Shown: in pieces, positions 1-64,000 of the stretch
Layout of the letters: every line of letters begins with the position of its first letter
How positions within the stretch are numbered: the stretch's first letter is position 1
Source: Pyrobaculum sp.
GTDB taxonomy: Archaea > Thermoproteota > Thermoprotei > Thermoproteales > Thermoproteaceae
Assembly (NCBI GenBank): GCA_038879095.1
Contig: JAVZUI010000003.1
Coordinates: 9,640 to 73,639 of the forward strand
DNA: 64,000 nucleotides
Reading direction: 5' to 3'
Program-made: the position numbers and the translations under genes
Notes under the pieces: model-generated
The model's input: the letters and a program-made list of their open reading frames with translations, nothing else
The model's database searches: none
Told to the model about the DNA's origin: nothing

Positions 1-365
1 CAACACGCCCAAATTTAAAAGGTGAAGCCCCGACAACGGTCGACAGTGCGCCGCGTATTACCCAGCGGCAGAAACGCCTTGAAGAGACGTCACGAGGCGC
101 CCACAGCCAACTAAATACAACACAGAGCAAAGGCGAAAAGTCAGCATCCCCCTCACCAAGTATATAAAACACAGCCCAACAACGCCACGATGGCGATAAA
201 ATGCACCGTAGAGCCCCACGCCCCCGACGGCCCCTCCACCCACGTACAAGAAACGCCGACAGGAACCAACCACGCGTCTGTACACAGGGCCCCGTTAAAA
301 GACACGCCACATCGAGAAGAGCAGAACGGAGAGAAGCGCTTAAAGAGGGGACAAGTATTTAAAAC

Positions 366-1394
366 ATGACGAGACGTGTAAAGCTACCCTTCGCCGGCCG
401 CGAGGTGGAGTTCGTAGACCGCGAAGTGGCGCTAAAACAGTTCGAGGAGCTGGCGGAGAAGGGCACTCGCTTCCCCATCGTGGTCTATGGGCCTGAGGGG
501 TGTGGGAAGTCGGCATTGTTGAAGCAGGGGATGGAGGTTCTTAGAGAACGCGGCTATTCCGTCGCTTATGTCAGCCCTCTTGTGGATAAGGAGCGCGACC
601 GCCTGCTCTACACAGAGGATCTTGTGGATGTGGTGAAGGAGGTTTTGGGCGAAGTTGTCAGCAGATTCCCAGACCCTTTTAACAGCGCCAGGGCCTTGAT
701 TACAATAGCCGTAGAGGCGCTGTACCGCGCCGTAGAGAAAGGCAGAAACAGGAAGATCGCCGTTTTGGCAGACGACGTCTTCCAAGCCATTGGGTTAGAC
801 AAGGCAGAGCTTCTCGTGAAACAGTTCTTGAACATGATTGAGTGGCCCTCTATCAAATACGACAAAATCGTCATCGTCGTGGCATCGAGCGAGGGAGTTA
901 CTTGGGAGAGGGTGGGGAGGCACAGCTGGGCTGAGATTAAAACCATGTGGAACATGCCGAGGGAGGGGTTCAAACAGCTCTACGACCTACTGCCGGGGCC
1001 GAAGCCGCCTTTCGACGAGGTGTGGAAGTGGATCGGCGGAAACCCTCGGTATTTAGACCGCCTATATGTCGTAAAGTGGGACGTGGGAAAAGTCGTAGAT
1101 GAGACTGTGAGACGACTCATGGATAGGTTAGCCAGTTTAAACGACGTAGAGAAGAAAGTCCTCGTCAAGGCTCTTGAAGACCCAGACGCCCTGTTTCACA
1201 ACATTAGGGACGTACCAAACCTCGTGAATAGGCTAATCGAGTGGAACCTCATCACAAGAGTATACAACAAAGACCCATACTTCTGGGTAGACCAGCCCCC
1301 GCCTGAGAAAGACCCCGAGCTTGGGGTTGGGAAGTTCTATGCCTGGCAGACGCCGCTCCACCGCGAGGCTGTAAGGAGAGCCCTCGCCGCGTGA
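366..1394 (+). CDS. Archaeal P-loop ATPase (Arch_ATPase/AAA-like)
   Basis: 342-aa ORF with Walker A 'GPEGCGKS' near the N-terminus and a hydrophobic-DD Walker-B-like 'IAVLADD'. An AT-rich TATA-like element lies just upstream of the ATG. Confidence 0.7.
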   Translation: MTRRVKLPFAGREVEFVDREVALKQFEELAEKGTRFPIVVYGPEGCGKSALLKQGMEVLRERGYSVAYVSPLVDKERDRLLYTEDLVDVVKEVLGEVVSRFPDPFNSARALITIAVEALYRAVEKGRNRKIAVLADDVFQAIGLDKAELLVKQFLNMIEWPSIKYDKIVIVVASSEGVTWERVGRHSWAEIKTMWNMPREGFKQLYDLLPGPKPPFDEVWKWIGGNPRYLDRLYVVKWDVGKVVDETVRRLMDRLASLNDVEKKVLVKALEDPDALFHNIRDVPNLVNRLIEWNLITRVYNKDPYFWVDQPPPEKDPELGVGKFYAWQTPLHREAVRRALAA

Positions 1395-1683
1395 CGGCGC
1401 GACTGAGAGCCGATTGCAGTTTATGCGTTGCTACTGCCAGTGGCAGTCGTGAAGGAGCCTTTATGCCAGCCATGGCTCTGTGCAGTAAGAGGTAGGGCGA
1501 GGCCGACGCCAAGTCGTGCGCCTCAAGCTGATCCTTGTAAGGGACGTTTGGGGCTTTCGAAGAGTTCGTCCAGCCAAAGCGCCGCGATGGGCGTCCTGGC
1601 AGATGCAACAAGCTTCTGCGGGCTCTGCGTCCATGGGGGCGACGCGTCGTAGAAAAGATTTTAATCGATTAAATTAGGGGGAT

Positions 1684-2010
1684 GTGCTACACCCGAAGTG
1701 GCTACAGCGTCACGTCCGCCACTTTGAAGAGGCGCTTAGAGGCGCGGAGCGGGGGGACCACCGCTGGGCCTGCTACAACGCCTACGTCTCGGTGAGGGCC
1801 CTCCTGCTCGGCCTACTCGGCAGAGATCCCTACAAGCCCGACCCCGGCCTATACGCACTGGCCGCCCTCTTGAAAAAAGTGACGCGGCCCACAGTGGAGG
1901 TGGAGAAGTGCGCCAAGTGCCTAGAAGACTGGGAGGACAAGCCCGCCGTGAGGTGTTTAAAATGCGCCGAGCTCATAGCCGAGGCCCTACTGGCGCGTGC
2001 CCAGACTTGA
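1684..2010 (+). CDS. HEPN-domain-like small protein
   Basis: 108 aa, helical, with a pattern typical of HEPN N-terminal helices ('HFEEALRGAERGDHRWACYNAYVSVRALLLGLLG'). The perfect palindrome TTTAATCGATTAAA lies in its promoter. Confidence 0.4.
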   Translation: MLHPKWLQRHVRHFEEALRGAERGDHRWACYNAYVSVRALLLGLLGRDPYKPDPGLYALAALLKKVTRPTVEVEKCAKCLEDWEDKPAVRCLKCAELIAEALLARAQT

Positions 2011-2409
2011 AATGTTGATAAACGAGGTGAAGAGAGCCTTGGCCCTTGCTGAGAGCATTGTGGAAAGGCCTATTCAAGAGTTTCTGGACGACGACGAGGC
2101 CGTGTTTGCCCTGAGATACGCGGTGGTGGAGGTGGTGGAGGGGTGCGTCCAAATCGGAATCCACATCTTAAAAAAGCTGGGGACAAGAGCGGCAACGTAT
2201 TCTGAAGTGTTTTAAAGGCTTTATGAAAAGGCGTGGTAACCCGGTCCGTCGCCGAGTCTATGAGGCGTTTTGTAGGCCTTAGAAACCTAATAGTACACAG
2301 GTACTGGGAGGTGGACGACGAGAGGATGTACAAAGAGCTGAAGGAGGAGGGCTTAAGGCGGGTCCGGGAGTATCTTGAGTCGGTGGCTAAATATGCTTCG
2401 GTGGTTTGA
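1997..2409 (+). pseudogene. DUF86/HepT-like (HEPN toxin) gene, disrupted by an in-frame TAA and a -1 frameshift
   Basis: The N-terminal part is in frame 2 and ends at TAA 2213-2215. The C-terminal part, with the RX4HXY signature 'GLRNLIVHRYWEVD', is in frame 1 from about 2227 and ends at TGA 2407-2409. The junction reads EVF*..LYEK/GVVT. Confidence 0.6.
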
Positions 2410-2791
2410 GCTGAGCCCCGAGGCCAAGGAGGAGGTGGTGGATAAGATTAGGCGTGTGTTGGAGGGGGAGGGGGCCGTGTCGTTTGCCTACCTCTTCGGA
2501 AGCTTTCTAGAGGGCGGCCCCTTTAGAGATGTGGACGTGGGCGTCTACCTAGGCGTCGAGACGGACCCCATCGAAGCCGCAGTATACGCCGAGGAGCTAT
2601 CGGCCAAGCTCAGCCGCGAGGTGGGCCTCCCCGTGGACGTCGTCGTGCTGAACTTCGCCCCGTCGTGGATAAAGAGGGCGGCGTTAGAAGGCCGGCCGCT
2701 AGTCGTAAGGGACGAGGCCAAGTGGGCCGCCCTCTGGGCGTGCCTAATCGACGAGGAGTACCTATTCAAAACCGCGTTTGGAGAGAATTAA
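2393..2791 (+). CDS. Nucleotidyltransferase-domain protein (MNT-type partner of HEPN/DUF86)
   Basis: 'FAYLFGSFLEGGPFRDVDVGVYL' matches the GSx10-12D.D minimal NTase motif. The ATG at 2393 overlaps the DUF86 3' end. Confidence 0.75.
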   Translation: MLRWFELSPEAKEEVVDKIRRVLEGEGAVSFAYLFGSFLEGGPFRDVDVGVYLGVETDPIEAAVYAEELSAKLSREVGLPVDVVVLNFAPSWIKRAALEGRPLVVRDEAKWAALWACLIDEEYLFKTAFGEN

Positions 2792-3128
2792 GCCCACCCA
2801 ACCACTTCTAGCCAGCGTCGAGAGACATCAGCCCGAGACTGGCGCCTACGTTAGCGAAAAGCAGAGCCGGCTCTGTCGCGAACTACATACCTACATAGTA
2901 ACTACATAGGTATAAAGTCGCCACAGAAATAGAAAATCGTATCACGCGCCGTTCGGGAGACGGGCCAGCCTCGCCTGTTCCTGGCGTACTCTGGATGTTG
3001 CCAATTTTCACATACTCAGGCGACGTAAAAATTCTCGACGCGCCTGGGTGCGCAACTCCTAAGGCACAACTCTTATAAGTCGATACACAGGGCTATGCGT
3101 GGACGAGGCAGTGGTGGGGGTGGTTTGA

Positions 3129-3575
3129 GTGTTAGTCACCGTTGTAACGTCCATTGCCACGTTGGCGTATTGGATGGGTAGAAAATTTCAAAGACTAGAA
3201 AGTGAGGTGAAGACGGTTGGGGAGGAGCTTCGGGATAAAACGAACAGCCTTCTGCTCGGCTTTCAGAGCTATCAAGAGTTTTTTACAGAACTCCTCGCAA
3301 GCGATGACGTGTTGAGGGCGGAGAGGGTCCAGTCGGCGAAAAACGAGCCGTCAACGATGGCGAAGATGGCGATGGCTGACCCCCTTGCGAAAGAGGAGGT
3401 TGAGAGGTTGGAGGAGCTACTGCGGAAAGACGAGCTTACTCTAGAAGAGGCTCTAGAGCTAAGGGAAATAGCCAGGAAGGTGGTTAGAGAGTACGGCAAC
3501 TACGCGGAGGCTTGGAAGCTACACGCCTACGCCAGCCTCATGGTGGGGTTGGCCGGGTCAAAAAAGGCGGGTTAG
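3129..3575 (+). CDS. Hypothetical protein with N-terminal membrane anchor and coiled-coil region
   Basis: The 148-aa ORF has a hydrophobic N-terminus and charged heptad-like repeats. No recognised family. Confidence 0.35.
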   Translation: MLVTVVTSIATLAYWMGRKFQRLESEVKTVGEELRDKTNSLLLGFQSYQEFFTELLASDDVLRAERVQSAKNEPSTMAKMAMADPLAKEEVERLEELLRKDELTLEEALELREIARKVVREYGNYAEAWKLHAYASLMVGLAGSKKAG

Positions 3576-4069
3576 CAGACTTTGTTTAAGGCGGGGCCGT
3601 CCATGTCGTAGTAGTAGCCCTCCACCTCGGCGCCGAGGGGCTTAAGCCTTTCGCACGAGAGCTTGACGTTTTCTACGGCGGCTTTTTCCGCGTCTCCGCC
3701 TGCCCTCTTCACCGCCTCGGAGAGCTGGGCGGCAAGCGACGGCGGGGCCCTGCCCTGGGCCGCAAGCGCCACCGCGCCGCACCTCTTGTGGCCTATGACG
3801 TATATCCTGCGGACGCCCAGTTGCTCCACTGCGAACTTCAGCGAGTCGTATACCACGTCGGTCACCACGTTGCCAGCCACCCTCACGACGAACATGTCGC
3901 CGATGTTAGACAGAGTGAGTAGCTCCGGCGACAGCCGCGAGTCGGCGCAGGTCAAGACGGCGCATTTGGGAGACTGAGCCGCCGCGGTCCTCCTAATCGC
4001 CTCAAGCACCTCGCGCCCAGAGAGGCCGCCGGAGCCGGAGGCAACCCGGCTGAACCCCTCCAGGCACAT
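3572..4069 (-). CDS. Beta-class carbonic anhydrase
   Basis: Zinc-ligand motifs 'CADSR' and 'GHKRCGAV' (CxDxR ... HxxC) at the spacing typical of beta-CA. Confidence 0.8.
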   Translation of the reverse strand: MCLEGFSRVASGSGGLSGREVLEAIRRTAAAQSPKCAVLTCADSRLSPELLTLSNIGDMFVVRVAGNVVTDVVYDSLKFAVEQLGVRRIYVIGHKRCGAVALAAQGRAPPSLAAQLSEAVKRAGGDAEKAAVENVKLSCERLKPLGAEVEGYYYDMDGPALNKVC

Positions 4070-4091
4070 GACCCGGAGAAAGACCGGCCTT

Positions 4092-4101
4092 AAATTAATT
4101 G
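4092..4101. promoter_or_regulatory. AAATTAATTg (9/10 of the palindrome AAATTAATTT) between the carbonic anhydrase and GlcG genes
   Basis: Read directly from the sequence. It lies upstream of the TATA-like box of the GlcG-like gene. Confidence 0.35.
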
Positions 4102-4137
4102 TTGGAAATTTATTTAAAGCCCGCCGCGGAGGGTGGC

Positions 4138-4536
4138 GTGGACGTCGACGCCGTTTTCCAGGCGGTTAAGAGGGGCGTGGAGAAGGCCAAGTCGATGGGG
4201 ATAAAGGTGTCAATCGCCGTGGTGGACGCCTCGGGCCAAGTGGTGGCTGTGTACAGAATGGAGGGGGCCTATCCCTTCTCCCCCGACGTGGCGGTGAGGA
4301 AGGCGGTCACGGCGGCCTACTTCAAGAGGCCCACGGGCGAGCTGGCCGAGAGGGCTGCGCAGAACCTCCCCCTGTACCTCGGCTTAACAATACACGAAGG
4401 TCTAATATTCGGCAAGGGTGGACTGCCCGTGGTGAAAGACGGCGCGTTGAAGGCGGCCGTAGGAGTAAGCGGAGGGACCGGGGAACAGGACGAAGAAGTG
4501 GCAAAGACGGTGGCCGAGCACCTAGCCCACCTATAA
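4138..4536 (+). CDS. GlcG/DUF336 (HbpS-like, heme-degrading-type) protein
   Basis: 'IAVVDASGQVVAVYRMEGA', 'AVRKAVTAAYF' and 'GGLPVVKDGALKAAVGVSGGTGEQDEEVA' are typical of DUF336. The GTG at 4138 sits about 20 nt after a TATA-like 'AATTTATTTAAAG'. Confidence 0.75.
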   Translation: MDVDAVFQAVKRGVEKAKSMGIKVSIAVVDASGQVVAVYRMEGAYPFSPDVAVRKAVTAAYFKRPTGELAERAAQNLPLYLGLTIHEGLIFGKGGLPVVKDGALKAAVGVSGGTGEQDEEVAKTVAEHLAHL

Positions 4537-4564
4537 ACATGTAAGCCAGCAAAGACGGCAAGAC

Positions 4565-5053
4565 GTGCTCTCCAAGCCCTTGATCGACCTGGCGCGTTAT
4601 AGAGAGGTTAGGCTTAGGGAGGCGCTCTACGAGGCGGAGCTGGCGGAGCGGTTTTTAGAAGAGGGCTTGGTCCGCAACGCCGCCGGGAAGGCGTTCCAGG
4701 CCTGGAAGGCCCTCGTCGCCGCATACGCCGTAGACAAAATTGAGGATCTGAGGAAGGCGTACCCCGGCACGAAGAGGCTGAGAGGCGGAAGGCGCGCGGT
4801 GGAGAAGGCGGTGTGGGTGGTGGCAATCATGCCAACGACTCAGCTGAAAAAAGTGGCTCAAATAGTCGGCGGAGAGGTGGACGCATACACCGACAAGGCG
4901 CTTCGCATAAACGAGTACAGGTACAACGGCCCTGACCCCCAGGGCGTGTCGAGCATATACCCAGACGACTAGTCCGCGGCCAGAGACGTCAAAGCCCTAG
5001 CCCAGAAGGTCCGGGAGCTAGCCGCCGTGGCGTCCGGCGGATGGCGCCCCTAA
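4565..5053 (+). pseudogene. PaREP1/PaREP8-family (HEPN-like) protein with an in-frame TAG at 4970-4972
   Basis: 'REALYEAELAERFLEEGLVRNAAGKAFQAWKALVAAYA' is paralogous to the ORF at 13370. The 26 codons after the TAG stay in frame and align with the paralog's C-terminus. The gene may simply be a shorter intact ORF (4565-4972). Confidence 0.6.
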
Positions 5054-5446
5054 GCCAACGCACAAGCGGCCACCTCATACAGCACAAAGACTGCTCGGTT
5101 CAACTTAGCCTCCCTAAGCGCCGGTCTCGCGGCCTCAAAGGGAGGTGGCTCTCAGCGGCGGCATCCTCGACGTCGAGGGCCCAGTGGCGTCGTGGCAAGA
5201 GGCGGCGCGGAGAGTGACTTGCAAATTTTGTAGAACCGGCTTTGATGCCGGCGGCCTAAGGGGGCTTTCCCAATCTCTAGCTGAATTTACCGCCTCGCCG
5301 CATGTCCCCGCCGCGAGGCGGTGTCCCACTTTAACTGATCTGACCCGGTCTTAAGCAAAACGCGTTTGGCCTCGTGTAGAAGGCCTCTTTGTCGGAGGGC
5401 CCGTGTGAGGAACGCGGCGTAGAGAAGGGGGCTGAACGCGCTTTGT

Positions 5447-5456
5447 AAATTAATTA
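5447..5456. promoter_or_regulatory. AAATTAATTa (9/10) upstream of the ferredoxin/monooxygenase promoter
   Basis: About 15 nt upstream of the TATA-like AAAATATATAT. Confidence 0.35.
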
Positions 5457-5502
5457 AATTGTATTTTGGCAAAATATATATGACGGGGCTGAAATTAAAT
5501 TC

Positions 5503-5718
5503 ATGCGGCGGATCGAGGTTACGATAATACCTCAGAGGTGTAAGGGGTGTCCATACTGCGAGGAAGCTTTCCCGGAGTTGTTCAAAGTCAACAAGGTCGT
5601 CACGCTCGCCAGCGGAGAACACAGGGCATATCTGCCGATAGAGTACTTGCCTAAGGTCCAGAGGGCGTTCTTTAGCTGTCCAAACGGCGGGATTTCGTAT
5701 CGGATAGTCCTTGCATAG
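5503..5718 (+). CDS. Small single-cluster ferredoxin (CxxCxxC...CP type)
   Basis: 71 aa with 'RCKGCPYCEEAFPELF' and a distal 'SCPNGGI'. TATA-like 'AAAATATATAT' lies about 25 nt upstream. It directly precedes the monooxygenase genes. Confidence 0.55.
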   Translation: MRRIEVTIIPQRCKGCPYCEEAFPELFKVNKVVTLASGEHRAYLPIEYLPKVQRAFFSCPNGGISYRIVLA

Positions 5719-5870
5719 CGACGCGCCGTATCTAATACTCGGCTCAATTAATTTTTCTCTTCTGAAATAGATGATGTTCAATTTTAAATATTTAAGAAGT
5801 TGTTAAATTTAATCCGAATGAGAACTTTTTACTTTTGGACAAGTTTAAATACAAATTTAGACTGTTAGAC

Positions 5871-6660
5871 ATGCCTAATTTAGAGCCTAAAGAGCCTAGG
5901 TTGCCCACGAGGGACGAGTTCTATGACTTGGCTAACAAGTTCGAGTGGACGCCTAAGTACGTAAGTGAGGAGGAGCTGTTTCCCGTGGACATGCATGGTC
6001 TGCCCTACTTGCCCATAGACGTGTGGGCCGAGACCTACGACGCGCCGTATAAGGTGTTGTATAGGGAGTACGTCAAGAACCAGAGGTCGAAGGACCAGAT
6101 GGTGTTCGCGGTGAGGGACGCCGCTGCCAGGGCGGAGCTGGACAGGAAGCTAGACCCTGTGTACCACGGGGGAGCTTTTTGTTTTCACATAACCGCAATC
6201 CCCATACCAGAGTACACAGCTGTGGTTGGAGAGGGGCGCATGGCTAGGTTTGGCAAGTCCGGCGAGTGGCGCAACTTGGCCACATTCGGCATGATGGACG
6301 AGACAAGGCACGCCCAGTTGCAGATACTGCTGGCCCACGACAAGATTGGCATTAACCCCAAGTTCGCCTTTGGCCACAAGCTCTTCTGGGTAGACGGGTG
6401 GGTTTCGGTTTTCGCCCGTAAGTTCTTCGACGATATTATAACTGCGGCTGACGCCGTGGAAAACGCCTTGATGTTAACCTTCGGCTTCGGGGTTCACAAA
6501 CTTGCAATTCATCGCCTACGCCGCCATGGCCAACAAGGCCGGCGATTTCATGTTCGCAAGCACCACCGCAAGCATACAGACAGACGAGTCTCGCCACGCG
6601 CAGATAGGCCACCCTGTTCTGAAGACGTACGCAGATATTGCGAAGCTAAGTTCTAGGTGA
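5871..6660 (+). pseudogene. Soluble diiron monooxygenase hydroxylase alpha subunit, N-terminal half (frameshifted)
   Basis: 'PEY' followed 30 residues later by 'DETRH', and in the +1 frame 'GFTNLQFIAYAAMANKAGDFMFASTTASIQTDESRHAQ'. The reading frame changes at the G-run 6489-6492. The gene ends at TGA 6658-6660. Confidence 0.75.
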
Positions 6661-6666
6661 TTTTTT

Positions 6667-6676
6667 AAATTAATTT
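6667..6676. promoter_or_regulatory. Perfect palindrome AAATTAATTT upstream of the alpha C-half gene
   Basis: Lies in the 74-nt AT-rich spacer between the alpha halves, upstream of the TATA-like ATATATTTAAATT. Confidence 0.4.
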
Positions 6677-6734
6677 TTTGTCTTTTGAACTAATTTTGTG
6701 ATATATTTAAATTGAACAAAGTTATAATATATTA

Positions 6735-7661
6735 ATGGAACGAAAAAGTTTGGGAGAAACCAGGGAGCAAGTACGTGAGGCGCTGGCGGAACAACATAAG
6801 CTGATATCCACACGGTTGCTCAAGACTGTGGAATTTGCCACCAAGATCCGCGAGAGGGGGAGGCAGTATAAAGAGGCGGCGGAGTACTACATAGCGAAGT
6901 CCTTCTGGCTTAACTGGAGGGCCATAGCGGCCTTGACTGGGCCGTCCATGGACTACCTAACGCCGCTGGATGGCAGGATTATGTCCTTTAAGGAGTTCAT
7001 GAGGGAGTGGGTGGGCGCGCAGTTTAAGAGGCAACTGGAGGACTACGGGATCGAGTTGCCGTGGTACTGGAAGTACTGGGAGGCTGAGACCGAGTGGTGG
7101 CACCACGCCTTCGAGCTTGGCATATACCTGTGGAGGAGGACTTTGAATATACACAACAGAGGCCCGACCCCCGACGAGAGGAAGTGGCTGAACGAGAAGT
7201 ACGAAAACTGGGAGGAGAACTTCGGCAGGTACTGGGACCTCTACGCCAAGAACTACATAGAGGGGAGGCCGCCTCTGCCCAAGACGGCGCCGTTGTTATG
7301 TAATATGTGCCAGGTGCCTCTGATCAGCCTAAAGCCCGGCCGCCACGTCTTGATATACCAAGTGGAGTACAAAGGCAGGGTGTACAACTTCTGCTCCCCG
7401 GTGTGTATGTGGATATTTCTCAACGAGCCGCAGAGGTACGCCGGCCATATGTCGTACGTTGACAGAATTGCGGCCATGAAGATCAAGCTCAGCCCTGAGG
7501 CGCTTAAAAGCATTGAGAGGCTGTGGGACGAGATCATTTGGAACATGGGCTTCACAGAGGCAGGCGAGGCGGGGCTTGACCCCACCAACGGCGCGTGGGC
7601 CCTGTTGTACAAGGAGAAGGACCCCGAGTACGATAAAAGAGTCGCCCGCTGGACGTCATGA
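6735..7661 (+). CDS. Soluble diiron monooxygenase hydroxylase alpha subunit, C-terminal half (separate gene)
   Basis: 'ALTGPSMDYLTPLDGRIMSFKEFMREWVGAQFKRQLEDYGIELPWYW' matches the post-helix-F region of MmoX/DmpN-type alpha subunits. A YHS-like 'CNMCQVP...YKGRVYNFCSPVCMWIF' is present. It has its own AT-rich promoter. Confidence 0.85.
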   Translation: MERKSLGETREQVREALAEQHKLISTRLLKTVEFATKIRERGRQYKEAAEYYIAKSFWLNWRAIAALTGPSMDYLTPLDGRIMSFKEFMREWVGAQFKRQLEDYGIELPWYWKYWEAETEWWHHAFELGIYLWRRTLNIHNRGPTPDERKWLNEKYENWEENFGRYWDLYAKNYIEGRPPLPKTAPLLCNMCQVPLISLKPGRHVLIYQVEYKGRVYNFCSPVCMWIFLNEPQRYAGHMSYVDRIAAMKIKLSPEALKSIERLWDEIIWNMGFTEAGEAGLDPTNGAWALLYKEKDPEYDKRVARWTS

Positions 7662-8074
7662 GCGCCGTGCCCACGATCTTCATGCACGAAGAGGACTTTG
7701 TGTGGCAGGTCTTCTTCGTGCCGGCGGAGTTCACAGTGAAGCAGGCCACGGACTTCCTAATGTCGCTGATTACAGGAGCCACCGTGTGGCCTAAGAACAA
7801 GGAGGTGCGGATGGTTAAGTACAAGACCGGCGAGGTGCTTGACCCCAACGCGAAGTTCGGCGACGTGGTTAAGCCGGGGGAGCCCGTCTTGCTGGTCTGG
7901 TGGCCCCCCAAGGAGGAGTGGTGGAAGTCGAAGGACGACCCCGTCTTCAGATTGGCCCGGGAGACTGAGGAGCTTATGAAAACCAAGGCGCCTAGGTCGC
8001 CCATGGTGATATTCAAAGAGGAGTTCGAAAGGCTGAGCATCATCAAAAGGCTGGAACGGGAGGGCAAGATATGA
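7658..8074 (+). CDS. TmoB-like small (gamma) monooxygenase subunit with C-terminal extension
   Basis: The N-terminal 85 aa ('MSAVPTIFMHEEDFVWQVFFV...RMVKYKTGEVL...PGEPVLLVW') follow the pattern I recall for T4moB. ATGA overlap with the upstream gene. Confidence 0.55.
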   Translation: MSAVPTIFMHEEDFVWQVFFVPAEFTVKQATDFLMSLITGATVWPKNKEVRMVKYKTGEVLDPNAKFGDVVKPGEPVLLVWWPPKEEWWKSKDDPVFRLARETEELMKTKAPRSPMVIFKEEFERLSIIKRLEREGKI

Positions 8075-8469
8075 TCACCGTCACCGTTGGCGACTATCCC
8101 GGCGACTACGTAGCCGTCTGCAACGTGGACGAGCTTGTGGACGGAGAGGCGCAGGTGTACAAGGTGGGGCAGTACGAGGTGTACGTGGTGTTTAAAGACG
8201 GCGAGATTAGGGCGTACTACGGCAGATGCCCACACGCCTTCGGCGAGCTGGCCCCCTCCGACTTCGACGGGGAGAAGATAGTGTGCAACGTCCACCAGTG
8301 GGAGTTCGAGCCCCTCACCGGCGTCTCCATAAACCCCAAGGGCTCCCGCCTCTTTGCCTTGAAACACGAGGTGAGAGACGGCGTACTCTACGTAAAGGTG
8401 CCGAAGATGCCCGCGTCGGAGTTTAAGGAGAAGTACTTCAAGATGTACGGGGGGGAGGGCCATGAGTGA
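8071..8469 (+). CDS. Rieske [2Fe-2S] ferredoxin (TmoC/TouC-like)
   Basis: 'CPHAFGEL' and 'CNVHQWEF' (CxH-x17-CxxH). 132 aa. ATGA overlap. Confidence 0.85.
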   Translation: MITVTVGDYPGDYVAVCNVDELVDGEAQVYKVGQYEVYVVFKDGEIRAYYGRCPHAFGELAPSDFDGEKIVCNVHQWEFEPLTGVSINPKGSRLFALKHEVRDGVLYVKVPKMPASEFKEKYFKMYGGEGHE

Positions 8470-8812
8470 GGCTGCGGTCCGGGAGTGGGCGCCTGAGCTG
8501 GAGCAGTACCTGATAACTGAAGACAAGCTGCCCAAGGACTTGGTGGGCCCCGTCTTCATGAAGAGGGAGCTGGCCATATACGCCACGTTGGCGATTGCCG
8601 AAGACAACCCGGACACCTTCGTGGGGGTGCTGGACAGAGGGCTTTACATAAGAGTGGTGGGCAACAAGAGGCTGACGTTGAGGCGGAGGACGCTTGAGGA
8701 CTTGGCAGGCAGGGCCGTGAGGTTCCCCGGAGAGGTGGAGGAGATGATGTCGGCGTTCGCCGGTAAAATTAGGGTTACTGGAGAAGAAATATTGTGGTAC
8801 CTAGAGCTATGA
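8462..8812 (+). CDS. MmoB/DmpM-family monooxygenase effector protein
   Basis: 'VGPVFMKRELA...AEDNPDTFVGVLDRGLYIRVVGNKRLTLRRRTLEDLAGR...MSAFAGKI' is typical of TmoD/MmoB effectors. Confidence 0.8.
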   Translation: MSEAAVREWAPELEQYLITEDKLPKDLVGPVFMKRELAIYATLAIAEDNPDTFVGVLDRGLYIRVVGNKRLTLRRRTLEDLAGRAVRFPGEVEEMMSAFAGKIRVTGEEILWYLEL

Positions 8813-9930
8813 GCTGGGACGAAGTCTACAAAAAGATATTTGCCAAGGCCTCTTTCAACGAGAAGTTCTTCCGCGACGTGGAGTACCAGGGCTACAAGAG
8901 GACTTGGGTCACGTGGCCCATGCTGGAGAAGAAGATCGGCCGGAAGAGGCCTAGCGAGTACCAAGCGGTGAGCTACGCGCTGTCTTACTGGTCTCCTGAC
9001 CCCAACTCGCCCACGTATAGATACCTGGGCACGCCCTTTGAGCTAGGCACAGACTACCACATACAGAAGTGGTATATCTACTTCAGAGACCGGTCTCCGC
9101 TAGTCTCGGCAGTGGTCCAGGGAGGCGGTTGGCACGACTACCACGACCCACACGAGCTGGTCTACTGGAAGTACAACACAATGATGGACGAGGAGGAAAC
9201 ATTCGTCGATAGGCTATTGGAACAGATCGTGGCCACGAAACACGACACAAAGCTCTCGGAGGAACTGTTGAAGTTCTACAGAGACTACTACGACCCGCTC
9301 CGCTTCGTCTGGCACGCAATGCAGATGCACTGCGCCTACCTCTCTCAAATGGCCCCCACCTCCACTGTGCTGAACATATTTACGTTTATGGCCATGGACT
9401 ACTTGAGGAGGGTGCAGAGGATTGCCCAGAGAGTCAAGATGTTAGACATAGTGTACCCAGAATTCGGCTTCGGCCGGGCGGGGAGGAGGCAGTTTGAAGA
9501 GGACCCACACCTCCAGCCCACTAGACAAGTGTTAGAACAAATGCTAGTGGCTTACGACTACACAGAGGCCCTGGCCTCCTTCGCGCTGGCGGTGAAGCCC
9601 GCCTTAGACGCAATCTATTTGTCGGGATTCGCCAAGCTGGCTGAGCTGAATGGAGACAGGTACTTAGGCCAGATACACCTATCCTTCTTGAAGGATAGCC
9701 AACGCCACAGAGATCAGTTAGTGGCGTTGTTTAAGTACGCGTTTGAGAAAGCGCCGTCGGCCAAGGACGTGGTTAGGGGAATTGCAGACAGGTGGAGGAG
9801 GGCGGTGAGAGACGCCGCGAGGGCGCTAGGCCCCGTCTTGGAGTCCATGCCGGCGAAACTGCCGCTGGACGCCGTGGTGGCGGAGGTAGAGGAGGAGTGG
9901 AGAAGGCTGGACTCCGACATAGGGCTATGA
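8809..9930 (+). CDS. Soluble diiron monooxygenase hydroxylase beta subunit
   Basis: About 373 aa and ferritin-like helical, with 'WHDYHDPHELVYWKYNTMMDEEETFVDRLL' typical of TmoE/DmpL beta subunits. The ATG at 8809 overlaps the effector stop (ATGA). Confidence 0.75.
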   Translation: MSWDEVYKKIFAKASFNEKFFRDVEYQGYKRTWVTWPMLEKKIGRKRPSEYQAVSYALSYWSPDPNSPTYRYLGTPFELGTDYHIQKWYIYFRDRSPLVSAVVQGGGWHDYHDPHELVYWKYNTMMDEEETFVDRLLEQIVATKHDTKLSEELLKFYRDYYDPLRFVWHAMQMHCAYLSQMAPTSTVLNIFTFMAMDYLRRVQRIAQRVKMLDIVYPEFGFGRAGRRQFEEDPHLQPTRQVLEQMLVAYDYTEALASFALAVKPALDAIYLSGFAKLAELNGDRYLGQIHLSFLKDSQRHRDQLVALFKYAFEKAPSAKDVVRGIADRWRRAVRDAARALGPVLESMPAKLPLDAVVAEVEEEWRRLDSDIGL

Positions 9931-10388
9931 GTAGCCGGGAGCTTGTGGTGGGGGCTCTAAGGCAGGTGTACGACCCCGAGCTCCCTGAAAATATTTACGA
10001 CCTCGGCCTCATAAGAGAGGTCTACCTAGACGAGGCCAATAGAAGAGTGAAGGTGACGATGTTGTTCACGTCTGGGAGGATGTGCCCCGTGGCCGACATG
10101 ATGGCGGTGCAGGTGAAATACGCCATTAAACGCGCCCTACCTGAGTACGACGTAGACGTCAAGGTGGACTTTGAGACTAGGTGGACGCCTAAGATGGCCA
10201 CCCCGGAGGGGAGGAGGGCCTTAGAGGAGATTTTTGGAAGGGAGTACGTCGAATCTCTGTCGAGGGGCAAGGTCGTCGTGAGGGTACAACAGCCGCCGCC
10301 GGACTTCGACCCCATAGCGTATATGAGAGAAAGAGTAGAGGCCAGGTATAAAGTCTTTAAGGAGTGGCTAGAGCGCAACAAGGTGTAA
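9927..10388 (+). CDS. DUF59 (MIP18/PaaD/SufT-like) Fe-S or metal-assembly protein
   Basis: 'VYDPELPENIYDLGLIREVYLDE...VKVTMLFTSGRMCPVADMM' is the canonical DUF59 core. ATGA overlap with the beta subunit stop. Confidence 0.75.
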   Translation: MSSRELVVGALRQVYDPELPENIYDLGLIREVYLDEANRRVKVTMLFTSGRMCPVADMMAVQVKYAIKRALPEYDVDVKVDFETRWTPKMATPEGRRALEEIFGREYVESLSRGKVVVRVQQPPPDFDPIAYMRERVEARYKVFKEWLERNKV

Positions 10389-12172
10389 TGTCTTTTGTCG
10401 CCTTTTTTAAACAGATTCCCGATTTGAATTTTATTAGGCTTGACCCAGCCACTAAGAGAATCGTCAGAGAGGGCGTGCCCAACGTCATGAATCCCTTTGA
10501 CTACCACGCCATAGAGGGGGCCCTCTACCTTAGAGACGCCTTGGGGGGAAGGGCCGTGGCGGTCACCATGGGGCCGCCCAGTTTTAAACAGTCTGCGGAA
10601 GAGGCTCTGGCCATGGGCGTGGACTTGGTGGTCCATCTATCAGACAAGGCCTTTGCCGGAAGCGACACCTTGGCCACCTCAAGGGCACTGGCCCGCGCCG
10701 TGAAGGCATTTGCCCCGGATTACAAGGCAATATTTGCGGGCAAGTACTCGTGGGACGGCGACACGGGGCACGTGGGCCCCCAGACCGCCGAGCTTTTGGG
10801 CATTCCGCACGTAAGCGGCGTCGTGGAGGTCAGGATAAAAGGCGAAAGGGCGTCGGTGAGGAGAGAGGCGGAGGACGGCGAAGAGGAGCTGGAGGTGGAA
10901 CTGCCAGCATTGTTCACAGTGACCGACAGGGCCTTTAACCCAAGGCCTCCGGGCAAGCCAAAGGGCCGCTACGTAGTGGCCACCGCCGCAGACATCGGCG
11001 TAGATCTTTCCGAAGTGGGGGCCGCCGGGTCGCCCACTGTGGTGGAGGACTTATACGAAGAGAGGTGGGAGAGGGCCGGCGGCGTGGCGGTAGACGCCCG
11101 AAACGACCCAGATATAGGCGCTGAGGCGCTGTGGCGCTGGCTTAAGACAGTGGTTTCTTCTGCGGATCGGGGAGGCGCCGTCAGAGAGGCGCCCGTTAGG
11201 GAGAGAGGTCCCCGAGTGGTGGCGGTGGTGGCCGATGACAAGTGGGACGGGGGGCTTAGGAGGGTGTCTCTAGAGCTTTTAGGGAAGGCGGTGGAGCTGG
11301 CCGAGGCGGTGGGGGGCACCGTCGTTGCGCTATACGGCGGCTTAGAGGACCCCAGGACCCTAATTGCACACGGCGCGGACGAGGTGGTGTGGATAAGAGA
11401 GGCAGACCCCTTTGACATATACGCCCACGGGGAGGCGCTGGCGGAGTTTATACTTAAACGCAAGCCCTGGGCCGTGCTGGCCCCCTCCACCACCTACGGG
11501 AGGGACCTCATGTCGAGAGTTGCGGCGAGGCTGGGCCTAGGGTTGACCGCAGACTGTGTGGACTTCTCGGTTAGGGGGGGCGAGCTGTTGCAACACAAGC
11601 CCGCGTTCGGCGGAGGCGTCGTGTCTATTATACGGTCCAAGACGTACCCCCAGATGGCCACCGCGAGGCCCGGCATGTTCGAACCGCTGGCCCCAAACCC
11701 TAAGAGGAGTGGAGAAGTTTTAGAAATCAAGGCGCGCCCGAGGATGAGGACCACCTCGAGGACCCCCCGAGCCTCCGAGTGGCCAGACCCCCAAGAGGCC
11801 GGGGTGGTGGTGGGCGTTGGGAGGGGGTTTAAGAAGCCCGAAAACTTAAAGCCGGCCTTAGACTTGGCCAAGGCGCTGGGCGCGGCGGTGGCAGCCACTA
11901 GAAACGTGGTGCTGGCCGGCTGGCTTCCGTACCGGCTACAGGTAGGGGTCTCCGGCAAGGCCATAGCCCCCTTGGCCTACCTCGCCCTGGCAATTAGAGG
12001 CGACGTGAACCACGTGGTGGGGATCAGGAGGGCGAGGCACATAGCCGCCGTGAACATCAACCCCAGGGCCGAGATATTTAAAATCGCAGAGCTCGGCGTA
12101 GTGGGGGACGTCAATAAGATCGTCCCCCTCCTCTTAGAACGAGCGGTTAAGGAGCCGCTCTTTAAAAATTAA
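10388..12172 (+). CDS. Fused electron transfer flavoprotein, beta-alpha (FixA-FixB type) in one polypeptide
   Basis: The N-terminal half is ETF-beta-like ('NPFDYHAIEGAL...GSDTLATSRALARAV...DGDTGHVGPQTAELLGIPHV'). The C-terminal half is ETF-alpha-like ('TTYGRDLMSRVAARLGLGLTADC', 'QVGVSGKAIAPLAYLALAIRGDVNHVVGI'). TAATG overlap with the DUF59 stop. Confidence 0.85.
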   Translation: MSFVAFFKQIPDLNFIRLDPATKRIVREGVPNVMNPFDYHAIEGALYLRDALGGRAVAVTMGPPSFKQSAEEALAMGVDLVVHLSDKAFAGSDTLATSRALARAVKAFAPDYKAIFAGKYSWDGDTGHVGPQTAELLGIPHVSGVVEVRIKGERASVRREAEDGEEELEVELPALFTVTDRAFNPRPPGKPKGRYVVATAADIGVDLSEVGAAGSPTVVEDLYEERWERAGGVAVDARNDPDIGAEALWRWLKTVVSSADRGGAVREAPVRERGPRVVAVVADDKWDGGLRRVSLELLGKAVELAEAVGGTVVALYGGLEDPRTLIAHGADEVVWIREADPFDIYAHGEALAEFILKRKPWAVLAPSTTYGRDLMSRVAARLGLGLTADCVDFSVRGGELLQHKPAFGGGVVSIIRSKTYPQMATARPGMFEPLAPNPKRSGEVLEIKARPRMRTTSRTPRASEWPDPQEAGVVVGVGRGFKKPENLKPALDLAKALGAAVAATRNVVLAGWLPYRLQVGVSGKAIAPLAYLALAIRGDVNHVVGIRRARHIAAVNINPRAEIFKIAELGVVGDVNKIVPLLLERAVKEPLFKN

Positions 12173-12175
12173 TTT
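12166..12175. promoter_or_regulatory. Perfect palindrome AAATTAATTT upstream of the alcohol dehydrogenase gene
   Basis: Overlaps the ETF stop codon, 78-88 nt before ATG 12254. Confidence 0.4.
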
Positions 12176-12253
12176 TTTAACATTATATATCAATTATACT
12201 TTTTTAAATTATTTTTTAGAAAAAATTAAATTTTATAATATTCATTTTTAGAC

Positions 12254-13342
12254 ATGCGCGCGGCATTATTAACCCAGTTCCAAAAGCCTCTTGAGATAAA
12301 GGAGGTGGACGTGCCGAGGCCCAAGAGAGGCGAGGTTCTGATACAAGTACAGGCCTGTGGCATATGTAGGTCAGATTGGCACCTCTGGAGAGGCGACCCC
12401 TCGCTGGTGGCGTACATGGAGTGGTCCGGCGGGAGGCTGCCCATAATTCCAGGCCACGAGGTGGCTGGAAAGGTGGTGGAAGTAGGCGAAGGGGTCGAGA
12501 ACGTCCAGGTGGGCGACGTGGTGGTGGCCCCCGCCTCGTCCACAGGCGACAACAGGTCCTGCAGGTTCTGCAGGGAGGGCAACAGCAATATATGTGAACA
12601 TCTGTGGATACCCGGCTTCGGCACCCACGGCTGCTACGGCGAATATATGTTGGTCCCCGCCGGGTCCGTCGTAGACCTCGTGAAAGTCCCGCCGGGGGTA
12701 AGGCCTGAACACGCGGCAATTACTGGCTACGGGTTTGGGACGGCTTGGAACGCCCTGGTTGTTAAGGGAAGTATTAAGCCCGGCGAGACCCTTCTGGTTA
12801 CCGGCGTGGGGGGAATGGGCCTCAGCGCGGTGGCCATCGCAGTGGCCTCAGGCGCCAAGGTGGTAGCCGTAGACGTCAACCCAGCCTCTGTGGACAAGGC
12901 CAGGAAACTGGGCGCAGTGGCGGCCTACCACTACTCCGGCGACCCGAAGGAGCTTGCCAAGCTGATCAACGAGGAGATAGTGAAGACCTACGGCATGGTG
13001 GACGCGGTATTCGACTCCACCGGCAACCCCGACGTACTCTCAGCCGTGCTCCCCGCAGTGAGACCCCAAGGCAGGGTACTACTGGCGGGGCTCATGATGA
13101 AAGGCAAGGAGATATGGCCACTCGCCTCCGACATAGTGGTGGCAAGGGAGTTGACCATACAGGGTGTGTTGATGCTGGCATCGCAGAAGTACGACAACAT
13201 CTTCAAGTTGATGACGGAGGGCAGGGTCAACCTAGAACCCGTCATATACAGAAGGATCTCGCTGGACGAGGTCAACGACGCCTACGACGAGATGACCAAA
13301 TATAAAAACGCCGGCCGTTTCGTAATTACTAAATTCCGCTAA
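12254..13342 (+). CDS. Zn-dependent alcohol dehydrogenase (MDR family)
   Basis: 'GICRSDWH', 'GHEVAGKVVEVGEGV', a structural-Zn cysteine cluster 'CRFCREGNSNIC', and a Rossmann motif 'VTGVGGMG'. Confidence 0.85.
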   Translation: MRAALLTQFQKPLEIKEVDVPRPKRGEVLIQVQACGICRSDWHLWRGDPSLVAYMEWSGGRLPIIPGHEVAGKVVEVGEGVENVQVGDVVVAPASSTGDNRSCRFCREGNSNICEHLWIPGFGTHGCYGEYMLVPAGSVVDLVKVPPGVRPEHAAITGYGFGTAWNALVVKGSIKPGETLLVTGVGGMGLSAVAIAVASGAKVVAVDVNPASVDKARKLGAVAAYHYSGDPKELAKLINEEIVKTYGMVDAVFDSTGNPDVLSAVLPAVRPQGRVLLAGLMMKGKEIWPLASDIVVARELTIQGVLMLASQKYDNIFKLMTEGRVNLEPVIYRRISLDEVNDAYDEMTKYKNAGRFVITKFR

Positions 13343-13369
13343 ATCAATTTTTTAGATTGTCATTTTTTA

Positions 13370-13867
13370 ATGTGCGTGGAACTAACAAAGCCTTGGATCG
13401 ACTTGGGGAAATACAAGAGGGATAGGCTAAGGGAGGCCCTCTACGAGGCGGAGCTGGCTGAGGAGTTTCTAAAAAACGGACTGTTGAGGAACGCCGCTGG
13501 GAAGGCCTTCCAAGCGGTCAAGGCTCTTCTAGCCGCAGTCGCCGTCGATCATAGAGATAAGATCGTGGCGTCTTTCAAGGGGAAGAGGAGGCTTGGGGAG
13601 GGCAAGGTGGTGGAGCGGGGGGACTGGATCATCGCCGTGATGCCCACTTCGAAAATGCGAGAGGTGGCGGCGCTTGTGGGAGACAGAGACCTGCGCCTAG
13701 CCGTCGAGCTTGCTCTAAACCTACACGAGTTTCAGTACAACGGCCTCGACAAAGACGCCGAGGTCTCCCGCTACTCTTCAGAAGAGCTTGTTAGAAAAGA
13801 CGTACTAGACGTGGTTAACTACGTCAAACGCGTCGCAAGCCAGCTTCCTGAAGCAACGTCAAGTTAG
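13370..13867 (+). CDS. PaREP1/PaREP8-family (HEPN-like) protein
   Basis: 'DRLREALYEAELAEEFLKNGLLRNAAGKAFQAVKALLAAVAV' is a paralog of the ORF at 4565. Confidence 0.75.
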   Translation: MCVELTKPWIDLGKYKRDRLREALYEAELAEEFLKNGLLRNAAGKAFQAVKALLAAVAVDHRDKIVASFKGKRRLGEGKVVERGDWIIAVMPTSKMREVAALVGDRDLRLAVELALNLHEFQYNGLDKDAEVSRYSSEELVRKDVLDVVNYVKRVASQLPEATSS

Positions 13868-13930
13868 GCAGATCACCTATATCATTCAAGCCGTCAAACA
13901 AGTATAAAGTCCTACACATTGCTGGCGCGG

Positions 13931-14028
13931 GGCTCCGCCGAGGGTAAACAGAGACTTGCTTACTTGTGGAGACGAGTAACGAAATACGCGCCTCGGGGGC
14001 TTGTTCCGATCAGAGGCTCGGCGGAGCC
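13931..14028. repeat. Perfect 12-bp inverted repeat GGCTCCGCCGAG / CTCGGCGGAGCC enclosing 74 nt
   Basis: Arms at 13931-13942 and 14017-14028, in the intergenic region between the PaREP1 and FAH genes. Confidence 0.6.
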
Positions 14029-14075
14029 TTAACTGAGCGACGGGACTAAGGCTGTTTTGCCGCCGCCGCGTTGCG

Positions 14076-14085
14076 AAATTAATTT
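14076..14085. promoter_or_regulatory. Perfect palindrome AAATTAATTT upstream of the FAH-family gene
   Basis: 56-66 nt before ATG 14142, upstream of the TATA-like CTTTTTAAAAGG. Confidence 0.4.
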
Positions 14086-14141
14086 TATTTGTCATGATAT
14101 AATTTGAAAAACTTTTTAAAAGGGGATGGTGGTAAGGGGTT

Positions 14142-15050
14142 ATGCGGCTGTTGACGTTTAGAAGGGGCGAAGTGCTGAAGGTGGGCCTCTGGAAGGATGG
14201 AAAGGTCCTAGACCTCCCAGAGGCGTATAAACAAGTGTTCGGCGCGTACGAGGCGCCGGACTTCCTCTACAGCATGAAGAAGCTTATTGCTGTTGGGGAG
14301 CCGGCCTTGGAGGTGGTGAGGAAGCTGGAGGCGAAGGCCAAGGGGCCGTTTTACCAGCCCTCCGAGATCGTGTGGGAGCCTCCTGTGCCGGACCCCGAGA
14401 AGATATTTGCCGTCGCCGTCAACTACAGAGCCCACGGCCAGGAGGCCGGCGTCAAGCCTCCTGAGAAGCCCTACTTCTTCCCCAAGTTCCCCAACGCCCT
14501 CGTCGGCCACGAGGGGCGCGTGGTTAAGCACAAGGTGGCACAAAAGGTGGACTGGGAGGTAGAGCTGGTGGTGGTGCTGGGCAGAGCTGGGAAGTACATC
14601 TCGCCGGAGGAGGCCCTCGACTACGTCTTCGGCTACGCCGTGGGCAACGACATCTCGATCAGAGACTGGCAGTTCCCGCCTGGGTGGCCGCAACAGCTGA
14701 ACCCATACGGCCAGAACTGGATATGGGGCAAGTCCATGGACACCGCCGCGCCGGTGGGGCCGTGGGTCGTGACGAGGGACGAGGTGCCTGACCCCAACCG
14801 CCTGGCGCTGAGGCTTTGGGTGAACGGCAACTTGGAGCAGGAGGGCAACACGTCGGAGCTCATCTTCAACGTCCAGCAGTTGATACACTGGGCCTCGCAG
14901 GGCATTACGCTGAAGCCCGGCGACCTAATATTCACAGGTACGCCGCCGGGGGTGGGCTTCCCCAAGGGCAAGTTCCTCAAGGGCGGGGACGTAGTCGAGG
15001 CGGAGGTGGAGAGGGTGGGCCGCCTTAGGAACTACGTAGTCGAGGAATGA
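14142..15050 (+). CDS. Fumarylacetoacetate hydrolase (FAH)-family hydrolase/hydratase/decarboxylase
   Basis: 'KIFAVAVNYRAH', 'YFFPKFPNALVGH', 'DWEVELVVVLG', 'GYAVGNDISIRDWQ' and 'PGDLIFTGTPPGVG' are the FAH C-terminal domain motifs. Confidence 0.85.
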   Translation: MRLLTFRRGEVLKVGLWKDGKVLDLPEAYKQVFGAYEAPDFLYSMKKLIAVGEPALEVVRKLEAKAKGPFYQPSEIVWEPPVPDPEKIFAVAVNYRAHGQEAGVKPPEKPYFFPKFPNALVGHEGRVVKHKVAQKVDWEVELVVVLGRAGKYISPEEALDYVFGYAVGNDISIRDWQFPPGWPQQLNPYGQNWIWGKSMDTAAPVGPWVVTRDEVPDPNRLALRLWVNGNLEQEGNTSELIFNVQQLIHWASQGITLKPGDLIFTGTPPGVGFPKGKFLKGGDVVEAEVERVGRLRNYVVEE

Positions 15051-16027
15051 AAGCCGCCTTTTTCGAGAGGCCGGGGGAGCTAAAGGTTGGCGACTTTCCC
15101 GACCCCGTAAGGCAACACGGAGAGGTTTTGGTCCGGGTCCTGGCGGCGGGGGTGAACCCCATAGACAGAGCCACCGTCTCGGGCGCAGTCTCTGCTAGCC
15201 CCATGCCCCACGTGCCCGGCGCGGAGTTCGTCGGCGAGGTGCTCGACCCCGGCACCAGCGAGTTTAAGAGAGGGGACAGGGTGGTGGTGTACAACAGGCT
15301 GTTCTGCGGCTCGTGCAGGCAGTGTCTGAGAGGAGAGACTCAGATATGTGAGAGGCTCGGCGGAATAATAGGAGTCGCCGCCCACGGAGGCTGGGCCGAG
15401 CTGGCGGCGGTGCCGTCGCGGAACTTGGTGAGGACCGCCGCGCCGGCCGAGGAGGTGGTGGGCCTGCCGGTGGGCGGGCTCACCGCTTTTAACATGTTGA
15501 GGCGGGCCGCCGTGTCTGTGGGCGACAGAGTGGCCGTGGTGGGCGCCACAGGCAACGTCGGCGTCTACGCAGTACAGCTGGCCAAGCTTATGGGCGCGTA
15601 CGTGGCGGCGGTGACGAGGAGGGCCGACCTACACGCCGCGCGGCTCAAAAGCCTCGGCGCCGACGAGGTCTTGACGCCGGAGGAGGCGAAAAAGGCCGGC
15701 CCCTTCGACGTGGTGGTAGATCCGGTGGGGGCGGGGACGTGGGAGCTGAGCTTCTCTCTACTGGCCAGAGGCGGAAGGTACGTCACGGCGGGCGCGCTGA
15801 CCGGCAGCGAGGTGAAGCTCGACTTGAGACGGCTGTACGGGGGCCAGTACTCGGTGCTGGGGAGCACCGGCGGGAGGAGGGCGGACTTAGAGCTCCTAGT
15901 CTCCCTGGCGGAGAGGGGCCTCTTGAAGACGCCAATATACAAGAGGTACCGCCTAGAGGAGGCGGCGGAGGCGCTGAAGGCCCTTGAAGGCCCGGAGAGG
16001 CTCGGCAAAGTCGTTATAACTATTTAA
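15047..16027 (+). CDS. Zn-type MDR oxidoreductase (alcohol dehydrogenase/quinone oxidoreductase-like)
   Basis: 'GVNPIDRATVSG', 'PGAEFVGEV', 'CGSCRQCLRGETQIC' and 'VVGATGNVG'. ATGA overlap with the FAH gene. Confidence 0.8.
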   Translation: MKAAFFERPGELKVGDFPDPVRQHGEVLVRVLAAGVNPIDRATVSGAVSASPMPHVPGAEFVGEVLDPGTSEFKRGDRVVVYNRLFCGSCRQCLRGETQICERLGGIIGVAAHGGWAELAAVPSRNLVRTAAPAEEVVGLPVGGLTAFNMLRRAAVSVGDRVAVVGATGNVGVYAVQLAKLMGAYVAAVTRRADLHAARLKSLGADEVLTPEEAKKAGPFDVVVDPVGAGTWELSFSLLARGGRYVTAGALTGSEVKLDLRRLYGGQYSVLGSTGGRRADLELLVSLAERGLLKTPIYKRYRLEEAAEALKALEGPERLGKVVITI

Positions 16028-16035
16028 ATTAATTT
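16026..16035. promoter_or_regulatory. Perfect palindrome AAATTAATTT upstream of the PaaA-like diiron gene
   Basis: Overlaps the MDR gene stop, 47-56 nt before ATG 16082. Confidence 0.4.
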
Positions 16036-16081
16036 GCATAATTTTTCGACACTTTTTTATCGCGTTGAGGACACGGAGGAT

Positions 16082-16885
16082 ATGTCCACCGCAGAGAAGT
16101 TGAGGCAGGCATACGAGGAGAAGAAGTACATACTTGCGGAGTTGGAGAAGTTGAAAAACGACAAGCAGTTCCTCGCCCAGTTTAAGACCCCGGTGGAGTT
16201 TACAGACTGGTTTAAGGCCTTTATCGACCCCCTGCTGTCTATACAGTACCAAATCGGCGCGTGGTGGATCCAAAACGCAGATGTGAAAAACGTCATCTCG
16301 TGGCTTAGGCAGGGGGTGTGGAACGAGTGGGCCGCCAACGTGGTGATCACTAAGTCCATCACGGAGTACCGCGACCTCATCGACGACGAGTTTTTCAACG
16401 TCTTCGCCCACCAGGTCTCAGACGAGGCGAGGCACTTCTACATCAGGACAAAGGTCTTGAGGATGTACGGCGGCTCTATGGAGGGGTTCCAGCCCATAAA
16501 GGAGTGGGCCCAGCTGTTTGAGTGGCCGCTGGCCTGCGCCTCGAAGCGCCTCGAGAGGCCGTACTTCCAGGCTAAGTTCACCGGCGGCTTCCAGACGGTG
16601 GAGCTCACGGCGACTGTTCAGCACAAGGGAATCGTGGACCACGCCTACGAGAACCCCGATATTTGGAAGGAGCCCTACAGAAGGGCCACGGAGGCGTTGG
16701 TGAGCTACTCGCGGGAGATAGAAGACGACGAGTCGTTCCACTGGACAATCGCCGAGAGGGTCTGGGCCAAATACGCCAAGACCGCCGAGATGAGGGCCGA
16801 GGTTTTAGACTGCGCGGTAGAGGCCTTGGAGCTCTCCACAGTTGCTAAGATAAGGAGGATAGAGGCGGCTGAGCGGGCTAGATGA
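16082..16885 (+). CDS. Ferritin-like diiron-carboxylate protein, PaaA/PaaC-like oxygenase subunit candidate
   Basis: Two ExxH motifs, 'SDEARH' and 'EDDESFHW', which resemble PaaA 'QDEAGH' and 'KEESFH'. Each has an upstream Glu candidate ('NEW', 'TVEL'). ATG at 16082 follows a GGAGG and a TATA-like T-rich box. Confidence 0.55.
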   Translation: MSTAEKLRQAYEEKKYILAELEKLKNDKQFLAQFKTPVEFTDWFKAFIDPLLSIQYQIGAWWIQNADVKNVISWLRQGVWNEWAANVVITKSITEYRDLIDDEFFNVFAHQVSDEARHFYIRTKVLRMYGGSMEGFQPIKEWAQLFEWPLACASKRLERPYFQAKFTGGFQTVELTATVQHKGIVDHAYENPDIWKEPYRRATEALVSYSREIEDDESFHWTIAERVWAKYAKTAEMRAEVLDCAVEALELSTVAKIRRIEAAERAR

Positions 16886-17202
16886 GGGTCGCCCTGGGGC
16901 CGCTGTCGGAGTTCGGCGAAAGGCCCAAGGTGAAGGTGGTGGGAAGGCGGCACTTCCTAGTGGTTAAAATAGGCGGCGAGGTCTACGTGGCGCAGTCCCT
17001 CTGCCCCCACGCCCGTTGGCCGCTGGGATTCGCCGGGAGGTGCTTCAAGGCGAGGGACGGCGAGCCCTATGTGGTCTGCGCCATACACGGAGGGGTGTGG
17101 AGCTTGAGGACTGGGTCCGGCACTGTGGAGGGGAGGCCAGCGCCTCCCCTCAAGGTCTACGAGGCCCGCGTTGAGGACGGCGTCGTCTATGTGCGGCTCT
17201 GA
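16882..17202 (+). CDS. Rieske [2Fe-2S] ferredoxin
   Basis: 'CPHARWPL' and 'CAIHGGVW' (CxH ... CxxH). 106 aa. ATGA overlap with the diiron gene. Confidence 0.8.
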   Translation: MRVALGPLSEFGERPKVKVVGRRHFLVVKIGGEVYVAQSLCPHARWPLGFAGRCFKARDGEPYVVCAIHGGVWSLRTGSGTVEGRPAPPLKVYEARVEDGVVYVRL

Positions 17203-18868
17203 GGCGGAGGGGGGCTATCTGCCCCTCCACTGGCCTCTATACGCCGACTTGGAGGGCCGTTTTTGGTACCACGACTCGGTGCACTTCGGCGACAAGCCCC
17301 TTCACCCCCTGGACTACTCCTTCACAATTATGCTGATGGACTTCGCCCAGTCGGCGTACTACAGGAGGATATTCGCCATGCCCACCTCCGGGGGGAGGGC
17401 CTCGGTTATTTACATGGGGAGGCCCTACCGCACCTCCTTCCAAGAGCGGCCCCACTTCCGGCCTGAGGTGTTTGAGGAGAGGCTCCGCCACTACCTAGAG
17501 CACTGGGACGAGATATACCACAGGTGGAAGAAAGAGGTTTTGAAGATCATCGAGGAGATCGAGTCTCTGGAGTTCCCCCTTCCCCCCGATGTGGACGCCG
17601 CGCCTGACGGCTCAGGTTACCCCGCGGCGCACAAGCCTCTGGCCAGCTGGCTGAGGCTGCTGGATCTGTGGCTTAGGCTGTGGTGGAGGCACTACGAGAT
17701 GTTGATGCTGGGCTACCTGGTCTACGACTTCTTTTACAAGTTCTGCAAGGCGCACTTCCCAGACATGCCGGACTACCACGTCTCTCTCATGCTGTCGGGA
17801 GGCAGAGAGCTCGACGTGTCGATACCGGAGAAGGAGCTCAGGAGGCTCGCCAAGCTTGCAAAAGAGCTGGGCGTGGCCCACTTGTTGCAGTCGGCGCAGA
17901 CCTTCGCCGAAGCCGCCGAGGCGCTGAGAGGAGCTGGAGAGGCCGGCCGCACGTGGTTGGCTGAGTGGGAGAGGGCCAAGAGGCACTTCCACGTGTCGGC
18001 GGGGAGCGGGATGCTCCACACAGACCTCCGGTGGGACGAGCACCCCGACATCCCCTTCACAATTTTGAAGACCTACCTCGCAGGCGGCGACACGAAGAAG
18101 AGGGGGGTCGACCCCGAGAGACTGGTGGCCGGCTACGCGTCTCTGCTAGACGAAGAGTCCAGGGCGCTTTTTTACAAGTACTTAGAGGCGGCCCGCAGGG
18201 TGTACCCCTACATAGAGGAGCACAGCTTCTACGTGGAGAACTGGGGGTTCTCGGCGGGGTATAAAAAGGTACGCGAGGCGGGCGCCCTGTTGCAAAAGCT
18301 AGGCGTCTTAGAGGACGCCGAGGACGTCTGGTACCTCAACTGGTTCGAGGTGGGGCAGGTCATGATCGAGGGGCTGACGGCGTGGGCCTCGGGCAGAGAG
18401 CCCACCGGCCACTGGAGGGGGGTGGTGGAGTGTAGAAAAGCCGCCTGGAGGCGCTGGGCCGAGTCGGCGCCTCCCCCCCACCTCGGCAGGCCGCCGGAGA
18501 AGATCACAGACTCCAACCTCGCCATGTTGCACAGGGTCGCAGCGGCGTCTGACTCGATCGCCGGCGTAGGCGCCTCCCCCGGCGTTGCGGAGGGGGTGGT
18601 GGCCGTGGTTAGAGAGCCCTCGGACTTCTCCAAGGTTAGGCCCGGCGTCGTCCTCGTGGCGCCTACGCTGTCGCCTGTGATGGGTCCTCTTCTGTCGGTT
18701 GCCTCTGCGGTTGTGACAGACTCGGGAGGGGTCATGTCCCACGCGGCTATCCTCGCAAGGGAGTACGGAATACCAGCAGTGGTGGGGGCAGGCAACGCGA
18801 CTGCCAGGCTTAGAGACGGCATGAGGGTAAGAGTGGACGGGACCAGGGGCGTTGTGGAGGTGTTATGA
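17189..18868 (+). CDS. PEP-utilizing-enzyme family protein: substrate-binding region plus C-terminal His swivel domain (PpsA-like), no ATP-grasp domain
   Basis: The C-terminus 'GVGASPGVAEGVV...VLVAPTLSPVMGPLL..AVVTDSGGVMSHAAILAREYGIPAVVG' is the PEP-utilizers mobile domain with the phospho-His. The N-terminal 430 aa have no P-loop or ATP-grasp motifs. Confidence 0.7.
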   Translation: MCGSEAEGGYLPLHWPLYADLEGRFWYHDSVHFGDKPLHPLDYSFTIMLMDFAQSAYYRRIFAMPTSGGRASVIYMGRPYRTSFQERPHFRPEVFEERLRHYLEHWDEIYHRWKKEVLKIIEEIESLEFPLPPDVDAAPDGSGYPAAHKPLASWLRLLDLWLRLWWRHYEMLMLGYLVYDFFYKFCKAHFPDMPDYHVSLMLSGGRELDVSIPEKELRRLAKLAKELGVAHLLQSAQTFAEAAEALRGAGEAGRTWLAEWERAKRHFHVSAGSGMLHTDLRWDEHPDIPFTILKTYLAGGDTKKRGVDPERLVAGYASLLDEESRALFYKYLEAARRVYPYIEEHSFYVENWGFSAGYKKVREAGALLQKLGVLEDAEDVWYLNWFEVGQVMIEGLTAWASGREPTGHWRGVVECRKAAWRRWAESAPPPHLGRPPEKITDSNLAMLHRVAAASDSIAGVGASPGVAEGVVAVVREPSDFSKVRPGVVLVAPTLSPVMGPLLSVASAVVTDSGGVMSHAAILAREYGIPAVVGAGNATARLRDGMRVRVDGTRGVVEVL

Positions 18869-19629
18869 TAGGCAGACTGTACAAGGTGGCCGAGAGAACC
18901 GCCGCCGCTGTGATGAAGAGGTACAGAGAGGGGGGCGGCGAGGCTGTGGTGAGGCGCGGCGACGTAGACGTCACAAGGTTGGCGGACCAAGAGGCGGGGG
19001 AGGCGGCCTTGTCTGCGCTTAGGGAGGAGTTCCCCGAGGGGGCCTACGTGGTGTCTGAAGAGTCCGGCGTGGTGAGGTGGGGCGACGAGCGGTACCTCAT
19101 CCTCGTCGACCCGCTCGACGGAAGCGAGAACTTTATCGCAAAAGTTCCCCTGTTCGCAGTGGCGGTCGCCGGAGGCGTCTACAAAGAGGGGACTTTGGAA
19201 GATGTGAAAGAGGCCGTGTTGTACCTACCGGCGACTGAGGACGTATACGCCGTAGACGGAGGAGGAGTCCGGCTAAACGGCGCGTCGCTGAGCCCCGTCC
19301 AGAGCCCCAGGGGCGTGGCACTGGTGGAGCTAGGCGCCAAGTTTCCAAGAGAACACGTGGAGATACCCCAGGCCCTCGGGCTGAAGATACGTAGCCTGGG
19401 CTGCGCCACCTACTCCGCATTTCTCGCCGCCTTGGGATACGTAGACCTCTTCATAGACCTACGCAGGAGGCTAGGGCCATGGGACGTGGCCCCCGCCCTC
19501 GCCGCTGGGCTACACAACCCAGCCTACCAGGCGTGGCTAGCAGACGGCTACGCGCTGGACAGACGCGTGGCGGTGATAGCCGGCAAAAAGCCCCACGTAC
19601 AAGAAGCCGTCAAACTGGCGCAGACATAA
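18865..19629 (+). CDS. Inositol monophosphatase/FBPase-family phosphatase
   Basis: 'SEESG', 'LVDPLDGSENF' and 'WDVAPALAAG' are the IMPase metal and substrate motifs. ATGA overlap with the upstream gene. Confidence 0.8.
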   Translation: MIGRLYKVAERTAAAVMKRYREGGGEAVVRRGDVDVTRLADQEAGEAALSALREEFPEGAYVVSEESGVVRWGDERYLILVDPLDGSENFIAKVPLFAVAVAGGVYKEGTLEDVKEAVLYLPATEDVYAVDGGGVRLNGASLSPVQSPRGVALVELGAKFPREHVEIPQALGLKIRSLGCATYSAFLAALGYVDLFIDLRRRLGPWDVAPALAAGLHNPAYQAWLADGYALDRRVAVIAGKKPHVQEAVKLAQT

Positions 19630-20020
19630 AGCCCTCCGGGGGACGCCCAAGACCTTCGAGAAAAACTCAGGGCCGCGTTCCCTCCCCCTCCCGGGGGGAC
19701 ATCCGCGCCCATCATCGTTAAACACGAGGAGCGGTTTTAAAAGTTTAACGACTTTTGGGAGGCAAGGCGGCGCCAAGGCGCCTACTACGCCGCGCGTAGC
19801 GGCGAAGCGGCCCGGCGGGTATGTAAGAGTGATGTCTGCGGGCTTTCTCGCCCCGCCTTGGTTGGGCGGTGTGGGGGCCGTTTTGCGCGCCTGGAGAGTT
19901 AGGCGGCATTTGACGGCGGCTTAGGGCTTGCGTTTATTTTTTAATTATATTTATTTATAAAAATCTTAAATTTTATAAGTTTACAAATTATCTTTAAAAA
20001 ACTTTTCTTACCGAGTGCGT

Positions 20021-21352
20021 ATGAATAGAAGAGATGTGTTTAAAATCGGCGCGGGGGTTGTGGTGGGGCTGGCGTTGGGGTACGGCGTGTCACAGCTGAC
20101 AAGGCCTGCGGCCACCGTCACCACGGCAAAGTCGACTGAGGTGGTGACTCCCTCGTCTACCACCACGCCCTCTGGTCCTAAGAAGCAGTCTGTGAAGATT
20201 GCGGTGGTGACCTTCACCTCTGGGGCCGCCTCGGTGTTCGGCGTGCCTGCGGCGAATATGGCGAGGTTGCTTGCCGACTATCTAAACCAGAGGGGCGGGA
20301 TAAACGGGGCGAGGATTGAGCTTGACGTGAGAGACGAAAGCGGCGGGGCCGACCAGATGGTGGCCTTGTACAGACAGCTGACGCAGGCCGGCGGGGCCGA
20401 CGTCTACGTGGGGCTGATTTCCTCGTCCGACTGCCTGGCGGTCGCCCCCGTGGCTGAGCAGTTGGGCAACACGCTCACTGTGTTTTTCGACTGCGCCACT
20501 AAGCAGTTGGTGGACCAGGGCATGATGAAGAAGGCCGTGTTTAGGACCGGCGGCACCACTGTGCAAGACGGCGTCTCACTGGCGAGGGCCGTGGTTAGGT
20601 TTAAGCCAGATGTGAAGACGGTGGTGGGGCTGAACCAAGACTACGCCTACGGCAGAGACGAGTGGAACGACTTCATCACCGCCTTGAAGAAGCTTAAGCC
20701 GGACGTACAGGTGTTGGACACGCTGTGGACGCCGCTGTTCACCACAGACTACTCCGCGCAGATTTCTAGGATAATTGACTTGAAGCCCGACATTGTGCAC
20801 ACCAGCTTCTGGGGGCCGGACCTGGCCAACTTTGTAAAACAGGCATCGGCGAGGGGGCTGTTCAACGTGACGACGGTGGCCTTCGCCAGGGGCGAGTCCA
20901 TGATGCAGGACCTGGGCGATGCGTTGCCCGAGGGCCAGATAGTGGAGGGCCCCCACTACTTCGAGTTCCCCACGCTGAGCCCGCTGAACAAGGAGATTAG
21001 AGAGGAGTACAGGAAGAGGTACGGCTACTACCCGCCGTACCCCGCCTACCACATGGCCAACGCCATCTTCGGGGTGAAGTACGCCATAGAGGCGGCCTCG
21101 ATGATCTCTGGGGAGGACTGGCCGGACTTGTCCACGGTGTCGAAGGTCTTCGAACGTCTGGCCTACCCGGCGCCGGGGGACTGGATAATTATGGCGCCTA
21201 ACCACAACGCGGTGAGGGGCGCGGTTGTGGGCGTCACCAAGTCCGTGGAGGGATACAAGTTCAAGCTCCTCCGCCCGTGGTACTACGAGCCGCCTGCTGA
21301 CATCAACCCGCCGCCCGGCATGACCAGCGCCCAGTGGTACGACACATGGTAG
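20021..21352 (+). CDS. ABC transporter substrate-binding protein, LivK/branched-chain-amino-acid (type I PBP) family, Tat-type signal
   Basis: 'NRRDVFKIGAG' is a twin-arginine signal followed by a TM segment and a Thr/Ser/Pro-rich linker. The body is LivK-like ('KIAVVTFTSGAASVFG', 'GLNQDYAYGRD'). Confidence 0.8.
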   Translation: MNRRDVFKIGAGVVVGLALGYGVSQLTRPAATVTTAKSTEVVTPSSTTTPSGPKKQSVKIAVVTFTSGAASVFGVPAANMARLLADYLNQRGGINGARIELDVRDESGGADQMVALYRQLTQAGGADVYVGLISSSDCLAVAPVAEQLGNTLTVFFDCATKQLVDQGMMKKAVFRTGGTTVQDGVSLARAVVRFKPDVKTVVGLNQDYAYGRDEWNDFITALKKLKPDVQVLDTLWTPLFTTDYSAQISRIIDLKPDIVHTSFWGPDLANFVKQASARGLFNVTTVAFARGESMMQDLGDALPEGQIVEGPHYFEFPTLSPLNKEIREEYRKRYGYYPPYPAYHMANAIFGVKYAIEAASMISGEDWPDLSTVSKVFERLAYPAPGDWIIMAPNHNAVRGAVVGVTKSVEGYKFKLLRPWYYEPPADINPPPGMTSAQWYDTW

Positions 21353-22200
21353 GGCTCCTCCTCTCGATCCTGTTTTTTTGGGCCTACCTCTCCCTAGTGG
21401 CCGCGGGCCTCCAGTTCATATACGGAAGCGCCAGAGTTTTAAACCTGGCTCACGCCTCTTTTTTCGTCCTCGGCGGCTACCTGGCGTCTTATCTTTCAAA
21501 TTTTTTGTCGTGGCCCCTCCCGGCGTCGGTGGCCGCCGCCTCAGCCGCCGGCGCCGCCGCAGGGCTCGTCCTATACATTGCGCTCGCCCGCATCTCCGAC
21601 GAGGTGGACCAGCTGGTCTTCACCTACTCCGTATTCTGGCTCTTCGAGGCCTTTTTCAGAGGCGTCTTCGGCTACGGGCTGTACAGCACAGCGGACACGG
21701 CGGCGCGCCTCGGCGTGTTGACGCTCGGCGACCAGAGGGTGCCCGTTGCCAACCTAGTGGGCGTGGCCTCGGTGGTGGCGGTGTTCGCCGCCTTGTACTT
21801 CGTGATGTCTAAGACCACCTTCGGCATGTTTTTAAGAGCTGTCGTGGACAACCCCCCGGCGGCCGAGGCCTTCGGCGTACCCCTCAGGCGAGTTGTGGCG
21901 CTGGGCGTGGCGCTGGGTTCCGCCCTGGCGGCGTTTGGGGGGTCGATTTCGTCCATGTGGCAGAACTTCAACGTGGGCCTTGCCGGCGTGGTGTTGGTCT
22001 ACGCCTTCGCCGCGGTGGCCGTGGGCGGGCTGGGAAACGTGTTCGGCGCCTTGGCCGCCTCTTTTATAATAAGCCTCGTGAGGGCGCTGGCCGTGTACTA
22101 CTTCCCGGAGGTGGAGCTCTTCGCCATCTACTTAGTGGTGCTGACCGTTTTGACGCTGAGGCCCTCGGGGCTGTTCGTAAGGTATGAGAGGCGCGTATAG
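21346..22200 (+). CDS. livH: Branched-chain-type ABC transporter permease (LivH-like)
   Basis: Polytopic membrane protein with LivH-like motifs 'LNLAHASFFVLGGY' and 'GGLGNVFGA'. Overlaps the SBP stop. Confidence 0.8.
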   Translation: MVGLLLSILFFWAYLSLVAAGLQFIYGSARVLNLAHASFFVLGGYLASYLSNFLSWPLPASVAAASAAGAAAGLVLYIALARISDEVDQLVFTYSVFWLFEAFFRGVFGYGLYSTADTAARLGVLTLGDQRVPVANLVGVASVVAVFAALYFVMSKTTFGMFLRAVVDNPPAAEAFGVPLRRVVALGVALGSALAAFGGSISSMWQNFNVGLAGVVLVYAFAAVAVGGLGNVFGALAASFIISLVRALAVYYFPEVELFAIYLVVLTVLTLRPSGLFVRYERRV

Positions 22201-23077
22201 CTTGGCCGTGCCGGCGGCGTTGCTGGCGGCCTACTTCCTAGTGCCTAACTCTTATTTCAAATACGAGGCGGTGTACTGGGCAGTCATGTCGATCACAATG
22301 CTGGGGGCGGTTACTCTGGTCGAGGCGGGCCTCGTCAACTTCGGCTACGGCATGTACGTGGCCGCGGGGGCCTACACGGCGGCTTTGTTATTCAAACACT
22401 TAAAAATCGGCGAGGTTGCGGTGGCGATCCCGCTGTCTGCGGCGGTGGGGGCGGCCTTCGGCGCCGTCACAGGCCTTGCCCTCGCCAAGCTGAGGGGGAT
22501 ATTCTACGCCCTGTCCAGCCTGGCCCTGTCCATGGTGCTGTACGGGTTTTTAGTAAAGTTCTACTACTTCACCGGCGGGTCGGACGGAGTGACGCTGTAC
22601 GGCGCAACAATCGGCGGGCAGCCGCTGGGCATGGACGCCTTGGCCTTGCTGACTGCGGCGGCGCTTGCAACGGCCTTGTGGTTTAGGCATAAGTACCTCC
22701 AGTGGGGCATCTGGCATCTGGCGCGCGGCATTAGGGAGAACGAGGTGAAGCTCTGGTCGCTGGGCGTGGACACCGGCAGGACTGTGGTGGCCCTCTCCGC
22801 CTTCGCTGGGCTGTGGGGCGGTCTCGGCGGGTCGCTACTGGCGTATTTAACCGCCCACGTCTCCCCCGAGCTGTCCTTCTGGGCCTTCTCAGGCTTCGTG
22901 GTGGCGGGCGCCCTCGTGTCGGCCCAGGCGTCGTACGGCCTAGGCTTCTTGGTGGGCGGGCTGATAGCCAGGGCTTTGAACGTGTCCGCCTTCTACACCA
23001 ACGCCTACGAGCTGTCCATCGGCCTGGGCCTCCTGGCGGCGTTTGCGGCCGCAAAGCTCTGGAAGAGGCATGCTTGA
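22184..23077 (+). CDS. livM: Branched-chain-type ABC transporter permease (LivM-like)
   Basis: Polytopic membrane protein with LivM-like motifs 'GLVNFGYGMYVAAGAY' and 'LRGIFYALSSLA'. Confidence 0.8.
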   Translation: MRGAYSLAVPAALLAAYFLVPNSYFKYEAVYWAVMSITMLGAVTLVEAGLVNFGYGMYVAAGAYTAALLFKHLKIGEVAVAIPLSAAVGAAFGAVTGLALAKLRGIFYALSSLALSMVLYGFLVKFYYFTGGSDGVTLYGATIGGQPLGMDALALLTAAALATALWFRHKYLQWGIWHLARGIRENEVKLWSLGVDTGRTVVALSAFAGLWGGLGGSLLAYLTAHVSPELSFWAFSGFVVAGALVSAQASYGLGFLVGGLIARALNVSAFYTNAYELSIGLGLLAAFAAAKLWKRHA

Positions 23078-23724
23078 GGCGGTGGGCCTCAGCAAAAGGT
23101 TCGGAGGCGTCTCGGCGCTACACGACGTGAGCCTGAGGGTGGCGTCGGGCGAGTTCGTGGCGGTGGTGGGGCCCAACGGCTCTGGAAAGACCACCTTGAT
23201 CAACGTCATCTCGGGCTTTGTGAAGCCCGACGCTGGCAGAGTGTTGCTGAACGGCCGAGAGGTCACGAAGTGGCCTCCCCACAAGAGGGCCAGGGCGGGC
23301 CTCGTGAGGACTTTTCAGCTCCCCCAGCTGATGCCGGGCCTCACCGTGTACGAAAACGCCTTGGCCGCAGCCTCCGCGCTGTCTGGCTTCAAGAGGCCGG
23401 ACGAGGCCAGAGCGAGGGAGTTGTTAGAGGCCTTCGGCCTCTGGGAGGTGCGGGGGCTGAAGATCCACGAAGTGTCGGAGGGCCACAGAAAGCTACTCGA
23501 CGTGGCCATGGCCATGTTCCTAAGGCCAAAGGTGTTGCTTTTAGACGAGCCCACCTCCTCCGTCAGCACTGCTGACAAGTTCAAAGTGATGAAAGTGATA
23601 TTTGACAACTTGAAGAGGGAGGGCGTCTCTGCAGTGTTTGTGGAACACGACATGGAGGTGGTGAAGAGCTTCGCCCACAGAGTGGTGAAGATGGAAAACG
23701 GCAGGGTGGTGGGGGAGGAGACCT

Positions 23725-23741
<17 letters not shown>
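23070..23741 (+). CDS. livG: ABC transporter ATP-binding protein (LivG-like)
   Basis: Walker A 'GPNGSGKTT', a signature-like 'VSEGHRKLL', and Walker B 'VLLLDEP'. Confidence 0.85.
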
Positions 23742-24375
<634 letters not shown>

Positions 24376-24552
24376 CTCAAGCATAGAAGAGGGGCTACAA
24401 CCCCTCGGCCGGCCTTGGGGTCCGCGGCGTGCTTAGACCGGAGGCGCCGCAGGTGAGTAGCGCAGGCGGCCGATTTAGGGAGAGAATAAGTTGTGCCTTG
24501 ACGTCCTCCGCCGCGTTGCGAGCGGCCGGCCACGTCCCGAACGGCGAGGCCC

Positions 24553-24936
24553 CTACTTACCGCCTTCCGTCTGGCACATGGCTTCTCTTATCCTGTCTGC
24601 CAGCGCCTCTGCGTCTTCGACGGGTCCGCTGTGCACCAGCCTGCCTTTCACCAGCACGAGGGGGAGCTTGCCGTTGCGGTGTCTTGCCATGAGGTAGAGG
24701 CCGCGGAGGGTGGCGGGGCTTGTGAACCGCACGGGGGCGGGGCCGACCATGGCCAGGGCCTCTAAGAGCCTGTGGAGGTCCGCGGAGCCGCCCTCGGCGA
24801 GGTCCCCCTCGGTGATCCTAATCTTAAAAGCCCTGGCCACCTCGTCGCAGGTCCTGCAGATGCCCACCTCCGCCGGGACGAAGGCCACCACCTCGATCAC
24901 AGTTTTAACTCCACATTGCTTTAAATGCATGTACAT
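24553..24936 (-). CDS. Hypothetical CxxC protein (possibly thioredoxin-fold)
   Basis: 127-aa ORF with 'CRTC'. No firm family. An upstream out-of-frame piece (24905-25126) has a weak MobA/MocA-like 'LIGGPLVRVVIAALVDA'. Confidence 0.3.
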   Translation of the reverse strand: MYMHLKQCGVKTVIEVVAFVPAEVGICRTCDEVARAFKIRITEGDLAEGGSADLHRLLEALAMVGPAPVRFTSPATLRGLYLMARHRNGKLPLVLVKGRLVHSGPVEDAEALADRIREAMCQTEGGK

Positions 24937-25824
24937 CCGCCATGACTCCGTCCCCTCGGGATAACAGAACCCTGGCGCCGATCGCTAGCGCATCCACCAA
25001 GGCGGCTATTACAACCCTCACGAGGGGCCCGCCGATCAGCGTAAAGCTGAGACAGGTACGCCCTCTTCTAGTCAGTACACCGACTGTTAGGGGGCGGGCT
25101 CTGCGGCGTGCGGAAAGGCTGGGCACAGGGCCCTTGCGAAGGGTCGGCGGCGGTTGTGAAGAAAGCCGCGTAGGCGGGAAAATCCACGGAGGCGGGGCCT
25201 TTGTCTCAACTTGCCGGCGGCGAGTAATCCAGTGGTATTAACCCAGTAATACCACCCCACTGTTATTAACCTGTGGAGATGTTTTATCAGTCCTACAGCC
25301 TCCGCCGACCCCAGGCCCAGGTCTCCGCAGCCCTTGCCGCGGGGACCACGGGGGATAAGCCGACGGCGCTGGACGGGCCTCCTCGCCCGGCGCTGCCGGC
25401 TAAATCGGCGCCGACGGCGGGGCTGTGGGACTCTTCTCTTACTCTAGGAGGAGATCCCCCGCTTGGCCCTCTCTACACTGGGATGTAGCCGCCATGTCTG
25501 CCCCGGCCCCTATCCTTCACTCGGCCACTCGTTTACGTGTAGAAAGACTTCCGGAGGGGCTTACAGCAGGTTACGACCCTCTCAAGCGGGACTTTTGCTT
25601 ACCCCCCTGGTGGCGCTGGTTTCGGCCTGTCTACGCGTCCCCACTTGGGCGAAGTCCTCATATGGGTCTGCTGGTGGAGCCTATTTGGCTGTTATCGCGG
25701 GTCGGCTTTTCATGTCGCCGCGTAGCTCGACGTGAGCCCGTGTGTGGTCGCAGTATTTCAGCCAAGGTTGCATCGGTCGAGGTGCGCACCTGACGGTGAT
25801 AAAGTTTTTCTAATCTGCTTAAGT

Positions 25825-26610
25825 ATGGTTGTGTCTGTCTGCGACGTCTTTAGGGCCTTGGACCTCGCCTCGCGGAGGGGGTCCTCGGCGGTGCTTGTGA
25901 AGGTGTACGACGGGTCCCGCTCCTACGTGGACGTGGTGGTGGAGGGAAGCCCTCTGATGGGCCTTCTTCCCGAGTCTGTCCTCTCGGCCGTGGGCGGGCT
26001 GGGGGCCGTGGGAGAGAGGTTTGAGGGGTGGGTGGGGGCGCTGTACGTCTCGGCTGAGGTGGTCTTGGTGAGGCCGACGGTGGTAGTGGTGGGGTTCGGC
26101 GAGGTGGCGCGGAGGGTTTCCGAAGTGGCGGCGGCCATGGGCTACTACGTGGCGTCGGTGGGCCACAGGGCGGAAGGGGCCTTCTACGCAGGCGGGCTTG
26201 AGGACTTGGGCAGGCTGGTGTCGGAGGGCTCGGTGGTGGTGGTCGCCAACGAGGGGGGCCACCCCTCCGACGTCGACGCGGCGGAGCTTGCCATTAGGCG
26301 CGGGGCCGGGTACGTGGCTGTTCTGGCCAGCAGGAGGCGCGCCGCGTTGATAATTAGAGAGCTTGTGAGGAGGGGGGTGCCCCTCTCGGAGATAAAGGCG
26401 AGGCTTAGGGCGCCGGCGGGCTTAGACGTGGGGGCTAAGACGGCGGGCGAGATTGCGGTGAGCATAATGGCAGAGGTGGTGATGTACCTAAGGGGCGGCA
26501 CCGGCAGGCCTATGACAGAGGTGAAGAACCCCTACGAGGCGCTGGGCGAGGTGGAGGGGGAGGACCTCTCGAAGTACAGATGCGAGTGGCGGCCGGCAAA
26601 GGAGCTTTAG
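25825..26610 (+). CDS. XdhC/CoxI-family molybdoenzyme maturation protein
   Basis: An N-terminal XdhC_CoxI-like segment is followed by a Rossmann segment 'VVVVGFGEVARRV' and 'YVAVLASRRRAALI...LRAPAGLDVGAKTAGEIAVSIMAEV'. Confidence 0.75.
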   Translation: MVVSVCDVFRALDLASRRGSSAVLVKVYDGSRSYVDVVVEGSPLMGLLPESVLSAVGGLGAVGERFEGWVGALYVSAEVVLVRPTVVVVGFGEVARRVSEVAAAMGYYVASVGHRAEGAFYAGGLEDLGRLVSEGSVVVVANEGGHPSDVDAAELAIRRGAGYVAVLASRRRAALIIRELVRRGVPLSEIKARLRAPAGLDVGAKTAGEIAVSIMAEVVMYLRGGTGRPMTEVKNPYEALGEVEGEDLSKYRCEWRPAKEL

Positions 26611-26706
26611 CCGCGTCGAGGCATCCTCCCTCCGCTGGGTGTGAATAAAGACAAGGAAAGCTTAACCGCATATCAGTTTAATCCAGGCGTCTCCCTCCCA
26701 GCGGTG

Positions 26707-27135
26707 CTAAATTTCGTGGAATAGGTCCTCTTCTGTAATCACAGCATCAAGCTTTTCTCCTGCTTTTCTCAGAAAGCCCAGGAGATCATAATCTCTTGTG
26801 AGGAGTCTCAGACCTCTGTCTTTAGCTGTAGCGTACAGTAAGAGGTCTATTAAATCTTTGTGTCCCATTTGCCTCAGCTTTGCCGCCATGAGGTAGCCAA
26901 TGGGCGAGGGAGTTGCTTCGACAAACCTAGTTGTTATTGAGACCAAACCAGTCTCAAGTCTCGTCAGCTCGTACCTCCCTTTAAGGATTTTGCCCAAAGC
27001 CTCTAATAAAGAAAACGGGCTGTAGTACAGTTTTAAGTCGCTACGACCTTTAAGTAGTCTTAAAGTTGGCATCACTTCAGGCACCTTCACCCCAAGCATG
27101 GGTAGGAGGTAGGTGGTGTCAAGTAAGATTTTCAT
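26707..27135 (-). CDS. vapC: PIN-domain ribonuclease toxin VapC
   Basis: 'MKILLDTTYLLP' (first acidic residue) and 'DLLLYATAKDRGLRLLTRDYD'. The ATG lies inside the last codons of vapB. Confidence 0.8.
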   Translation of the reverse strand: MKILLDTTYLLPMLGVKVPEVMPTLRLLKGRSDLKLYYSPFSLLEALGKILKGRYELTRLETGLVSITTRFVEATPSPIGYLMAAKLRQMGHKDLIDLLLYATAKDRGLRLLTRDYDLLGFLRKAGEKLDAVITEEDLFHEI

Positions 27136-27358
27136 CTTGCCACCGCTCGCTCTCTTTCTCAAACTCCTCTACGGTCGTCTCTCCGAAGTAGGGCCCCTCC
27201 AGCGCCAAGTCGAAGGGGTCTGGGACAGGGACGAGCACTATCCTTCCCTCCTCCACCCTCAGCCTAACCTCCTGCCCCTCTCTAAGCCCCACGGCGTCTG
27301 CAATAGCCTTGGGAATGTAGATAGTAAATTTCTTAGACACCCGCGTCTTCACCTCCAC
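27119..27358 (-). CDS. vapB: AbrB/SpoVT-type antitoxin VapB
   Basis: 'TRVSKKFTIYIPKAIADAVGLREGQEVRLRVEEGRIVLVPV' is a swapped-hairpin AbrB-type domain. It overlaps vapC. Confidence 0.8.
   Translation of the reverse strand: MEVKTRVSKKFTIYIPKAIADAVGLREGQEVRLRVEEGRIVLVPVPDPFDLALEGPYFGETTVEEFEKESERWQDENLT
27138..27220. repeat. 83-nt exact repeat (copy 1, 3' part of vapB)
   Basis: Identical to 29063-29145. The wider similarity spans 27119-27358 and 29044-29283. Confidence 0.85.
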
Positions 27359-27512
27359 AGATTAAGATTTCTGAGGAAAATTAAATATTTCTGAAATACG
27401 GCGTCCTCGCCCTCCGCGCGTGTGCAATCTTGTGCCTTGCAACAGTCGTATTAACTGCCGTTCGACCGTGGTTATTGCGTCGGGTGCCCGCGGACGTTTG
27501 TGGCTCGTGCGC

Positions 27513-28190
27513 CTACGCCGCCCCTTTTCTGCCCCCTGTGCCCAACGCCAAGTACTTCCGCGACCTGGCCGCGAAGAACACGACGGCTACCATAGGAATC
27601 GTCGTCACCACGGAGGCGGCGCCTATTACGTTCCGTTCTGACCTGAACTCAGAGACCTGCAGTCGGCCGACCAGCAGGGCCACGGTCTGATGCTCCTCTG
27701 ATAGAAGCACGCTGGCGTAAAGGTACTCTCCGTACAGCTCCGCCGCAGATAACAACGCCACAGCCACGACGCCTGGGGCAACCGCCGGCAGGTAGATGCG
27801 GAGGAATCTTGCTACGGGACCCGCTCCACCCACGCGTGCGGCGCGCTCTAGATCTGGGTCTAGTTCCATGGAGAAGGCCGTGAGTAGCCACAACGCCAAC
27901 GGCACCGTGTAAATCTGATAGGCGAGGGATATGCCCAGATAGCTGTCCACAAGGCCGTACCTATACAGCACCTCGTAGGTGGCAGGCATGAATACGGCGG
28001 GTGGGATGGACCTAGACAGCCCCACTAGGACCACAAAGAGCGTTAGGAAGTTGGCGCTCACCCCTAATCTGGCCACGGCGTACGCCGTGGGAATCGACGC
28101 TACAAGAGTAATGGTCATGGATAGGGCCAGTATAATTGCAGTATTTGCGAAGGACTTGAACAGCCCAAGCTTAAGCTTTTCACCGGGTCA
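27513..28190 (-). pseudogene. 5'-truncated ABC transporter permease (MalG/binding-protein-dependent family) fragment
   Basis: EAA loop 'ELDPDLERAARVGGAGPVARFLRIYLPAVAP'. The frame opens right after a TGA at about 28191. The first TM and periplasmic loop (about 70-90 aa) are missing, with no upstream start. Confidence 0.6.
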
Positions 28191-28306
28191 ATATCTTTAA
28201 GTCGCACGTGTCTGGTTGGGCTGAGTAGGCCATTCTACGCATATTTTGGTGGTCCGCACGCGCCCCACCTATGGCCGCTCCTCAACTTGCCAAAGATACG
28301 TAAGGA

Positions 28307-28936
28307 CTAATAGTCGAGTACGGCGCCTCTGCACTCTACTTCCAGCTGGTCGGCAAGCTCCTTCGCCCTCTTGCGAATGGCCGACGCCACTATTAGTAGC
28401 CGGGGCTTTACGCCGCTGACTTTTTCATAGAGCTTGCCTATCCTGTAGAGCTCGGCCACGTCCGGCTTATCTGCATATGACTTAAACTCCACGAGCACGT
28501 GTTCGTTGTCTCTAACCAAGACGTCTACCTCTACGTAGCTGGGGTGTCCGTACACCGCGCCGTCTTTATCGAAGTAGGTCCACCTGCTGACTTTATACGC
28601 CCTTAGCAAGTCCTCCACTAGGTACTTTATGGACTCTCTGAAGGCCTCCTCGGAGACGACGCCCCACCTAGTGCCCAAGGCGTTGATCTTAGAAGTCAGC
28701 TCCACAATCGCCTTCGTATGCCTCTCAAGAATCTTTGCGTGTTTACTAACCTGCACTTGTAGCGTCCTTACCTGCTTTTGTAACGTCTTGACCTGCTCTT
28801 GGAGCGACTTTATAGCCTTCGTATTCTCGTCGATGCTCTGTAAAATCTTGTCGATGCCCAAAAGGCCGAGCACCGCGTACCTAAACTCCTCGTCCTCCCT
28901 CAACGCCTTTAAAAACGCCTCCTTGTTAAACGCCAT
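28307..28936 (-). CDS. DUF3782-like protein: N-terminal coiled coil plus C-terminal PD-(D/E)XK-like nuclease fold
   Basis: A coiled coil 'KSLQEQVKTLQKQVRTLQVQV' is followed by 'EVDVLVRDNEHVLVEFKS' (D...E.K pattern). The ATG is at 28934-28936. Confidence 0.5.
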   Translation of the reverse strand: MAFNKEAFLKALREDEEFRYAVLGLLGIDKILQSIDENTKAIKSLQEQVKTLQKQVRTLQVQVSKHAKILERHTKAIVELTSKINALGTRWGVVSEEAFRESIKYLVEDLLRAYKVSRWTYFDKDGAVYGHPSYVEVDVLVRDNEHVLVEFKSYADKPDVAELYRIGKLYEKVSGVKPRLLIVASAIRKRAKELADQLEVECRGAVLDY

Positions 28937-29043
28937 AGTAGCTATTTGATAGCCTAGATAAAAACTTTTGCCAAGACGCCGCCTATCCCGACAAACCCAG
29001 CACAGCACCAAGTTGCCGCGACTAGTGCAAACGAGGAAAGGCG

Positions 29044-29283
29044 TCAATCAAAGTTTTCCTTCTGCCACCGCTCGCTCTCTTTCTCAAACTCCTCTACGGT
29101 CGTCTCTCCGAAGTAGGGCCCCTCCAGCGCCAAGTCGAAGGGGTCCGGGACGAGGACGAGCACTATCCTTCACACCTCCACCCTCAGCCTAACCTCCTGC
29201 CATTCCCTGAGCCCCACCGCATTTGCGATAGACCTGGGGATGTAGATAGCGAACTTCTTCGACACTCGCGTCTTCACTTCCAA
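29044..29283 (-). pseudogene. vapB: Second vapB (AbrB-type antitoxin) copy with an in-frame TGA
   Basis: Colinear with 27119-27358, with 83 nt identical at the 3' end. The codon at 29170-29172 is TGA where copy 1 has GGA. Start is TTG. Confidence 0.7.
29063..29145. repeat. 83-nt exact repeat (copy 2, 3' part of the vapB pseudogene)
   Basis: Identical to 27138-27220. Confidence 0.85.
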
Positions 29284-29431
29284 AATCTTGAATTTTGAGA
29301 AAAGATATGAGATTGCAGGGCGCGGTAAATACGCGCCAAGTAGCTTCTAGGACGGACTGCTAAGTGGCGTACGCCCCGGCGCGGATCGCGGCGTCTTGGG
29401 TTAACTGCGAACCGACGCCGGACCCCACGCG

Positions 29432-29807
29432 TCACATGAGCAAAGCCTCTGTGGGCCTCAGCCTTTTTTGCACGGGGTCTGGGGTCAATCCCATCTGCTC
29501 CATCGTCACAGACCCCAGTAGGTACACGCCCTCGTCTCCGAAAACCACCGGCGTGGCGGAGGCGCTGAGGCCCTCCACCTCGATCCCCACCCCCTAATTC
29601 TCTCTCTACCACCTTGTTGTCAGCCAACCTCAGCCTTACCTTCCGCGTTGGCGCTACCCCTAGCTCTGCCAGCAGAGCCGCCGGGAGGACGGTGTACGTC
29701 GCCCCCCTATCAACTAACAGCGTAACCCTCTTCCTTCTACCCACACCTCTGGGGTTCCACACAGTGGCCTCTACGTAGAAGAGCTCCACATACGCAACTC
29801 CTCCCAA
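29432..29807 (-). pseudogene. Retropepsin-like (clan AA) aspartic protease, frameshifted in a G-run
   Basis: The N-terminal part carries 'TLLVDRGATYTVLPAALLAELG' (DTG-like DRG). After the run at 29585-29594 the homologous reading 'IEVEGLSASATPVVFGDEGVYLLGSVTMEQMGL' continues in another frame to TGA (29432-29434). Confidence 0.6.
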
Positions 29808-29834
29808 CTTTTTTATGTTTCCTTGCCGGCGGCT

Positions 29835-30479
29835 TTAGGCCTGCGCCTCGTAGGCCGCCTGCCAGAACTTCCACTCGTACTCGGAGGCCCGTTTGAAGTA
29901 GGGCCACAGCTCGTCTGCGCCTACTCCGCGGGAGTTGAGGAGGGCTTTTAGAGAGTCTACGAGGTCTCTGTACTCCTTTGACAGGTAGGTGGATGCCCAC
30001 TTGACGTAGACCTCCACCTTGTTCCCCCTGAGAGCCTCTCTGTGCCTCTCTGCAATTTCTGCGTATGTCCAGAAGCAGGGGAGGACGGCGGCCATGCAGT
30101 GGTAGAAGCCTCCGAGGGCGCAGGTCGCAGTTAAGAAGTCCATGTAGGCCTTGTTTACGTCGTTTGGCTCCGCCGCCGCGGCCGCCTCGATGGAGAGTCC
30201 AACTTCTCTAAGCAGGGCCTCGTAGTTGGCCATCTCCCCCGTTGCGGTCCCGTAGGCGAGGGATAGGGCGAGCTTCATGGAGGAGACGTCCGGCGCCTTT
30301 GCGGCGGCCAGCGCCAGCGCCTTTGTGAAGTGGATTAGGTAGTAGTAGTCTTGTAGTAGGTAGTACCTAAACTTCTCCATGGGGAGGTCCCCCCTGTAGA
30401 CCTCCACGACGAAGGGGTGCGCCACTATCCTCTCCCAAATCGGCCTAGCCCTCCCCCGAAGCTCCTCTGCAACTCCCAT
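29835..30479 (-). CDS. tenA: TenA-family thiaminase II / aminopyrimidine aminohydrolase
   Basis: 'WERIVAHPFVVEVYRGDLPMEKFRYYLLQDYYYLIHFTKAL' is typical of the TenA/THI-4 family. Confidence 0.85.
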   Translation of the reverse strand: MGVAEELRGRARPIWERIVAHPFVVEVYRGDLPMEKFRYYLLQDYYYLIHFTKALALAAAKAPDVSSMKLALSLAYGTATGEMANYEALLREVGLSIEAAAAAEPNDVNKAYMDFLTATCALGGFYHCMAAVLPCFWTYAEIAERHREALRGNKVEVYVKWASTYLSKEYRDLVDSLKALLNSRGVGADELWPYFKRASEYEWKFWQAAYEAQA

Positions 30480-30571
30480 AAGTACGAAATAGTTGGAAAA
30501 TAAAACATTTATCGCCAGGCCTACGGCGGAGCCCGCCGCTTCTGCTCGACAAGTGTCTCGCCTTCTGCGGC

Positions 30572-31195
30572 CTATAGAGACCTTAGCTCCACCTTGACGA
30601 CGCGGTCTATTTCAGCCACTGCGTAGTAGCCGTCTTTCAGCGGCCCCGGGTTGACCAACACGGTTTCCCCCAGGAGGCTTATCCCCCTGTCTTCGTGTAT
30701 GTGTCCGTGTACTGAGAGGAGGGGCTGCCTCTCCTTAATGTACCTCCTCACCGCGACGCTTCCAACCGGCTTGACGCCTCCCACTCTGTCTAGGCGGCCC
30801 CGGGGCGGGTTGTGCGTCACCAAGATGTGGGGAGGCGGGGTCAGCGACTTAAGCAAGGCCTCTATCGCCTCCTCGCTGATTTTAAACAGGTCTTTGAAGG
30901 GGGTGGGGAGGCTTCCTCCCACCCCGCCCACTGTGAAGGGGCCCAGCGGCGCCGTGGAGCCGTGTAGGGGGTAGACGCCGTCTGTGCGGAAGCGGGCCAG
31001 CTCCGGCGGGTCGGTGTTCCCGGGGACGAAGTAGACGGGGCCTATCTCAGCCAGCGCCGTGAGCGCCTCTACGGCCGCCTCCAGCGTCGCCTTGTAGGTG
31101 AAGTCGCCGGCTGCTATAACTGCGTCGAAGTCTCTGCCCAGCCTCTTGACGTTGGAGACTGCGTCGTGTACGTCGGAGACGAGCAGGAGGCGCAT
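30572..31195 (-). CDS. Calcineurin-like metallophosphoesterase
   Basis: 'LLVSDVHD', 'AAGDF', 'GNTD', 'THNPP' and 'HGHIH' motifs in the canonical order. Confidence 0.8.
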   Translation of the reverse strand: MRLLLVSDVHDAVSNVKRLGRDFDAVIAAGDFTYKATLEAAVEALTALAEIGPVYFVPGNTDPPELARFRTDGVYPLHGSTAPLGPFTVGGVGGSLPTPFKDLFKISEEAIEALLKSLTPPPHILVTHNPPRGRLDRVGGVKPVGSVAVRRYIKERQPLLSVHGHIHEDRGISLLGETVLVNPGPLKDGYYAVAEIDRVVKVELRSL

Positions 31196-31221
31196 GAGGC
31201 GTCGAAAAACCGGATTAAAAT

Positions 31222-32016
31222 CTATTCTCTGTAGTAGGGGGGCGCGGGGAAGGAGCCTTCTCTGACCTCTCTTGCGTACGTGGCCACGGCCTCTCTTATG
31301 AGAGAGGCGGCGTCTGCGTACCTCTTGGCGAAGCTTGGCGGCCTCTCCGAAAGCCCAATTACGTCGTGGAGGACGAGTATCTGCCCGTCGCAGTGAGGCC
31401 CGGCGCCGATGCAGATGGTGGGTATCCTCAGCGACTCGGTCACCTCCTTGGCGAGAGACGCGGGGACGAACTCGACCACCACCGCGAAGGCCCCGGCCTC
31501 TTGTAGGGCTTTGGCGTCTTCCAACACCTTCTTTCTCCCCTCCTCGGTCCTCCCGGCCATGCGGAAGCCGCCGAGGGTCAGCACCCTCTGGGGGTTTAGG
31601 CCTATGTGGCCCATGACGGGGACCCCGGCCTTGGTGAGCCTCTCCACGATGTGGGCGATCTCCGCCCCGCCCTCAGGCTTGACGGCCTCGGCGCCTGCCC
31701 TTATCAGCTTGGCCGCGGCCCTCAAGGCGTCTCTGGGACCAGTCTCGTAGGTCATGAAGGGCATGTCCGCCACCACCAAGGCCCTCGGCTTGGCCCTGGC
31801 CACCGCGGCGACGTGTACCAGCATGTCAGTGAGGGTGACCCTGAGAGTGTTCTCGTATCCTAGCACCACCATGCCCAGAGAGTCCCCCACCAATATGCCG
31901 TCTACGCCGGCCTCGTCCACAAGCCTCGCCGTGGGGTAGTCGTAGGCCGTGATCATGGCAAGCCTCCTCCTCCCCTTAGACTCGAGGAAGTGGCGCACAG
32001 ACTTTTTCTCTGACAT
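31222..32016 (-). CDS. panB: 3-methyl-2-oxobutanoate hydroxymethyltransferase (ketopantoate hydroxymethyltransferase)
   Basis: 'ITAYDYPTARLVDEAGVDGILVGDSLGMVVLGYENTL' and 'VVADMPFMTYE' are PanB hallmarks. Confidence 0.9.
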   Translation of the reverse strand: MSEKKSVRHFLESKGRRRLAMITAYDYPTARLVDEAGVDGILVGDSLGMVVLGYENTLRVTLTDMLVHVAAVARAKPRALVVADMPFMTYETGPRDALRAAAKLIRAGAEAVKPEGGAEIAHIVERLTKAGVPVMGHIGLNPQRVLTLGGFRMAGRTEEGRKKVLEDAKALQEAGAFAVVVEFVPASLAKEVTESLRIPTICIGAGPHCDGQILVLHDVIGLSERPPSFAKRYADAASLIREAVATYAREVREGSFPAPPYYRE

Positions 32017-32162
32017 AGGAGAGGAGAGCCACGTTTTAAAAAACTTGACCGCCTCAGCCGCGTAGAGCCGTCAGCCTGCCCCTCGCGGCGGCGCCTCGTT
32101 ACGGCACCTGCGGATCCGGGTCGCGTCGGGGGCTACGCCGTGGCGTTGAGAGGCGCGCGGCC

Positions 32163-32585
32163 TTACAAGACGGCCTTGGCTTTTGATATGTTCACTGCGT
32201 CTTGGTATTTCGAGGCGATCTCCTCGTCGGCGGTGACCAGGCGGACGCCGAGGTGTTTCGACAAGGCGACGTAGGCGGCGTCGTATATCGTGAGGTCTAG
32301 CTCGTACGCCGTCTTTGCAGTGAGCGTGGTCAGCTCCCCCGCCATAGAGAATAGGGCTAGTTGCAGGTCGTCGAGTATCTTCGCGGCTCTTGTCAACTTC
32401 TCGGCGTCGAATACGCGGGAATACCTCAAGGCGTTTAGCACTTCGTAGTGTATGAGGGCCGGCGCGGCTAGGGTTAGGGAGCCCGCCACGTGTCTTTTCA
32501 AAAGCTCCAGCGACGCGTCTGAGTACTCCTCTACGACGAATCACTTCACCGCCACTGAGGCGTCTACTACGGCCGTCTTCGCCAT
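32163..32585 (-). pseudogene. vapC: PIN-domain VapC with an in-frame TGA at the conserved Trp position
   Basis: Reads 'MAKTAVVDASVAVK*FVVEEYSDASLELLKRHVAG...'. TGA at 32541-32543 sits where PIN N-termini have 'VKWF'. The C-terminus carries 'IYDAAYVALSKHLGVRLVTADEE'. Confidence 0.7.
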
Positions 32586-32806
32586 CTCTTTATCTCAGCC
32601 AGGGAGTCCCAGCCCCTGGCCTCTTGGCGGAGCGAGTAGAGCTCCAGCAACGCGTGGAGAGCGCGCTCTCGGTCTATACGCAGGGCCTCTTGCCTCGCTA
32701 TCTCCTCGGCAATGGCCCGCCTCACCACCTCGCTCCAATTTACGTGGCTCAGCTCCTCCATCTTTTTCTTCAGCTCGCGGCTCACGCGGAAGCTCACGAC
32801 CTCCAC
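32567..32806 (-). CDS. vapB: VapB-type antitoxin (ribbon-helix-helix-like)
   Basis: The 79-aa ORF 'VSFRVSRELKKKMEELSHVNWSEVVRRAIAEEI' overlaps the vapC start. Confidence 0.6.
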   Translation of the reverse strand: MEVVSFRVSRELKKKMEELSHVNWSEVVRRAIAEEIARQEALRIDRERALHALLELYSLRQEARGWDSLAEIKRWRRRP

Positions 32807-33146
32807 GACGTATTACACGTATTACTTAATAAACTTATCGGCAGACGGCTCCCACACTCCCAGCGGCAAAAGGCCCAGCTCATAAGGCTCGACGGCCACC
32901 GCCCCGTGTCTAAGAAGCCACATGAAGACTCTGCACCGAGACGGCGTAGCCCCTGCGTTACGGGGTCTCCGGCGAAGCGGCAAAACCCGGACCAGCTGGT
33001 GGCGCAAAATCGGCCATACGCCGGGCTGGGCGCTTAGCGGTCTGCCGTAGAACATCTTCGTAGAGATTTGCCGCCAATATTTAAGCCGATTAGCTTGATG
33101 TTAAAAATACATGAAAAATTATAACTATACATATTTATCTTAAAGC

Positions 33147-34526
33147 ATGGCTAAATTTGTGCCGGACCCCACTCTCTACCCGACGCCTAGAGACGCGATG
33201 AAGGCCCCTCCTGAGGATCTGGCCTACGTGGCTGCGTTGTATGTTGGAACTGGGATAGAGAGACCAGACTTCCTCGCCGTGGTGGACGTGGATCCCAAGT
33301 CCCCCACCTACGGCAAGATTATATACAAACTGGAGATGCCTCATGTCGGCGACGAGCTTCACCACTTCGGCTGGAACGCCTGTTCCTCCGCCTTCTGCCC
33401 AAACGCCAGGCCGTTTTTAGAGAGGAGGTATCTGATCGTCCCAACCCTGCGCACTTCTAGGATATACGTGGTGGACACTAAGCCGGACCCCAGGAGGCCT
33501 TCTCTGGTGAAGGTAATAGAGGAGGGGCCCGCCAGGTCTGGCTACACTAAGTATCACACTGTCCACTGCGGCCCCGACGCCATTTACATATCTGCGCTGG
33601 GAGGCCCAGACGGCAGAGGGGGGCCCGGAGGGGTATTAGTCCTCGACCACGACGATTTTAAAGTCTTGGGCAGGTGGGAGGTGGATAGGGGTCCTCAGTA
33701 CCTGGCCTACGACTTTTGGTGGAACCTCCCCAGCGGCTACATGATAACCAGCGAGTGGGCCACGCCTGAGTGTTTTGAAGACGGCTTTAACCCCGGTTGT
33801 TTGAAAGAGGGTAGGTACGGAAATAGGCTACACGTCTGGGACATGGCCAAGAGGCGGCACCTATACGCCGTCGACCTGGGGCCGGAGGAGAGGATGGTCT
33901 TGGAGGTGAGGCCTCTGCACGACCCTACGAAGCTGATGGGCTATGTAAACGTGGTGCTGAACACCAAAGACTTGTCTAGCTCTGTGTGGCTTTGGTTCTT
34001 CGAAGACGGCAGATGGCGGGCGGAGAAGGTGATCGACATAGACGCCCAGCCCTCGGAGGGCCCCCTCCCGCCGCCGTTGAGAGACTTGAAGATGGTGCCG
34101 CCCCTGGTCACCGACATCGACATTTCGCTAGACGACAGGTTCCTATACGTGTCGCTTTGGGGCATCGGGGAGCTGAGGCAGTACGACATCACAGACCCGT
34201 TTAGGCCGAGGCTTGCCGGCGTCGTCAAGCTGGGCGGGATATACCACAGGGCGCCCCACCCCACGGGGGCTGAGCTGAGCGGAGCCCCTCAAATGATCAG
34301 CGTGAGTAGAGACGGGAGGCGGGTATACACCACAAACAGCCTGTACAGCTCTTGGGACAACCAGTTCTACCCAGGTCTGAGGGGCTGGATGGCAAAGATA
34401 AACGTGTCGCCCGAGGGCGGCATGACTGTGGAAAAAGAGTTCTTGGTAGACTTCGGAGAGGCGAGGGCACACCAGGTTAGGCTGAGGGGAGGGGACAGCT
34501 CCACAGACAGCTTCTGCTTCCCATAA
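33147..34526 (+). CDS. 56-kDa selenium-binding protein family (SBP56/methanethiol-oxidase family)
   Basis: 'DPTLYPTPRDAMKAPPEDLAYVAALY', 'DFLAVVDVDPKSPTYGKI', 'GDELHHFGWNACSS' and 'RIYVVDTKPDPRRP' are strong family signatures. Confidence 0.9.
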   Translation: MAKFVPDPTLYPTPRDAMKAPPEDLAYVAALYVGTGIERPDFLAVVDVDPKSPTYGKIIYKLEMPHVGDELHHFGWNACSSAFCPNARPFLERRYLIVPTLRTSRIYVVDTKPDPRRPSLVKVIEEGPARSGYTKYHTVHCGPDAIYISALGGPDGRGGPGGVLVLDHDDFKVLGRWEVDRGPQYLAYDFWWNLPSGYMITSEWATPECFEDGFNPGCLKEGRYGNRLHVWDMAKRRHLYAVDLGPEERMVLEVRPLHDPTKLMGYVNVVLNTKDLSSSVWLWFFEDGRWRAEKVIDIDAQPSEGPLPPPLRDLKMVPPLVTDIDISLDDRFLYVSLWGIGELRQYDITDPFRPRLAGVVKLGGIYHRAPHPTGAELSGAPQMISVSRDGRRVYTTNSLYSSWDNQFYPGLRGWMAKINVSPEGGMTVEKEFLVDFGEARAHQVRLRGGDSSTDSFCFP

Positions 34527-35087
34527 ATGGACACCCTTTTTCTCTCCGTTTTGCTTGGGCTTTTCCACGGGCTTGACCCCGGGAAGGGCTGGCTCTTCGG
34601 CGTGTATACGTATCTCTACACTAAGTCTAGGGCGAGGGCCGCCTCCGCCATCGTAGCCGCCTGGACAGGCCACTCAATTGCGGTGTTGGCGACGGCCGTG
34701 GGCGCCCTGGCCCTCCTGCGGGAGGCCTCTGCGGCGGCCTCTATGGCGTTGGCCCTAATCATGGTGGCGATAGGCCTCGCGGCGTTTTTTAAACACTTTA
34801 ATTGGCTAAGGCCTTGGAGCGGGGCGAGAGACGTCCTCGCCTTCAGCGCATTGGCCGGCGCGGCGCACGGAGCCGGCCTGCCTCTGGCCTACCTATGCGG
34901 CGCCAGCCCCCTCGCGATACTGTTAGCCCACATATACGCCACCCTGGCGGCCATGTCCGCCTCAGCAGCGGCGTTCTCGAAGGCGCTGGCCCACTTAAAA
35001 AGGTGGTGGATAAACTACGACGCCCTGTGGGGCGCCGTGTTGATCGCCACAGGCGTAGCGCAACTGGCTTGGAGAGTTCTCCTCTAG
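34527..35087 (+). CDS. Integral membrane protein of unknown function, co-transcribed with SBP56
   Basis: The ATG directly follows the SBP56 TAA. There are 5-6 hydrophobic segments, with 'HGLDPGKGW' and 'GAAHGAGLP' motifs. Confidence 0.5.
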   Translation: MDTLFLSVLLGLFHGLDPGKGWLFGVYTYLYTKSRARAASAIVAAWTGHSIAVLATAVGALALLREASAAASMALALIMVAIGLAAFFKHFNWLRPWSGARDVLAFSALAGAAHGAGLPLAYLCGASPLAILLAHIYATLAAMSASAAAFSKALAHLKRWWINYDALWGAVLIATGVAQLAWRVLL

Positions 35088-35199
35088 ACGCGTCGGCTCG
35101 GAGAGGACTAAGGCCTACGTCGTGCCGGCCGCTCGCTCCGCCCCACTGCGTCGGCTAAAGCGTGCCGCGCTCTGCCTCCCAAGCTTATAAACTTTAGAC

Positions 35200-35675
35200 G
35201 TGTCGATACGTGTGGGCGTGGCCTTGTCGCCGCATATCGCAGAGATCTTAAGGAGGCTGGCAGGCGATAAAGATGTGGAGATGTTTCTGCTGGATGTATT
35301 GGCGCCTCGTTTAGACCTGCGCGAAAGCGTAGAGGCGTATTTAAAACTCCACGAGAAGCCCCTGGCGGAGGCTGAGGAGCTCTACTCCAGGGGCGACCTC
35401 CTACAGGCGGGGGAGAGTACTGGGGCGCCGCCGCCTTGCTCAACGCGATCGCCGAGAAGAGAGGCGTTCCCCACCACAGCCACAGAGACTACGACCTATT
35501 GATAAATAGGCTGTTTAAGGAGGCGCGCGAAAAAGAGATAGTCGTCTGGTTCAGAATGGCGGAGGGCCTACACGCCAACTTCTACCACAACTTCATGGAC
35601 AGAGAGGAGTTCGAGCTGCACAGGGAGGCGGTCTTGAACCTAGTCAAGAGGCTGAGAGGATTGGCGGCGTATTAA
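35200..35675 (+). pseudogene. PaREP1-family protein with a 1-nt frameshift
   Basis: Frame 1 reads '...LYSRGDLLQAGE', then frame 3 reads 'YWGAAALLNAIAEKRGVPHHSHRDY...LHANFYHNF'. The junction 'GAGAGTAC' (about 35413-35420) looks like GAG-AAG-TAC minus one A. Confidence 0.6.
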
Positions 35676-36380
35676 CCTACGCGGGACGTTAGGCGGTAAG
35701 GATGTATATAGCGCAGTCGAGATGATTACGACTCCCACTACGTAGTGAAGCCGCTTGGAGTGCCCGCAGTGGATTAGGCGTTGCCCCAAAAATACGCCAA
35801 CGCCCGCAACGGCCCCGCCGACGAATATGGCGTGTTTTAAAGCAATAGATGCGGCCGCTTCGGCAGTCCTTAATACTGGCGCCAGCGCCTCTATCTCTCC
35901 GAAAAAAGCTCTCGTTAAGGCGAATGCCGTAGATGTACCCAACATGGCGTCGAAAAGGCCTACCGCAAAATTCACGACCTGCCTCACGGCGCGCGTCCTC
36001 GGCGACGCGCCGCGGATTACACCCAACACCTTCACTCCAGTGGCGAATAGCGCCGTAGATACTAACCACTTTAAGACAGTCCAGTTTAAAAATATCCACA
36101 CAACAACGCCAGCCGCCACCCCCAAAAGAGCCGGGAACCCCCTGAGATGTTCAACATGTAGGATGGGGCCCTGTCCGTATACCTTTTGATATATGAGGTT
36201 TAGAGCCCCCGCCACTGCCGTAGCTATGGTAAATGCGAGAGTCACCACCGGCGGCGGCAGGCCGAGAGCGAGCATCAGAGGGATGACGAACAAAATGGCG
36301 TACGCAGGCTCGCCCACAGCGTTAGCTATCACGCCGGCGAAGAACCCCGCGTAGAGCCACGCCGGCACCGACCCGTCCAT
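35640..36380 (-). CDS. TauE/SafE (DUF81)-like anion exporter membrane protein
   Basis: The 246-aa polytopic protein is Gly/Ala-rich, with TM helices in two similar halves. Assignment is by overall pattern only. Confidence 0.45.
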   Translation of the reverse strand: MDGSVPAWLYAGFFAGVIANAVGEPAYAILFVIPLMLALGLPPPVVTLAFTIATAVAGALNLIYQKVYGQGPILHVEHLRGFPALLGVAAGVVVWIFLNWTVLKWLVSTALFATGVKVLGVIRGASPRTRAVRQVVNFAVGLFDAMLGTSTAFALTRAFFGEIEALAPVLRTAEAAASIALKHAIFVGGAVAGVGVFLGQRLIHCGHSKRLHYVVGVVIISTALYTSLPPNVPRRLIRRQSSQPLD

Positions 36381-36639
36381 GCTTGGCCTTGTCTTTCCAT
36401 TAATAAATGTTTTCTAAATGAAAAATAATTAAGAAACAGCAACTTCTTACTTGTTTTCAGTATGTGGACATCATTTATAATTTTAGAACTGCCGTGCCGC
36501 TTATGCTGTGTATATTTTTAAATATTTCCGTCGGCGACCTCCGCGTTTACGTCAGCCGGGGCGCCTTCGCAGCTGTCGGCGGCGTGTCCGCCTACGCTCT
36601 AGGCGTCGAAGGTTTTAAAATGGAATTATATACGTGGGT

Positions 36640-37407
36640 ATGGAGTTTGTCCCTCCTAACCACCCGAGGAGGGAGTCCCTTTTGATTAGGGAGAGGCTTG
36701 TGGAGGGGTTTAGGGAGGGCTACGTGGCCCCCCAGGGCCTCATTGCCCAGGGGAGGGGGGAGTGCTTCGACTACCTCATCGGCGAGGTGACCACGGAGGA
36801 GGCTTGGGAGGCGGAGCGGGCAGCTGTGGCGGCGATGCTTCTGGCGAGGCGGCCCGTCATATCTGTAAACGGCAACGTGGCGGCTCTGGCTCCGGAGGGG
36901 GTGGTGAAGCTGGCGGAGGCCGTGGGGGCGGCGTTGGAGGTCAACCTCTTCTACCGGACGAGGGAGAGGGAGGTGCTGATCGCAGAGGTGTTAAGGAGGC
37001 ACGGGGCGCGGGAGGTTCTGGGCGTCGGCGACGACGCCTCTTGCACAATTCCCGAGCTCTTCAGCGAGAGGAGGAGGGTCTCGTGCCGGGGGATATACGT
37101 GGCGGACGTGGTGTTCGTCCCCCTGGAAGACGGCGACAGGACCGAGGCGCTGAGGAAGATGGGCAAGGTGGTAATAGCCGTGGACCTCAACCCCCTGTCC
37201 CGCACGGCGAGGGCCGCCTCGATCACCATCGTAGACAACGTGGTGAGGGCTGTGCCCAACATGGTCAAGCTGGCGGAGGAGATGCGGGGCTGGCCAAGGG
37301 AGAAGCTTGAGGCTTTGTTAAAGAGCTACGACAACGGCGCTGTGTTGAGGAGGGCGCTGAGGCGCATCGCGGAGAGGCTCTACGACATGGCCGAGGGCCG
37401 GGCTTGA
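36640..37407 (+). CDS. Archaeal phosphopantothenate synthetase (4-phosphopantoate--beta-alanine ligase, COG1701/DUF137)
   Basis: 'PPNHPRRESLLIRERLVEG...GLIAQGRGECFDYLIGE', 'ISVNGNVAAL', 'PLEDGDRTEAL' and 'VIAVDLNPLSRTA' match the family as I recall it. Confidence 0.8.
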   Translation: MEFVPPNHPRRESLLIRERLVEGFREGYVAPQGLIAQGRGECFDYLIGEVTTEEAWEAERAAVAAMLLARRPVISVNGNVAALAPEGVVKLAEAVGAALEVNLFYRTREREVLIAEVLRRHGAREVLGVGDDASCTIPELFSERRRVSCRGIYVADVVFVPLEDGDRTEALRKMGKVVIAVDLNPLSRTARAASITIVDNVVRAVPNMVKLAEEMRGWPREKLEALLKSYDNGAVLRRALRRIAERLYDMAEGRA

Positions 37408-37408
37408 C

Positions 37409-37819
37409 ATGGCCCTGGAGTTCGAGGGCGACAAGAGGGGCCTGGAGGCTTTTAAGAAGTTGCTAAAAGAAGAGTACGGGGCGGACTCAACTCTGATATG
37501 TAAAGAGGGGGGCGACTGCAGGCTGGTCCTCCTGGGCGCCGAGGCCGCCAAGTTCATAACGTCGATTGAGCCGCTGGCGGAGGACATATATGGAGAAAAG
37601 GTTTTGGACAACGGCCGGGTCAAGGTGTACGTAAAGCCGGCGCGGGGGAAGAGGGTGGAGGTCACCATGGTGTTCCTCGGCGAACACCCGGCGGTGTACC
37701 GCCACATGTTTAATGTATTTAAAAAGGGCAGGGGGGTGCGGGCGAGGTGCCGCGGGGGCAGGTGCGGAATTGAGCTCGGCGGCGACGTGCTCCTATTCCT
37801 CGTGGCTCAGAGCAGGTAG
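37409..37819 (+). CDS. Hypothetical protein in the CoA operon (reading continues in frame across two stops to 38052)
   Basis: 136-aa ORF starting 1 nt after the PPS stop. Protein-like sequence persists in the same frame after TAG 37817 and TGA 37925. Confidence 0.4.
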   Translation: MALEFEGDKRGLEAFKKLLKEEYGADSTLICKEGGDCRLVLLGAEAAKFITSIEPLAEDIYGEKVLDNGRVKVYVKPARGKRVEVTMVFLGEHPAVYRHMFNVFKKGRGVRARCRGGRCGIELGGDVLLFLVAQSR

Positions 37820-38090
37820 ACCAGCGAGGCGATTTTCGGCAGAGTGGTGGTGGAGGAGCCCGACTTCTGCGTGCACATAGCGGACGACGGCGTCCCGACG
37901 TTTTGTCTTAAAAAAGGCGTCAGGTGAAGGCCCTACCTCGCCGAGGCTGTCGGCGAGGGCTTCGTGGTGTACGGGCCTGAGGAGGACGTGAAGGAGATTT
38001 GGAACAGGCTTAGGAAATACGGCCTAGACATCGAGCCGCCGAGGCCTGCGTAGCCGCGGGGAGGTTTTATAAGTGTAAGTTCTTCCACCT

Positions 38091-38924
38091 GTGTTTGGAA
38101 TTGTGGGCCTTGGGGCGGTGGGGACTCTCCTCGCATATTTTCTAAACTCGGCGGGGCACGTGCCGTACGCCGTGGTGAGAGGCGGTGGCGGGGGGAGGAC
38201 CTTGAGGTGGGGCGGCGAGCACGTGGTTAGGGTCAGGCTGGTGGAGGCGCTCCCGCCCGAGGTGAAGTACGCCTTGGTGGCCGTGAAGGCCTACGACACC
38301 GAGGGGGCGTTGCCCAAGGTCAGGGGCTTTCCGGTGGTGTTTCAAAACGGGGTCGGGGGCCTGGAGCTGGTGAAAGAGAGACTCGGCGTTGGGGCCGGCG
38401 CGGTGCTGACCTACGGCGTGTGGAGGAGGGGCAGCGTGGTGGAGGTGGCGGGGGTGGGCGAGGTGATCCTGCCCGAGGAGGCTGGGGAGGTGGGCGATGC
38501 GCTGAGGAGGGGAGGCGCCAACGTGAGGATTGTCAAAGACGTGGAGCCCTACAGGTGGCTGAAGCTGGCCGTAAACGCTGGCATAAACCCCGTCACTGCG
38601 TTGCTTAGGGCTAAAAACGGCGTGGTGCTGGAGAATAGGCACGCCGCCGAGCTGGCGGCCTCGGCGGCGAGGGAGGCGGCCGAGGTGGCTACGCTGAGGG
38701 GGGTGGCGCTTCCGGCGGACCCAGTGGAGGAGCTGTTCAGAGTGGCGGCGGCCACGAGGGACAACCGCTCCTCCATGTTGCAAGACCTTTTAGAGTGTAG
38801 GCGCACCGAGGTGGACTATATCAACGGCGCCGTGGCGAAGTACGGCAAGGCGCTGGGCGCGGCGGCCCCCGTCAACGAGACTCTGTGGAGGCTGGTGAAG
38901 GCGGCGGAGGGGACATGTCCCTAG
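38091..38924 (+). CDS. panE: 2-dehydropantoate 2-reductase (ApbA/PanE family)
   Basis: N-terminal Rossmann 'IVGLGAVGTLLAYFL', plus 'WLKLAVNAGINPVTALL', 'SSMLQDL' and 'EVDYINGAV'. Confidence 0.8.
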   Translation: MFGIVGLGAVGTLLAYFLNSAGHVPYAVVRGGGGGRTLRWGGEHVVRVRLVEALPPEVKYALVAVKAYDTEGALPKVRGFPVVFQNGVGGLELVKERLGVGAGAVLTYGVWRRGSVVEVAGVGEVILPEEAGEVGDALRRGGANVRIVKDVEPYRWLKLAVNAGINPVTALLRAKNGVVLENRHAAELAASAAREAAEVATLRGVALPADPVEELFRVAAATRDNRSSMLQDLLECRRTEVDYINGAVAKYGKALGAAAPVNETLWRLVKAAEGTCP

Positions 38925-39751
38925 TCGCCTACGTCCCCCTCCACGTCTCCAGCATGTGGGCACCGGCGTACGACCCAGACGAGCTGAAGACGGGCTCAGT
39001 CGGCGCGGGGGTTCTCCTGTGGCCCGGCGTAAAGGTGAGGCTTGGCCGCGGGAGGAGGCTACCCCACGTCGACGCAGTGTTGGCGAGGCTGGGGGTGCGG
39101 GCCGAGGTTGCCTTTTCATCTCCCGCCGAGCCGGGGCAGGGATACGGCGTCAGCGGTGCGGTGGCGCTCGGCACAGCCATGATGGCGGCGGCCGCGGCGG
39201 GGAGGCCCCTGCTTCAAGCGGCCCAGGCGGCCCACGTCGTCGAGGTGGCGATGGGCACGGGGCTTGGGGACGTGGCCGCCCAGTTCCACGGCGGCGGCAT
39301 CGAGGTGAGGGTGAGGCCGGGGGCGCCTGGGGTAGGCCTCGTGGACAGAGTGCCGCACCCCGCCGGCTTGATGGCCCTTGTGCACGAGTACGGGCGCGAG
39401 GATACGTCGTCTATGCTGAGGAGGCTGGCCGGCTTCTTGGCGTCTGAGGGCAGGGAGCTGGTGGAGAGGTTTTTGAAAGAGCCTACCTACGACTCTTTTC
39501 TGAGGTACAGCGCCGAGTTCTCCAGGAGGGCGGGCTTCCTTACCCAAGACGTGGAGGCGAGGGCCTCGGCGTGTAGGCGTCTTTTCGACGGCTACTACGC
39601 GAAGAAGGGGGTCTTGGTGTTCTTGACGTACAGAGACGTGGTGGAGGATGCGGCGCGGTGCCTAAGCGGCGTGGGCCTTGCGGTTAGGCCCTTCCGCCTA
39701 GCGCACTCCGGAGCTCTTGTTTTTCACAGTAGGCCTCGTACTCCGCCATGA
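38915..39751 (+). CDS. Archaeal pantoate kinase (GHMP-kinase family, COG1829)
   Basis: GHMP motif 'PGQGYGVSGAVALGTAMMAA' and 'GTGLGDVAAQFHGGIEVR'. It overlaps the panE stop. Confidence 0.7.
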   Translation: MSLVAYVPLHVSSMWAPAYDPDELKTGSVGAGVLLWPGVKVRLGRGRRLPHVDAVLARLGVRAEVAFSSPAEPGQGYGVSGAVALGTAMMAAAAAGRPLLQAAQAAHVVEVAMGTGLGDVAAQFHGGGIEVRVRPGAPGVGLVDRVPHPAGLMALVHEYGREDTSSMLRRLAGFLASEGRELVERFLKEPTYDSFLRYSAEFSRRAGFLTQDVEARASACRRLFDGYYAKKGVLVFLTYRDVVEDAARCLSGVGLAVRPFRLAHSGALVFHSRPRTPP

Positions 39752-40244
39752 GCTCCACGTCTTGAGTCTCCTCCAGGACGAGCTTTACGATGGTGCATAC
39801 GTCGCTGATGACGTCTTCTTTCCGCGAGTAGAGGCTTAACACGGCCTCTGGGTCGAATCCGTTGAAGCTGAACTGGTAGAGGGCCAGGGCGGTGAGGACG
39901 TGTTTGCCAAGCCCAACCCTCTCTGCGAGGTCTCTGATGGCCGAGACGGGGACGTAGGCCACCAATATGTCGCCCATGCGCACCACGTCGGGGCCGATGC
40001 GCCTAGTCTCCGAGTACACGGAGTTCAGCTCGTCTCTAATCTTGCCCGCCCTGGCCGCCACGACGGACCTGAAGGCTAGGAAGGCCATGGCGGCGGCGTT
40101 TCTAAAGTAGCCGCTTTGCAACATCTTTATTGCCAAAAGCGCCTCGGAAACCGCCGACCTGCGCCTGGCGGCGACGTATTTAGAGGGGTACCTCCAAGGC
40201 TTTGGAAACCCCCTAAGAGTAAGAAGCGGCTCTATAGATTCCAT
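39684..40244 (-). CDS. PaREP1/PaREP8-like (HEPN-like) protein
   Basis: 'EALLAIKMLQSGYFRNAAAMAFLAFRSVVAA' and 'LALYQFSFNGFD' parallel the 'RNAAGKAF' and 'HEFQYNG' motifs of the other copies. Confidence 0.55.
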   Translation of the reverse strand: MESIEPLLTLRGFPKPWRYPSKYVAARRRSAVSEALLAIKMLQSGYFRNAAAMAFLAFRSVVAARAGKIRDELNSVYSETRRIGPDVVRMGDILVAYVPVSAIRDLAERVGLGKHVLTALALYQFSFNGFDPEAVLSLYSRKEDVISDVCTIVKLVLEETQDVELMAEYEAYCEKQELRSALGGRA

Positions 40245-40273
40245 AAATAAAGAAAAAATAATATTTATGAACT

Positions 40274-40594
40274 TTACGCGTATAAAAAGAAGAGGGCCGC
40301 CAAGACTGCCAGTTCAAAAACTTCGAAAAACGAGTAGTACACCCCGTACTGGGAGTACCTGCCCAAGACCCCGGCGAAGTACAGAGGGACTCCCAGGAAG
40401 TGGACGGCGGCCATGAAGAGCACCAAAGGCCACAGGGGGCCGCCGCGGGCGAGGGCCCAGACGTAGAAGGCGGCTTCGTAAAGCGCAACTGCCTTGGCCC
40501 AGAGGCCTCGCGGGTACCTCCCCCTCCGCGAGTTTACCGCCGTCCACGCGTGTTTGTAAAACATGGGGACGAACAGCAGGGCGCTAAAGTCCAT
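40274..40594 (-). CDS. Small integral membrane protein (3 TM), downstream of the hemerythrin-like gene
   Basis: The 106-aa ORF is hydrophobic. Its start overlaps the hemerythrin gene end. Confidence 0.45.
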   Translation of the reverse strand: MDFSALLFVPMFYKHAWTAVNSRRGRYPRGLWAKAVALYEAAFYVWALARGGPLWPLVLFMAAVHFLGVPLYFAGVLGRYSQYGVYYSFFEVFELAVLAALFFLYA

Positions 40595-41123
40595 ACTTCT
40601 TTTTCAACTCGTCGAGCGTGGCCACCCACTTGTCGTGTTCGTGTTCTTTCTCGATGTCCTCCACGCTTCGGCTGGCGGACACCTCCGCCACGGCGGACTC
40701 GAGCATGGGGAAGAGGACGTTGTTCTCTTTGTCGATGTGCTGCGCCAGGTGGTCTATGTACAACTTGGCGTAGTCCACAAGCTCCGCCAACGCCCTCTGG
40801 TCGCCGGCCCTCCACGCCTTGTACAACTCCTCCATCACCCTGGCCAGATATCTGCCGACGCCGTGTTCAGAGACCATTACATAAATAGGCCCCCCTGCGA
40901 AGGGGAAGCCCGCCCTGTTCGCCCCTTGGAACAAGACGTACTCCTCCACGCCGTGGTGACACGCGTCGACGAAGCTCTGGGCGAAGCGGATGAGCTTAAT
41001 TACGTCCTCGGGGTCCGGCGAGGGCGAGGACAAGACCTTGTCTAACAGCTGTAGCGCCTCTAGAATCTTGTCGTGGTGCTCCCTCAAGGCCGAAGTGACG
41101 TACTTCACCCTTACTTTTACCAT
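40584..41123 (-). CDS. Hemerythrin-like (HHE cation-binding) diiron protein
   Basis: 'EHHDKILE', 'CHHGVEEYVLF' and 'HIDKENNVLFP' give repeated H/HxxxE ligand patterns. It has its own TATA-like box about 20 nt upstream. Confidence 0.75.
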   Translation of the reverse strand: MVKVRVKYVTSALREHHDKILEALQLLDKVLSSPSPDPEDVIKLIRFAQSFVDACHHGVEEYVLFQGANRAGFPFAGGPIYVMVSEHGVGRYLARVMEELYKAWRAGDQRALAELVDYAKLYIDHLAQHIDKENNVLFPMLESAVAEVSASRSVEDIEKEHEHDKWVATLDELKKKYGL

Positions 41124-41166
41124 GTATACGACGTCGTTTTATATTTAAAAATATTTTTGTGAAAAA

Positions 41167-42615
41167 TTACTTTCTTTTAAAAACAGTTCTAATGATTTGG
41201 ACTAAAAAGTATATTTGTGAGAAGGCGAGGAGAAGGCCGAAGGCGGCGATTATCAAAAGCCCATCTGTGGGGGCAAACGGCGCCATTGGGTAAGTGCGTC
41301 GGATTACGCTTTGGCTCCCAAGCCAGGAAAACGCGTAGAGTAACCCGACGGCGGCGACAAAAGTCGTGGCGATGTGCACATAAGCGGCTCTGTCGCCTAT
41401 CTTGCTGGGCAGGAGTAGAGACTGGTGCCTGTAGAAGTCCCCCAGCCACATGAGGAAGACTGCGAGTAATATGGCCATGAGGTGTGCCGTGGCGAAATAC
41501 GTTCCGTGCATTACAAAAGATAGGCCTATGGTGGCGAGGAGCATGGCCAAGAACCCGTCTGCTATGTACAAGGTAAAGCCGAGGTAGGCGGCTAACAGCG
41601 GCGGAGAGATCTTAGCCTTGTACTTTGCCAACGTTGCCGCTATGTTGAAGACAGAAAACGCGGCGCCGAATCCCACCAGCCAGCTGGCAATTTGAGAAAC
41701 TACGCTTAGGCCAAAGGGCTGGGTGGAAGACATGGTGTACAAGTGGTGGCCGAAGGCAAAGGGGGCGGCTATTGTGTAGATCAATATAGCAACGCGCCCC
41801 AAGGTGTCGCTGTATAAAACAGCCTCTCTGCTCTCGGTGCATCTAGAAATGACCCAGTAGGCAGTTCCGAGGGCCATAACGCCCATCACCTCCATCAAAG
41901 TGTGGGCGAACAGCCAAAAGGCGTAGTTAAAGTTCACAGGCTCTAACAGCTGGACGATGGCGGGAAGTCCCAGTAGGAACAACGCCGCAGACGCCGCGGC
42001 AAGCAGAACGGGCGCGCCCACGGTGGGCAGTATAAAGACCGCGGGGACCATGCCCATCATGCCCCTCGGGCTGAGGTTCCCCAGCGACTTTTCTAACACA
42101 AGGTCGGGGACAGACCTGCCGAAGAACAAGAGGCGGGCGAGAGAGGCTGGGTAGACCAAGGCTATGGCCGCCACCAGCATAATAACGCCTATTACAAAAA
42201 GAGTCAGCTCGGGGCGGCCCCACATTAAGCCCAGCCCAGCCGCGGGCAAGGGGAACATCAAAGTGTAGCTAGTCCTAACCCCCATGACCACTGCGGAAAG
42301 CGCCAGCAAGCCGCCTAGATTTAGGAAAATGAAGAGTAGCTTTTCAAGCCACGTGTCTGTCCTCCTGCCGTTGCAAAAACCTGCCCTTAGGAGAGACAGA
42401 GAGGCGGTGAACTGGAAGAGGCCGGGGAATGTGGTGATGAGACCGTGTAGCGACATGGCTATGTAATACTCGGCGGGGCTTTCGCTCCGCGTGAGCTGGG
42501 CCAGCACCATGTAGGGGCCGAAGAAGGCGCCTACAAACAGCCAAATCACAGAGGCGAAGAACATCCGGCGAGGGATTTTAGAGAGGGCCTCTATGTACTG
42601 CAACAGCCCGCTCAT
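41167..42615 (-). CDS. Heme-copper oxidase superfamily subunit I, divergent (His3+Glu active-site signature)
   Basis: Helix II 'SLHGLITTF', helix VI 'FWLFAHTLMEVMG', helix VII 'FAFGHHLYTM', helix X 'MHGTYFATAHLM'. About 12 TM segments. No Tyr at His+4; a Glu occupies that position. Confidence 0.8.
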   Translation of the reverse strand: MSGLLQYIEALSKIPRRMFFASVIWLFVGAFFGPYMVLAQLTRSESPAEYYIAMSLHGLITTFPGLFQFTASLSLLRAGFCNGRRTDTWLEKLLFIFLNLGGLLALSAVVMGVRTSYTLMFPLPAAGLGLMWGRPELTLFVIGVIMLVAAIALVYPASLARLLFFGRSVPDLVLEKSLGNLSPRGMMGMVPAVFILPTVGAPVLLAAASAALFLLGLPAIVQLLEPVNFNYAFWLFAHTLMEVMGVMALGTAYWVISRCTESREAVLYSDTLGRVAILIYTIAAPFAFGHHLYTMSSTQPFGLSVVSQIASWLVGFGAAFSVFNIAATLAKYKAKISPPLLAAYLGFTLYIADGFLAMLLATIGLSFVMHGTYFATAHLMAILLAVFLMWLGDFYRHQSLLLPSKIGDRAAYVHIATTFVAAVGLLYAFSWLGSQSVIRRTYPMAPFAPTDGLLIIAAFGLLLAFSQIYFLVQIIRTVFKRK

Positions 42616-43121
42616 GGCCTCACATACAGCCTGGCCATCATAAAGGCGTGCCCATCGCCGCAGTACTCAAGGCAACGTAGCGTATACACGCCCGGCGGCA
42701 GATATAAAGTAACTACCTCTTTATGACCTGGCATTAACATAACAGTGGCGAGGAGCCTCCCATTTTCGTCGTATATCCCCATGCTGTGCATAGTGTCTCT
42801 AGACGTGGCGACAAACGTAACGTACCCGCTCTTCACCTCCGCAGACGAGAGCTGAAAACCCCACATATAAGCCGTGACGTACAACGTGGCGTTCACCTCT
42901 CCATGGCTTTTGCCCACGTCGCCGGGAATCCAGCTGAAACTGGCCACATTTACAGCCAGCCACAAAGCCGCCACTGAGAGCAACCACAATGCCTCCGCCA
43001 CGGTAGGAGGGCTCCTTTTTCTTTTAGCTGAGGCGATAAGTATGTACAGATACACAACAATAAACGGAATTGTAGTAACTAGAAGAAACGTATAGACGCT
43101 AATAGGGGTGTTTGTAATCAT
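42612..43121 (-). CDS. Heme-copper oxidase subunit II with CuA-type cupredoxin domain
   Basis: Two N-terminal TM segments, then 'DTMHSMGI' and 'CLEYCGDGHAFM' (H...CxExCGxxHxxM). ATGA overlap with subunit I. Confidence 0.8.
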   Translation of the reverse strand: MITNTPISVYTFLLVTTIPFIVVYLYILIASAKRKRSPPTVAEALWLLSVAALWLAVNVASFSWIPGDVGKSHGEVNATLYVTAYMWGFQLSSAEVKSGYVTFVATSRDTMHSMGIYDENGRLLATVMLMPGHKEVVTLYLPPGVYTLRCLEYCGDGHAFMMARLYVRP

Positions 43122-43224
43122 GAGCTGGAAAAATTATGTTTTTAATGAATATTTTGGTGAAAGAAATGCAGTGAATAAATTACACAATAATTAAAAAATC
43201 TAATTCTATTTCTATCTATTTCTA

Positions 43225-44115
43225 CTATTGAGCCTCGAATCCAGATAGCATGACTACGCTCTCTGTGGTAAACGCCAGCGCCACGCCGAGGGTTAGGGAA
43301 AGCCAAAACTTCGGGCTCATGACGCCTCCCAGCTTCGACAAGGCGTTTAAATTCACGTGCAACATGGCGTAGACAATGGATGCGTTAGCCACCGAGTTTA
43401 ACACTGCCAGCACAAGGCCGTGAGTAACCCCGAGGTAGTAGACCCCAGCCCCAGCCACTGTCGGCAACCCCGCAAGTAGCGAGAGCCAAAATAACGACAG
43501 AAGCGGGGGGTTCTTCCTGCCGGCCAGTAGCGGTCCCACTATTGCGAAGCCCTCCGTGGCGTTGTGCACGGCGAAGCCCACTGTGAACAACACAGCAGAG
43601 GCCAGCGCCCCCGCGAGCAAGCTCGCCGCAATTGCAAAGCCCTCCCCCACGTTGTGTACGCCCAGTGCGGCGGCGACGATGAAAGCCGTGGCCGTGGACT
43701 GTTCAAAGCCGCTACGTATAGCGGCCTTTTCAACACGGGTAAGGACTAGAAACGTAAGTACAAAAGCCAGCGTAGTAACTATCGACGCTACGACAAAATC
43801 TCCTATTGTTTCCCACCTCGCCAACTCCTCTACATATTCAGCCGCCGCGTGGCCTGTCTCTAGGGCTAAGTACGCCAACACGCCTCCTGCTACAGCTTGT
43901 AAAATGCCAAGTGAGGTGTTGCTTAGCCTACCCCGCAGGAAATACAGCGCATAAGCCCCTATAAACACTGTTATACCAGCAATAAGCCCAAAGACCAGCG
44001 GAAGCAGAGATACCGAAGTGGCAGAGGGCGGGTTGTACAAAAGGCCGAAGCCCACTGCCAAGCCTAAGCTAGCAAGGCTCCACAGCTTTGTCTTCCCATG
44101 TATCTTCCACGCCAC
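43225..44115 (-). CDS. ZIP-family divalent metal transporter (ZupT/GufA-like)
   Basis: Duplicated 'HNVGEGFAIA' and 'HNATEGFAIVG' motifs in a polytopic protein. Confidence 0.8.
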   Translation of the reverse strand: MAWKIHGKTKLWSLASLGLAVGFGLLYNPPSATSVSLLPLVFGLIAGITVFIGAYALYFLRGRLSNTSLGILQAVAGGVLAYLALETGHAAAEYVEELARWETIGDFVVASIVTTLAFVLTFLVLTRVEKAAIRSGFEQSTATAFIVAAALGVHNVGEGFAIAASLLAGALASAVLFTVGFAVHNATEGFAIVGPLLAGRKNPPLLSLFWLSLLAGLPTVAGAGVYYLGVTHGLVLAVLNSVANASIVYAMLHVNLNALSKLGGVMSPKFWLSLTLGVALAFTTESVVMLSGFEAQ

Positions 44116-44143
44116 GTCCTCACCACGAACTATATTTTAAAGC

Positions 44144-44158
44144 ATTAACATTGTTAAT
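44144..44158. promoter_or_regulatory. Palindromic operator ATTAACATTGTTAAT (TTAAC-N3-GTTAA) abutting the ZIP transporter TATA box
   Basis: Perfect 15-bp palindrome. On the gene strand it is followed by GC and TTTAAAATA about 25 nt before the ZIP ATG. Confidence 0.55.
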
Positions 44159-44185
44159 ACTTTCTTCTAGAATTAAAAATAAATT

Positions 44186-44533
44186 CTACTTTGCAAACGT
44201 TGTTATTAGTAAATCAGTTTGTGCCTTTAACTCCCTAGCTGGCAACTTAGACGTGTTACATAGTGCCAATGCTTTTCTGAAACTTTTTGATATGAAATAT
44301 ACCGCGCCGTAACCCGTCCCCGCTTTTTCTACCATGTAGTGTTTTTCTAATACCGCTAGGTGGTACCTCACAGTTTTATAATCTAGCTTTAACTCTTGGG
44401 CGAGCTGATGTGCGTTCTTAGGCATCTGGCGTAGGGACTTTACAATTTTTAAACGAGTTTCCCCGCCTCGTGAAGCCACAAAAAGTAAAATTATTAACTT
44501 CCGGACATGTACAACGTGGGGAGCGTGAGTCAT
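44186..44533 (-). CDS. ArsR-like winged-helix transcriptional regulator
   Basis: 'RLKIVKSLRQMPKNAHQLAQELKLDYKTVRYHLAVLEKHYMVEK'. It lies directly upstream of the ZIP transporter on the same strand. Confidence 0.7.
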   Translation of the reverse strand: MTHAPHVVHVRKLIILLFVASRGGETRLKIVKSLRQMPKNAHQLAQELKLDYKTVRYHLAVLEKHYMVEKAGTGYGAVYFISKSFRKALALCNTSKLPARELKAQTDLLITTFAK

Positions 44534-44698
44534 AACTTAGTAATACCAGCTCTGCGCGTCGACTCCCCGTTCATAGGGCAAGGCGGCACTTGGGAGAGCT
44601 CACCTGTCGAAATTGCTCTAGAGCCAGGCAGATATGAATTTTATTGTAGGCCGCATAGAGGCTTGGTCATGGTGGGCGTTTTGACTGTAGAGCCGTGA
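44507..44698 (+). CDS. Mini cupredoxin-like ORF (possible 5'-truncated blue-copper protein remnant)
   Basis: 'SHNLVI' and 'YEFYCRPHRGLVMVG' (H ... CxxHxxxxM type-1 Cu ligand pattern). Only 63 codons are open, and the start overlaps the ArsR gene start. Confidence 0.35.
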   Translation: MYNVGSVSHNLVIPALRVDSPFIGQGGTWESSPVEIALEPGRYEFYCRPHRGLVMVGVLTVEP

Positions 44699-44705
44699 CT
44701 GAAAA

Positions 44706-44936
44706 CTAATCTCTTGTTCTCCTTTTCTTTAACAATTCTAAATATATTGACCGGATTTTGGAGTCCTCCAAGGCGGCCCAAATCGTCTGGTACGCCATGT
44801 TTATAAACTCCACGTAGCTCTGCCAGTACCTCTCGTCGTTGGACGCCGCCAACTCTGCGTACTTCTCCACGGCGGCTAGGTTTGCCCTTCTGTTTCTTCT
44901 CCGCTCTTCATCGATACCCCAAATGTCCTCAGCCAT
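44706..44936 (-). CDS. Hypothetical small protein
   Basis: 76-aa charged helical ORF. It may be a separate gene or the tail of the disrupted upstream gene. Confidence 0.3.
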   Translation of the reverse strand: MAEDIWGIDEERRRNRRANLAAVEKYAELAASNDERYWQSYVEFINMAYQTIWAALEDSKIRSIYLELLKKRRTRD

Positions 44937-45431
44937 GTCTCTAACTCCTCCTCTTTTATATAACTCTTAAGCGCTTTGTATAAGAAGTGGGCGTCTTCTA
45001 CGTCTTTGTCGCCTTCCAGCTTTAGCTTATATGCAATTTGTAGCTCTATCGGCGACACGTACACAATTCTGTCGCCCACTTTGACAGGTATTCTGTTTTC
45101 TAAGGCGTAGCGCTGTGGGTATGAACGCGGCGGCTTTAGCTCAAGGCAACAACCGCGGCGGCTTGAAGAACCTTATCGACGCCACGGCGTACTCCTCAGC
45201 AACAGCCTCCCTAGACGTAAGAAGCTCGTAGCCGCACTCCACGCACCTCTGGTACACCTTCAAGCCGTCTGCCTCTCCCACAATCACGTCGATGTCGTCT
45301 GTGGTCCTGGGCCTGCCGAACAGTATCGCTACGTACCCGGAGACGATGACGTATTTAAACACTGATATGCAGTCAACAAACTCTAAGACAAGTTTGTCAA
45401 GCTCGGTGAGGGGCCTGTTGACTACAATCAC
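44876..45431 (-). pseudogene. Nucleotidyltransferase-domain protein interrupted by a 28-nt insertion
   Basis: The N-terminal part has 'VIVSGYVAILFGRPRTTDDIDVIV'. The reading stops after 'FFKPPRLLP*'. Removing 28 nt bounded by an 11-nt direct repeat restores the frame into 'FKPPRSYPQRYALENRIPVKVGDRIVYVSPIELQIAYKL'. Confidence 0.55.
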
Positions 45432-45451
45432 GTCGTATTAAGCCCCCTCGT

Positions 45452-46576
45452 TTAAATCCTTATGTACGGTGCGGCGGCAACGCTTGAAGGAGTCTTGTGC
45501 CGGCTTCTCATTACGAGGCGGGGGAAGTCTCTCCCGTATATCAATTGTAACGCCCTCTGGGCGACCTCTTTTGCTTTGTTTACGTCCTCTGCCACTATGT
45601 TGACGTGGCCCATCTTCCTCCTAGGCCGGGCCTCCCTCTTGCGGTACCAGTAGACCTTGCCCAGCCTCTCCAGCTCGGCGAGGGGAAGCTCCTCGAAGCC
45701 CCTTCCTAATATGTTCACCATGGCCGTTGGCTTCACGGCGCTGGGCTTGCGGATCGGCAAGCCGGCAACTGCCCTCAAGTGGTTCTCAAACTGGCTGGCG
45801 TCTGTCTCTAGGGTCCAGTGCCCGGTGTTGTGGACCCTGGGCGCGATCTCGTTGGCCAAGATCCTGCCGTCTCTCGCCTCGAAGAACTCCACGGCGAGGA
45901 CCCCCACGTAATTCCACCTCTCCAACACCTTGTAGACGTATTCGTAGGCCTCCGGCGGCGCGTGGGCGGGGGCGTAGTTCCACACCAAGATGCCGTCGAC
46001 ATAGAAGTTCTCAGCAGGCGGGTAGAAGACGACGTCGCCGTCTTCGCCCCTAGCCGCGACGAGGGAGAACTCCCTTTTTATGTCGACGTACTCCTCCACC
46101 AAGAGCGGACCCTCCAGCCCCCTAATCGCCTCAGCCTCCCAGGGGTAGTAATACTGCCCCTTCCCATCGTAGCCGCCAGCCGGCACCTTCACCACGGCCC
46201 TACCCATCTTCTCGGCGATTTGCAACGCTTGTGCGCCGTCTTTAGCCACGGTCCACGGAATAGTGGGTATGCCCAGCGACTGGAAGAACTGCCTCTCCTC
46301 TATTCTGCCCTTCTTCACCTTGAGGTAGGGCAGGGCTGGGCGGAGCTTGCCTCTCCTCTCGGCGTACTCAGCCACTGAGATGTCTACGTTTTCAAATTCG
46401 TAAGTCACTGCGTCGCTCTTCTCCACCTCCTCGTACGGATCCCCCGCGGAAGACGCGCAGGTCTTGGCTGGGGCGTGTGGGTCTGGGTCGTACACAGACA
46501 GGGCTGTTGGCAACCTCTGCGCCTCCCAACACATCATTAAGGCCAGTTGCCCACCGCCCAACACCATAAGGCGCAT
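45452..46576 (-). CDS. purK: N5-carboxyaminoimidazole ribonucleotide synthase (ATP-grasp)
   Basis: 'VLGGGQLALMM', the ATP-grasp core 'VVKVPAGGYDGKGQY', 'VEEYVDIKREFS', 'NEIAPRVHNTGHWT' and 'KMGHVN'. Confidence 0.85.
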   Translation of the reverse strand: MRLMVLGGGQLALMMCWEAQRLPTALSVYDPDPHAPAKTCASSAGDPYEEVEKSDAVTYEFENVDISVAEYAERRGKLRPALPYLKVKKGRIEERQFFQSLGIPTIPWTVAKDGAQALQIAEKMGRAVVKVPAGGYDGKGQYYYPWEAEAIRGLEGPLLVEEYVDIKREFSLVAARGEDGDVVFYPPAENFYVDGILVWNYAPAHAPPEAYEYVYKVLERWNYVGVLAVEFFEARDGRILANEIAPRVHNTGHWTLETDASQFENHLRAVAGLPIRKPSAVKPTAMVNILGRGFEELPLAELERLGKVYWYRKREARPRRKMGHVNIVAEDVNKAKEVAQRALQLIYGRDFPRLVMRSRHKTPSSVAAAPYIRI

Positions 46577-46654
46577 GAGCGTAACAGTTCACTTAAATTT
46601 AAAACTTTACTCAAGGGACAAGTGAGGGGACGTTTTTAAGAGGCTACTTAATTG

Positions 46655-47374
46655 CTAAAACCTCCGTCGTAGGAAGTACGACGTCCCTTCTAGTATCAAC
46701 ACGAATAGGAATGTGGTTAACACAATAGTGGCCGCAGCGCCGTATTGGAGCAGGTTTATGTACTGCGCGATGTAGTACCCGACCCCGCCTGCGCCTACGA
46801 ACCCGATTATAGTGGCTGTCCTAATGTTGTACTCTAGGATGAATATTATGTTTGTTATAAACTGGCGGCGTTGTTGGAGGTATACTAAATGTGCCAGCTT
46901 CAGCCCTCTGGCGCCGATTGCCCTCATGGCGTCTACAAAGCCGCGGTCTACGTTTTCAAAAGTCTCATAGAATAGCTTAGTCAAATAGCCGACGCTGTAT
47001 ACGACAAGGGCCACTGCCCCTGCCACGACGCCTGGGCCGAACATCACGACGGTGAGCACAGCCCAGAGCAACGCCGGCACGGCCCGCATGAAGGTCGCCG
47101 CTGTGCGGACGGCCACGGCGAGGGCCTTGTGCCAGAAGCCAGCCGCCACGGCGGCGAGGGGCACTGATATTAAGACGGCAGTGGCAGTGGCAAAGACTGA
47201 GATCAACACAGTTTCATACAACGCGTAGAGGCCCACCGATACCGCCTCCGCGTCTAGAGAAATCTCTCTCCAAAACAATATGAGGTTTTGAAAAGCCTTG
47301 TGATAATCTGCTTGAAAGACGCCTAGTAAAAAGCCCAGGGCAATGGCTGTAGAGATGAGTAGCGGGATTATCAC
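46655..47374 (-). CDS. phnE: Phosphonate-type ABC transporter permease (PhnE-like)
   Basis: Six-TM permease with an EAA-like loop 'DRGFVDAMRAIGARGLKLAHLVYLQQ'. Adjacent to PhnC-like and PhnD-like genes. Confidence 0.7.
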   Translation of the reverse strand: MIIPLLISTAIALGFLLGVFQADYHKAFQNLILFWREISLDAEAVSVGLYALYETVLISVFATATAVLISVPLAAVAAGFWHKALAVAVRTAATFMRAVPALLWAVLTVVMFGPGVVAGAVALVVYSVGYLTKLFYETFENVDRGFVDAMRAIGARGLKLAHLVYLQQRRQFITNIIFILEYNIRTATIIGFVGAGGVGYYIAQYINLLQYGAAATIVLTTFLFVLILEGTSYFLRRRF

Positions 47375-47375
47375 G

Positions 47376-47990
47376 TCACCACAGCTGTATCAGCCTCCCG
47401 CCCTCCAGCTTATACCCCCTTTGGAAGTACTCCATTGCTAAATCCACGTCGTGCATCACAGCCACCACAGCCACGTCTGACAAGCTGGTCAGAGTCTTAA
47501 GTACTGAAGACGCCGTGTCTAAGTCTAAGTTTGCCACTGGCTCGTCTGCAAGTATTAAATCTGCCTTCTGCATCAACGCTCTTGCAATTGCCACGCGCTG
47601 TCTCTCGCCCCCGCTCAGGCTGGACACCTTGGCGTCGGCCAGGTGCGAAATTCCCACCGCGGAGAGGCACTTTAACGCCTCTTCTCGCCGTTGCCGTTTC
47701 CACACGCCTAAAAACAAGCCGAGGGAGTCAAGCGAGGCGTACATGACGTTTTCCAACGCAGTTGCAGTCTCTACAAGGCCCAAGTTTTGAGGAATGTACG
47801 AGACTTTCGAGAAGTTGTTCACCACCTCTCCCCTCAGCGGTTTCAACAGCCCGGCTATTATTTTCAAAAACGTAGTCTTTCCCACGCCGCTTTTCCCAAG
47901 CACAGCTACATGGTCATTTCTACCGAGTGTAAAGTCAATACCAGAGAGGAGGGACGGGCCTCCGTTGTATGAAAAGTATACAGACTTCAT
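47376..47990 (-). CDS. phnC: ABC transporter ATP-binding protein (PhnC-like)
   Basis: Walker A 'GKSGVGKTT', signature 'LSGGERQRV', Walker B 'LILADEPVANLD'. Confidence 0.8.
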   Translation of the reverse strand: MKSVYFSYNGGPSLLSGIDFTLGRNDHVAVLGKSGVGKTTFLKIIAGLLKPLRGEVVNNFSKVSYIPQNLGLVETATALENVMYASLDSLGLFLGVWKRQRREEALKCLSAVGISHLADAKVSSLSGGERQRVAIARALMQKADLILADEPVANLDLDTASSVLKTLTSLSDVAVVAVMHDVDLAMEYFQRGYKLEGGRLIQLW

Positions 47991-48028
47991 CGACAGCACG
48001 TATTACATATGATTTTGGATATATAAGC

Positions 48029-48043
48029 ATTAACAGTGTTAAA
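48029..48043. promoter_or_regulatory. Operator ATTAACAGTGTTAAA (TTAAC-N3-GTTAA) abutting the phnC-side TATA box
   Basis: Same core as 44144. On the minus strand it is followed by GC and TTATATAT about 30 nt before the phnC ATG. Confidence 0.55.
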
Positions 48044-48132
48044 GTTTCTAAGTAGAAGAAGAAACTACTTCTAAAAACCTTCTGCATAGCATCGCCGATT
48101 TAATGCCGTAAAACCTACTTCTACTTCGAAGT

Positions 48133-48147
48133 ATTAACAATGTTAAT
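48133..48147. promoter_or_regulatory. Operator ATTAACAATGTTAAT (TTAAC-N3-GTTAA) abutting the phnD-side TATA box
   Basis: Followed by GC and TTATAAAG, with the ATG at 48177. Confidence 0.55.
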
Positions 48148-48176
48148 GCTTATAAAGAGAGGACGAGGACTTTGCC

Positions 48177-49142
48177 ATGGCCTCGGCCAAGGTCGTAATT
48201 GCGGCTATAGTCGCCGTGGCGTTAATAATAGGAATTGCCGTTGTGTTCTTTAACCCACAGGCTGAGGTAGACAGGTTAGTAATTGTAGTAAACCCCGGGG
48301 TAAGCGCGAGGGTTAGCGCCGCCGAGGCTCAGGAGTTGGAGAAATTCCTAGAAGAGGAGCTTGGGGTAGACGTGGAACTGTACTACCCGCTAAGCACGGC
48401 CGCGTTGATTGAGGCGTTGAAGTTTGAACATGCACACGTGGCGCTAGGCGTAGGGACGCTGGCCGCCTCGTTAGCCATCAAAAACGCAGATGTAGAAATG
48501 GTCTTGGCTGAGTACCGCTCTGTGATTATAGACGGCAACGAGGCGGTGGCGCCTTACTACTACAGCTACTTCATCGTGCTCCGCGACTCGCCGTATACGA
48601 CGCTGGACGAGCTGAGGGGGAAAAAGGCCTGCTTCCCCTCTGAGACTTCTACCTCGGGCTTCATAATGCCTATGAAGCTACTTGTCGAAAAAGGCTATGT
48701 AAAAGCCGAGGGGGTGAGGACTCCAAGGGATCTGCCCCAGCAGTTCTTTGGAGAGGTAGTCTTCGGCGGGGGCTACGCCCAATGTTGGGAGGCTTTGAAA
48801 AAGGGGAGTGTAGACGTCACTGTAATGGCAGGCGACGTAGTTGCCGACTTGTACTGGGAGGCTATGAACAACAGCAGAGTCCTCCAGCTGAGAGACGGCT
48901 CTCTTGCAATCGCGGGGCCTAACCCCTCGCATGTGGTGTTGATTAGACGGGATCTGCCGCCGGAGTTAAAGACTAGGGTTGTAAATACTTTGTTAAAGCT
49001 TAATGAAAGGCCAGACTTAATGAAAAAATACGTATCTGCCATCTTTGTGCGGTTTGAAAAAAGAAGCACAGAGGAGCATTTGGGGCCGCTTCTAGAGGCG
49101 TTAGACGTATTGGGGCTGGCGGATTACTACCTCGGCCGCTAA
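48177..49142 (+). CDS. phnD: Phosphate/phosphite/phosphonate-type ABC substrate-binding protein (PhnD family)
   Basis: N-terminal TM anchor, plus '[39 protein letters not shown]' typical of the PhnD family. Confidence 0.7.
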
Positions 49143-49618
49143 GGGCTTGACTTAATAAACGAGGTTTTTAACACCTCGTCTCTCATCGTCTCCATGTGTT
49201 TTTTCACTTTTTCTCTCACCTCTGGGTGCTTGACGCCTAGTATCCTCGCCGCGAGGTAGGCGGCGTTGGCGGCGTTTCCTATGGCGACGGTGGCCACGGG
49301 GGTGCCTCTCGGCATTTGGACTATGGAGAGGAGGGAGTCTAGTCCGCCTAGGTGTCTCGTAGGTATTGGGACGCCTATTACGGGCAGTGGGGTTAGCGAT
49401 GCCGTCATCCCCGGCAGGTGGGCGGCGCCGCCTGCCCCTGCGATTATTACGTCGAACTTCTCCACGGCCTCTTTGGCGAATTGGTACATGAAGTCGGGGG
49501 TTCGGTGAGCGCTTACTACTCTGGCCTCGTAGGGGATGCCTAGCTGTTCTAAGACCTCTACCGCCTCTTTCATTACCTCCCAGTCGTTTATAGACCCCAT
49601 GATGACCGCCACCCGCAT
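49139..49618 (-). CDS. purE: N5-carboxyaminoimidazole ribonucleotide mutase
   Basis: '[14 protein letters not shown]', 'VVSAHRTPD' and '[14 protein letters not shown]...PVIGVP' are PurE hallmarks. Confidence 0.9.
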
Positions 49619-49689
49619 GTGTTGCCGTGCGCCGCTTCTTATAACTGCTGTTCTCAACATATCTGTTAATAACCAATATATATCCGCCG

Positions 49690-49902
49690 GTGGGCCTTGG
49701 CGTGGCCGCTGAGCTGGAGGCGCTTGTGGGGAGGAGGGCCGTGCTTGTGGTAGCGTCTTGCAACCAGCTGGCCGAGTCGGATATCAGAAAGGTGGTGGGG
49801 GTGGTCCTTTACGTGTCTAAGGACAGGATCGGGGTGAGGAGAGACGACGGGGCTGTGGAGGTGGTGGACAGAGGCTGGGTCGTAGAGGCTAGGGCTGTCT
49901 AG
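49690..49902 (+). CDS. Hypothetical small protein
   Basis: 70-aa ORF with a GTG start. No recognisable family. Confidence 0.2.
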
Positions 49903-50411
49903 CCTTTCTGAGCCTCGTAGCGCCTGACTATTGCCGCCTCGTGGGGGGCCAGTTTGTACACGTCGTATAGCTCCGCGAGTGCCTGCCCACCTTCTACGTG
50001 TACTTTGTAGAAGTTTATTTCGCCGGGGCTTTCTCTCACGGCGAAGCGGACCTCTTTGCCTCTCAACGCCTCCTCAGCCCCCTCCGCCTCGTCTAGTGCG
50101 TAGAATACGGGGGTGTGAAGGGCGGCGAACTTCTTCACCTTCTTCAAAACGGAGACCGCCCTCGCCCCGAGCCCCTCGACGTGTGGGCTCATGATGAGGA
50201 GGGCGCTGTCCACCTCTTCGCTTAGCTCTGTGGAGGACAGGGCCCTGGCCCTCGCCCCCCTTGCCCAGCTGAGCGCAGCCACTACCGAGGCCATGGCGAT
50301 GCAGCTGGGCGTGTTGTCAAACACAATTACAAATTCGCCGAGGTCTGAGACCAGCTTCTCGGCGTATATTCTGCCGAGGAGTGCCCTGTACTCCAGCTCT
50401 ACGCCGTCCAT
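49899..50411 (-). CDS. Hypothetical protein
   Basis: 170-aa ORF with protein-like composition and an AT-rich promoter upstream. No recognised motifs. Confidence 0.4.
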   Translation of the reverse strand: MDGVELEYRALLGRIYAEKLVSDLGEFVIVFDNTPSCIAMASVVAALSWARGARARALSSTELSEEVDSALLIMSPHVEGLGARAVSVLKKVKKFAALHTPVFYALDEAEGAEEALRGKEVRFAVRESPGEINFYKVHVEGGQALAELYDVYKLAPHEAAIVRRYEAQKG

Positions 50412-50480
50412 GTATGTAATTAAGCCTATATATAAGGCTTGAGGCCCTCAATACTTAAATAGATAAATCAGTTATGCCGC

Positions 50481-51584
50481 ATGGATAAGACAATTATCAG
50501 GAGGGCCAGGGAGGGCCGCGTCGACGACGAAATTAGGCTGATAGCAGAGGCGGAGGGCGTCTCCCCGGAGAAGGTTAGGGACAGAATCGCAAGGGGGCAG
50601 GTGGTATACATTAGAAACGCGGCGAGGCCGTCGGAGAAGGTGGTGGCGGTGGGGAGGGGGATGTCCACCAAGATCAACGTCAACCTGGGCACCTCCACGG
50701 AGGTGGTGGACATAGACACCAAGCTCCGCAAGGTGGACGTGGCGAACAGGTGGGGGGACACGCTCATGGATCTGAGCATAGGCGGCGACTTGGACTACAT
50801 CAGGCGGGCAATCATCTCGAGATCTAAGTTGCCAGTGGGCACCGTGTCGGTGTACCAGGCCTTTGTGGAGTCCTTCTCCGAGAGGGGTGGAGGGGCCTAC
50901 TTCTCGGTGGACGACTTGTTTAACACAGTGGAGAGGCAGTTGAAAGACGGCGTGGCCTTCATGACTATCCACGCCGCAGTCACCAAGGAGGCCGCCGTCA
51001 GGGTGTTAAAAAGCGACATGGTGACACCGGTGGTGTCCCACGGCGGTGACATGATCATCGGCTGGATGTTTCACAACGACGCGGAGAACCCCTACCTCAC
51101 GCACTGAGATTACCTCCTGGAGCTGTTCGCCCAGTACGACGCCGTGATCTCCATCGGCGATGCCCTGCGGCCGGGGGCCACTGCGGACGCCCACGACGAG
51201 TTTCACCTGGGGGAGCTGGTGGTGGCCGCCAGGCTGGCTAAGCGCGCGGTCAAGGCCGGCGTACAGGTCATGATAGAAGGGCCCCGGCCACGTGCCGCTA
51301 AACGACGTGGTTTGGACCATCAAGCTGGAGAAGAGGCTGACGGGGGCATCCCCTACTACGTGTTGGGCCCGCCGTCCACAGACGTGGCGGCGCCCTACGA
51401 CCACATCGCCTCAGCCGTGAGCGCGGCGCTGGCCTCTGCCTCAGTCTATATGCCCGGAGCGGAGCTGGGGCCGAAGATGGCGGCTTCGGCGGCTTTTGTG
51501 GTGTTACTTACCGCGTTGTCGCTTCTGCCGTCGCTTGTCAGGCTGTATAGGCTTAGGCCTGTGGAGGCCCTCCGCTACGAGTAG
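50481..51584 (+). pseudogene. thiC: Phosphomethylpyrimidine synthase ThiC, decayed (in-frame TGA, paired frameshifts, 3' truncation)
   Basis: '[11 protein letters not shown]', '[12 protein letters not shown]', 'VGTVSVYQA', 'MTIHAAV', then TGA at 51105-51107, then '[17 protein letters not shown]' and 'MIEGP'. The GHVPLN segment reads only in the +1 frame between the C-run 51282-51285 and the G-run 51342-51346. The sequence diverges after about 51440. Confidence 0.8.
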
Positions 51585-51630
51585 CAGACGCCGGTACTAA
51601 AAGTTTATAAATATATAGTTCCCTAGGCGC

Positions 51631-53853
51631 ATGTCTTCAGCAGTTAGGATAGTGGAGAAGCAACTGGACGAGATCTTGGCCATTGCGAAGAACCCGGCGC
51701 AGATCCGAAACGCCGGCACGCTGGCGCATGTGGACCACGGGAAGACCACTACGTCGGACTCTCTGCTGATGGGCGCGGGGCTTCTGTCGCCTAAGGTGGC
51801 GGGGAAGGCCCTTGCCATGGACTACGTCCCGATTGAGCAGCTGAGGCAGATGACTGTCAAGGCGGCGAACATCTCTCTGTACTTCGAGTATGGGGGGAAG
51901 CCGTATTTGATCAACTTCGTAGACACGCCGGGCCACGTGGACTTCACGGGCCACGTGACGAGGTCGCTGAGGGTTATGGACGGGGGCCTCGTGGTGGTGG
52001 ACGCGGTGGAGGGGGTGATGACTCAGACGGAGACTGTTGTGAGGCAGGCCTTGGAGGAGTACGTCAGGCCGGTCCTCTTCATCAACAAGATCGACCGCCT
52101 TATTAAAGAGCTCCGACTGTCGCCGCAGGAGATCCAGCAGAGGATTTTAAACATTGTAAAGGACTTCAACGCGCTTATTGACATGTTCGCCCCGCCGGAG
52201 TTTAAAGACAAGTGGAAGATCGACCCGGGGAAGGGGCAGATGGCCATGGGCTCGGCGCTTCACAAGTGGGGCATCACCATCCCCATGGCTCAGAAGGCTG
52301 GGATTAAGTTTAGCAACATCGTAGACGCCTACGAGAAGGGCTACGTGGATAAGCTGGCGGAGGAGTTCCCCCTGTATAAGACCATTCTGTCGATGATTAT
52401 TGAACACGTGCCGCCTCCCAACGTGGCTCAGAAGTACAGAATCCCCAGGCTGTGGCGCGGCGATTTGAACAGCGAGGTGGGCAAGGCCCTACTCGAGGCG
52501 GACCCCAACGGGCCTACTGTAATCGCAGTGAGTAAGGTGAACAAGGACCCCCACGCCGGCCTCATCGCCACCGGCCGCGTGTTCTCGGGCACCATTAGGG
52601 AGGGGGACGAGATTTACATCATTGGGAGGAAGTTGAAGAAGAAGGTGTTGCAGACGTACATCTACATGGGTCCCTCTAGGATCATCGTCCCCTACATGCC
52701 GGCGGGTAACATAGTGGCGTTGATGGGCGTGGACGAGGCGAGGGCGGGCGACACGTTGGTGGTGCCGAACTACGCCGACATACCTCCCTTCGAGAAGATG
52801 CGCTATATCTCCGAGCCTGTGGTGACCGTCGCCATTGAGCCTAAGAACCCCGCCGAGCTGGCGAGGCTGGTGGAGGCCTTGAAGGACTTGGTCATAGAGG
52901 ACCCGACCCTCGACCTCAAGATCGACCAAGAGACTGGGCAGATCCTCCTCTCCGGCGTGGGGACGCTTCACTTAGAGATAGCCACGTGGCTGCTCAAGGA
53001 GAGGACGAAGACGGAGTTCACTGTGTCTCCGCCGTTGATTAGGTTTAGAGAGACTGTGAGGGAGAGGTCGCAGGTGTGGGAGGGCAAGTCGCCTAACAAG
53101 CACAACCGCCTGTACTTCTACGTGGAGCCTCTCGACGAGACCACGGTGGAGCTGATCGCGTTGAGGGAGATCACCGAGGACCAGGACCCGAGGGAGAGGG
53201 CTAAGATTCTGCGGGACAAGGCTGGGTGGGACGCCGACGAGGCGAGAGGCGTATGGGCCATCGACGACCGCTACTTCAACATAATTGTGGACAAGACCTC
53301 GGGCATCCAGTACCTAAGAGAGATTAGGGACTACATCGTCCAGGGCTTTAGGTGGGCCACCGAGGCGGGGCCTCTTGCGCAGGAGCCGTTGAGAGGCGTC
53401 AAGGTGGTGCTCGTGGACGCGGTCGTCCACGAAGACCCTGCCCACCGCGGGCCTGCGCAGATAATGCCGGCTACTAAAAACGCCATATTTGCGGCGATTT
53501 TGTCGGCGAGGCCTACCGTACTGGAGCCCTTGATGAGGCTTGACATCAAGGTGGCGCCGGACTACATAGGCGCCGTCTCGTCTGTGCTTAACAAACACAG
53601 GGGCAAGATCTTAGACATGACGCAACAGGAGTACATGGCCTTTATGAAGGCTGAGCTGCCCGTCTTGGAGTCGTTTACGATAAGCGACGAGCTCCGCGCG
53701 GCGGCTGCTGGCAAGATCTTCTGGTCTATGCAGTTCTCAAGGTGGGCCCCCGTGCCGGAGTCCATGTTACAAGACTTGGTGAAGCAGCTGAGGAAGAAGA
53801 AGGGCCTGAAGGAGGAGATACCCAAGCCCAGCGACTTCGTAGAGACGTTCTAA
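51631..53853 (+). CDS. Translation elongation factor 2 (aEF-2)
   Basis: GTPase motifs 'AHVDHGKTT', 'DTPGHVDF' and 'NKID'. 740 aa, with EF-2 domains throughout. Confidence 0.95.
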   Translation: MSSAVRIVEKQLDEILAIAKNPAQIRNAGTLAHVDHGKTTTSDSLLMGAGLLSPKVAGKALAMDYVPIEQLRQMTVKAANISLYFEYGGKPYLINFVDTPGHVDFTGHVTRSLRVMDGGLVVVDAVEGVMTQTETVVRQALEEYVRPVLFINKIDRLIKELRLSPQEIQQRILNIVKDFNALIDMFAPPEFKDKWKIDPGKGQMAMGSALHKWGITIPMAQKAGIKFSNIVDAYEKGYVDKLAEEFPLYKTILSMIIEHVPPPNVAQKYRIPRLWRGDLNSEVGKALLEADPNGPTVIAVSKVNKDPHAGLIATGRVFSGTIREGDEIYIIGRKLKKKVLQTYIYMGPSRIIVPYMPAGNIVALMGVDEARAGDTLVVPNYADIPPFEKMRYISEPVVTVAIEPKNPAELARLVEALKDLVIEDPTLDLKIDQETGQILLSGVGTLHLEIATWLLKERTKTEFTVSPPLIRFRETVRERSQVWEGKSPNKHNRLYFYVEPLDETTVELIALREITEDQDPRERAKILRDKAGWDADEARGVWAIDDRYFNIIVDKTSGIQYLREIRDYIVQGFRWATEAGPLAQEPLRGVKVVLVDAVVHEDPAHRGPAQIMPATKNAIFAAILSARPTVLEPLMRLDIKVAPDYIGAVSSVLNKHRGKILDMTQQEYMAFMKAELPVLESFTISDELRAAAAGKIFWSMQFSRWAPVPESMLQDLVKQLRKKKGLKEEIPKPSDFVETF

Positions 53854-53915
53854 TTTTTAAACCTGTTGGGAGTCTGAGGAACAATTCTTTTTAAACTTGT
53901 TGGAAATTTGGAGAA

Positions 53916-55145
53916 GTGGATGTTTTTAACCCCTGGTGGAGGGGGAGGCCGGAGGAGGACCCCCACTTGGCCAAGTGGGCTGGGCAGGAGGTGAGGTGGG
54001 TCCCAGACCTGGTCTACCAGATAGAGGTGCGGCCCTACTCTCTGCACTTCGTCTACGGGCCAAGGCAGGTGGGAAAGACTACCGCGCTTAAGCTTTTTAT
54101 CAAGCGGTTGCTAGAGGAGGGGCGGGACCCCCGTTCTATTTTTTACTACAGTTGCGACATGTTGAGCGACTACAGAGAGCTGGCCGAGGTTTTGCAGGAG
54201 GTGGCGCGGCTTAAGAAAAACTGGCGGGTAGAGTCTGCAGTTGTTGTGTTAGACGAGGTGACTTACCCCAGGGAGTGGTTTAGGGCTTTGAAACACTTCG
54301 TCGACCTGGGAGTTTTTAAAAACGACGTGATCATCGCCACGGGGTCTGTGAGCATGTTCGCCAAGAGGGAGGTGGAGACGTTCCCAGGGAGAAGAGGCGG
54401 CGGAAGAGACTACGTGTTGTACCCCCTCTCTTTTAGAAAATTTATAGAAGTGGCGGGGGCCGGCGAGGACTACGAGGCGTGGAAGACGCGTCTGGAGGAG
54501 CTCCTCGACCTCTACTTGAGATGCGGCGGCATGCCGCCCTCTGTGGTGAGCTGCCTCACTAGGGGTGCGCCGGACCTAAGCGCAGACCACCTCTTCGTCT
54601 CCTCGCTAAGCTTCGACTTGGCGAGGCTGGGCCGAAGCGAGGCGTACGCAAAGAGGCTGCTCAGAGCAATCATCGCCAAGGCGCCCTCCCCCGTATCACT
54701 AAACGCCTTGGCCAAGGAGTCGGAGTTCCCCACCCACAAGACCGTCTTCTCCTACCTCTCCCTACTAGAGAACTTATTTGTGTTAAAACAAGTGTACTGG
54801 GTTGACCCCTTCACCCTCCAGGAGGACTACAGAAAAGAGCGGAAAATCCACCTACTAGACCCCGCCATGTACCGCGCCTTTGCACAGTGGGTAGGAGCCC
54901 AGCCGCCCGGGCCCGAGGTGTTGCTAGAGGCAGTAGTGGCCATGCACCTCGCGAGGGCTTACAAAGTGGGGTATTGGAGAAATAGCAGAGAAATAGACGT
55001 CGTTGTGCCCGAGCTGGGCCTCGGCGTGGAGGTCAAGTGGGGCAAGGCGGGGAGAGGCGGGAAGGTGGGGAAAATAAAATACGTGGAACTATCCCGCGAG
55101 GATGTCGTCAAGTTCTTACTTCAGCTTAGAAACACTTCGTCATAG
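53916..55145 (+). CDS. AAA+ ATPase of the COG1373 type (AAA_14 plus DUF4143-like C-terminus)
   Basis: 'NPWW' N-terminus, Walker A 'GPRQVGKTT', Walker B 'VVLDEV'. Confidence 0.7.
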   Translation: MDVFNPWWRGRPEEDPHLAKWAGQEVRWVPDLVYQIEVRPYSLHFVYGPRQVGKTTALKLFIKRLLEEGRDPRSIFYYSCDMLSDYRELAEVLQEVARLKKNWRVESAVVVLDEVTYPREWFRALKHFVDLGVFKNDVIIATGSVSMFAKREVETFPGRRGGGRDYVLYPLSFRKFIEVAGAGEDYEAWKTRLEELLDLYLRCGGMPPSVVSCLTRGAPDLSADHLFVSSLSFDLARLGRSEAYAKRLLRAIIAKAPSPVSLNALAKESEFPTHKTVFSYLSLLENLFVLKQVYWVDPFTLQEDYRKERKIHLLDPAMYRAFAQWVGAQPPGPEVLLEAVVAMHLARAYKVGYWRNSREIDVVVPELGLGVEVKWGKAGRGGKVGKIKYVELSREDVVKFLLQLRNTSS

Positions 55146-55169
55146 CTCTAGTCACGGCCGTCTCATCAC
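55121..55169 (-). ncRNA. Candidate C/D box sRNA
   Basis: The minus strand reads GUGAUGA (C), a 12-nt guide GACGGCCGUGAC, UAGA (D'), GCU, AUGACGA (C'), a 12-nt guide AGUGUUUCUAAG, and CUGA (D). It overlaps the 3' end of the convergent ATPase gene. Confidence 0.3.
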
Positions 55170-55215
55170 GGCTCCCACTCTTTCAATGTTTATAAAGTTA
55201 CAACACTTTTCTGCC

Positions 55216-56232
55216 ATGGCCATAAGGACTTTATTGGCGGTTATTATAATAATCGCGGCGGTGTTGGCGGCTTTTTTAGCAATCCAAGCCACTCAACAGA
55301 CGTCTTCCAAGAGGCTTGTGATAGTGGGACCCGCCGGGATAAGCGACTTGGGCCAGGCCCTGGCTAAGAAGTTTAGCGAAAAATACGGCGTCAACGCCAC
55401 GTTTGTGGCGCTGGGCGGCGCCGTGGAGATGGTAAACGAGCTTGTCAGGAATAGGGATAACCCGCCCTGGGACGTGGCCATTGGGATCCCCGAGTTTTAC
55501 TACACCGTCTTAATAGACAAAGACGTGTTGTACTGCCCCGGGCTAAAAATCGACGGGGTGCCCCAGGAGGAGTTCTGGGACCCCAAGGGCTGCGTCTACC
55601 CCCTGGACAAGTCTTACATCGGCATCGTCTATAACGCCACAGCGTTGTCGAGGCTGGGCGTCCCCCCGCCGCAGACTCTTGACGACTTGTTAAAGCCGCA
55701 GTACAAGGGGCTTGTTACATATCCCAACCCCGTCCAGTCAGGCACGGGGCTGGCCGTGTTGTCGTGGATAATGTCTATAAAAGGGGAAGAGGCGGGCTGG
55801 GCCTATTTAAAACAACTATCTGGACAAATTGCGAAGATAGGCTACCCCAGCGGCTTCACCTCGCTCCACAACGCGCTTAAGAGAGGCGAGGCGCTGATAG
55901 CCCTGTCGTGGTACAGCCACGCCATAGACCCCGGGACGCCTGACATGAAGGCCGCCACATACAGCGCGTTCCTCTACCGAGAAGGCTTGGCCGTCCTTAA
56001 AAACGCCAAGAACAGAGACTTGGCCGTGGAGTTTGTAAAATTTGCCCTAAGTAAAGAGGGGCAGGACTTGGTAGACCCATACAACTACATGCTCCCAGTG
56101 AGGCCAGACGCAGTGGTGGAAAACAACAAAGGCCTGCCGCGGCCCCAGTCCGTCGTGGTGTACAACCCCGCCCTGGGCTCAAAGGCGGACGAGTGGAGGC
56201 TGAGGTGGCAAAGAGAAATAGCCTCTGGCTAA
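55216..56232 (+). CDS. ABC transporter substrate-binding protein (family 1; Fe(III)/thiamine-type)
   Basis: N-terminal TM anchor, then an SBP_bac_1-like body ('VTYPNPVQSGTGLAVL', 'ALSWYSHA'). Confidence 0.65.
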   Translation: MAIRTLLAVIIIIAAVLAAFLAIQATQQTSSKRLVIVGPAGISDLGQALAKKFSEKYGVNATFVALGGAVEMVNELVRNRDNPPWDVAIGIPEFYYTVLIDKDVLYCPGLKIDGVPQEEFWDPKGCVYPLDKSYIGIVYNATALSRLGVPPPQTLDDLLKPQYKGLVTYPNPVQSGTGLAVLSWIMSIKGEEAGWAYLKQLSGQIAKIGYPSGFTSLHNALKRGEALIALSWYSHAIDPGTPDMKAATYSAFLYREGLAVLKNAKNRDLAVEFVKFALSKEGQDLVDPYNYMLPVRPDAVVENNKGLPRPQSVVVYNPALGSKADEWRLRWQREIASG

Positions 56233-57629
56233 TACCCGCCTTTTTCCTCCTCGCCTACGCCCTGCCCTATTTAATTTTATTAACTAGATACTGGGCGCCC
56301 CCGGCGCCTGACCCCTACGTCTTCTGGGTCTTGGCCTACTCGCTTGCGCAAGCCGCGGCCTCGGCGGCGCTTTCCTTGGCCGTAGGCGTCTTGCTAGGCC
56401 CCGCCTTTTTAAAAACGCCCTGGGTTAAGCCGATTGTGGTAATCCCCTTCTTCGCCCCGGCCCTCTCCACAGTGGATGCCCTCGTGAGGTTACACGGAGA
56501 CGTGATGTACGGCCCACTGGGCATTGTAATAGCCCACACGGCGTATTACGCCCCCTACGTCGCCTTGTTAGTAGAATCAAACCTACGCTCCATACCCGCC
56601 GACTTGTTAGACGCATTGGAGATATACGCCAGGAGGAGGGCGACGAGGCTGAGGATAATGATTTGGGAGCTGAGGCCGTCGCTTCTATACGCCTTCTACA
56701 CAGTTTTTGTGTTCAGCTTCTTAAGCTTCACCACGCCCCTACTCCTCGGCGGCCGCTACCCAACGCTGGAGCTACTCGCCTACATATACGCCACGTCCTT
56801 CGCCTCGACTCAGCTACTATCCACTGTAGTTGTCTTAATTCTGTTGACGTCTATCCTCTTGGCAGTCCCGTTGTTAAAACTACCCACGCCGCCGCCCTCT
56901 GCGCCCACCCCCCGGCCGCCTGGCATAGGATGGCATGTCACCGCCGCCTCGCATGCCGCCGTTGCGTACTACACAGTCTTGGTCGTCTACATCTTGCAAC
57001 CCCTAACCGCCCCCAGAGGAGTCGCCGAGCTGGCGCCCTATTTGTTAAACAGCTTTGTCGTAGCCGTTGTGTCCTCCGCCGCGTCAATTGCGGCTGTGCT
57101 GGCCTTCCTAGCCGCGGACCTGGCTGGCGGCAAGGCCTCCGCGTTGGTATACGTAGTTTCTATGGCCATGTCAAAAAGTCTCTACGCCATCGGCTACTTC
57201 TACCTCGCACAGCCGCTATACGGGACTCTGCTTGCGCTAGCCGCGGCCCACGCCTTGGTGATAACTCCCTTCACCTACTCGCTGTTAAAACCAGCATTTG
57301 AGAAAATCAGACTCGACGTAAGAGAGGCGTGCTCACTCTACCTAACCCCTGGAAAATGCGTCGCCAGGATAATGACAGAAGCCTTGGGGCCCTCTGTGGT
57401 ACAGGCGTGGCTCCTCTCCCTAGCATCCTCCCTCTCGGAGACAACGCTGGCGTTTATCCTAACGGCCGGCGGCGCCACCACCCTGTCGGCACAGGCGGCG
57501 AAGTTACTGACGTCGCGGGCTCCCGACTTTATAGAGGCCGGCCACTTCTACTCGGCGGTGTTGGCAACCGTAGTTATTTTAATAATGGCCGCCTCAAGGG
57601 CGGTGAAGACTAGGCCATACTCTTTTTAA
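56193..57629 (+). CDS. ABC transporter permease with duplicated permease domains (FbpB/ThiP-like)
   Basis: About 12 TM segments and two EAA-like loops ('DLLDALEIYARRRATRL', 'DVREACSLYLTPGKCVARI'). Confidence 0.65.
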   Translation: MEAEVAKRNSLWLIPAFFLLAYALPYLILLTRYWAPPAPDPYVFWVLAYSLAQAAASAALSLAVGVLLGPAFLKTPWVKPIVVIPFFAPALSTVDALVRLHGDVMYGPLGIVIAHTAYYAPYVALLVESNLRSIPADLLDALEIYARRRATRLRIMIWELRPSLLYAFYTVFVFSFLSFTTPLLLGGRYPTLELLAYIYATSFASTQLLSTVVVLILLTSILLAVPLLKLPTPPPSAPTPRPPGIGWHVTAASHAAVAYYTVLVVYILQPLTAPRGVAELAPYLLNSFVVAVVSSAASIAAVLAFLAADLAGGKASALVYVVSMAMSKSLYAIGYFYLAQPLYGTLLALAAAHALVITPFTYSLLKPAFEKIRLDVREACSLYLTPGKCVARIMTEALGPSVVQAWLLSLASSLSETTLAFILTAGGATTLSAQAAKLLTSRAPDFIEAGHFYSAVLATVVILIMAASRAVKTRPYSF

Positions 57630-58539
57630 AACACTTCCCCTTCACCACTCTAAACCTCACCCTCGGCCCCGGGGGGCTTGTAAGCCTAAGCCTCAGAGTC
57701 CTCCCGCCGTGCCTCACAACAGCCTCGTATCGGCCCCCAGCGTACCAGTACGCCACCACCTCCCCCTCGAGGGGGCCCCCCTCCTCCACGTCCCAAGGCC
57801 TAAAAAACAAGTCGCCGCACTCCGCCTCGACGGAGTTGTAGTAGCCCAAAAACCTGGCCACCTCCACGGTTGGTGGGTCTTCGAAGACTTCCACCACCCC
57901 TCCATACGCCGCCACCTTGCCCCCCATCACCACGGCCACCTTCTCAGCTATGTAAGCCGCCTCTTCGAAGTCGTGGGTGACGTACACCACCGTCCGCCCC
58001 CTAGCCGCCTCGTAGATGTAGGGCAACACCTCGCCCCTAAGCGGCGCGTCGAGGGCAGTCAACGGCTCGTCTAAGAGCAGGACAGACGGCTCCACCACCA
58101 AGGCTCTTGCAAGAGCCACCCTCTGCTGCTGCCCTCTGCTGAGCTCCGCCGGGTACCTCTCCTCCAAGCCGCCCAGGCCCAGCCTGGCCAAGACCTCCCT
58201 CGCCCTCTCCTCGGCCTCTCTCTTGCCGACCCCACGCGCCATCAGGGGCTCCGCCACGTTTTCTAACACGGTGAGAGAGGGGAACAGGGCGGGGCTTTGA
58301 AAAACCACCCCGACCCCCCGCTCCCAGGGCTTCTTATGGGTGACGTCCACGCCGTCGATCAAAACTCTCCCGCGGTCCGGCGTCAAGAAGCCCGCCAAAA
58401 TTCTGAGGAGGGTGGACTTGCCCGCCCCCGACGGGCCGACAACCGCCACTCTCTCTCCTCTGCCGATTTTGAGGTCTACGGGGCCGAGACGAAAAGAGCC
58501 GAGTTTTTTCTCTACGCCTAGTAGAACTACCTCGCTCAC
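57610..58539 (-). CDS. ABC transporter ATP-binding protein with C-terminal TOBE-like domain
   Basis: Walker A 'GPSGAGKST', signature 'LSRGQQQRV', Walker B 'LLLDEP'. Convergent with the permease. Confidence 0.8.
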   Translation of the reverse strand: MSEVVLLGVEKKLGSFRLGPVDLKIGRGERVAVVGPSGAGKSTLLRILAGFLTPDRGRVLIDGVDVTHKKPWERGVGVVFQSPALFPSLTVLENVAEPLMARGVGKREAEERAREVLARLGLGGLEERYPAELSRGQQQRVALARALVVEPSVLLLDEPLTALDAPLRGEVLPYIYEAARGRTVVYVTHDFEEAAYIAEKVAVVMGGKVAAYGGVVEVFEDPPTVEVARFLGYYNSVEAECGDLFFRPWDVEEGGPLEGEVVAYWYAGGRYEAVVRHGGRTLRLRLTSPPGPRVRFRVVKGKCFKKSMA

Positions 58540-59117
58540 CTTTTAGAGGCTTGTACTCTCAGTATCCCAGGCGCGGTTATTATGTCCTTTACCTCGTAGC
58601 CCATCTCCTCTAGTAGACACACCACAGCCCTGGCGGTGGCCTCCACGTTCTCTATGCTGTACCCCACGCCGATGGCGTCGAGAGTAAAGTCGCCGCCCTC
58701 TGCCTTAACCTCAAACCTCTTAGCCGGCACCACCCTGGTGAGATAGGGGGTGAGCTGCGCCGCCTGTTCTAAAGAGCCGAACACAGCCTTTATGTAACTG
58801 GCCAGCATCCTCCCCGCCTCGCACCAAGACTTCAACACGGCGTCTTTACTCTCTTTAAACATTTCCACGACCATCCTGTCCAGCAACCTGCCGGGAATCG
58901 GCACAGTCTCTAGCTCCGTCATTACTTTGTAAAAGAGGGCTATGTCCCTGATCTGAGTGACGCTGTAGCCCTGGCGTATTAACTCAAGGCCGATGCCTAG
59001 GATTTGGTTGGCCAACGCAAACTGGGTCATTCCCAGCTCCTCGGCTGTGGAGGCCAGTTGCTCAGCTATGTCCTTCGCCACCGCGATGTTCACCCTGTCC
59101 TTCTTCATCTGGCTCAT
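58536..59117 (-). CDS. Putative regulator with N-terminal ribbon-helix-helix-like segment
   Basis: 'KKDRVNIAVAKDIAEQLASTAEELGMTQ' is RHH-like at the N-terminus. The C-terminal domain is unknown. Divergent from feoB. Confidence 0.35.
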   Translation of the reverse strand: MSQMKKDRVNIAVAKDIAEQLASTAEELGMTQFALANQILGIGLELIRQGYSVTQIRDIALFYKVMTELETVPIPGRLLDRMVVEMFKESKDAVLKSWCEAGRMLASYIKAVFGSLEQAAQLTPYLTRVVPAKRFEVKAEGGDFTLDAIGVGYSIENVEATARAVVCLLEEMGYEVKDIITAPGILRVQASKR

Positions 59118-59274
59118 GTAATAGAAAAATAGATATACTTTTAAACATTATGTTCAATAAAAGACAAATGTATCTATCGTCCCACAGTTTTCGACCATCC
59201 TCTTGCCTAAGTACAAAATAGTTTTCGAATCCATTTCTTGTTAATTATCAAAATTAGTCTTTAAAAATTTATAT

Positions 59275-59289
59275 ATTAACATCGTTAAC
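59275..59289. promoter_or_regulatory. Operator-like ATTAACATCGTTAAC (TTAAC-N3-GTTAA) between the TATA box and the feoB start
   Basis: Core identical to the other three sites. Here it lies downstream of 'CTTTAAAAATTTATAT' and 6 nt before the GTG at 59295. Confidence 0.5.
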
Positions 59290-59294
59290 TCCAC

Positions 59295-61001
59295 GTGGTC
59301 AAGCGATACGCGCTTGTGGGGCCGCCCAACGTGGGCAAGTCCTCGCTGTTTTACGCACTCACCGGGGTATACGTCAAGACTGCCAACTACCCTGGCACCA
59401 CTGTTGAAATACACCGCGGCTACGTCAAGAAAGTAGGCGACAAGATAGAAGTCGTCGACCTCCCCGGCGTGTTAAACCCCCAAAGCCCCCAAGACGACGA
59501 CGAGAAAATTACAGTCAAAGAAATCGCCGAGGGGCAGTACGACGGCGTCATAGTTGTGGCGGCCCCACACGCATTGCAGGAGTCGCTGTTGTTGGCGGAG
59601 TACGCCAGCAGGCACAAGCCTGTTGCCCTAGTTATAAACATGGTAGACCTGTGGCGGCCCGCCTATTCTGAAGAGGAGCTGGAAAAACTCCTCGGCGTGC
59701 CGGTGGTGTACGCCTCTGCGACTAGGCGCCTAGGGCTGGAGAAATTAACTAAGTTGATGGCGTCTGGCATACCCCATTTAAAAATTTCAACTACCAAGCT
59801 GGAGGCACCGCCGCTCTACGCCGCGGCTAAGAGCTACGTCTTTTCAAGACCGGCCCTCGCCCTGTCCCTCCTGGTGGGGATCGGCCTATTTACGTCGCTA
59901 CTCCTCATGGCCGTAATCGAGGGCGTAACCCCCCTGGGGCAGCTCCCCTTCTCCCTCTCCGCACTACTTGAGGCGGTGGACGCATACATCAAGACTTGGA
60001 TCTTGTCCCAAGTCGGCGGCCCCGCGGGGTCGTTTCTGGCAAACGCGCTGTGGGGGTCTTTGATGACCATAGCCACCATAATGCTGTACGTCTCAGTGGC
60101 CTTGGTGTTGGTGGTGTTTTACGAAGACAGCGGGTTGATAGGCTACTTGTCGCGCCGAGTGGAGGGGCTACTAGCCTCCGCCGGGGTCCCCCCAAGGGGG
60201 GTGGTGTGTCTTCTCGTGGGCGCCTCTTGCAACGTGCCTGCGGCGGCGTCGGCAGGCGTCTTGTGGGGGAGGGGAAACAGAGTGCTCACGGCGCTTTTAG
60301 TCCCCTACATGCCCTGCGTGGCTAGGCTTGCCATTTTCGCCGCCGTGGCCACCGCCGCTTTGGCCAAGACGCCGTACCTCATACCGGCGGCCATCCTCTT
60401 GCCGTACATCGCGGGGCTGGTGTTCGCCTTAGTGGCCTCGGCGGTTTATAGAAAGGTCCTCGGCATTGAGAGGTCCTCCTTTGGGAAGACGCCGCCGACG
60501 CCGCTGATGGTGCCCGACGTGGGCATCTTCTTTAAAAAAGTGGCGGTGGAGATATTAGAGTTTTTCAGAAAGGTGGCGCCCATATTGATCCCCGCCTTGT
60601 TGTTGCTGTGGCCACTGACGGCGTTCGGCCCCGGCGGATATGTGGAAGACGTCTCCCAGTCCTACATGGCGCAGGCGGGGAGGGCGCTGGAGCCGTTGTT
60701 CTCGCCCATGGGGCTACCCTGGGAGGTCGTGGCGCCGCTGGCCGCCGGGTGGGTGTTTAAAGAGGTGGTGCTCGGCCTGTTGGAGGCGATGGGCGGCCTA
60801 GCCGCGCTTTCGCGGCTACCCCTACCCTCCGTCATGGCGTTTCTAGTATTCACGGCGTTTTACTCCGCCTGCGTGGCCACCTTGGCCACGCTTAAAAAAA
60901 CCCTAGGGCTGAGGCTTCTAGCCCTCAGCGTGGCTGTGAACCTGGCGCTTGCATACGTCGCCTCCTACGCCACCTATCTATTCTTCTCCATCTTAGCCTA
61001 G
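59295..61001 (+). CDS. feoB: Ferrous iron transporter FeoB
   Basis: N-terminal G domain 'LVGPPNVGKSSLF', 'YPGTTVE' and 'VVDLPG', followed by a polytopic membrane domain. Confidence 0.85.
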   Translation: MVKRYALVGPPNVGKSSLFYALTGVYVKTANYPGTTVEIHRGYVKKVGDKIEVVDLPGVLNPQSPQDDDEKITVKEIAEGQYDGVIVVAAPHALQESLLLAEYASRHKPVALVINMVDLWRPAYSEEELEKLLGVPVVYASATRRLGLEKLTKLMASGIPHLKISTTKLEAPPLYAAAKSYVFSRPALALSLLVGIGLFTSLLLMAVIEGVTPLGQLPFSLSALLEAVDAYIKTWILSQVGGPAGSFLANALWGSLMTIATIMLYVSVALVLVVFYEDSGLIGYLSRRVEGLLASAGVPPRGVVCLLVGASCNVPAAASAGVLWGRGNRVLTALLVPYMPCVARLAIFAAVATAALAKTPYLIPAAILLPYIAGLVFALVASAVYRKVLGIERSSFGKTPPTPLMVPDVGIFFKKVAVEILEFFRKVAPILIPALLLLWPLTAFGPGGYVEDVSQSYMAQAGRALEPLFSPMGLPWEVVAPLAAGWVFKEVVLGLLEAMGGLAALSRLPLPSVMAFLVFTAFYSACVATLATLKKTLGLRLLALSVAVNLALAYVASYATYLFFSILA

Positions 61002-61548
61002 AGGCCACGTAGCCCACTGGCACGGCGACGTGCGACATCAGAGTAAACGGCACCAACGCCGCCAGGAGGCAGGCCGAGGCGAAGTGCAGGTAGAACAACG
61101 CCTCGTAAGGGCCTGAGAGCGGAGGCGGGGAGAAGGCCCAGCTTATATAAACGTCTCTGCGCCCCGACGCCCCCATGGCCACGCCGCTCCATACCAAGAC
61201 GGTAGACAGGGCGAGGGCCAACGCCCGCTCGACAGATCCCCTCAGCCTATACCTAGCTAAGAGCGTTGCCGCCGTTCCTGCCACTAGCCCCACGGCCGTC
61301 CCCACCGCCGCAAGTTGGGCAGGGGGTGGGACGAATATAAATAAGTGGCCTGTCAGTGAGGCGGTCAGCGCGACGTGGAAAACCCAGGACAAGGCCCTGA
61401 TCTTTAAGTCTTGGATTGAGCCAAAGGTGAGAAATCTCCACACCTCTTGTGGCGCCGTAGAGGTGGGAGACTTTAAAACGGCCACAAGCGCCTGGGCTGC
61501 TGCAAACGCGGTGGACGCGGCGAGTATGAGGAGGAATAAGTATACCAC
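60925..61548 (-). CDS. NarI/DsrM/HdrE-like membrane b-type cytochrome candidate
   Basis: Five TM segments with conserved-looking His residues ('WVFHVAL', 'GHLFIF', 'YLHFAS', 'MSHVAV'). Divergent from the Fe-S/CCG protein gene. Confidence 0.45.
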   Translation of the reverse strand: MVYLFLLILAASTAFAAAQALVAVLKSPTSTAPQEVWRFLTFGSIQDLKIRALSWVFHVALTASLTGHLFIFVPPPAQLAAVGTAVGLVAGTAATLLARYRLRGSVERALALALSTVLVWSGVAMGASGRRDVYISWAFSPPPLSGPYEALFYLHFASACLLAALVPFTLMSHVAVPVGYVASRLRWRRIDRWRRRRRMQAPGSQPR

Positions 61549-61554
61549 GCGGCC

Positions 61555-62805
61555 ATGTCCTCAGTTGGTAAAAACTTTCACTATGTAAAATTTGCACTTT
61601 TCACATTATTAAAAACAGGTATATCTATACCCGTGGACTATGCGTACTACGCCTCGAAGAGTTGTGTACGATGCGGAAACTGCGTAGAGGCTTGTCCAAC
61701 GTATTTAGCCACCGGGGACTTGAAATACTCGCCCATGGGGCGCCTCGCGGCTTTAAGACAAAGAGCCCCCTCCGACCACCTCCTAGACTTGTTTGCCCAC
61801 TGTTCTATGTGTAAGAGATGCGCCTACTTCTGCCCCCTCGGCCTAGACGTGGCTGAGGCGACGAGACAAGTCAGAGACAGGCTGTGGCGCATGGGGAAGC
61901 CGGTTCCGTACGTGGCGAAGGTTGTGGACAACTTTGAAAAGTGGGGCAACAACATTGGGCTCACGCCGAGGGTGATACAACAAGTCCTCCGCGCCGCCGT
62001 TAGGAGGATTGAGAAAGAAAAGGGGCAGTCCCCCGCCGTCTACCTACACAACAACGGCGTGTTTATAAACGTGGCCAGCGGACAGGAGGAGGGGCCGAAG
62101 ACGCCGGCTTTGTTATTCCCATCTTCCTCAGACTTATTTGAATTCGACGAGGCGTTGAGGGGGTACGTATACTCTCTGTGGAAACTAGGCCTAGACGTCG
62201 TGGTCAGCGCCGAATTGGCAGACACGGCGAATTACGGCTACTACCTATCCACCGAGGCCATGACTAAGATCGCCGCTAAATACATAGAGGTGATTAAAGA
62301 GGTGAGGCCAAGTGTGGTTATCTTTGGCGAATGTGGACACGGGTGGCACGTCTTCACCCGCCTAGTGGCGCCTAGAGTAGACGTCCCCGTCTACCACATA
62401 CACGAAATACTAGCCGAGGCGTATTTAAGAGGAGAGCTAAGACTTAGGAGAATAGAAGTGGCGAGGCCCGTGGCCTACATGGACCCGTGTAACTACTCCA
62501 GGGGGGCGGGCCTTATAGAAGAGCCTAGGCTCTTGCTAAGAGCCGTGGTGGGCGACTACCTAGATTGGAAAAACCCAAAAGAGTCGCTCTGTTGCCTAGG
62601 GGGCGGGGGGCTCATAGCGCCGGACAAGCTTGAGCTAGCCGTGGCCTACTGGAAGAGGGCATACGGCCACTTACTTGGGGTCATCAAGACGGCGGTTAGG
62701 CCCTGCGCCACGTGTAAAGCCCAGCTGAAGAGAGTATTTGCGAGAATTGGCAAAGAGGCATCCGTCGTGGGTGTGGCTGAGCTGGTGTACAGGGCCTTGG
62801 ACTAG
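61555..62805 (+). CDS. HdrD/DsrK/GlpC-like Fe-S protein with CCG domains
   Basis: 'CVRCGNCVEACP' and 'CSMCKRCAYFCP' (two 4Fe-4S motifs) plus a cysteine-rich CCG-type 'SLCCLGGGG' and 'CATCKAQ'. Confidence 0.7.
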   Translation: MSSVGKNFHYVKFALFTLLKTGISIPVDYAYYASKSCVRCGNCVEACPTYLATGDLKYSPMGRLAALRQRAPSDHLLDLFAHCSMCKRCAYFCPLGLDVAEATRQVRDRLWRMGKPVPYVAKVVDNFEKWGNNIGLTPRVIQQVLRAAVRRIEKEKGQSPAVYLHNNGVFINVASGQEEGPKTPALLFPSSSDLFEFDEALRGYVYSLWKLGLDVVVSAELADTANYGYYLSTEAMTKIAAKYIEVIKEVRPSVVIFGECGHGWHVFTRLVAPRVDVPVYHIHEILAEAYLRGELRLRRIEVARPVAYMDPCNYSRGAGLIEEPRLLLRAVVGDYLDWKNPKESLCCLGGGGLIAPDKLELAVAYWKRAYGHLLGVIKTAVRPCATCKAQLKRVFARIGKEASVVGVAELVYRALD

Positions 62806-63143
62806 ACTTGGGACAGCACTTTGGAAAGACAGCCGCTGGGAGGCTCCGCGCCGGCTAAGACGCACAAGACGTCGTAGTTGCGAAACGTCTGCATAAGCCT
62901 CCCCCTGTCCACCCCCAACTCCTCCTCAATTATAGACGCCGGGGGGCACGCCCCATTTTCGAGCCAGAAGCCTCTCACAAACTTAACTACTCTAAGCGCC
63001 TCCTCGTCTAGCCGAAGCCCGTTCACCTCGGCGAGTAGCGAGGCGAGCTCGGGGCTCCAGTCCTCCCTGGCCTTGGGGAGACAATTTGTCAACTCGACGC
63101 GGCGGCCGCCTATGACCACCGCAGGCGGGCAGTGCACGTCCAA
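62802..63143 (-). CDS. DsrC/TusE-family sulfur-relay-like protein (atypical C-terminus)
   Basis: 'EDWSPELASLLAEVNGLRLDEEALRVVKFVRGFWLENG' is DsrC/TusE-like. C-x10-C ('CVLAGAEPPSGC') is followed by 9 extra residues. Confidence 0.6.
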   Translation of the reverse strand: MDVHCPPAVVIGGRRVELTNCLPKAREDWSPELASLLAEVNGLRLDEEALRVVKFVRGFWLENGACPPASIIEEELGVDRGRLMQTFRNYDVLCVLAGAEPPSGCLSKVLSQV

Positions 63144-63210
63144 AACCGGGCCGTGGTTAAAAGCTGTTTTTGTGCATTATATGCACTTATATATACTCCA
63201 AGTATTAGAC

Positions 63211-64000
63211 ATGTTTCCACAATTAGAAGAGGTCCACCTCCTCGTTAGAAAAACTGTGAGAGATTTTGTAGAAAAACGCGTGGAGCCGAACGCCCGGAGG
63301 ATAGACCAGGGGTGGTACCCCCGCGAGTTGCTGAGAGAAATGGGCGAACTGGGGCTACTGGCTCCACACGCCCCGCCTGAGTACGGAGGGCCTGGGCTCG
63401 ATTTTAGAACCCAGGTTTTAGTGGCAGAGGAGTTGGCAAAGGCGAGCCCGGCTCTGGCCACGATTGCGGAGGTACAAGGCTCTATGATTGTTTACGACTT
63501 AATCCACTACGCAGAGCCCGCCTTGAGAGAGAAGTGGCTCCCCCCAGCGGTGAAGGGAGAGAAGATAATAGCCTTTGCGCTCTCTGAGCCTTGCTGCGGC
63601 TCCGACGCCTTTTCCATTGAGACTAAGGCCGAGAGGGCCGGGGGGTCGTGGGTCATAAACGGCACCAAGCTGTGGATAACCTCAGGCATGTACGCCGACG
63701 CCTTTCTAGTGGCCGCCAGGACCGGCCCGCCTGAGGAGAAGCATAAGACAATTACCCTCTTCCTAGTGGAGAGGGGCAAGTGCGTAGAGACCACGCCGGT
63801 ATATGTGATGGGGGTCAGGGGCACCGGCACGGCTGAGGTGAAGTTTAAAGACTGCGAAGTAGGCGACGAGGCCGTCGTGGGGGGCCTAAACGGCGCTTAT
63901 AAAGTCATACTAGACGACTTAAACAACGGCAGGACTTGCGTAGGCGCCATCGGGCTCGGGATAGCGGAGGGCGCCTTGAAAGAGGCCGTGGAGTACGCAA
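63211..64000 (+). CDS. Acyl-CoA dehydrogenase (partial, runs off the window)
   Basis: Translation from ATG 63211: 'EMGELGLLAPHAPPEYGG', 'IIAFALSEPCCGSDAFS' and 'GSWVINGTKLWITSG' are ACAD N-terminal and middle domain motifs. No stop before 64000. Confidence 0.8.
   Translation, partial: MFPQLEEVHLLVRKTVRDFVEKRVEPNARRIDQGWYPRELLREMGELGLLAPHAPPEYGGPGLDFRTQVLVAEELAKASPALATIAEVQGSMIVYDLIHYAEPALREKWLPPAVKGEKIIAFALSEPCCGSDAFSIETKAERAGGSWVINGTKLWITSGMYADAFLVAARTGPPEEKHKTITLFLVERGKCVETTPVYVMGVRGTGTAEVKFKDCEVGDEAVVGGLNGAYKVILDDLNNGRTCVGAIGLGIAEGALKEAVEYA

What the first reader, a model, noticed from the sequence alone, without database searches (positions are those of the whole stretch)
5503..12172. 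Archaeal multicomponent soluble diiron monooxygenase operon in tmoABCDE order, without a flavin reductase gene
- Seen: a ferredoxin (5503) is followed by the alpha subunit in two pieces (5871-6660 and 6735-7661). Then come a TmoB-like subunit, a Rieske ferredoxin (CPH-x17-CxxH), an MmoB/DmpM-like effector and the beta subunit. From 6735 onward every junction is an ATGA or short overlap.
- The alpha subunit has 'PEY'-x30-'DETRH' and 'GFTNLQF...SIQTDESRH'. This spacing is identical to MmoX ligands E114/E144/H147 and E209/E243/H246 as I recall that sequence.
- Established: this is the gene order of four-component alkene/aromatic monooxygenases, which normally end with an NADH:ferredoxin oxidoreductase (TmoF/TouF). 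None is present here.
- Such enzymes are rare in archaea. From memory, a related cluster with a split alpha subunit has been noted in Saccharolobus solfataricus, so the cluster type itself may not be new. Its presence in a Pyrobaculum-like genome and its electron-input solution still deserve attention.
Basis: partly seen in the sequence, partly recalled or inferred. Interest (0 to 1): 0.8.

Follow-up and report, generated by a model that had tools for sequence, protein, structure and literature searches.

The report
Pyrobaculum toluene-monooxygenase-like operon with fused ETF
This is the already known archaeal version of a bacterial toluene/phenol monooxygenase gene cluster; here the usual reductase gene is absent and a fused electron-transfer flavoprotein sits at the operon's end, and this particular copy has a 5-base deletion that breaks the catalytic subunit.

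Summary
The gene set is real. Region 5503-12172 encodes a small 4Fe-4S ferredoxin, a split alpha subunit, a TmoB-like gamma subunit, a Rieske ferredoxin, an effector and a beta subunit. Every component matches the toluene-4-monooxygenase/ToMO family (SDIMO group 2) best.

- The alpha N-terminal gene is broken here. A 5-nt deletion at 6490 removes the Glu197-equivalent iron ligand (FETGFTN becomes FGFTN) and shifts the frame before the second EXXH. Sister assemblies that are 99.95% identical are intact.
- The operon does not stop at beta. A DUF59/PaaD-like gene and a 594-aa fused EtfB-EtfA flavoprotein follow, joined by ATGA and TAATG overlaps. So "without a flavin reductase gene" does not hold. 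Only the FNR-type TmoF is missing.
- The cluster type is already published for S. solfataricus (Sso1225-1234, induced on phenol) and was noted in P. arsenaticum in 2012.

What looks new is the ETF. Its orthologues form a 100%-bootstrap clade. Every orthologue with readable upstream context sits just after DUF59 in a Pyrobaculum SDIMO cluster. Both Sulfolobales loci examined carry a TodA-type reductase instead, and most bacterial relatives have an FNR-type ORF after beta by a motif scan.

I infer that the ETF is the NADH-to-Rieske electron input (about 0.55). Interest is moderate.

The parts
5503..5718 (+). 71-aa single-cluster [4Fe-4S]-type ferredoxin (CxxCxxC...CP). It has its own AT-rich promoter-like upstream region. 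It is an accessory gene, not a conserved member of the cluster.
   Evidence: Pfam Fer4_15 24.7 bits, above the cut-off of 22.4. Cys at 13, 16, 19 and 59. A 54%-identical 74-aa orthologue sits directly upstream of alpha-N in L055. No orthologue was found in L002, L057, L064-L071 or the Sulfolobales loci.
5871..6660 (+). Alpha subunit, N-terminal gene (intact length 264 aa), carrying all six diiron ligands. In this window it is disrupted by a 5-nt deletion at 6490: frame 0 runs to about 6489, and frame +1 covers 6491-6660.
   Evidence: It aligns with TmoA residues 5-250. The 5-nt deletion relative to L001 is shown. The intact 264-aa form is reported in three NCBI Pyrobaculum MAG proteins, while the frameshifted 261-aa product occurs on one contig only.
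6661..6734 (+). AT-rich 74-nt spacer between alpha-N and alpha-C, with a TATA-like TTTAAAT about 27 nt before the alpha-C ATG. I infer it is a separate promoter.
   Evidence: Read directly from the sequence; the 40 nt upstream of the ATG are 88% A+T. In P. arsenaticum and other Pyrobaculum loci a whole Zn-ADH gene occupies this position.
6735..7661 (+). Alpha subunit, C-terminal gene (308 aa). It has an N-terminal extension of about 45 aa and a YHS-type CxxC...CxxxC motif.
   Evidence: Pfam YHS 4.9e-13. Collinear with TmoA 251-489. The 4-Cys motif lies at residues 189-224.
7658..8074 (+). Gamma subunit (TmoB/TouB-like beta-grasp fold) with a C-terminal helical extension of about 55 aa.
   Evidence: Pfam TmoB 21 bits, below the cut-off of 25. 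No PDB sequence hit. An AF2 model (pLDDT 59) gives TouB and TmoB as top Foldseek hits, E 5e-5, target-normalised TM-score 0.72-0.80.
8071..8469 (+). Rieske [2Fe-2S] ferredoxin (TmoC-like), motif CPH-x16-CxxH.
   Evidence: Pfam Rieske 7.8e-14. Best PDB match is T4moC at 1.1e-10. Motif read.
8462..8812 (+). Effector/coupling protein (TmoD/MmoB family).
   Evidence: Pfam MmoB_DmpM 1.1e-17. T4moD 1e-8.
8809..9930 (+). Beta subunit of the hydroxylase (TmoE/TouE-like).
   Evidence: Pfam Phenol_Hydrox 2.5e-53. TouE 8e-49 and TmoE 1e-45.
9927..10388 (+). DUF59/FeS_assembly_P protein (PaaD/SufT-like). It is probably a maturation factor. It is conserved in every complete archaeal cluster examined and absent from the bacterial relatives.
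   Evidence: Pfam PF01883 1e-13. NCBIfam hits to SUF_assoc and PaaD are below their cut-offs. Present in L002-L004, L006, L055, L057 and L064-L067/L071, and in none of the 48 bacterial loci. The S. solfataricus orthologue Sso1234 is induced 45-fold on phenol (PMC7820114).
10388..12172 (+). Fused EtfB-EtfA flavoprotein (594 aa), the last gene of the alpha-C-to-ETF operon. It is the proposed NADH-to-Rieske-ferredoxin electron input.
   Evidence: Pfam ETF 1e-77 plus ETF_alpha 1e-24. PDB matches to bifurcating ETFs score 146-180 bits (LctB 126), against 61-101 bits for canonical ETFs. ET-FAD residues are conserved, but the Bf-site Arg is Lys. It overlaps DUF59 by TAATG. All orthologues of at least 51% identity with readable upstream context lie after DUF59 in SDIMO clusters. 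The clade has 100/100 bootstrap support.
12254..13342 (+). Zn-dependent alcohol dehydrogenase with its own promoter-like AT-rich upstream region. It is conserved next to every archaeal cluster examined.
   Evidence: Pfam ADH_N and ADH_zinc_N. It is 82-86% identical to the ADH that lies between alpha-N and alpha-C in other Pyrobaculum loci. The S. solfataricus homologue Sso1220 is induced 346-fold on phenol (PMC7820114).

Best explanation
The region is the Pyrobaculum form of the crenarchaeal, split-alpha, TMO-family (SDIMO group 2) aromatic/phenol monooxygenase.

**Components**
- The hydroxylase is built from alpha-N (a four-helix bundle holding all six iron ligands), alpha-C, beta and a TmoB-like gamma subunit.
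- A TmoD-like effector and a TmoC-like Rieske ferredoxin complete the catalytic system.
- A DUF59/PaaD-like protein probably helps with metal-centre maturation.

**Transcription (inferred)**
- Each of the ferredoxin, alpha-N, alpha-C-to-ETF and ADH units has an AT-rich stretch with a TATA-like element about 27 nt upstream of its ATG.

**Electron input (inferred, not shown)**
- The bacterial FNR-type reductase TmoF is absent.
- So is the TodA-type ferredoxin reductase that the Sulfolobales clusters use.
- In their place stands the fused EtfB-EtfA flavoprotein encoded as the last gene of the operon.
- I propose that NADH reduces the EtfB-side FAD and that electrons pass one at a time through the mobile ET-FAD to the Rieske ferredoxin and then to the diiron centre.

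**State of this copy**
- A 5-nt deletion removes the E197-equivalent ligand and puts the second EXXH out of frame.
- As sequenced, this copy cannot make active hydroxylase. Either this strain variant is a very recent pseudogene or the MAG has an assembly error.
For: **Family assignment**
- The concatenated alpha aligns collinearly with TmoA at E 4e-122. ToMO scores 1e-119, phenol hydroxylase 1e-36 and MMOH 1e-12.
- Beta, Rieske and effector each match T4MO/ToMO chains best. The gamma model matches TouB/TmoB by fold.

**The split is ancestral**
- Stand-alone alpha-N genes of 263-268 aa occur in P. arsenaticum, Acidianus, Saccharolobus and Metallosphaera.
- An ADH gene lies between the two halves in P. 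arsenaticum.
- The halves are in separate places in A. manzaensis.

**Function of the family**
- Sso1225-1234 is induced 10- to 384-fold on phenol (PMC7820114).

**ETF as electron input**
- It overlaps DUF59 by TAATG, at the end of a chain of ATGA and short overlaps.
- The same DUF59-then-ETF adjacency is seen in L002, L003, L055 and L057 and in all 5 metagenome loci with at least 51% identity. None of 75 more distant fused-ETF loci has it.
- The SDIMO-linked ETFs form a clade with 100/100 bootstrap support.
- Reductase types are complementary. TodA-type sits next to alpha-N in both Sulfolobales loci. An FNR-type ORF follows beta in most bacterial relatives. Neither type, nor FixC, FixX or an acyl-CoA dehydrogenase, was found near the Pyrobaculum clusters.
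- The ETF resembles NADH-dependent bifurcating ETFs more than canonical ones.
- The ET-FAD residues Arg, Ser, Tyr and His are conserved.
- A fused ETF from a related family binds two FAD and is reduced by NADH (PMC12042025).

**The deletion**
Against: - There is no biochemical evidence for ETF-to-Rieske electron transfer, and I know of no precedent.
- The Arg next to the bifurcating FAD (R146 in A. fermentans EtfA) is Lys in this protein and in its whole family. NADH and Bf-FAD chemistry may therefore differ.
- The closest non-Pyrobaculum relatives often sit next to acyl-CoA dehydrogenase genes (21 of 75 loci). That is the classical ETF partnership.
- I could not search a full Pyrobaculum genome for a stand-alone ferredoxin reductase.
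- An acyl-CoA dehydrogenase gene exists 51 kb away, at the end of the window.
- Substrate assignment rests on the S. solfataricus orthologue. This window lacks the LigAB extradiol dioxygenase found beside the cluster in other Pyrobaculum loci.
Confidence: 0.55

Rival explanations
1. The ETF is not the monooxygenase reductase. Electrons reach the Rieske ferredoxin from a reductase or ferredoxin system encoded elsewhere, for example a generic Pyr_redox_2 enzyme, or 2-oxoacid:ferredoxin oxidoreductase working with a 4Fe-4S ferredoxin such as the one at 5503. On this view the ETF serves a catabolic dehydrogenase of the downstream pathway, as ETFs classically do.
For: - Relatives of this fused-ETF family commonly follow an acyl-CoA dehydrogenase gene (21 of 75 loci).
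- Published neighbourhoods of monomeric ETFs are acyl-CoA dehydrogenases, FixCX or ETF-QO (PMC12042025).
- A 4Fe-4S ferredoxin sits upstream of alpha-N in two lineages.
- No ETF-to-Rieske precedent was found in the literature searches.
Against: - No acyl-CoA dehydrogenase, FixC, FixX or ETF-QO-like gene lies within about 10 kb of any Pyrobaculum cluster.
- The ETF is overlap-coupled to the SDIMO genes, and the SDIMO-linked ETFs form their own clade.
- The reductase present in the Sulfolobales clusters is missing exactly where the ETF is present.
- The ferredoxin is absent from most Pyrobaculum clusters.
Confidence: 0.25
2. The cluster in this genome is a decaying, non-functional remnant. The 5-nt deletion is real, and the locus is on its way to loss, as has already happened in P. 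oguniense.
For: - The deletion removes an iron ligand and shifts the frame.
- It does not lie in a simple homopolymer. The window and L001 also differ by 3 SNPs, which are real strain differences.
- This window has no LigAB, glyoxalase-type dioxygenase, MarR or protoglobin neighbours, unlike other Pyrobaculum loci.
- In P. oguniense TE7 a deletion runs from mid alpha-N to mid ETF.
- The ETF is fragmented in L057, L067 and L071.
Against: - All other genes of the cluster are intact.
- The intact alpha-N allele is found in three NCBI MAG proteins and on ENA contigs of the same species, whereas the broken form occurs on one contig only.
- The source is a MAG, so an assembly or consensus error cannot be excluded.
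Confidence: 0.5
3. The ETF works as a true electron-bifurcating module. NADH oxidation would send one electron downhill to the Rieske ferredoxin and the O2-reducing diiron centre, and the other uphill to the low-potential 4Fe-4S ferredoxin.
For: - The sequence is closest to bifurcating ETFs.
- A low-potential-type ferredoxin gene and a Rieske gene both lie in the cluster in the window and in L055.
Against: - The ferredoxin is missing from most clusters.
- The Bf-site Arg is replaced by Lys.
- There are no data on redox potentials.
Confidence: 0.1

Closest known systems
Saccharolobus solfataricus monooxygenase cluster Sso1225-Sso1234 (Notomista et al. 2003; Izzo et al. 2005; PMC7820114)
   Same: - Alpha subunit split at the same point (TmoA residue ~250) into genes of ~265 and ~310 aa.
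- The same downstream order of gamma, Rieske, effector, beta and DUF59.
- 45-73% amino-acid identity per component.
- Zn-ADH and HbpS-like genes nearby.
   Different: - S. solfataricus and A. manzaensis have a TodA-type (Pyr_redox_2 plus Reductase_C) ferredoxin reductase directly upstream of alpha-N and no ETF in the cluster.
- The window has no such reductase. It carries a fused ETF after DUF59 and a small 4Fe-4S ferredoxin upstream.
- The window has no catechol 2,3-dioxygenase.
Pyrobaculum arsenaticum cluster (CP000660.1, locus L002; noted in PMC3512248)
   Same: - The same components, including DUF59 and the fused ETF with a 1-nt stop/start overlap.
- 61-91% amino-acid identity per component.
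   Different: - In P. arsenaticum the Zn-ADH lies between alpha-N and alpha-C, LigAB follows the ETF, and there is no upstream ferredoxin.
- In the window the ADH follows the ETF, LigAB is absent, and alpha-N carries the 5-nt deletion.
Bacterial four-component toluene monooxygenases T4MO (TmoABCDEF) and ToMO (TouABCDEF), SDIMO group 2
   Same: - The A-B-C-D-E gene order.
- All six diiron ligands in the intact allele.
- The best PDB matches for alpha, beta, Rieske, effector and gamma.
   Different: - The bacterial alpha subunit is a single ~500-aa chain.
- The bacterial operon usually ends with an FNR-type reductase, found by motif scan after beta in 30 of the 48 bacterial loci; several of the remaining contigs end before that position.
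- Bacterial relatives have no DUF59 and no ETF.
- The archaeal gamma subunit has an extra C-terminal helical region, and alpha-C has an N-terminal extension.
Monomeric (fused) bifurcating ETF of Sulfolobus acidocaldarius, SaETF (PMC12042025)
   Same: - A single polypeptide with EtfB followed by EtfA.
- Closer to bifurcating than to canonical ETFs.
- ET-FAD site residues conserved.
   Different: - Only 35% identical to the SaETF-like, FixCX-linked protein of A. manzaensis.
- It belongs to a different fused-ETF family that has KPAFGG rather than RPxFGG at the Bf site.
- Its neighbours are SDIMO genes, not FixCX or acyl-CoA dehydrogenases.
Phenylacetyl-CoA epoxidase PaaABCDE
   Same: A diiron multicomponent oxygenase whose operon includes a DUF59 protein (PaaD) of unclear, probably maturation-related, role. 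The window's DUF59 protein hits PaaD models weakly.
   Different: - It is a different oxygenase family.
- PaaE is an FNR-type reductase.
- The PaaD hits are far below the NCBIfam cut-offs.

Membership tests
SDIMO group 2 (four-component toluene/benzene monooxygenase, Tmo/Tou type) | Alpha subunit with two E...EXXH diiron motifs (TmoA E104, E134/H137, E197, E231/H234) | tested here: inconclusive
   The intact allele (L001, P0147) has all six ligands: PEY, DETRH, FETGFTN and TDESRH. In the window copy the E197 equivalent is deleted and E231/H234 are out of frame.
SDIMO group 2 (four-component toluene/benzene monooxygenase, Tmo/Tou type) | Alpha subunit homologous to TmoA/TouA over its full length, and closer to them than to other SDIMO groups | tested here: met
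   E 4e-122 to TmoA and 1e-119 to TouA, against 1e-36 for phenol hydroxylase and 1e-12 for MMOH. The alignment is collinear over TmoA residues 5-489, but the protein is split into two genes.
SDIMO group 2 (four-component toluene/benzene monooxygenase, Tmo/Tou type) | Beta subunit, gamma (TmoB) subunit, Rieske ferredoxin and cofactor-less effector, in A-B-C-D-E order | tested here: met
   Beta 8e-49, Rieske 1e-10 and effector 1e-8 against T4MO/ToMO chains. Gamma is weak by sequence (21 bits, below the cut-off of 25) but matches TouB/TmoB by fold with target-normalised TM-scores of 0.72-0.80, on a low-confidence model.
SDIMO group 2 (four-component toluene/benzene monooxygenase, Tmo/Tou type) | FNR-type NADH:ferredoxin oxidoreductase (TmoF/TouF) as the sixth gene | tested here: not met
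   A motif scan for FNR-type ORFs of at least 280 aa found none in the 64-kb window or in Pyrobaculum loci L001-L003, L055 and L057. The same scan found one after beta in most bacterial relatives.
SDIMO group 2 (four-component toluene/benzene monooxygenase, Tmo/Tou type) | NADH- and O2-dependent hydroxylation of aromatics | not testable with these tools
   The only evidence is by analogy: the S. solfataricus orthologous cluster is induced on phenol (PMC7820114).
Crenarchaeal split-alpha TMO-like cluster (Sso1225-1234 type) | Alpha subunit split after helix F into separate N- and C-terminal genes | tested here: met
   Alpha-N is a stand-alone gene of 263-268 aa in Pyrobaculum, Acidianus, Saccharolobus and Metallosphaera. 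The two halves are separated by a spacer, by an ADH gene or by several kb.
Crenarchaeal split-alpha TMO-like cluster (Sso1225-1234 type) | DUF59 gene directly after beta | tested here: met
   Window 9927-10388. Also present in L002-L004, L006, L055 and L057.
Crenarchaeal split-alpha TMO-like cluster (Sso1225-1234 type) | TodA-type ferredoxin-NAD+ reductase (Sso1225) next to alpha-N | tested here: not met
   tblastn with the S. solfataricus and A. manzaensis reductases gave no hit in the window. The only Pyrobaculum hit is a 27%-identical generic Pyr_redox_2 gene 9 kb away in L002.
Bifurcating (group 2) electron-transfer flavoproteins | EtfB and EtfA modules, with higher similarity to bifurcating than to canonical ETFs, including EtfA domain I | tested here: met
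   146-180 bits to 7KOE, 5OL2, 4KPU, 6FAH and 7QH2_A (LctB, 7QH2_B, 126), against 61-101 bits to 1EFV, 1EFP and 1O94. Alignments to the bifurcating EtfA chains extend into domain I, and so do those to the canonical M. methylotrophus EtfA.
Bifurcating (group 2) electron-transfer flavoproteins | Conserved Arg contacting N5 of the bifurcating FAD (R146 of A. fermentans EtfA; R419 of SaETF) | tested here: not met
   The window has Lys (QHKPAFGGG), as does its whole fused-ETF family. The five solved bifurcating ETFs and the FixCX-linked A. manzaensis protein all have Arg.
Bifurcating (group 2) electron-transfer flavoproteins | ET-FAD site residues (Arg/Lys, Ser/Thr, Tyr, His) | tested here: met
   ATR, VSGK, PLAY and NH align with the corresponding A. 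fermentans residues (residue roles taken from PMC12042025).
Bifurcating (group 2) electron-transfer flavoproteins | Adjacent high-potential partner (acyl-CoA dehydrogenase, FixCX or ETF-QO) | tested here: not met
   None was found in the window apart from an acyl-CoA dehydrogenase 51 kb away. None was found in any Pyrobaculum SDIMO locus.
Bifurcating (group 2) electron-transfer flavoproteins | Two FAD per protein, reduction by NADH, and coupled reduction of ferredoxin | not testable with these tools
   This needs purified protein.

The most novel reading that the evidence does not exclude
In Pyrobaculum, a dedicated clade of fused EtfB-EtfA flavoproteins has been recruited as the reductase of a soluble diiron monooxygenase. 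It would be the first ETF-driven SDIMO. It may also work as a bifurcating module that uses the strongly exergonic Rieske/diiron/O2 branch to reduce a low-potential 4Fe-4S ferredoxin with NADH.
Probability: 0.1. Interest if true: 0.85.

Novelty: new variant of a known kind. Interest (0 to 1): 0.5.

Why it matters
- SDIMO electron input has been treated as fixed: an FNR-type reductase, with or without a Rieske ferredoxin.
- The archaeal clade shows that this module can be swapped. Sulfolobales use a TodA-type reductase, and Pyrobaculum apparently uses an ETF.
- An ETF feeding an oxygenase would give monomeric ETFs a new kind of physiological partner. The recent biochemical study of a monomeric ETF states that its low-potential partner is still unknown and that less common gene neighbourhoods may point to new functions (PMC12042025).
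- It would also offer a thermostable, all-soluble electron chain for hyperthermophilic hydroxylation biocatalysis.
- On the practical side, this copy's catalytic gene is broken by a 5-nt deletion. Experiments should use the intact allele (L001/P0147) or the P. arsenaticum genes.

Tried and rejected
- **Programmed frameshift in alpha-N:** rejected. The frame change is a 5-nt deletion relative to otherwise identical sister contigs.
- **Window-specific split of alpha:** rejected. The split is shared by every crenarchaeal orthologue examined.
- **Split alpha in more distant hits (P0020, P0023; loci L058, L059):** these look like fragmented genes on non-archaeal contigs and were not informative.
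- **Genome-contig scan with alpha-C:** it returned 48 loci, none archaeal by record title. They were useful only as an outgroup, with unsplit alpha and an FNR-type reductase in most.
- **Other reductases and ETF partners in the window:** tblastn for TodA-type reductase, FixC, FixX, catechol 2,3-dioxygenase, LigAB, glyoxalase, MarR, protoglobin and aldehyde dehydrogenase found none.
- **NCBIfam:** no model reaches its cut-off for any SDIMO subunit.
- **PDB sequence search for the TmoB-like protein:** no hit, so I used a fold search instead.
- **Literature searches for an ETF-SDIMO link:** nothing found.
- **Notomista et al. 2003:** not held in the library.
- **The sigma-70 promoter and terminator scanner:** not used, because it does not apply to archaea.

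Full report
**What is in the sequence**

Six-frame translation and Pfam scans give the following genes on the + strand.

| Coordinates | Product | Main evidence |
|---|---|---|
| 5503-5718 | 71-aa ferredoxin | Fer4_15 24.7 bits (cut-off 22.4); Cys 13/16/19/59 |
| 5871-6660 | alpha N-terminal gene | Phenol_Hydrox 5e-59, only after repairing a frame change |
| 6735-7661 | alpha C-terminal gene | YHS 5e-13 |
| 7658-8074 | TmoB-like protein | 21 bits, below the cut-off of 25 |
| 8071-8469 | Rieske ferredoxin | 8e-14; CPH-x16-CxxH |
| 8462-8812 | MmoB/DmpM effector | 1e-17 |
| 8809-9930 | beta subunit | Phenol_Hydrox 2.5e-53 |
| 9927-10388 | DUF59/FeS_assembly_P protein | 1e-13 |
| 10388-12172 | fused EtfB-EtfA flavoprotein | ETF 1e-77, ETF_alpha 1e-24 |
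| 12254-13342 | Zn-dependent alcohol dehydrogenase | ADH_N, ADH_zinc_N |

- The junctions from 7658 to 10388 are ATGA overlaps, one 8-nt overlap, and TAATG at DUF59/ETF.
- The seven genes from alpha-C to the ETF therefore form one tightly packed unit.
- AT-rich stretches (70-90% A+T) with a TATA-like element about 27 nt before the ATG precede the ferredoxin, alpha-N, alpha-C and ADH genes.
- I read these as four separate archaeal promoters. This is an inference.

- An ENA metagenome scaffold (L001) matches window 1-16384 at 99.95%. The only differences are three SNPs and one 5-nt gap.
- At the gap, L001 reads GGCTTCGAGACGGGGTTC (G-F-E-T-G-F). The window reads GGCTTC-----GGGGTTC.
- The alignment to TmoA puts that Glu at E197, one of the six iron ligands, inside the conserved FETGFTN.
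- The deletion removes this ligand and shifts E231/H234 (TDESRH) out of frame.
- The intact 264-aa protein is reported in three NCBI Pyrobaculum MAG proteins and on ENA contigs. The frameshifted 261-aa product occurs on a single 89-kb NCBI contig, which is the window's source.
- This copy is therefore either a very recent strain-level pseudogene or a MAG assembly error. I cannot tell which without the reads.

**Which family it belongs to**

- Alpha-N (repaired) joined to alpha-C aligns collinearly with T4MO TmoA. Alpha-N covers TmoA residues 5-250 and alpha-C covers 251-489.
- Scores are E 4e-122 for TmoA, 1e-119 for ToMO TouA, 1e-36 for phenol hydroxylase and 1e-12 for MMOH.
- Beta matches TouE/TmoE best (8e-49), the Rieske protein matches T4moC (1e-10) and the effector matches T4moD (1e-8).
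- The 138-aa protein has no PDB sequence hit.
- A single-sequence AF2 model of it (pLDDT 59, so low confidence) has a beta-grasp core. Its top Foldseek matches are TouB and TmoB, with E 5e-5 and target-normalised TM-scores of 0.72-0.80. It also has about 55 extra C-terminal helical residues.
- The system is a group-2 (TMO-type) SDIMO.

**The split alpha is ancestral and already known**

- Alpha-N homologues are stand-alone genes of 263-268 aa in P. arsenaticum (90% identity), Acidianus, S. solfataricus and Metallosphaera.
- In P. arsenaticum a whole Zn-ADH gene separates alpha-N from alpha-C.
- In A. manzaensis alpha-N lies 3 kb downstream of the alpha-C-to-DUF59 operon.
- The 48 closest loci from the genome scan, none archaeal by record title, are 40-50% identical and have an unsplit alpha.
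- The S. solfataricus genes are annotated as tmoA amino-end and carboxy-end fragments (Sso1227/1228). The whole Sso1225-1234 cluster is induced 10- to 384-fold on phenol (PMC7820114).
- Multicomponent monooxygenase relatives in P. arsenaticum were reported in 2012 (PMC3512248).
- The cluster type and its presence in Pyrobaculum are therefore not new.

**Electron input**

A motif scan finds FNR-type ORFs after beta in most bacterial relatives, but none in the window or in Pyrobaculum loci L001-L003, L055 and L057.
- The Sulfolobales clusters instead have a TodA-type (Pyr_redox_2 plus Reductase_C) reductase immediately upstream of alpha-N. It is annotated todA, Sso1225.
- Pyrobaculum clusters lack that as well. 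All of them carry the fused ETF directly after DUF59:
  - the window and L001;
  - L002 and L003 (P. arsenaticum);
  - L055 and L057;
  - all five metagenome loci whose ETF is at least 51% identical (L064-L067, L071).
- None of 75 more distant fused-ETF loci has SDIMO genes. Twenty-one of them have an acyl-CoA dehydrogenase-like gene nearby, mostly just upstream, and one has FixCX.
- In a neighbour-joining tree of 126 fused ETFs, the SDIMO-linked proteins form a clade with 100/100 bootstrap support.
- No acyl-CoA dehydrogenase, FixC or FixX lies near any Pyrobaculum cluster.
- The ETF scores much higher against solved bifurcating, NADH-dependent ETFs (146-180 bits; LctB 126) than against canonical ones (61-101 bits).
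- Its ET-FAD residues are conserved.
- A fused ETF from S. acidocaldarius binds two FAD and is reduced by NADH. The neighbourhood survey in that paper reports no oxygenase context (PMC12042025).
- Two cautions apply:
  - The Arg next to the bifurcating FAD is Lys in this whole family.
  - The protein is only 35% identical to the SaETF-like protein of A. manzaensis.
- My best explanation (confidence about 0.55) is that the ETF is the NADH-to-Rieske-ferredoxin reductase of this monooxygenase. It would be a third, independent solution to electron input in this enzyme family.
- The step from ETF to Rieske ferredoxin is inferred from gene context only.

**Other members and context**

- The 71-aa ferredoxin has a 54%-identical orthologue at the same position in L055. 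It is absent from the other Pyrobaculum and Sulfolobales clusters, so it is an accessory gene.
- DUF59 is present in every complete archaeal cluster examined and in none of the 48 bacterial loci. It hits PaaD and SUF-associated models weakly.
- The Zn-ADH is the most constant neighbour, at 82-86% identity among Pyrobaculum loci.
- Unlike the other Pyrobaculum loci, the window has no LigAB, glyoxalase-type dioxygenase, MarR or protoglobin.
- P. oguniense TE7 has a deletion that joins a 147-aa alpha-N remnant to a 203-aa ETF remnant. This shows that the module can be lost.

**Verdict**

- The system is a known kind of cluster in a known host genus.
- Its genuinely unreported feature is the ETF in the reductase position.
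- This window's copy is broken. Interest is moderate (0.5).

Noticed in passing
window 4565-4972 and 13370-13867: Two PaREP1-family genes in direct orientation (74% nucleotide identity over 161 nt) flank the ferredoxin-SDIMO-ETF-ADH block. They may have mediated the rearrangement that moved the ADH and lost LigAB, relative to other Pyrobaculum loci.
   Followed up: partly
window 16034-19629: This stretch holds an unknown 283-aa ORF, a small Rieske protein (16882-17202), a 565-aa protein with a C-terminal PEP-utilising mobile domain, and an inositol-monophosphatase-family gene. The pairing of a Rieske protein with a PEP-utilising protein recurs beside SDIMO clusters in L057 and in P. oguniense L060, where a PPDK_N protein follows. 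That resembles phenylphosphate synthase, so it may be an anaerobic phenol route. Its function was not established.
   Followed up: partly
window 7299-7406 (alpha-C residues 189-224): The YHS region of alpha-C carries a complete CxxC...CxxxC motif. It is conserved in Pyrobaculum and in the Chloroflexota and Streptomyces relatives, three of the four Cys remain in Sulfolobales, and it is degenerate in Burkholderiales and T4MO. This suggests a structural metal site that T4MO has lost.
   Followed up: partly
L060 10001-11045 (Pyrobaculum oguniense TE7, CP003316.1): A 147-aa alpha-N remnant abuts a 203-aa C-terminal ETF remnant and is followed by LigAB. A single deletion appears to have removed the whole monooxygenase from mid alpha-N to mid ETF.
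   Followed up: partly
L064 2332-3111 and 4346-5125: A hot-spring metagenome contig carries two tandem alpha-N copies, each followed by ADH sequence (the first only partial), upstream of an otherwise standard Pyrobaculum cluster.
   Followed up: no
window 10388-12172; loci L061-L143: The window's ETF belongs to a very large family of ~615-aa fused ETFs (more than 4000 hits at E<=1e-30) found in Acidobacteriota, Proteobacteria, Halobacteria and Bathyarchaeia. All members examined have KPAFGG, with Lys in place of the bifurcating-site Arg. Many follow an acyl-CoA dehydrogenase gene, and one archaeal example follows an Oxidored_molyb gene and an MFS transporter gene. As far as I found, this family has not been characterised biochemically.
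   Followed up: partly
window 63100-64000: An acyl-CoA dehydrogenase gene (Acyl-CoA_dh_N and Acyl-CoA_dh_M domains) runs off the end of the window, 51 kb from the ETF. It is the only classical ETF partner in the window.
   Followed up: no
window 3572-4536: A beta-class carbonic anhydrase (minus strand) and an HbpS/GlcG-like gene (4099-4536) lie upstream. HbpS-like genes also accompany the S. solfataricus, A. manzaensis and L057 clusters, which suggests a conserved accessory role.
   Followed up: no
window 20015-24375: A five-gene branched-chain-amino-acid-type ABC transporter (Peripla_BP_6, two BPD_transp_2 and two ABC_tran genes) lies downstream of the catabolic genes. It could take up an aromatic or organic acid.
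   Followed up: no

What the first reader, a model, noticed from the sequence alone, without database searches (positions are those of the whole stretch)
6471..6500. Apparent 5-nt deletion in the alpha subunit removes a diiron Glu ligand and shifts the frame
- Seen: frame 3 reads 'ALMLTFGFG' and then turns into Arg/His-rich nonsense.
- From 6493 the +1 frame reads 'FTNLQFIAYAAMANKAGDFMFASTTASIQTDESRHAQIGHP', ending at TGA 6658-6660.
- Established (recollection of MmoX/DmpN-type sequences): the conserved segment is 'F-E-T-G-F-T-N', in which the Glu is iron ligand E209.
- The observed DNA 'TTC GGC TTC GGGG TTC ACA' is what would remain if 5 nt (for example GAGAC of TTC-GAG-ACG-GGG-TTC) were lost.
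- So the catalytic subunit lacks one of six metal ligands and is frameshifted, while the other seven genes of the operon are intact.
- Either the hydroxylase was inactivated very recently or this is an assembly artefact. A 5-nt loss is not a typical homopolymer miscall.
Basis: partly seen in the sequence, partly recalled or inferred. Interest (0 to 1): 0.65.

Follow-up and report, generated by a model that had tools for sequence, protein, structure and literature searches.

The report
Five-base deletion breaks archaeal monooxygenase gene
One Pyrobaculum strain has lost five bases from the catalytic-subunit gene of its phenol/toluene monooxygenase, which removes an iron-binding glutamate and shifts the reading frame; this is an ordinary, very recent gene inactivation (less likely an assembly error) in a gene cluster that related archaea have also lost.

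Summary
Frame 3 (ATG 5871) reads ...ALMLTFGFG and then nonsense to TAG 6654-6656. Frame 1 resumes GFTNLQF...TDESRH... to TGA 6658-6660.

Five independent assemblies of the same Pyrobaculum population are 99.9-100% identical to the window. All read TTCGGCTTCGAGACGGGGTTC (FGFETGF). It is the only indel in about 36 kb that could be compared.

The lost residues align with T4moA E197 (iron ligand) and T198. The frameshift also puts E231 and H234 out of frame.

The gene is only the N-terminal half of the alpha subunit. The C-terminal half (6735-7661) is a separate gene, a normal archaeal arrangement (Sso1227/Sso1228).

I read this as a genuine, very recent loss-of-function allele (about 0.72) rather than an assembly artefact (about 0.22). 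No reads or second assembly cover the site on this haplotype.

The same cluster has decayed independently in P. oguniense TE7, a P. arsenaticum-like lineage and Ca. Aramenus, and is reported lost in one Sulfolobus islandicus group.

This is an ordinary pseudogene, so interest is low.

The parts
5871..6660 (+). tmoA-N: the N-terminal half-gene of the split hydroxylase alpha subunit. It is disrupted. The frame-3 ORF runs 5871-6656 (261 aa, of which the last 56 are nonsense). The native frame resumes at 6490 and stops at TGA 6658-6660.
   Evidence: PF02332 match at E 5e-59 on the joined reading. 99% identical to the intact P0001 and 90% to the P. arsenaticum toluene hydroxylase. Aligns to T4moA residues 5-246.
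6487..6490 (+). Junction of the 5-nt deletion (CGAGA, GAGAC or AGACG; 2-nt CG microhomology). It removes the codons for Glu-Thr of FETGFTN, equivalent to T4moA E197 and T198, and shifts the frame.
   Evidence: Alignments to L001, L016, L017, L019-L021, L025 and L026. All of them carry TTCGGCTTCGAGACGGGGTTC.
6661..6734 (+). Spacer of 12% G+C between the two alpha half-genes. It contains a TTTAAAT element about 27 nt upstream of ATG 6735. I infer that this is an archaeal TATA box driving independent transcription of tmoA-C and the downstream genes.
   Evidence: Sequence and G+C content. The promoter function is inferred, not tested.
6735..7661 (+). tmoA-C: the C-terminal half-gene of the alpha subunit, with a YHS domain. 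Intact.
   Evidence: PF04945 match. Residues 46-289 align to T4moA/ToMO-A 251-489. 100% identical to the siblings.
7658..8074 (+). TmoB-like gamma subunit. Intact.
   Evidence: Weak PF06234 match at E 4e-4. Conserved position in the P. arsenaticum and Metallosphaera operons.
8071..8469 (+). Rieske ferredoxin (TmoC-like). Intact.
   Evidence: PF00355 match.
8462..8812 (+). Effector protein (MmoB/DmpM/TmoD family). Intact.
   Evidence: PF02406 match.
8809..9930 (+). Hydroxylase beta subunit (TmoE-like). Intact.
   Evidence: PF02332 match. The identical protein is found on five other contigs.
9927..10388 (+). Accessory protein of the FeS_assembly_P (DUF59-type) family. Full length, but it carries V21E in the conserved DPE[LI]P[VI]NIYDLG motif (SNP at 9988).
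   Evidence: PF01883 match. SNP and orthologue comparison.
10388..12172 (+). Fused ETF beta-alpha flavoprotein (594 aa). I presume it is the electron donor of the system.
   Evidence: PF01012 and PF00766 matches. Same position in the P. arsenaticum operon.
12254..13342 (+). Zn-dependent alcohol dehydrogenase linked to the cluster. It carries C159Y at the predicted catalytic zinc ligand (SNP at 12729).
   Evidence: The orthologue lies between tmoA-N and tmoA-C in P. arsenaticum.

Best explanation
The window comes from a Pyrobaculum strain that carries a toluene/phenol-type four-component diiron monooxygenase operon of the archaeal kind, in which the alpha subunit is encoded by two genes. In this haplotype a 5-nt deletion, probably by slipped mispairing at CG(AGA)CG, has hit the N-terminal alpha gene.

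The deletion removes the codons for the iron-ligand Glu (T4moA E197) and the next Thr. It also shifts the frame, so the second E-x-x-H motif (E231, H234) is no longer translated. The product is a 261-aa protein with a 56-residue nonsense tail and only three of the six iron ligands. The hydroxylase therefore cannot assemble an active diiron centre, and the whole system is non-functional even though the other seven genes are intact.

The event is very recent. Sequence downstream of the deletion is still 100% identical to intact siblings.

Shown here: the deletion, its exact sequence, the intact state in sibling assemblies, and the residue equivalences. Inferred: that the deletion exists in the cells rather than only in the assembly, that it abolishes activity, and that the downstream genes are still transcribed from their own promoter.
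For: - Exact difference: L001 (ENA ERZ28593179 scaffold_1309) matches window 1-16384 at 99.95%, with 3 SNPs and a single 5-nt gap. The NCBI MAGs GCA_038893295.1 and GCA_038816755.1 and the Logan assemblies SRR18577005 and SRR27215044 match at 99.8-99.9%, with that gap as the only indel and at most 2 SNPs, and carry the 5 nt.
- Assembly quality: about 36 kb of the window could be compared with siblings. This is the only indel outside a clearly divergent recombinant tract. No other split genes were seen among the ORF pairs checked. A lone 5-nt loss in non-repetitive sequence is not a typical base-calling or graph error.
- Haplotype: the same haplotype has two further non-conservative changes in the cluster. 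One is ADH C159Y at the residue aligning with the SsADH Cys154 zinc ligand. The other is V21E in a conserved motif. Both are reproduced in an independent Logan assembly (SRR27170998, L018, 100% identical over 8,066 nt).
- Precedent: the operon has decayed independently elsewhere. A P. arsenaticum-like lineage has a 1-nt deletion in alphaN, W113* in alphaC and a 1-nt deletion in beta, shared by four independent assemblies. P. oguniense TE7 (complete genome) keeps only alphaN residues 20-150 fused to ETF residues 384-587. Ca. Aramenus keeps a remnant with stops. The Sulfolobus islandicus 'Blue' strains are reported to have lost the homologous island (PMC3283564).
- Ligand identity: the HMMER alignment to T4moA places EXXH at 134-137 and 231-234, and the deleted Glu at 197.
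Against: - The frameshifted allele is seen only in the window. Neither the 261-aa nor the 273-aa product is on record anywhere else.
- The only independent assembly with the window's SNP haplotype (Logan SRR27170998) is fragmented. It does not cover 4478-6676.
- MAG contigs from this population can be chimeric. L013 has a junction that breaks purE.
- Overall divergence between the window and its siblings is tiny, and 4 of 5 SNPs are non-synonymous genome-wide. The extra substitutions are therefore only weak evidence for relaxed selection on this cluster.
Confidence: 0.72

Rival explanations
1. Assembly or consensus artefact. The organism's gene is intact, and the 5-nt gap arose during assembly, polishing or binning of a mixed-strain metagenome.
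For: Every other assembly of this population that covers the site has the intact sequence. The deleted allele has no second witness. The population is a mixture of strains, and at least one sibling MAG contig looks chimeric.
Against: De Bruijn assemblers do not invent a 5-nt deletion without reads that span it, and the local repeat is only 2-6 nt. Long-read errors would leave many 1-nt homopolymer indels, yet none is seen in about 36 kb compared. The window's private SNPs are confirmed by another assembly, so its haplotype is real.
Confidence: 0.22
2. The deletion is real, but it is a minority allele in a polymorphic population rather than fixed in a clonal lineage. Functional and non-functional hydroxylase alleles would then coexist in the same spring. 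This is a sub-case of the best explanation.
For: Intact alleles with otherwise identical flanks occur in at least five assemblies. The Logan assembly that carries the window's SNPs breaks up around the alphaN region. Presence/absence polymorphism of the homologous island is reported for coexisting S. islandicus strains (PMC3283564).
Against: Allele frequencies cannot be obtained here. The contig breaks at 4478 and 6676 are not at the deletion site.
Confidence: 0.3
3. The allele is a functional variant. Either programmed ribosomal frameshifting restores the frame, or the enzyme naturally lacks this Glu.
For: Programmed frameshifting has been described in a crenarchaeon (the S. solfataricus fucosidase; from my own knowledge, not tested here).
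Against: Siblings with identical flanking sequence encode the normal in-frame FETGFTN. All intact homologues keep the Glu. Even a perfect +1 shift would give FGFGFTN, without the ligand and with helix E shortened by two residues.
Confidence: 0.02

Closest known systems
Saccharolobus (Sulfolobus) solfataricus P2 monooxygenase cluster Sso1225-Sso1233, with Sso1227 and Sso1228 annotated as the TmoA amino-end and carboxy-end fragments
   Same: The alpha subunit is split into an N-terminal gene of about 263-268 aa and a C-terminal gene of about 303-310 aa. The alphaN proteins are 72% identical. The TmoB, TmoC, TmoD and TmoE homologues and a metal-sulfur-cluster accessory gene are the same, and a Zn-ADH is associated with the cluster. 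The S. solfataricus cluster is induced 59-384-fold on phenol (PMC7820114).
   Different: The S. solfataricus alphaN is intact. Its cluster lists a TodA-like ferredoxin reductase (Sso1225), whereas the Pyrobaculum operon carries a fused ETF beta-alpha gene. The window's alphaN is frameshifted.
Toluene 4-monooxygenase hydroxylase TmoA (Pseudomonas mendocina KR1; PDB 3DHG, 5TDS) and ToMO TouA (PDB 1T0Q)
   Same: Same fold and motifs. E about 5e-69 for alphaN against residues 5-246, and about 1e-55 for alphaC against residues 251-489. The sibling allele has all six ligand positions.
   Different: The bacterial alpha is one polypeptide of about 500 aa. Here there are two genes, and in the window E197 and T198 are deleted and E231 and H234 are out of frame.
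Decayed copies of the same operon in Pyrobaculum oguniense TE7, a P. arsenaticum-like MAG lineage and Ca. Aramenus sulfurataquae
   Same: Independent inactivation of the same cluster in close relatives, by frameshifts, a nonsense codon and multi-kb deletions.
   Different: Those copies carry several lesions or have lost most genes. The window has a single lesion with no subsequent decay, so it is the earliest stage.
Loss of the toluene-4-monooxygenase island in the 'Blue' group of Sulfolobus islandicus from hot spring M.16 (Cadillo-Quiroz et al. 2012, PMC3283564)
   Same: The same kind of archaeal cluster is present in some coexisting strains and lost in others.
   Different: That case is whole-island absence. 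Here a point lesion leaves the island in place.

Membership tests
TmoA/TouA-type (toluene/benzene group) soluble diiron monooxygenase alpha subunit | Phenol_Hydrox (PF02332) four-helix-bundle domain with strong similarity to solved TmoA/TouA structures | tested here: met
   PF02332 at E 5e-59. T4moA at E 5e-69.
TmoA/TouA-type (toluene/benzene group) soluble diiron monooxygenase alpha subunit | All six diiron ligands in one reading frame (T4moA E104, E134, H137, E197, E231, H234) | tested here: not met
   In the window E197 is deleted and E231 and H234 lie in another frame. The sibling allele P0001 meets this feature. The window copy is therefore a pseudogene of this family, not a functional member.
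TmoA/TouA-type (toluene/benzene group) soluble diiron monooxygenase alpha subunit | Operon partners: beta and gamma subunits, Rieske ferredoxin and an MmoB/DmpM-type effector | tested here: met
   PF02332 (beta), PF06234 (weak), PF00355 and PF02406 matches in the genes at 7658-9930.
TmoA/TouA-type (toluene/benzene group) soluble diiron monooxygenase alpha subunit | NADH:ferredoxin oxidoreductase (TmoF/TouF type) in the operon | tested here: not met
   No such gene lies between 5871 and 13342. A fused ETF beta-alpha gene occupies the last position instead. Only the window was examined.
Archaeal split-alpha monooxygenase (Sso1227/Sso1228 type) | The alpha subunit is encoded by separate N- and C-terminal genes that together cover the bacterial alpha | tested here: met
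   alphaN covers T4moA 5-246 and alphaC covers 251-489. The same split is seen in P. arsenaticum, Metallosphaera, Acidianus and Saccharolobus.
Archaeal split-alpha monooxygenase (Sso1227/Sso1228 type) | Phenol-inducible expression and phenol-to-catechol activity | not testable with these tools
   Known only for S. solfataricus (PMC7820114).
Recent pseudogene (loss-of-function allele) | A frame disruption relative to near-identical intact alleles, with no compensating change | tested here: met
   One 5-nt gap against five intact assemblies. Identity is 100% on both sides of the gap.
Recent pseudogene (loss-of-function allele) | The lesion is supported by sequencing reads or an independent assembly of the same haplotype | not testable with these tools
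   No reads are available. Logan SRR27170998 shares the haplotype but does not cover the site.

The most novel reading that the evidence does not exclude
The archaeal phenol/toluene monooxygenase cluster may be repeatedly selected for loss, or repeatedly released from selection, in hot-spring Crenarchaeota. On this reading the window catches the first step. One haplotype would carry three near-simultaneous damaging hits in the cluster: the frameshift in tmoA-N, the zinc-ligand change C159Y in the linked ADH, and V21E in the accessory protein. It would coexist with intact alleles in the same population, so aromatic oxidation would be a polymorphic, 'leaky' trait.
Probability: 0.2. Interest if true: 0.4.

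Novelty: new member of a known kind. Interest (0 to 1): 0.2.

Why it matters
For annotation, the alpha gene of this contig should be flagged as a frameshifted pseudogene (or as a site to re-check). The strain should not be credited with phenol or toluene hydroxylation. The gap between 6660 and 6735 should not be read as a second lesion, because the split alpha is normal in archaea.

For biology, this is one more dated, minimal example of how an accessory catabolic cluster starts to decay in a natural archaeal population. More advanced stages are available in sister lineages for comparison. It opens no new question.

Tried and rejected
- Exact-pattern scans for the junction, with or without the 5 nt, found nothing in JGI metagenome contigs or in GTDB representative genomes.
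- Look-ups of the frameshifted product (261 aa and 273 aa) found no other contig.
- I tried to find a Logan SRR27170998 contig that spans the site by way of neighbouring genes (carbonic anhydrase, HbpS-like, PaREP1, alphaC). The results showed only that this assembly is broken between about 4478 and 6676. One look-up failed for technical reasons and was repeated.
- The genome contigs relative search returned only three loci, because the peptide pattern it chose was narrow.
Only 3 SNPs separate the window from its siblings in the 16.4 kb that holds the cluster, and 2 more elsewhere. Of these five, 4 are non-synonymous.
- No second alphaN paralogue in the window could compensate.
- Rfam and tRNA scans of the window were empty.
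- Programmed frameshifting and a naturally Glu-less enzyme were considered and rejected, because sibling alleles with identical flanks are in frame with the Glu.

Full report
**Observation.** From ATG 5871, frame 3 reads a good Phenol_Hydrox-type protein up to ...AADAVENALMLTFGFG (codon GGG 6489-6491). It then reads 56 Arg/His-rich nonsense residues and stops at TAG 6654-6656. From 6490, frame 1 reads GFTNLQFIAYAAMANKAGDFMFASTTASIQTDESRHAQIGHPVLKTYADIAKLSSR and stops at TGA 6658-6660. Joining the two readings gives a 262-aa protein that matches Pfam PF02332 end to end (E 5e-59).

**What the gene is.** The window is from a Pyrobaculum. It has PaREP1-family genes, and the closest named homologue is the P. 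arsenaticum 'toluene hydroxylase' at 90% identity.

The operon at 5871-12172 has eight genes:
- alpha-N
- alpha-C, with a YHS domain
- a TmoB-like gamma subunit
- a Rieske ferredoxin
- an MmoB/DmpM effector
- the beta subunit
- a FeS_assembly_P accessory protein
- a fused ETF beta-alpha flavoprotein

The alpha subunit is encoded in two genes. alpha-N aligns to T4moA residues 5-246. alpha-C (6735-7661) aligns to residues 251-489. The two genes are separated by a 74-nt spacer of 12% G+C.

This split is not damage. It is shared by P. arsenaticum, Acidianus, Metallosphaera and Saccharolobus. In S. solfataricus P2 the two genes are annotated as the TmoA amino-end and carboxy-end fragments (Sso1227, Sso1228), and they belong to a cluster induced 59-384-fold on phenol (PMC7820114).

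**The lesion.** The database holds a protein (P0001) identical to the joined window protein except that it reads FGFETGFTN. Its contig (ENA ERZ28593179 scaffold_1309, locus L001) aligns to window 1-16384 at 99.95%, with three SNPs and one gap of 5 nt. The gap lies in GGCTT[CGAGA]CGGGGTTC.

Four further independent assemblies match the window at 99.8-99.9% around the site, with this gap as the only indel and at most two SNPs. All carry the 5 nt:
- NCBI MAG GCA_038893295.1
- NCBI MAG GCA_038816755.1
- Logan SRR18577005
- Logan SRR27215044

**Consequence for the protein.** In the HMMER alignment to T4moA, the E-x-x-H motifs fall at 134-137 and 231-234, and the Glu before them falls at 104. The Glu of FETGFTN falls at 197 and the Thr of FTN at 201. 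These are the positions of the published T4moA diiron ligand set; that set is from my knowledge of the T4moH structures, and the numbering was checked on the alignment.

The deletion therefore removes E197 and T198 and puts E231 and H234 out of frame. Three of the six ligands remain. All intact homologues in the alignment, down to 45% identity, keep FETGF[T/S]N. There is no paralogue in the window. Even a hypothetical +1 ribosomal shift would give a protein without the ligand. I conclude that the allele cannot make an active hydroxylase. This is an inference, not an assay.

**Real or artefact?** No reads are available, so this cannot be settled.

*For a real allele:*
- About 36 kb of the window can be compared with near-identical siblings: 1-16384, 42048-49559 and 51715-63853. 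This is the only indel, so the assembly is not indel-prone. No other split genes were seen among the adjacent ORF pairs checked.
- A 5-nt loss in non-repetitive sequence is typical neither of base-calling errors nor of graph-assembly errors.
- The window's private SNPs (9988 T>A, 12729 G>A) are reproduced in an independent Logan assembly of run SRR27170998, which is 100% identical to window 6676-14741. The haplotype therefore exists.
- Both of those SNPs are non-conservative at conserved positions of cluster genes. V21E lies in the DPE[LI]P[VI]NIYDLG motif of the accessory protein. C159Y lies in the linked Zn-ADH, where Cys159 sits in a GCGF motif and aligns with Cys154 of the S. solfataricus ADH (PDB 1JVB). 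I know that residue as a catalytic zinc ligand.

*Against a real allele:*
- The frameshifted product is on record nowhere else.
- The SRR27170998 assembly is broken between about 4478 and 6676 and does not cover the site.
- This population is a mixture of strains in which MAG contigs can be chimeric (L013).
- With only five SNPs in the regions compared, four of them non-synonymous, no dN/dS argument can be made.

I put a genuine allele at about 0.72 and an artefact at about 0.22.

**Context: recurrent decay.** The same operon has decayed independently in relatives.
- A P. arsenaticum-like lineage has a 1-nt deletion in alpha-N (codon 232), W113* in alpha-C and a 1-nt deletion in beta. It is seen in four independent assemblies: ENA ERZ936123, GCA_038741535.1, Logan ERR14373512 and GCA_900093705.1. 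The P. arsenaticum type-strain genome is intact.
- The complete genome of P. oguniense TE7 keeps only alpha-N residues 20-150 joined to ETF residues 384-587.
- A Ca. Aramenus MAG keeps an alpha-N remnant with a stop codon, followed by the tail of the accessory gene.

Loss of this accessory catabolic cluster is thus a known, repeated event. The window shows its earliest visible stage, with one lesion and no later decay (100% identity from 6490 to 9987).

**Verdict.** The feature is an ordinary, very recent loss-of-function allele, or less likely an assembly error, in a known type of archaeal monooxygenase operon. Novelty: a new member of a known kind. Interest is low (0.2). The most novel reading not excluded is that the cluster is recurrently lost under selection and is polymorphic within this population (probability about 0.2).

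Noticed in passing
window 12729 (ADH gene 12254-13342): The window haplotype has C159Y in the cluster-linked Zn-dependent alcohol dehydrogenase. Cys159 sits in a GCGF motif and aligns with Cys154 of S. solfataricus ADH (1JVB), a catalytic zinc ligand. The sibling assemblies and P. arsenaticum keep Cys. The change is reproduced in Logan SRR27170998.
   Followed up: partly
window 9988 (gene 9927-10388): V21E in the conserved DPE[LI]P[VI]NIYDLG motif of the FeS_assembly_P accessory protein. Orthologues have V or I at this position. The change is also present in Logan SRR27170998.
   Followed up: partly
window 10388-12172: The operon ends with a single 594-aa fusion of the ETF beta and alpha subunits, where bacterial systems have an NADH oxidoreductase. 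In the P. arsenaticum-like MAG lineage (L005-L008) the same region is two overlapping genes of 332 and 231 aa. Which state is ancestral was not resolved.
   Followed up: no
window 6661-6734 and 5820-5870: Both alpha half-genes are preceded by very AT-rich stretches (12% G+C between them). Each stretch has a TTTAAA(T) element about 25-27 nt upstream of the ATG. This suggests separate archaeal promoters and leaderless transcripts. Not tested.
   Followed up: no
window 49431-51714: A tract only about 89% identical to the otherwise near-identical sibling assemblies. It ends inside the first 28 codons of the EF-2 gene, where all 18 differences are synonymous. It looks like a recombination import from a more distant lineage.
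   Followed up: partly
L013 7512-7611 (GCA_038893295.1 contig JAWARR010000009.1), equivalent to window about 49431-49559: This sibling MAG contig switches from 100% to 89% identity with the window, with overlapping window coordinates at the switch. Its purE (AIRC) gene is split into 139-aa and 63-aa pieces. It is probably a chimeric assembly junction between strains.
   Followed up: no
window 4973-5870: About 900 nt of 52% G+C upstream of alpha-N without a convincing gene. It holds only a 164-aa ORF on the minus strand with no Pfam match and a 71-aa ORF on the plus strand. In P. arsenaticum this position holds MarR and protoglobin genes, which have no detectable remnant here.
   Followed up: partly
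window 12254-13342 compared with L009 8789-9874: Gene order differs between species. The orthologous Zn-ADH lies between alpha-N and alpha-C in P. arsenaticum, but downstream of the ETF gene in the window.
   Followed up: no
window 16882-18868: A small Rieske protein is followed by a 565-aa protein whose only Pfam match is a C-terminal PEP-utilising mobile domain. They lie next to the aromatic-catabolism genes (FAA hydrolase, ADH). Function not examined.
   Followed up: no

What the first reader, a model, noticed from the sequence alone, without database searches (positions are those of the whole stretch)
9927..12172. DUF59 protein and a single-chain ETF beta-alpha fusion translationally coupled to the monooxygenase: candidate assembly factor and electron-input module
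- Seen: the DUF59 ATG overlaps the beta subunit stop (ATGA at 9927-9930). The ETF ATG overlaps the DUF59 stop (TAATG at 10386-10390).
- The ETF is one 594-aa polypeptide with a FixA-like half followed by a FixB-like half.
- Established: ETFs are normally heterodimers encoded by two genes. DUF59 domains occur in PaaD of the phenylacetyl-CoA diiron oxygenase and in Fe-S or metal-centre assembly proteins. TMO-type systems need a flavoprotein to reduce the Rieske ferredoxin.
- Inference: the fused ETF, perhaps with the small ferredoxin at 5503, replaces the missing TmoF-type reductase, and DUF59 assists metallocentre assembly. I am not aware of ETF-to-Rieske-to-diiron hydroxylase electron transfer being described.
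Basis: inference. Interest (0 to 1): 0.65.

Follow-up and report, generated by a model that had tools for sequence, protein, structure and literature searches.

The report
ETF and DUF59 genes ending an archaeal monooxygenase operon
In a hot-spring Pyrobaculum, a toluene/phenol-type diiron monooxygenase operon ends with a small DUF59 metal-centre helper gene and a single-chain electron-transfer flavoprotein sitting where the usual NADH reductase gene would be, a conserved arrangement that suggests, but does not prove, a new way of feeding electrons to this enzyme class.

Summary
ATGA (9927-9930) and TAATG (10386-10390) join beta-hydroxylase, DUF59 (153 aa, PF01883) and a 594-aa beta-alpha ETF fusion.

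All seven genes from alphaC (6735) to ETF (12172) overlap at their junctions. Their order matches tmoABCDEF, with ETF in the reductase slot.

The beta-DUF59-ETF order recurs in every related Pyrobaculum-type locus recovered. Intact copies are under purifying selection (dN/dS 0.1-0.25). No TmoF- or TodA-type reductase is annotated in the window.

- Fused ETFs are widespread, and one (S. acidocaldarius SaETF) is characterised as a two-FAD, NADH-reducible, bifurcating-type ETF. In 80 other genomes they sit beside acyl-CoA dehydrogenases, FixC or FAD-oxidases, never SDIMO.
- DUF59 next to TMO-like monooxygenases is not new. Sso1234 of S. solfataricus is induced 45-fold on phenol, and a Rhodococcus plasmid cluster also has one. 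Both use a TodA-type reductase.
- The ETF is frameshifted, degraded or deleted in several relatives, and the small ferredoxin is conserved in only one other lineage.

In this window the alpha-hydroxylase N-fragment carries a 5-nt deletion that removes an iron-ligand Glu codon.

ETF as the reductase is the best reading (about 0.5), but it is unproven.

The parts
5503..5718 (+). Small single-cluster 4Fe-4S-type ferredoxin (71 aa). It lies upstream of alphaN and is an optional part.
   Evidence: Pfam Fer4_15, E 3.9e-5. A homologue is found only in L005 (54% identity), not in the other related loci.
5835..6660 (+). SDIMO alpha-hydroxylase N-terminal fragment. In this window it is frameshifted by a 5-nt deletion at about 6489 that removes the Glu of FGFETGFTN.
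   Evidence: Pfam Phenol_Hydrox covers profile positions 1-177 of 230 only. Three-frame translation. Alignment with L001-L003, which carry an extra CGAGA and an intact 276-aa ORF.
6735..7661 (+). SDIMO alpha-hydroxylase C-terminal fragment with a YHS domain (308 aa). It is the first gene of the overlapping seven-gene run.
   Evidence: Pfam YHS, E 4.9e-13. 37% identical to the C-terminal half of a Rhodococcus toluene monooxygenase alpha subunit. The split alpha subunit is also annotated in S. solfataricus as Sso1227/1228.
7658..8074 (+). TmoB-like (gamma) subunit, 138 aa.
   Evidence: Pfam TmoB, E 4e-4, below the gathering score. Its position is conserved in all relatives.
8071..8469 (+). Rieske [2Fe-2S] ferredoxin (TmoC-like, 132 aa). 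Ligands are C53, H55, C72 and H75. It is the proposed electron acceptor of the ETF.
   Evidence: Pfam Rieske, E 7.8e-14. The CPH...CNVH motif was read from the translation.
8462..8812 (+). Effector or coupling protein (MmoB/DmpM family, 116 aa).
   Evidence: Pfam MmoB_DmpM, E 1.1e-17.
8809..9930 (+). SDIMO beta-hydroxylase (373 aa from ATG 8809).
   Evidence: Pfam Phenol_Hydrox, E 2.5e-53. Start taken from the gene calls on L001.
9927..10388 (+). DUF59 protein (153 aa). It has a DUF59 core with conserved Cys53 plus a clade-specific C-terminal helix (about residues 129-151).
   Evidence: Pfam PF01883. PDB hits 1uwd, 2cu6 and 3lno. NCBIfam SUF_assoc and PaaD matches fall below their cut-offs. 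AF2 model pLDDT 85.5. Alignments.
10388..12172 (+). Single-chain ETF (594 aa). The EtfB-like half is about residues 1-250, a low-confidence linker about 255-275, and the EtfA-like half about 276-590. It is the last gene of the operon.
   Evidence: Pfam. PDB phmmer. AF2 and Foldseek. Family alignment with invariant R372, R505, Y531 and H542.
12173..12253 (+). AT-rich intergenic spacer. An oligo-T run lies directly after the ETF stop, and a TATA-like TTTTATAA lies about 20 nt before the ADH ATG. This is the probable end of the transcription unit and the promoter of the next gene.
   Evidence: Read from the sequence. Function is inferred from general archaeal promoter and terminator features.
12254..13342 (+). 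Zn-dependent alcohol dehydrogenase (362 aa). In most relatives this gene sits between alphaN and alphaC instead.
   Evidence: Pfam ADH_N and ADH_zinc_N. Position in relatives.

Best explanation
The two genes are the last cistrons of a seven-gene, junction-overlapping transcription unit: alphaC, TmoB-like, Rieske, effector, beta, DUF59, ETF. It encodes a TMO-type soluble diiron monooxygenase in a Pyrobaculum species.

Proposed mechanism for the ETF (inferred):
- The single-chain, bifurcating-type ETF takes a hydride from NADH at its beta-half FAD.
- It passes single electrons through its alpha-half FAD to the Rieske ferredoxin.
- The Rieske ferredoxin reduces the diiron hydroxylase.
- The ETF is therefore a non-homologous replacement of the TmoF/TodA-type NADH:ferredoxin oxidoreductase.

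Proposed role for DUF59 (inferred): the protein is a specialised paralogue of SufT/PaaD-like factors that helps mature or stabilise a metal centre of the oxygenase system. This role is shared with Sulfolobales and some actinobacterial TMO-like clusters and does not depend on the ETF.

What is shown: gene identities, operon structure, conserved synteny and purifying selection.
What is inferred: every electron-transfer step and the maturation role.
For: Gene identities and overlaps.

Colinearity with the TMO operon:
- The known order is alpha, gamma, ferredoxin, coupling protein, beta, reductase (SDIMO review PMC11825192).
- Here the ETF occupies the last position.

Conservation of beta-DUF59-ETF:
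- L005 (ETF 70% identical), L006-8 (61%), L009/L098/L099 (62%), L096 (62%), L094 (58%), and P. aerophilum L092/L093 (57-59%).
- These ETFs form one clade on a long stem in an NJ tree.

Purifying selection on unsaturated pairs:
- ETF dN/dS is 0.10-0.12.
- DUF59 dN/dS is 0.12.
- These values are similar to beta and Rieske.

No alternative reductase nearby:
- No Pyr_redox_2 or FNR-type reductase appears in the Pfam-annotated gene tables that cover most of the window.
- None appears in the flanks of the relatives.

ETF type:
- The ETF resembles bifurcating ETFs more than canonical ones. The alpha half scores 150-180 bits against 93-101, and the beta half 126-158 against 61-70.
- It keeps the Arg that contacts the bifurcating FAD (R372) and the ET-FAD residues R505, S522, Y531 and H542.
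- The fused S. acidocaldarius homologue binds two FADs and is reduced by NADH (PMC12042025).

DUF59:
- Sso1234 follows tmoE in S. solfataricus and is induced 45-fold on phenol (PMC7820114).
- A Rhodococcus koreensis plasmid TMO-like cluster ends with a TodA-type reductase followed by a DUF59 protein.
- The conserved Cys53 is retained.
Against: - There is no biochemical or transcript evidence.
- The ETF is not universally maintained. It is deleted to a 31-codon stub in L095 while SDIMO and DUF59 stay intact.
- It is fragmented in L097 and frameshifted in both P. aerophilum assemblies, in L010 and in L100. Some of these may be assembly errors.
- Known ETF partners are dehydrogenases and quinone reductases, and none is a Rieske ferredoxin (literature searches found no precedent).
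- SaETF's ET-FAD ASQ/HQ couple is -74 to -127 mV. That is somewhat above the roughly -170 mV I recall for T4moC, so transfer may need the low-potential flavin or pull from O2 chemistry.
- A TodA-type reductase could be encoded elsewhere in the genome.
- In this particular window the alphaN gene is frameshifted, so the system may be inactive here.
Confidence: 0.5

Rival explanations
1. The true reductase is a conventional NADH:ferredoxin oxidoreductase (TodA-like, as in S. solfataricus Sso1225) encoded elsewhere. The ETF is a dispensable or decaying passenger at the end of the operon.
For: - The ETF is deleted in L095 while the SDIMO and DUF59 remain intact.
- It is degraded in L097, frameshifted in L092/L093 (one frameshift shared by both strains), and frameshifted in L010 and L100.
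- Sulfolobales and Rhodococcus relatives use a TodA-type reductase.
Against: - Intact ETF copies show clear purifying selection (dN/dS 0.10-0.25).
- Their position is conserved over deep divergence (ETF 57-70% identity).
- No TodA/TmoF-type gene lies within 10 kb of any locus or anywhere in the window.
- Several of the frameshifts lie in low-quality assemblies. L100 also breaks alphaN and beta, and L092 differs from L093 at an A-run.
Confidence: 0.2
2. The ETF works in its classical direction or with other partners of the surrounding aromatic-catabolic island. It may serve other Rieske-type oxygenases or ferredoxins nearby, or collect electrons from a dehydrogenase for a quinone reductase. On this reading it is only co-regulated with the monooxygenase.
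For: - More distant fused ETFs sit next to FAD-linked oxidases (25 loci), acyl-CoA dehydrogenases (17) or FixC-like genes (10) (PMC12042025).
- The islands contain further Rieske proteins and a Rieske-oxygenase-like gene without their own reductase.
- An acyl-CoA dehydrogenase gene starts at about 63181 in the window.
Against: - No acyl-CoA dehydrogenase, FixCX or ETF-QO gene is adjacent to the ETF in any SDIMO-linked locus.
- The acyl-CoA dehydrogenase in the window is about 51 kb away.
- The ETF is always fixed behind beta-DUF59, while the other island genes vary between lineages.
Confidence: 0.15
3. The ETF truly bifurcates. NADH electrons are split between the Rieske/diiron branch (exergonic) and a low-potential ferredoxin such as the one at 5503-5718. 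The exergonic branch then drives formation of reduced ferredoxin.
For: - The ETF has a bifurcating-type sequence and keeps the bifurcating-FAD Arg.
- A small ferredoxin gene sits upstream of alphaN in the window and in L005.
Against: - The ferredoxin is absent from all other related loci.
- There is no precedent and no data.
- Coupling an oxygenase to ferredoxin reduction would waste or complicate stoichiometry.
Confidence: 0.08
4. DUF59 is a structural or docking subunit of the oxygenase complex, using its conserved C-terminal helix, rather than a metal-centre maturation factor.
For: - A highly conserved C-terminal amphipathic helix (FDPIAYMRERVEARY..FKEWLER) is specific to the archaeal SDIMO-type subfamily. 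It is absent from the Pyrobaculum DUF59 paralogue P0203 (127 aa), which I take to be the housekeeping copy.
- The operon position and overlap suggest stoichiometric co-translation.
Against: - The helix also occurs in Metallosphaera homologues, so it is not an ETF adaptor.
- The invariant DUF59 Cys is retained, as in SufT-type factors.
- As I recall, PaaD is not part of the core PaaABC complex.
Confidence: 0.15

Closest known systems
Four-component toluene monooxygenases (T4MO tmoABCDEF, ToMO touABCDEF; group 1 SDIMO in PMC11825192)
   Same: - Same component set and order: alpha, TmoB-like gamma, Rieske ferredoxin, effector, beta.
- The diiron ligand motifs are present in the intact alleles.
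- A redox gene follows beta.
   Different: - The alpha subunit is split into two genes.
- A DUF59 gene is inserted after beta.
- The terminal gene is an ETF fusion instead of the FNR-like [2Fe-2S] flavoprotein TmoF.
- The host is a hyperthermophilic archaeon.
Saccharolobus solfataricus SsoMO cluster Sso1225-Sso1234 (PMC7820114)
   Same: - The alpha subunit is split (Sso1227/1228).
- TmoB, TmoC, TmoD and TmoE are present.
- A DUF59 'metal-sulfur cluster biosynthetic enzyme' (Sso1234) follows.
- The cluster is phenol-induced.
   Different: - The reductase is a TodA-type ferredoxin-NAD+ reductase (Sso1225) upstream.
- No ETF is reported in the cluster.
SaETF, the fused EtfB-EtfA of Sulfolobus acidocaldarius (PMC12042025)
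   Same: - Single-chain beta-alpha architecture of about 600 aa.
- Bifurcating-type sequence signature.
- Conserved flavin-site residues.
   Different: - The neighbourhoods of SaETF and its homologues contain acyl-CoA dehydrogenases, ETF-QO, FixCX or transporters.
- The Pyrobaculum clade is embedded in an SDIMO operon.
- Identity to SaETF was not measured here.
PaaD of the phenylacetyl-CoA epoxidase PaaABCDE, and SufT
   Same: - DUF59 fold with a conserved Cys.
- Genetic linkage to a diiron oxygenase (PaaD).
- Presumed maturation role.
   Different: - Scores are far below the NCBIfam PaaD and SUF_assoc cut-offs.
- It has its own conserved C-terminal helix.
- It is linked to an SDIMO, not to Paa or Suf genes.
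Rhodococcus koreensis plasmid NZ_CP070611.1 TMO-like cluster
   Same: - Contains alpha, TmoB, effector, beta and Rieske genes, and ends with a DUF59-containing protein.
- 30-41% identity to the window's components.
   Different: - It has a TodA-type FAD-dependent oxidoreductase and no ETF.
- The DUF59 domain is at the C-terminus of a 253-aa protein.
- The alpha subunit is unsplit.

Membership tests
Electron-transfer flavoprotein, fused EtfB-EtfA, bifurcating (group 2-like) type | EtfB-type domain followed by an EtfA N-domain and an EtfA FAD-binding domain in one chain | tested here: met
   Pfam PF01012 twice plus PF00766. phmmer matches EtfB chains over residues 1-247 and EtfA chains over 283-585. 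The AF2 model with Foldseek hits both subunits.
Electron-transfer flavoprotein, fused EtfB-EtfA, bifurcating (group 2-like) type | Flavin-site residues: the Arg contacting N5 of the bifurcating FAD (R146 in AfETF), and the ET-FAD set of Arg/Lys, Ser/Thr, Tyr and His | tested here: met
   R372 (GRD motif), R505, S522, Y531 and H542 are invariant or conserved in the 18-sequence alignment. They align with the corresponding positions in 7koe_B and 5ol2_A. The residue list comes from PMC12042025. The mapping is by alignment, not by structure with cofactor.
Electron-transfer flavoprotein, fused EtfB-EtfA, bifurcating (group 2-like) type | Closer to bifurcating than to canonical ETFs | tested here: met
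   The alpha half scores 153-180 bits against 4kpu_A, 6fah_A, 7qh2_A, 5ol2_A and 7koe_B, versus 93-101 against 1efp, 1efv and 1o94. The beta half scores 126-158 versus 61-70.
Electron-transfer flavoprotein, fused EtfB-EtfA, bifurcating (group 2-like) type | Two bound FADs, reduction by NADH, electron bifurcation | not testable with these tools
   This needs the purified protein. It has been shown only for the homologue SaETF.
Electron-transfer flavoprotein, fused EtfB-EtfA, bifurcating (group 2-like) type | Usual genomic partners (acyl-CoA dehydrogenase, FixCX or ETF-QO, lactate-dehydrogenase-like FAD oxidase) adjacent | tested here: not met
   None is adjacent in the window or in any SDIMO-linked relative. 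They are adjacent in distant fused ETFs.
SDIMO reductase component (TmoF/MmoC type) | FNR-like FAD/NAD(P)H domains plus a plant-type [2Fe-2S] domain | tested here: not met
   The ETF carries only ETF domains. It is therefore at most a functional analogue, not a member.
SDIMO reductase component (TmoF/MmoC type) | Encoded in the oxygenase operon after the beta-hydroxylase gene | tested here: met
   Gene order in the window and in all relatives. The reference order comes from PMC11825192.
SDIMO reductase component (TmoF/MmoC type) | NADH-dependent reduction of the Rieske ferredoxin or hydroxylase | not testable with these tools
   A biochemical assay is required.
DUF59 / SufT / PaaD metal-centre assembly factors | PF01883 fold with the conserved Cys in the T-x-x-x-C-P loop | tested here: met
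   Pfam E 1e-13. Cys53 is invariant. Foldseek TMt is 0.76-0.86 to 3cq1, 3lno, 2cu6 and 1uwd.
DUF59 / SufT / PaaD metal-centre assembly factors | Equivalog-level match to SufT (SUF_assoc) or PaaD | tested here: not met
   SUF_assoc scores 69 bits against a cut-off of 143. PaaD scores 43-56 bits against cut-offs of 108-180. This is a distinct subfamily with only about a dozen 90%-identity clusters matching over the full length, C-terminal helix included.
DUF59 / SufT / PaaD metal-centre assembly factors | Linkage to a diiron oxygenase operon (as for PaaD) | tested here: met
   It follows the beta gene in every related locus. The same holds for Sso1234 in S. solfataricus and for the Rhodococcus plasmid cluster.
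TMO-type (group 1) soluble diiron monooxygenase | Alpha and beta Phenol_Hydrox subunits, a TmoB-like subunit, a Rieske ferredoxin and an MmoB-type effector in one cluster | tested here: met
   Pfam. 30-41% identity to annotated Rhodococcus toluene monooxygenase components.
TMO-type (group 1) soluble diiron monooxygenase | Intact diiron ligand motifs (two E...EXXH) | tested here: not met
   In this window the Glu of FGFETGFTN is lost and the frame shifts. The motifs are intact in sister contigs L001-L003.

The most novel reading that the evidence does not exclude
A single-chain, bifurcating-type ETF is the physiological electron-input module of an archaeal diiron monooxygenase. It would use the strongly exergonic Rieske/diiron/O2 branch to drive simultaneous reduction of a low-potential ferredoxin from NADH. 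That would be flavin-based electron bifurcation coupled to an oxygenase.
Probability: 0.08. Interest if true: 0.85.

Novelty: new variant of a known kind. Interest (0 to 1): 0.55.

Why it matters
If the ETF is the reductase, several things follow.
- It would add Rieske ferredoxins and diiron monooxygenases to the short list of ETF partners. That list currently holds acyl-CoA, lactate and caffeyl-CoA dehydrogenase-type enzymes and quinone reductases.
- It would show a third, unrelated solution, after the FNR-type and TodA-type reductases, for delivering NADH electrons to TMO-type enzymes.
- It would supply a thermostable, all-flavin, single-polypeptide reductase for hyperthermophilic oxygenase biocatalysis.

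The recurrent DUF59 gene next to TMO-like SDIMOs in Pyrobaculum, Saccharolobus and Rhodococcus points to a neglected accessory factor. That factor may explain the poor heterologous activity of such enzymes.

Tried and rejected
- A scan of one genome per GTDB species with the beta-hydroxylase alignment found no relative. This SDIMO clade is therefore absent from the species representatives, or the patterns missed it.
- The second GTDB scan, with the fused-ETF alignment, gave 80 loci. None had SDIMO or DUF59 genes within 10 kb. The idea that fused ETFs in general travel with SDIMOs is rejected.
- The idea that the small ferredoxin at 5503 is a conserved partner is rejected. It is present only in L005.
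- The idea that the DUF59 C-terminal helix is an ETF-docking element is rejected. The helix is also present in Metallosphaera homologues. Their gene context could not be checked because the look-ups were exhausted.
- The idea that an ETF paralogue, FixC or a TodA-like gene lies elsewhere in the window is rejected. None was found.
- The look-up of the Bathyarchaeia homologue P0057 failed.
- The Garcia Costas 2017 ETF classification paper is not held. The bifurcating versus canonical call therefore rests on PDB score contrasts and on residues listed in PMC12042025.
- Literature searches for an ETF-SDIMO or ETF-Rieske link found nothing relevant.
- Modelling an ETF-Rieske complex is not possible with the single-chain predictor.

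Full report
**1. Observation**

- The beta-hydroxylase ORF ends with TGA at 9928-9930 and overlaps the ATG at 9927 of a 153-aa ORF.
- That ORF ends with TAA at 10386-10388 and overlaps the ATG at 10388 of a 594-aa ORF, which ends at 12172.

Domain evidence:
- The small protein matches PF01883 (DUF59/FeS_assembly_P, E 1e-13).
- The large protein has two PF01012 ETF domains plus PF00766.

Further support for the ETF assignment:
- phmmer against PDB sequences aligns residues 1-247 with EtfB chains and 283-585 with EtfA chains.
- An AlphaFold2 model is confident (pLDDT 88, pTM 0.86). Its only segment below pLDDT 50 is residues 260-263, in the linker.
- Foldseek recovers ETF alpha and beta chains.

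The overlaps are not unusual for this genome, because many same-strand neighbours overlap by 1-8 nt (gene table). All six junctions from alphaC (6735) to the ETF overlap: 7658/7661, 8071/8074, 8462/8469, 8809/8812, 9927/9930 and 10388. This defines one tight seven-gene unit.

An oligo-T run and an AT-rich spacer with a TATA-like element follow the ETF stop, ahead of the next gene, a Zn-ADH.

**2. The system and the organism**

The neighbouring genes are:
- an alpha-hydroxylase split into an N fragment and a C fragment that carries a YHS domain;
- a TmoB-like protein;
- a Rieske ferredoxin with ligands C53, H55, C72 and H75;
- an MmoB/DmpM effector;
- a beta-hydroxylase.

This order is that of TMO operons: alpha, gamma, ferredoxin, coupling protein, beta, reductase (PMC11825192). 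DUF59 is inserted after beta, and the ETF sits in the reductase position.

The window's EF-2 falls in a 90%-identity cluster whose named members are Pyrobaculum sp.. PaREP1 genes flank the locus.

The surrounding island carries FAA-hydrolase, a second ADH, further Rieske proteins and a PEP-utilising enzyme. In sister contigs it also carries LigAB-type dioxygenase genes. This is an aromatic-catabolic context.

**3. A defect in this window**

The alphaN ORF changes frame at about 6489.
- Three contigs that are 99.95% identical (L001-L003) carry five extra bases (CGAGA).
- Those bases restore FGFETGFTN and give an intact 276-aa protein.
- The deletion removes the codon of a conserved iron-ligand Glu.

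As given, the window either has a pseudogenised alphaN or contains an assembly error.

**4. Is the linkage conserved?**

Yes. The order beta-DUF59-ETF was found in the following places:
- the window clade (L001-L004);
- L005 (ETF 70% identical);
- L006-L008 (61%);
- L009/L098/L099 (62%);
- L096 (62%);
- L094 (58%, cut by the contig end);
- two Pyrobaculum aerophilum assemblies, L092 and L093;
- L097 and L100.

DUF59 follows beta in every case.

The ETFs of these loci form one clade on a long stem in an NJ tree that has no support values.

Pairwise dN/dS on unsaturated pairs is 0.10-0.12 for the ETF and 0.12 for DUF59. These values are comparable with beta (0.06) and Rieske (0.07-0.09).

**5. 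What qualifies the interpretation**

(a) The fusion is common.
- The protein search returned thousands of homologues of about 600 aa, from Acidobacteriota, Alphaproteobacteria and Bathyarchaeia, and the GTDB genome scan added many others such as Collinsella, Bacteroidales, Clostridia and Dehalococcoidia.
- In 80 species genomes the single-ORF ETF is 31-42% identical, and no SDIMO or DUF59 gene lies within 10 kb.
- The neighbours there are FAD-linked oxidases (25 loci), acyl-CoA dehydrogenases (17) and FixC-like genes (10).
- An Acidobacteriota homologue has none of these neighbours.
- The S. acidocaldarius fused ETF has been purified. It binds two FADs, is reduced by NADH, and is classed as a bifurcating ETF.
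- The neighbourhood survey in that paper lists ACAD, ETF-QO, FixCX and transporters, and no monooxygenase (PMC12042025).

(b) DUF59 next to TMO-like SDIMOs is already visible elsewhere.
- In S. solfataricus P2 the cluster is Sso1225 (a TodA-type reductase), Sso1227/1228 (split TmoA), Sso1229-1233, and then Sso1234, annotated 'metal-sulfur cluster biosynthetic enzyme'. Sso1234 is induced 45-fold on phenol (PMC7820114).
- A Rhodococcus koreensis plasmid has, in order, alpha, TmoB, effector, beta, Rieske, an FAD-dependent oxidoreductase and a DUF59 protein.
- DUF59 is therefore a recurrent accessory that does not depend on the type of reductase.
- The Pyrobaculum protein is a specialised paralogue. 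It scores below the SufT and PaaD cut-offs.
- It has a conserved C-terminal helix that is shared with Metallosphaera homologues but absent from the Pyrobaculum DUF59 paralogue P0203 (127 aa), which I take to be the housekeeping copy.

(c) The ETF is not always kept.
- In L095 only its first 31 codons remain, and homology to the sister contig L094 stops there. An acetyl-CoA synthetase gene follows.
- In L097 it is in three lower-identity pieces.
- In the P. aerophilum assemblies it has one shared frameshift, plus an A-run indel in one strain.
- L010 and L100 also show frameshifts. L100 additionally breaks alphaN and beta, so that assembly is probably poor.

(d) The small ferredoxin at 5503 is found only in L005.

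**6. Mechanism**

No Pyr_redox_2 (TodA-type) or FNR-type (TmoF-type) reductase appears in the Pfam-annotated gene tables that cover most of the window. None appears in the 10-kb flanks of the relatives.

The ETF is the only flavoprotein in the operon.
- It is of the NADH-accepting type by similarity. The alpha half scores 153-180 bits against bifurcating ETFs and 93-101 against canonical ones. The beta half scores 126-158 against 61-70.
- It retains R372, which aligns with the Arg that hydrogen-bonds the bifurcating flavin, and the ET-flavin residues R505, S522, Y531 and H542.

The most economical reading is this path: NADH to beta-half FAD, to alpha-half FAD, to the Rieske [2Fe-2S] cluster, to the diiron centre. 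That would be a non-orthologous displacement of the reductase. It fits the known poor congruence of SDIMO reductase phylogeny with hydroxylase phylogeny.

Thermodynamics allow this but do not demand it.
- SaETF's couples are about -21 mV (ET OX/ASQ), -74 to -127 mV (ET ASQ/HQ) and about -260 mV (bifurcating flavin).
- From my own recollection, the T4moC Rieske centre is near -170 mV.

Every transfer step is inferred.

**7. Rival explanations**

- A conventional reductase is encoded elsewhere and the ETF is dispensable. This is supported by the ETF losses in relatives.
- The ETF serves other enzymes of the island.
- The ETF truly bifurcates, with a ferredoxin as second acceptor.
- DUF59 is a structural subunit rather than a maturation factor.

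Confidences and refuting results for each are given in the Rival explanations section.

**8. Novelty and verdict**

I found no description of an ETF in an SDIMO operon, or of ETF-to-Rieske transfer, in the searchable literature.

- The components are all known families.
- The DUF59 linkage is an unremarked but pre-existing pattern.
- The ETF-in-the-reductase-slot arrangement is a new variant of a known kind of system. It is restricted, so far, to a Pyrobaculum-type clade.

It is a well-posed, directly testable hypothesis rather than a demonstrated mechanism. Interest is moderate (0.55).

Noticed in passing
window 6480-6495 (alphaN, 5835-6660): A 5-nt deletion (CGAGA) relative to three 99.95%-identical contigs. 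It frameshifts the alpha-hydroxylase N-fragment and removes the Glu codon of FGFETGFTN. It is either a strain-specific pseudogene or an assembly error.
   Followed up: yes
window 6657-6734 and 12173-12253; L005, L006, L009, L092, L094: The alpha-hydroxylase is encoded as two genes. In most relatives the Zn-ADH gene lies between the two halves (alphaN-ADH-alphaC). In the window's lineage the ADH sits after the ETF, and only an AT-rich spacer of about 75 nt separates the halves. This is a local rearrangement.
   Followed up: partly
L095 9465-9700 (GCA_053492815.1): The ETF gene is reduced to a 31-codon stub. An acetyl-CoA synthetase gene follows. A separate conventional EtfA-like gene lies about 8 kb downstream on the other strand (32% identity, 17260-17793).
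   Followed up: partly
L092 / L093 10562 and about 10800 (Pyrobaculum aerophilum assemblies): The ETF is interrupted by a frameshift shared by both assemblies. L092 has a second one at an A-run (AAA versus AAAA). This could be homopolymer instability or sequencing error.
   Followed up: partly
L096 2563-3617 and 4577-6438: Partial tandem duplication of alphaN plus the first 91 codons of the ADH, upstream of the complete alphaN-ADH pair.
   Followed up: no
window 14142-18868: Further catabolic genes lie downstream. They are FAA-hydrolase (14142-15050), a second Zn-ADH (15047-16027), an unannotated 267-283-aa protein, a 106-aa Rieske protein (16882-17202) that overlaps a 565-aa PEP-utilising enzyme (17171-18868), and an inositol-monophosphatase-family gene. 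The Rieske plus PEP-utiliser pairing recurs in relatives (L092, L095).
   Followed up: no
window 1684-2791, 4565-4972, 13370-13867: A HEPN/HepT-like gene with a nucleotidyltransferase (MNT) toxin-antitoxin-type pair lies upstream. Two PaREP1-family genes bracket the monooxygenase locus.
   Followed up: no
window 60925-64000: This stretch holds an HdrD-like Fe-S protein (61555-62805), a DsrC-like gene, a faint NarI-like membrane protein, and an acyl-CoA dehydrogenase that starts at about 63181 and runs off the window. That dehydrogenase is the only classical ETF partner in the window, about 51 kb from the ETF.
   Followed up: no
L006, L092, L094, L095 upstream of alphaN: A protoglobin gene and a MarR-family regulator sit immediately upstream of the SDIMO cluster in several relatives but not in the window. 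This may be an O2-sensing or regulatory module for the operon.
   Followed up: no
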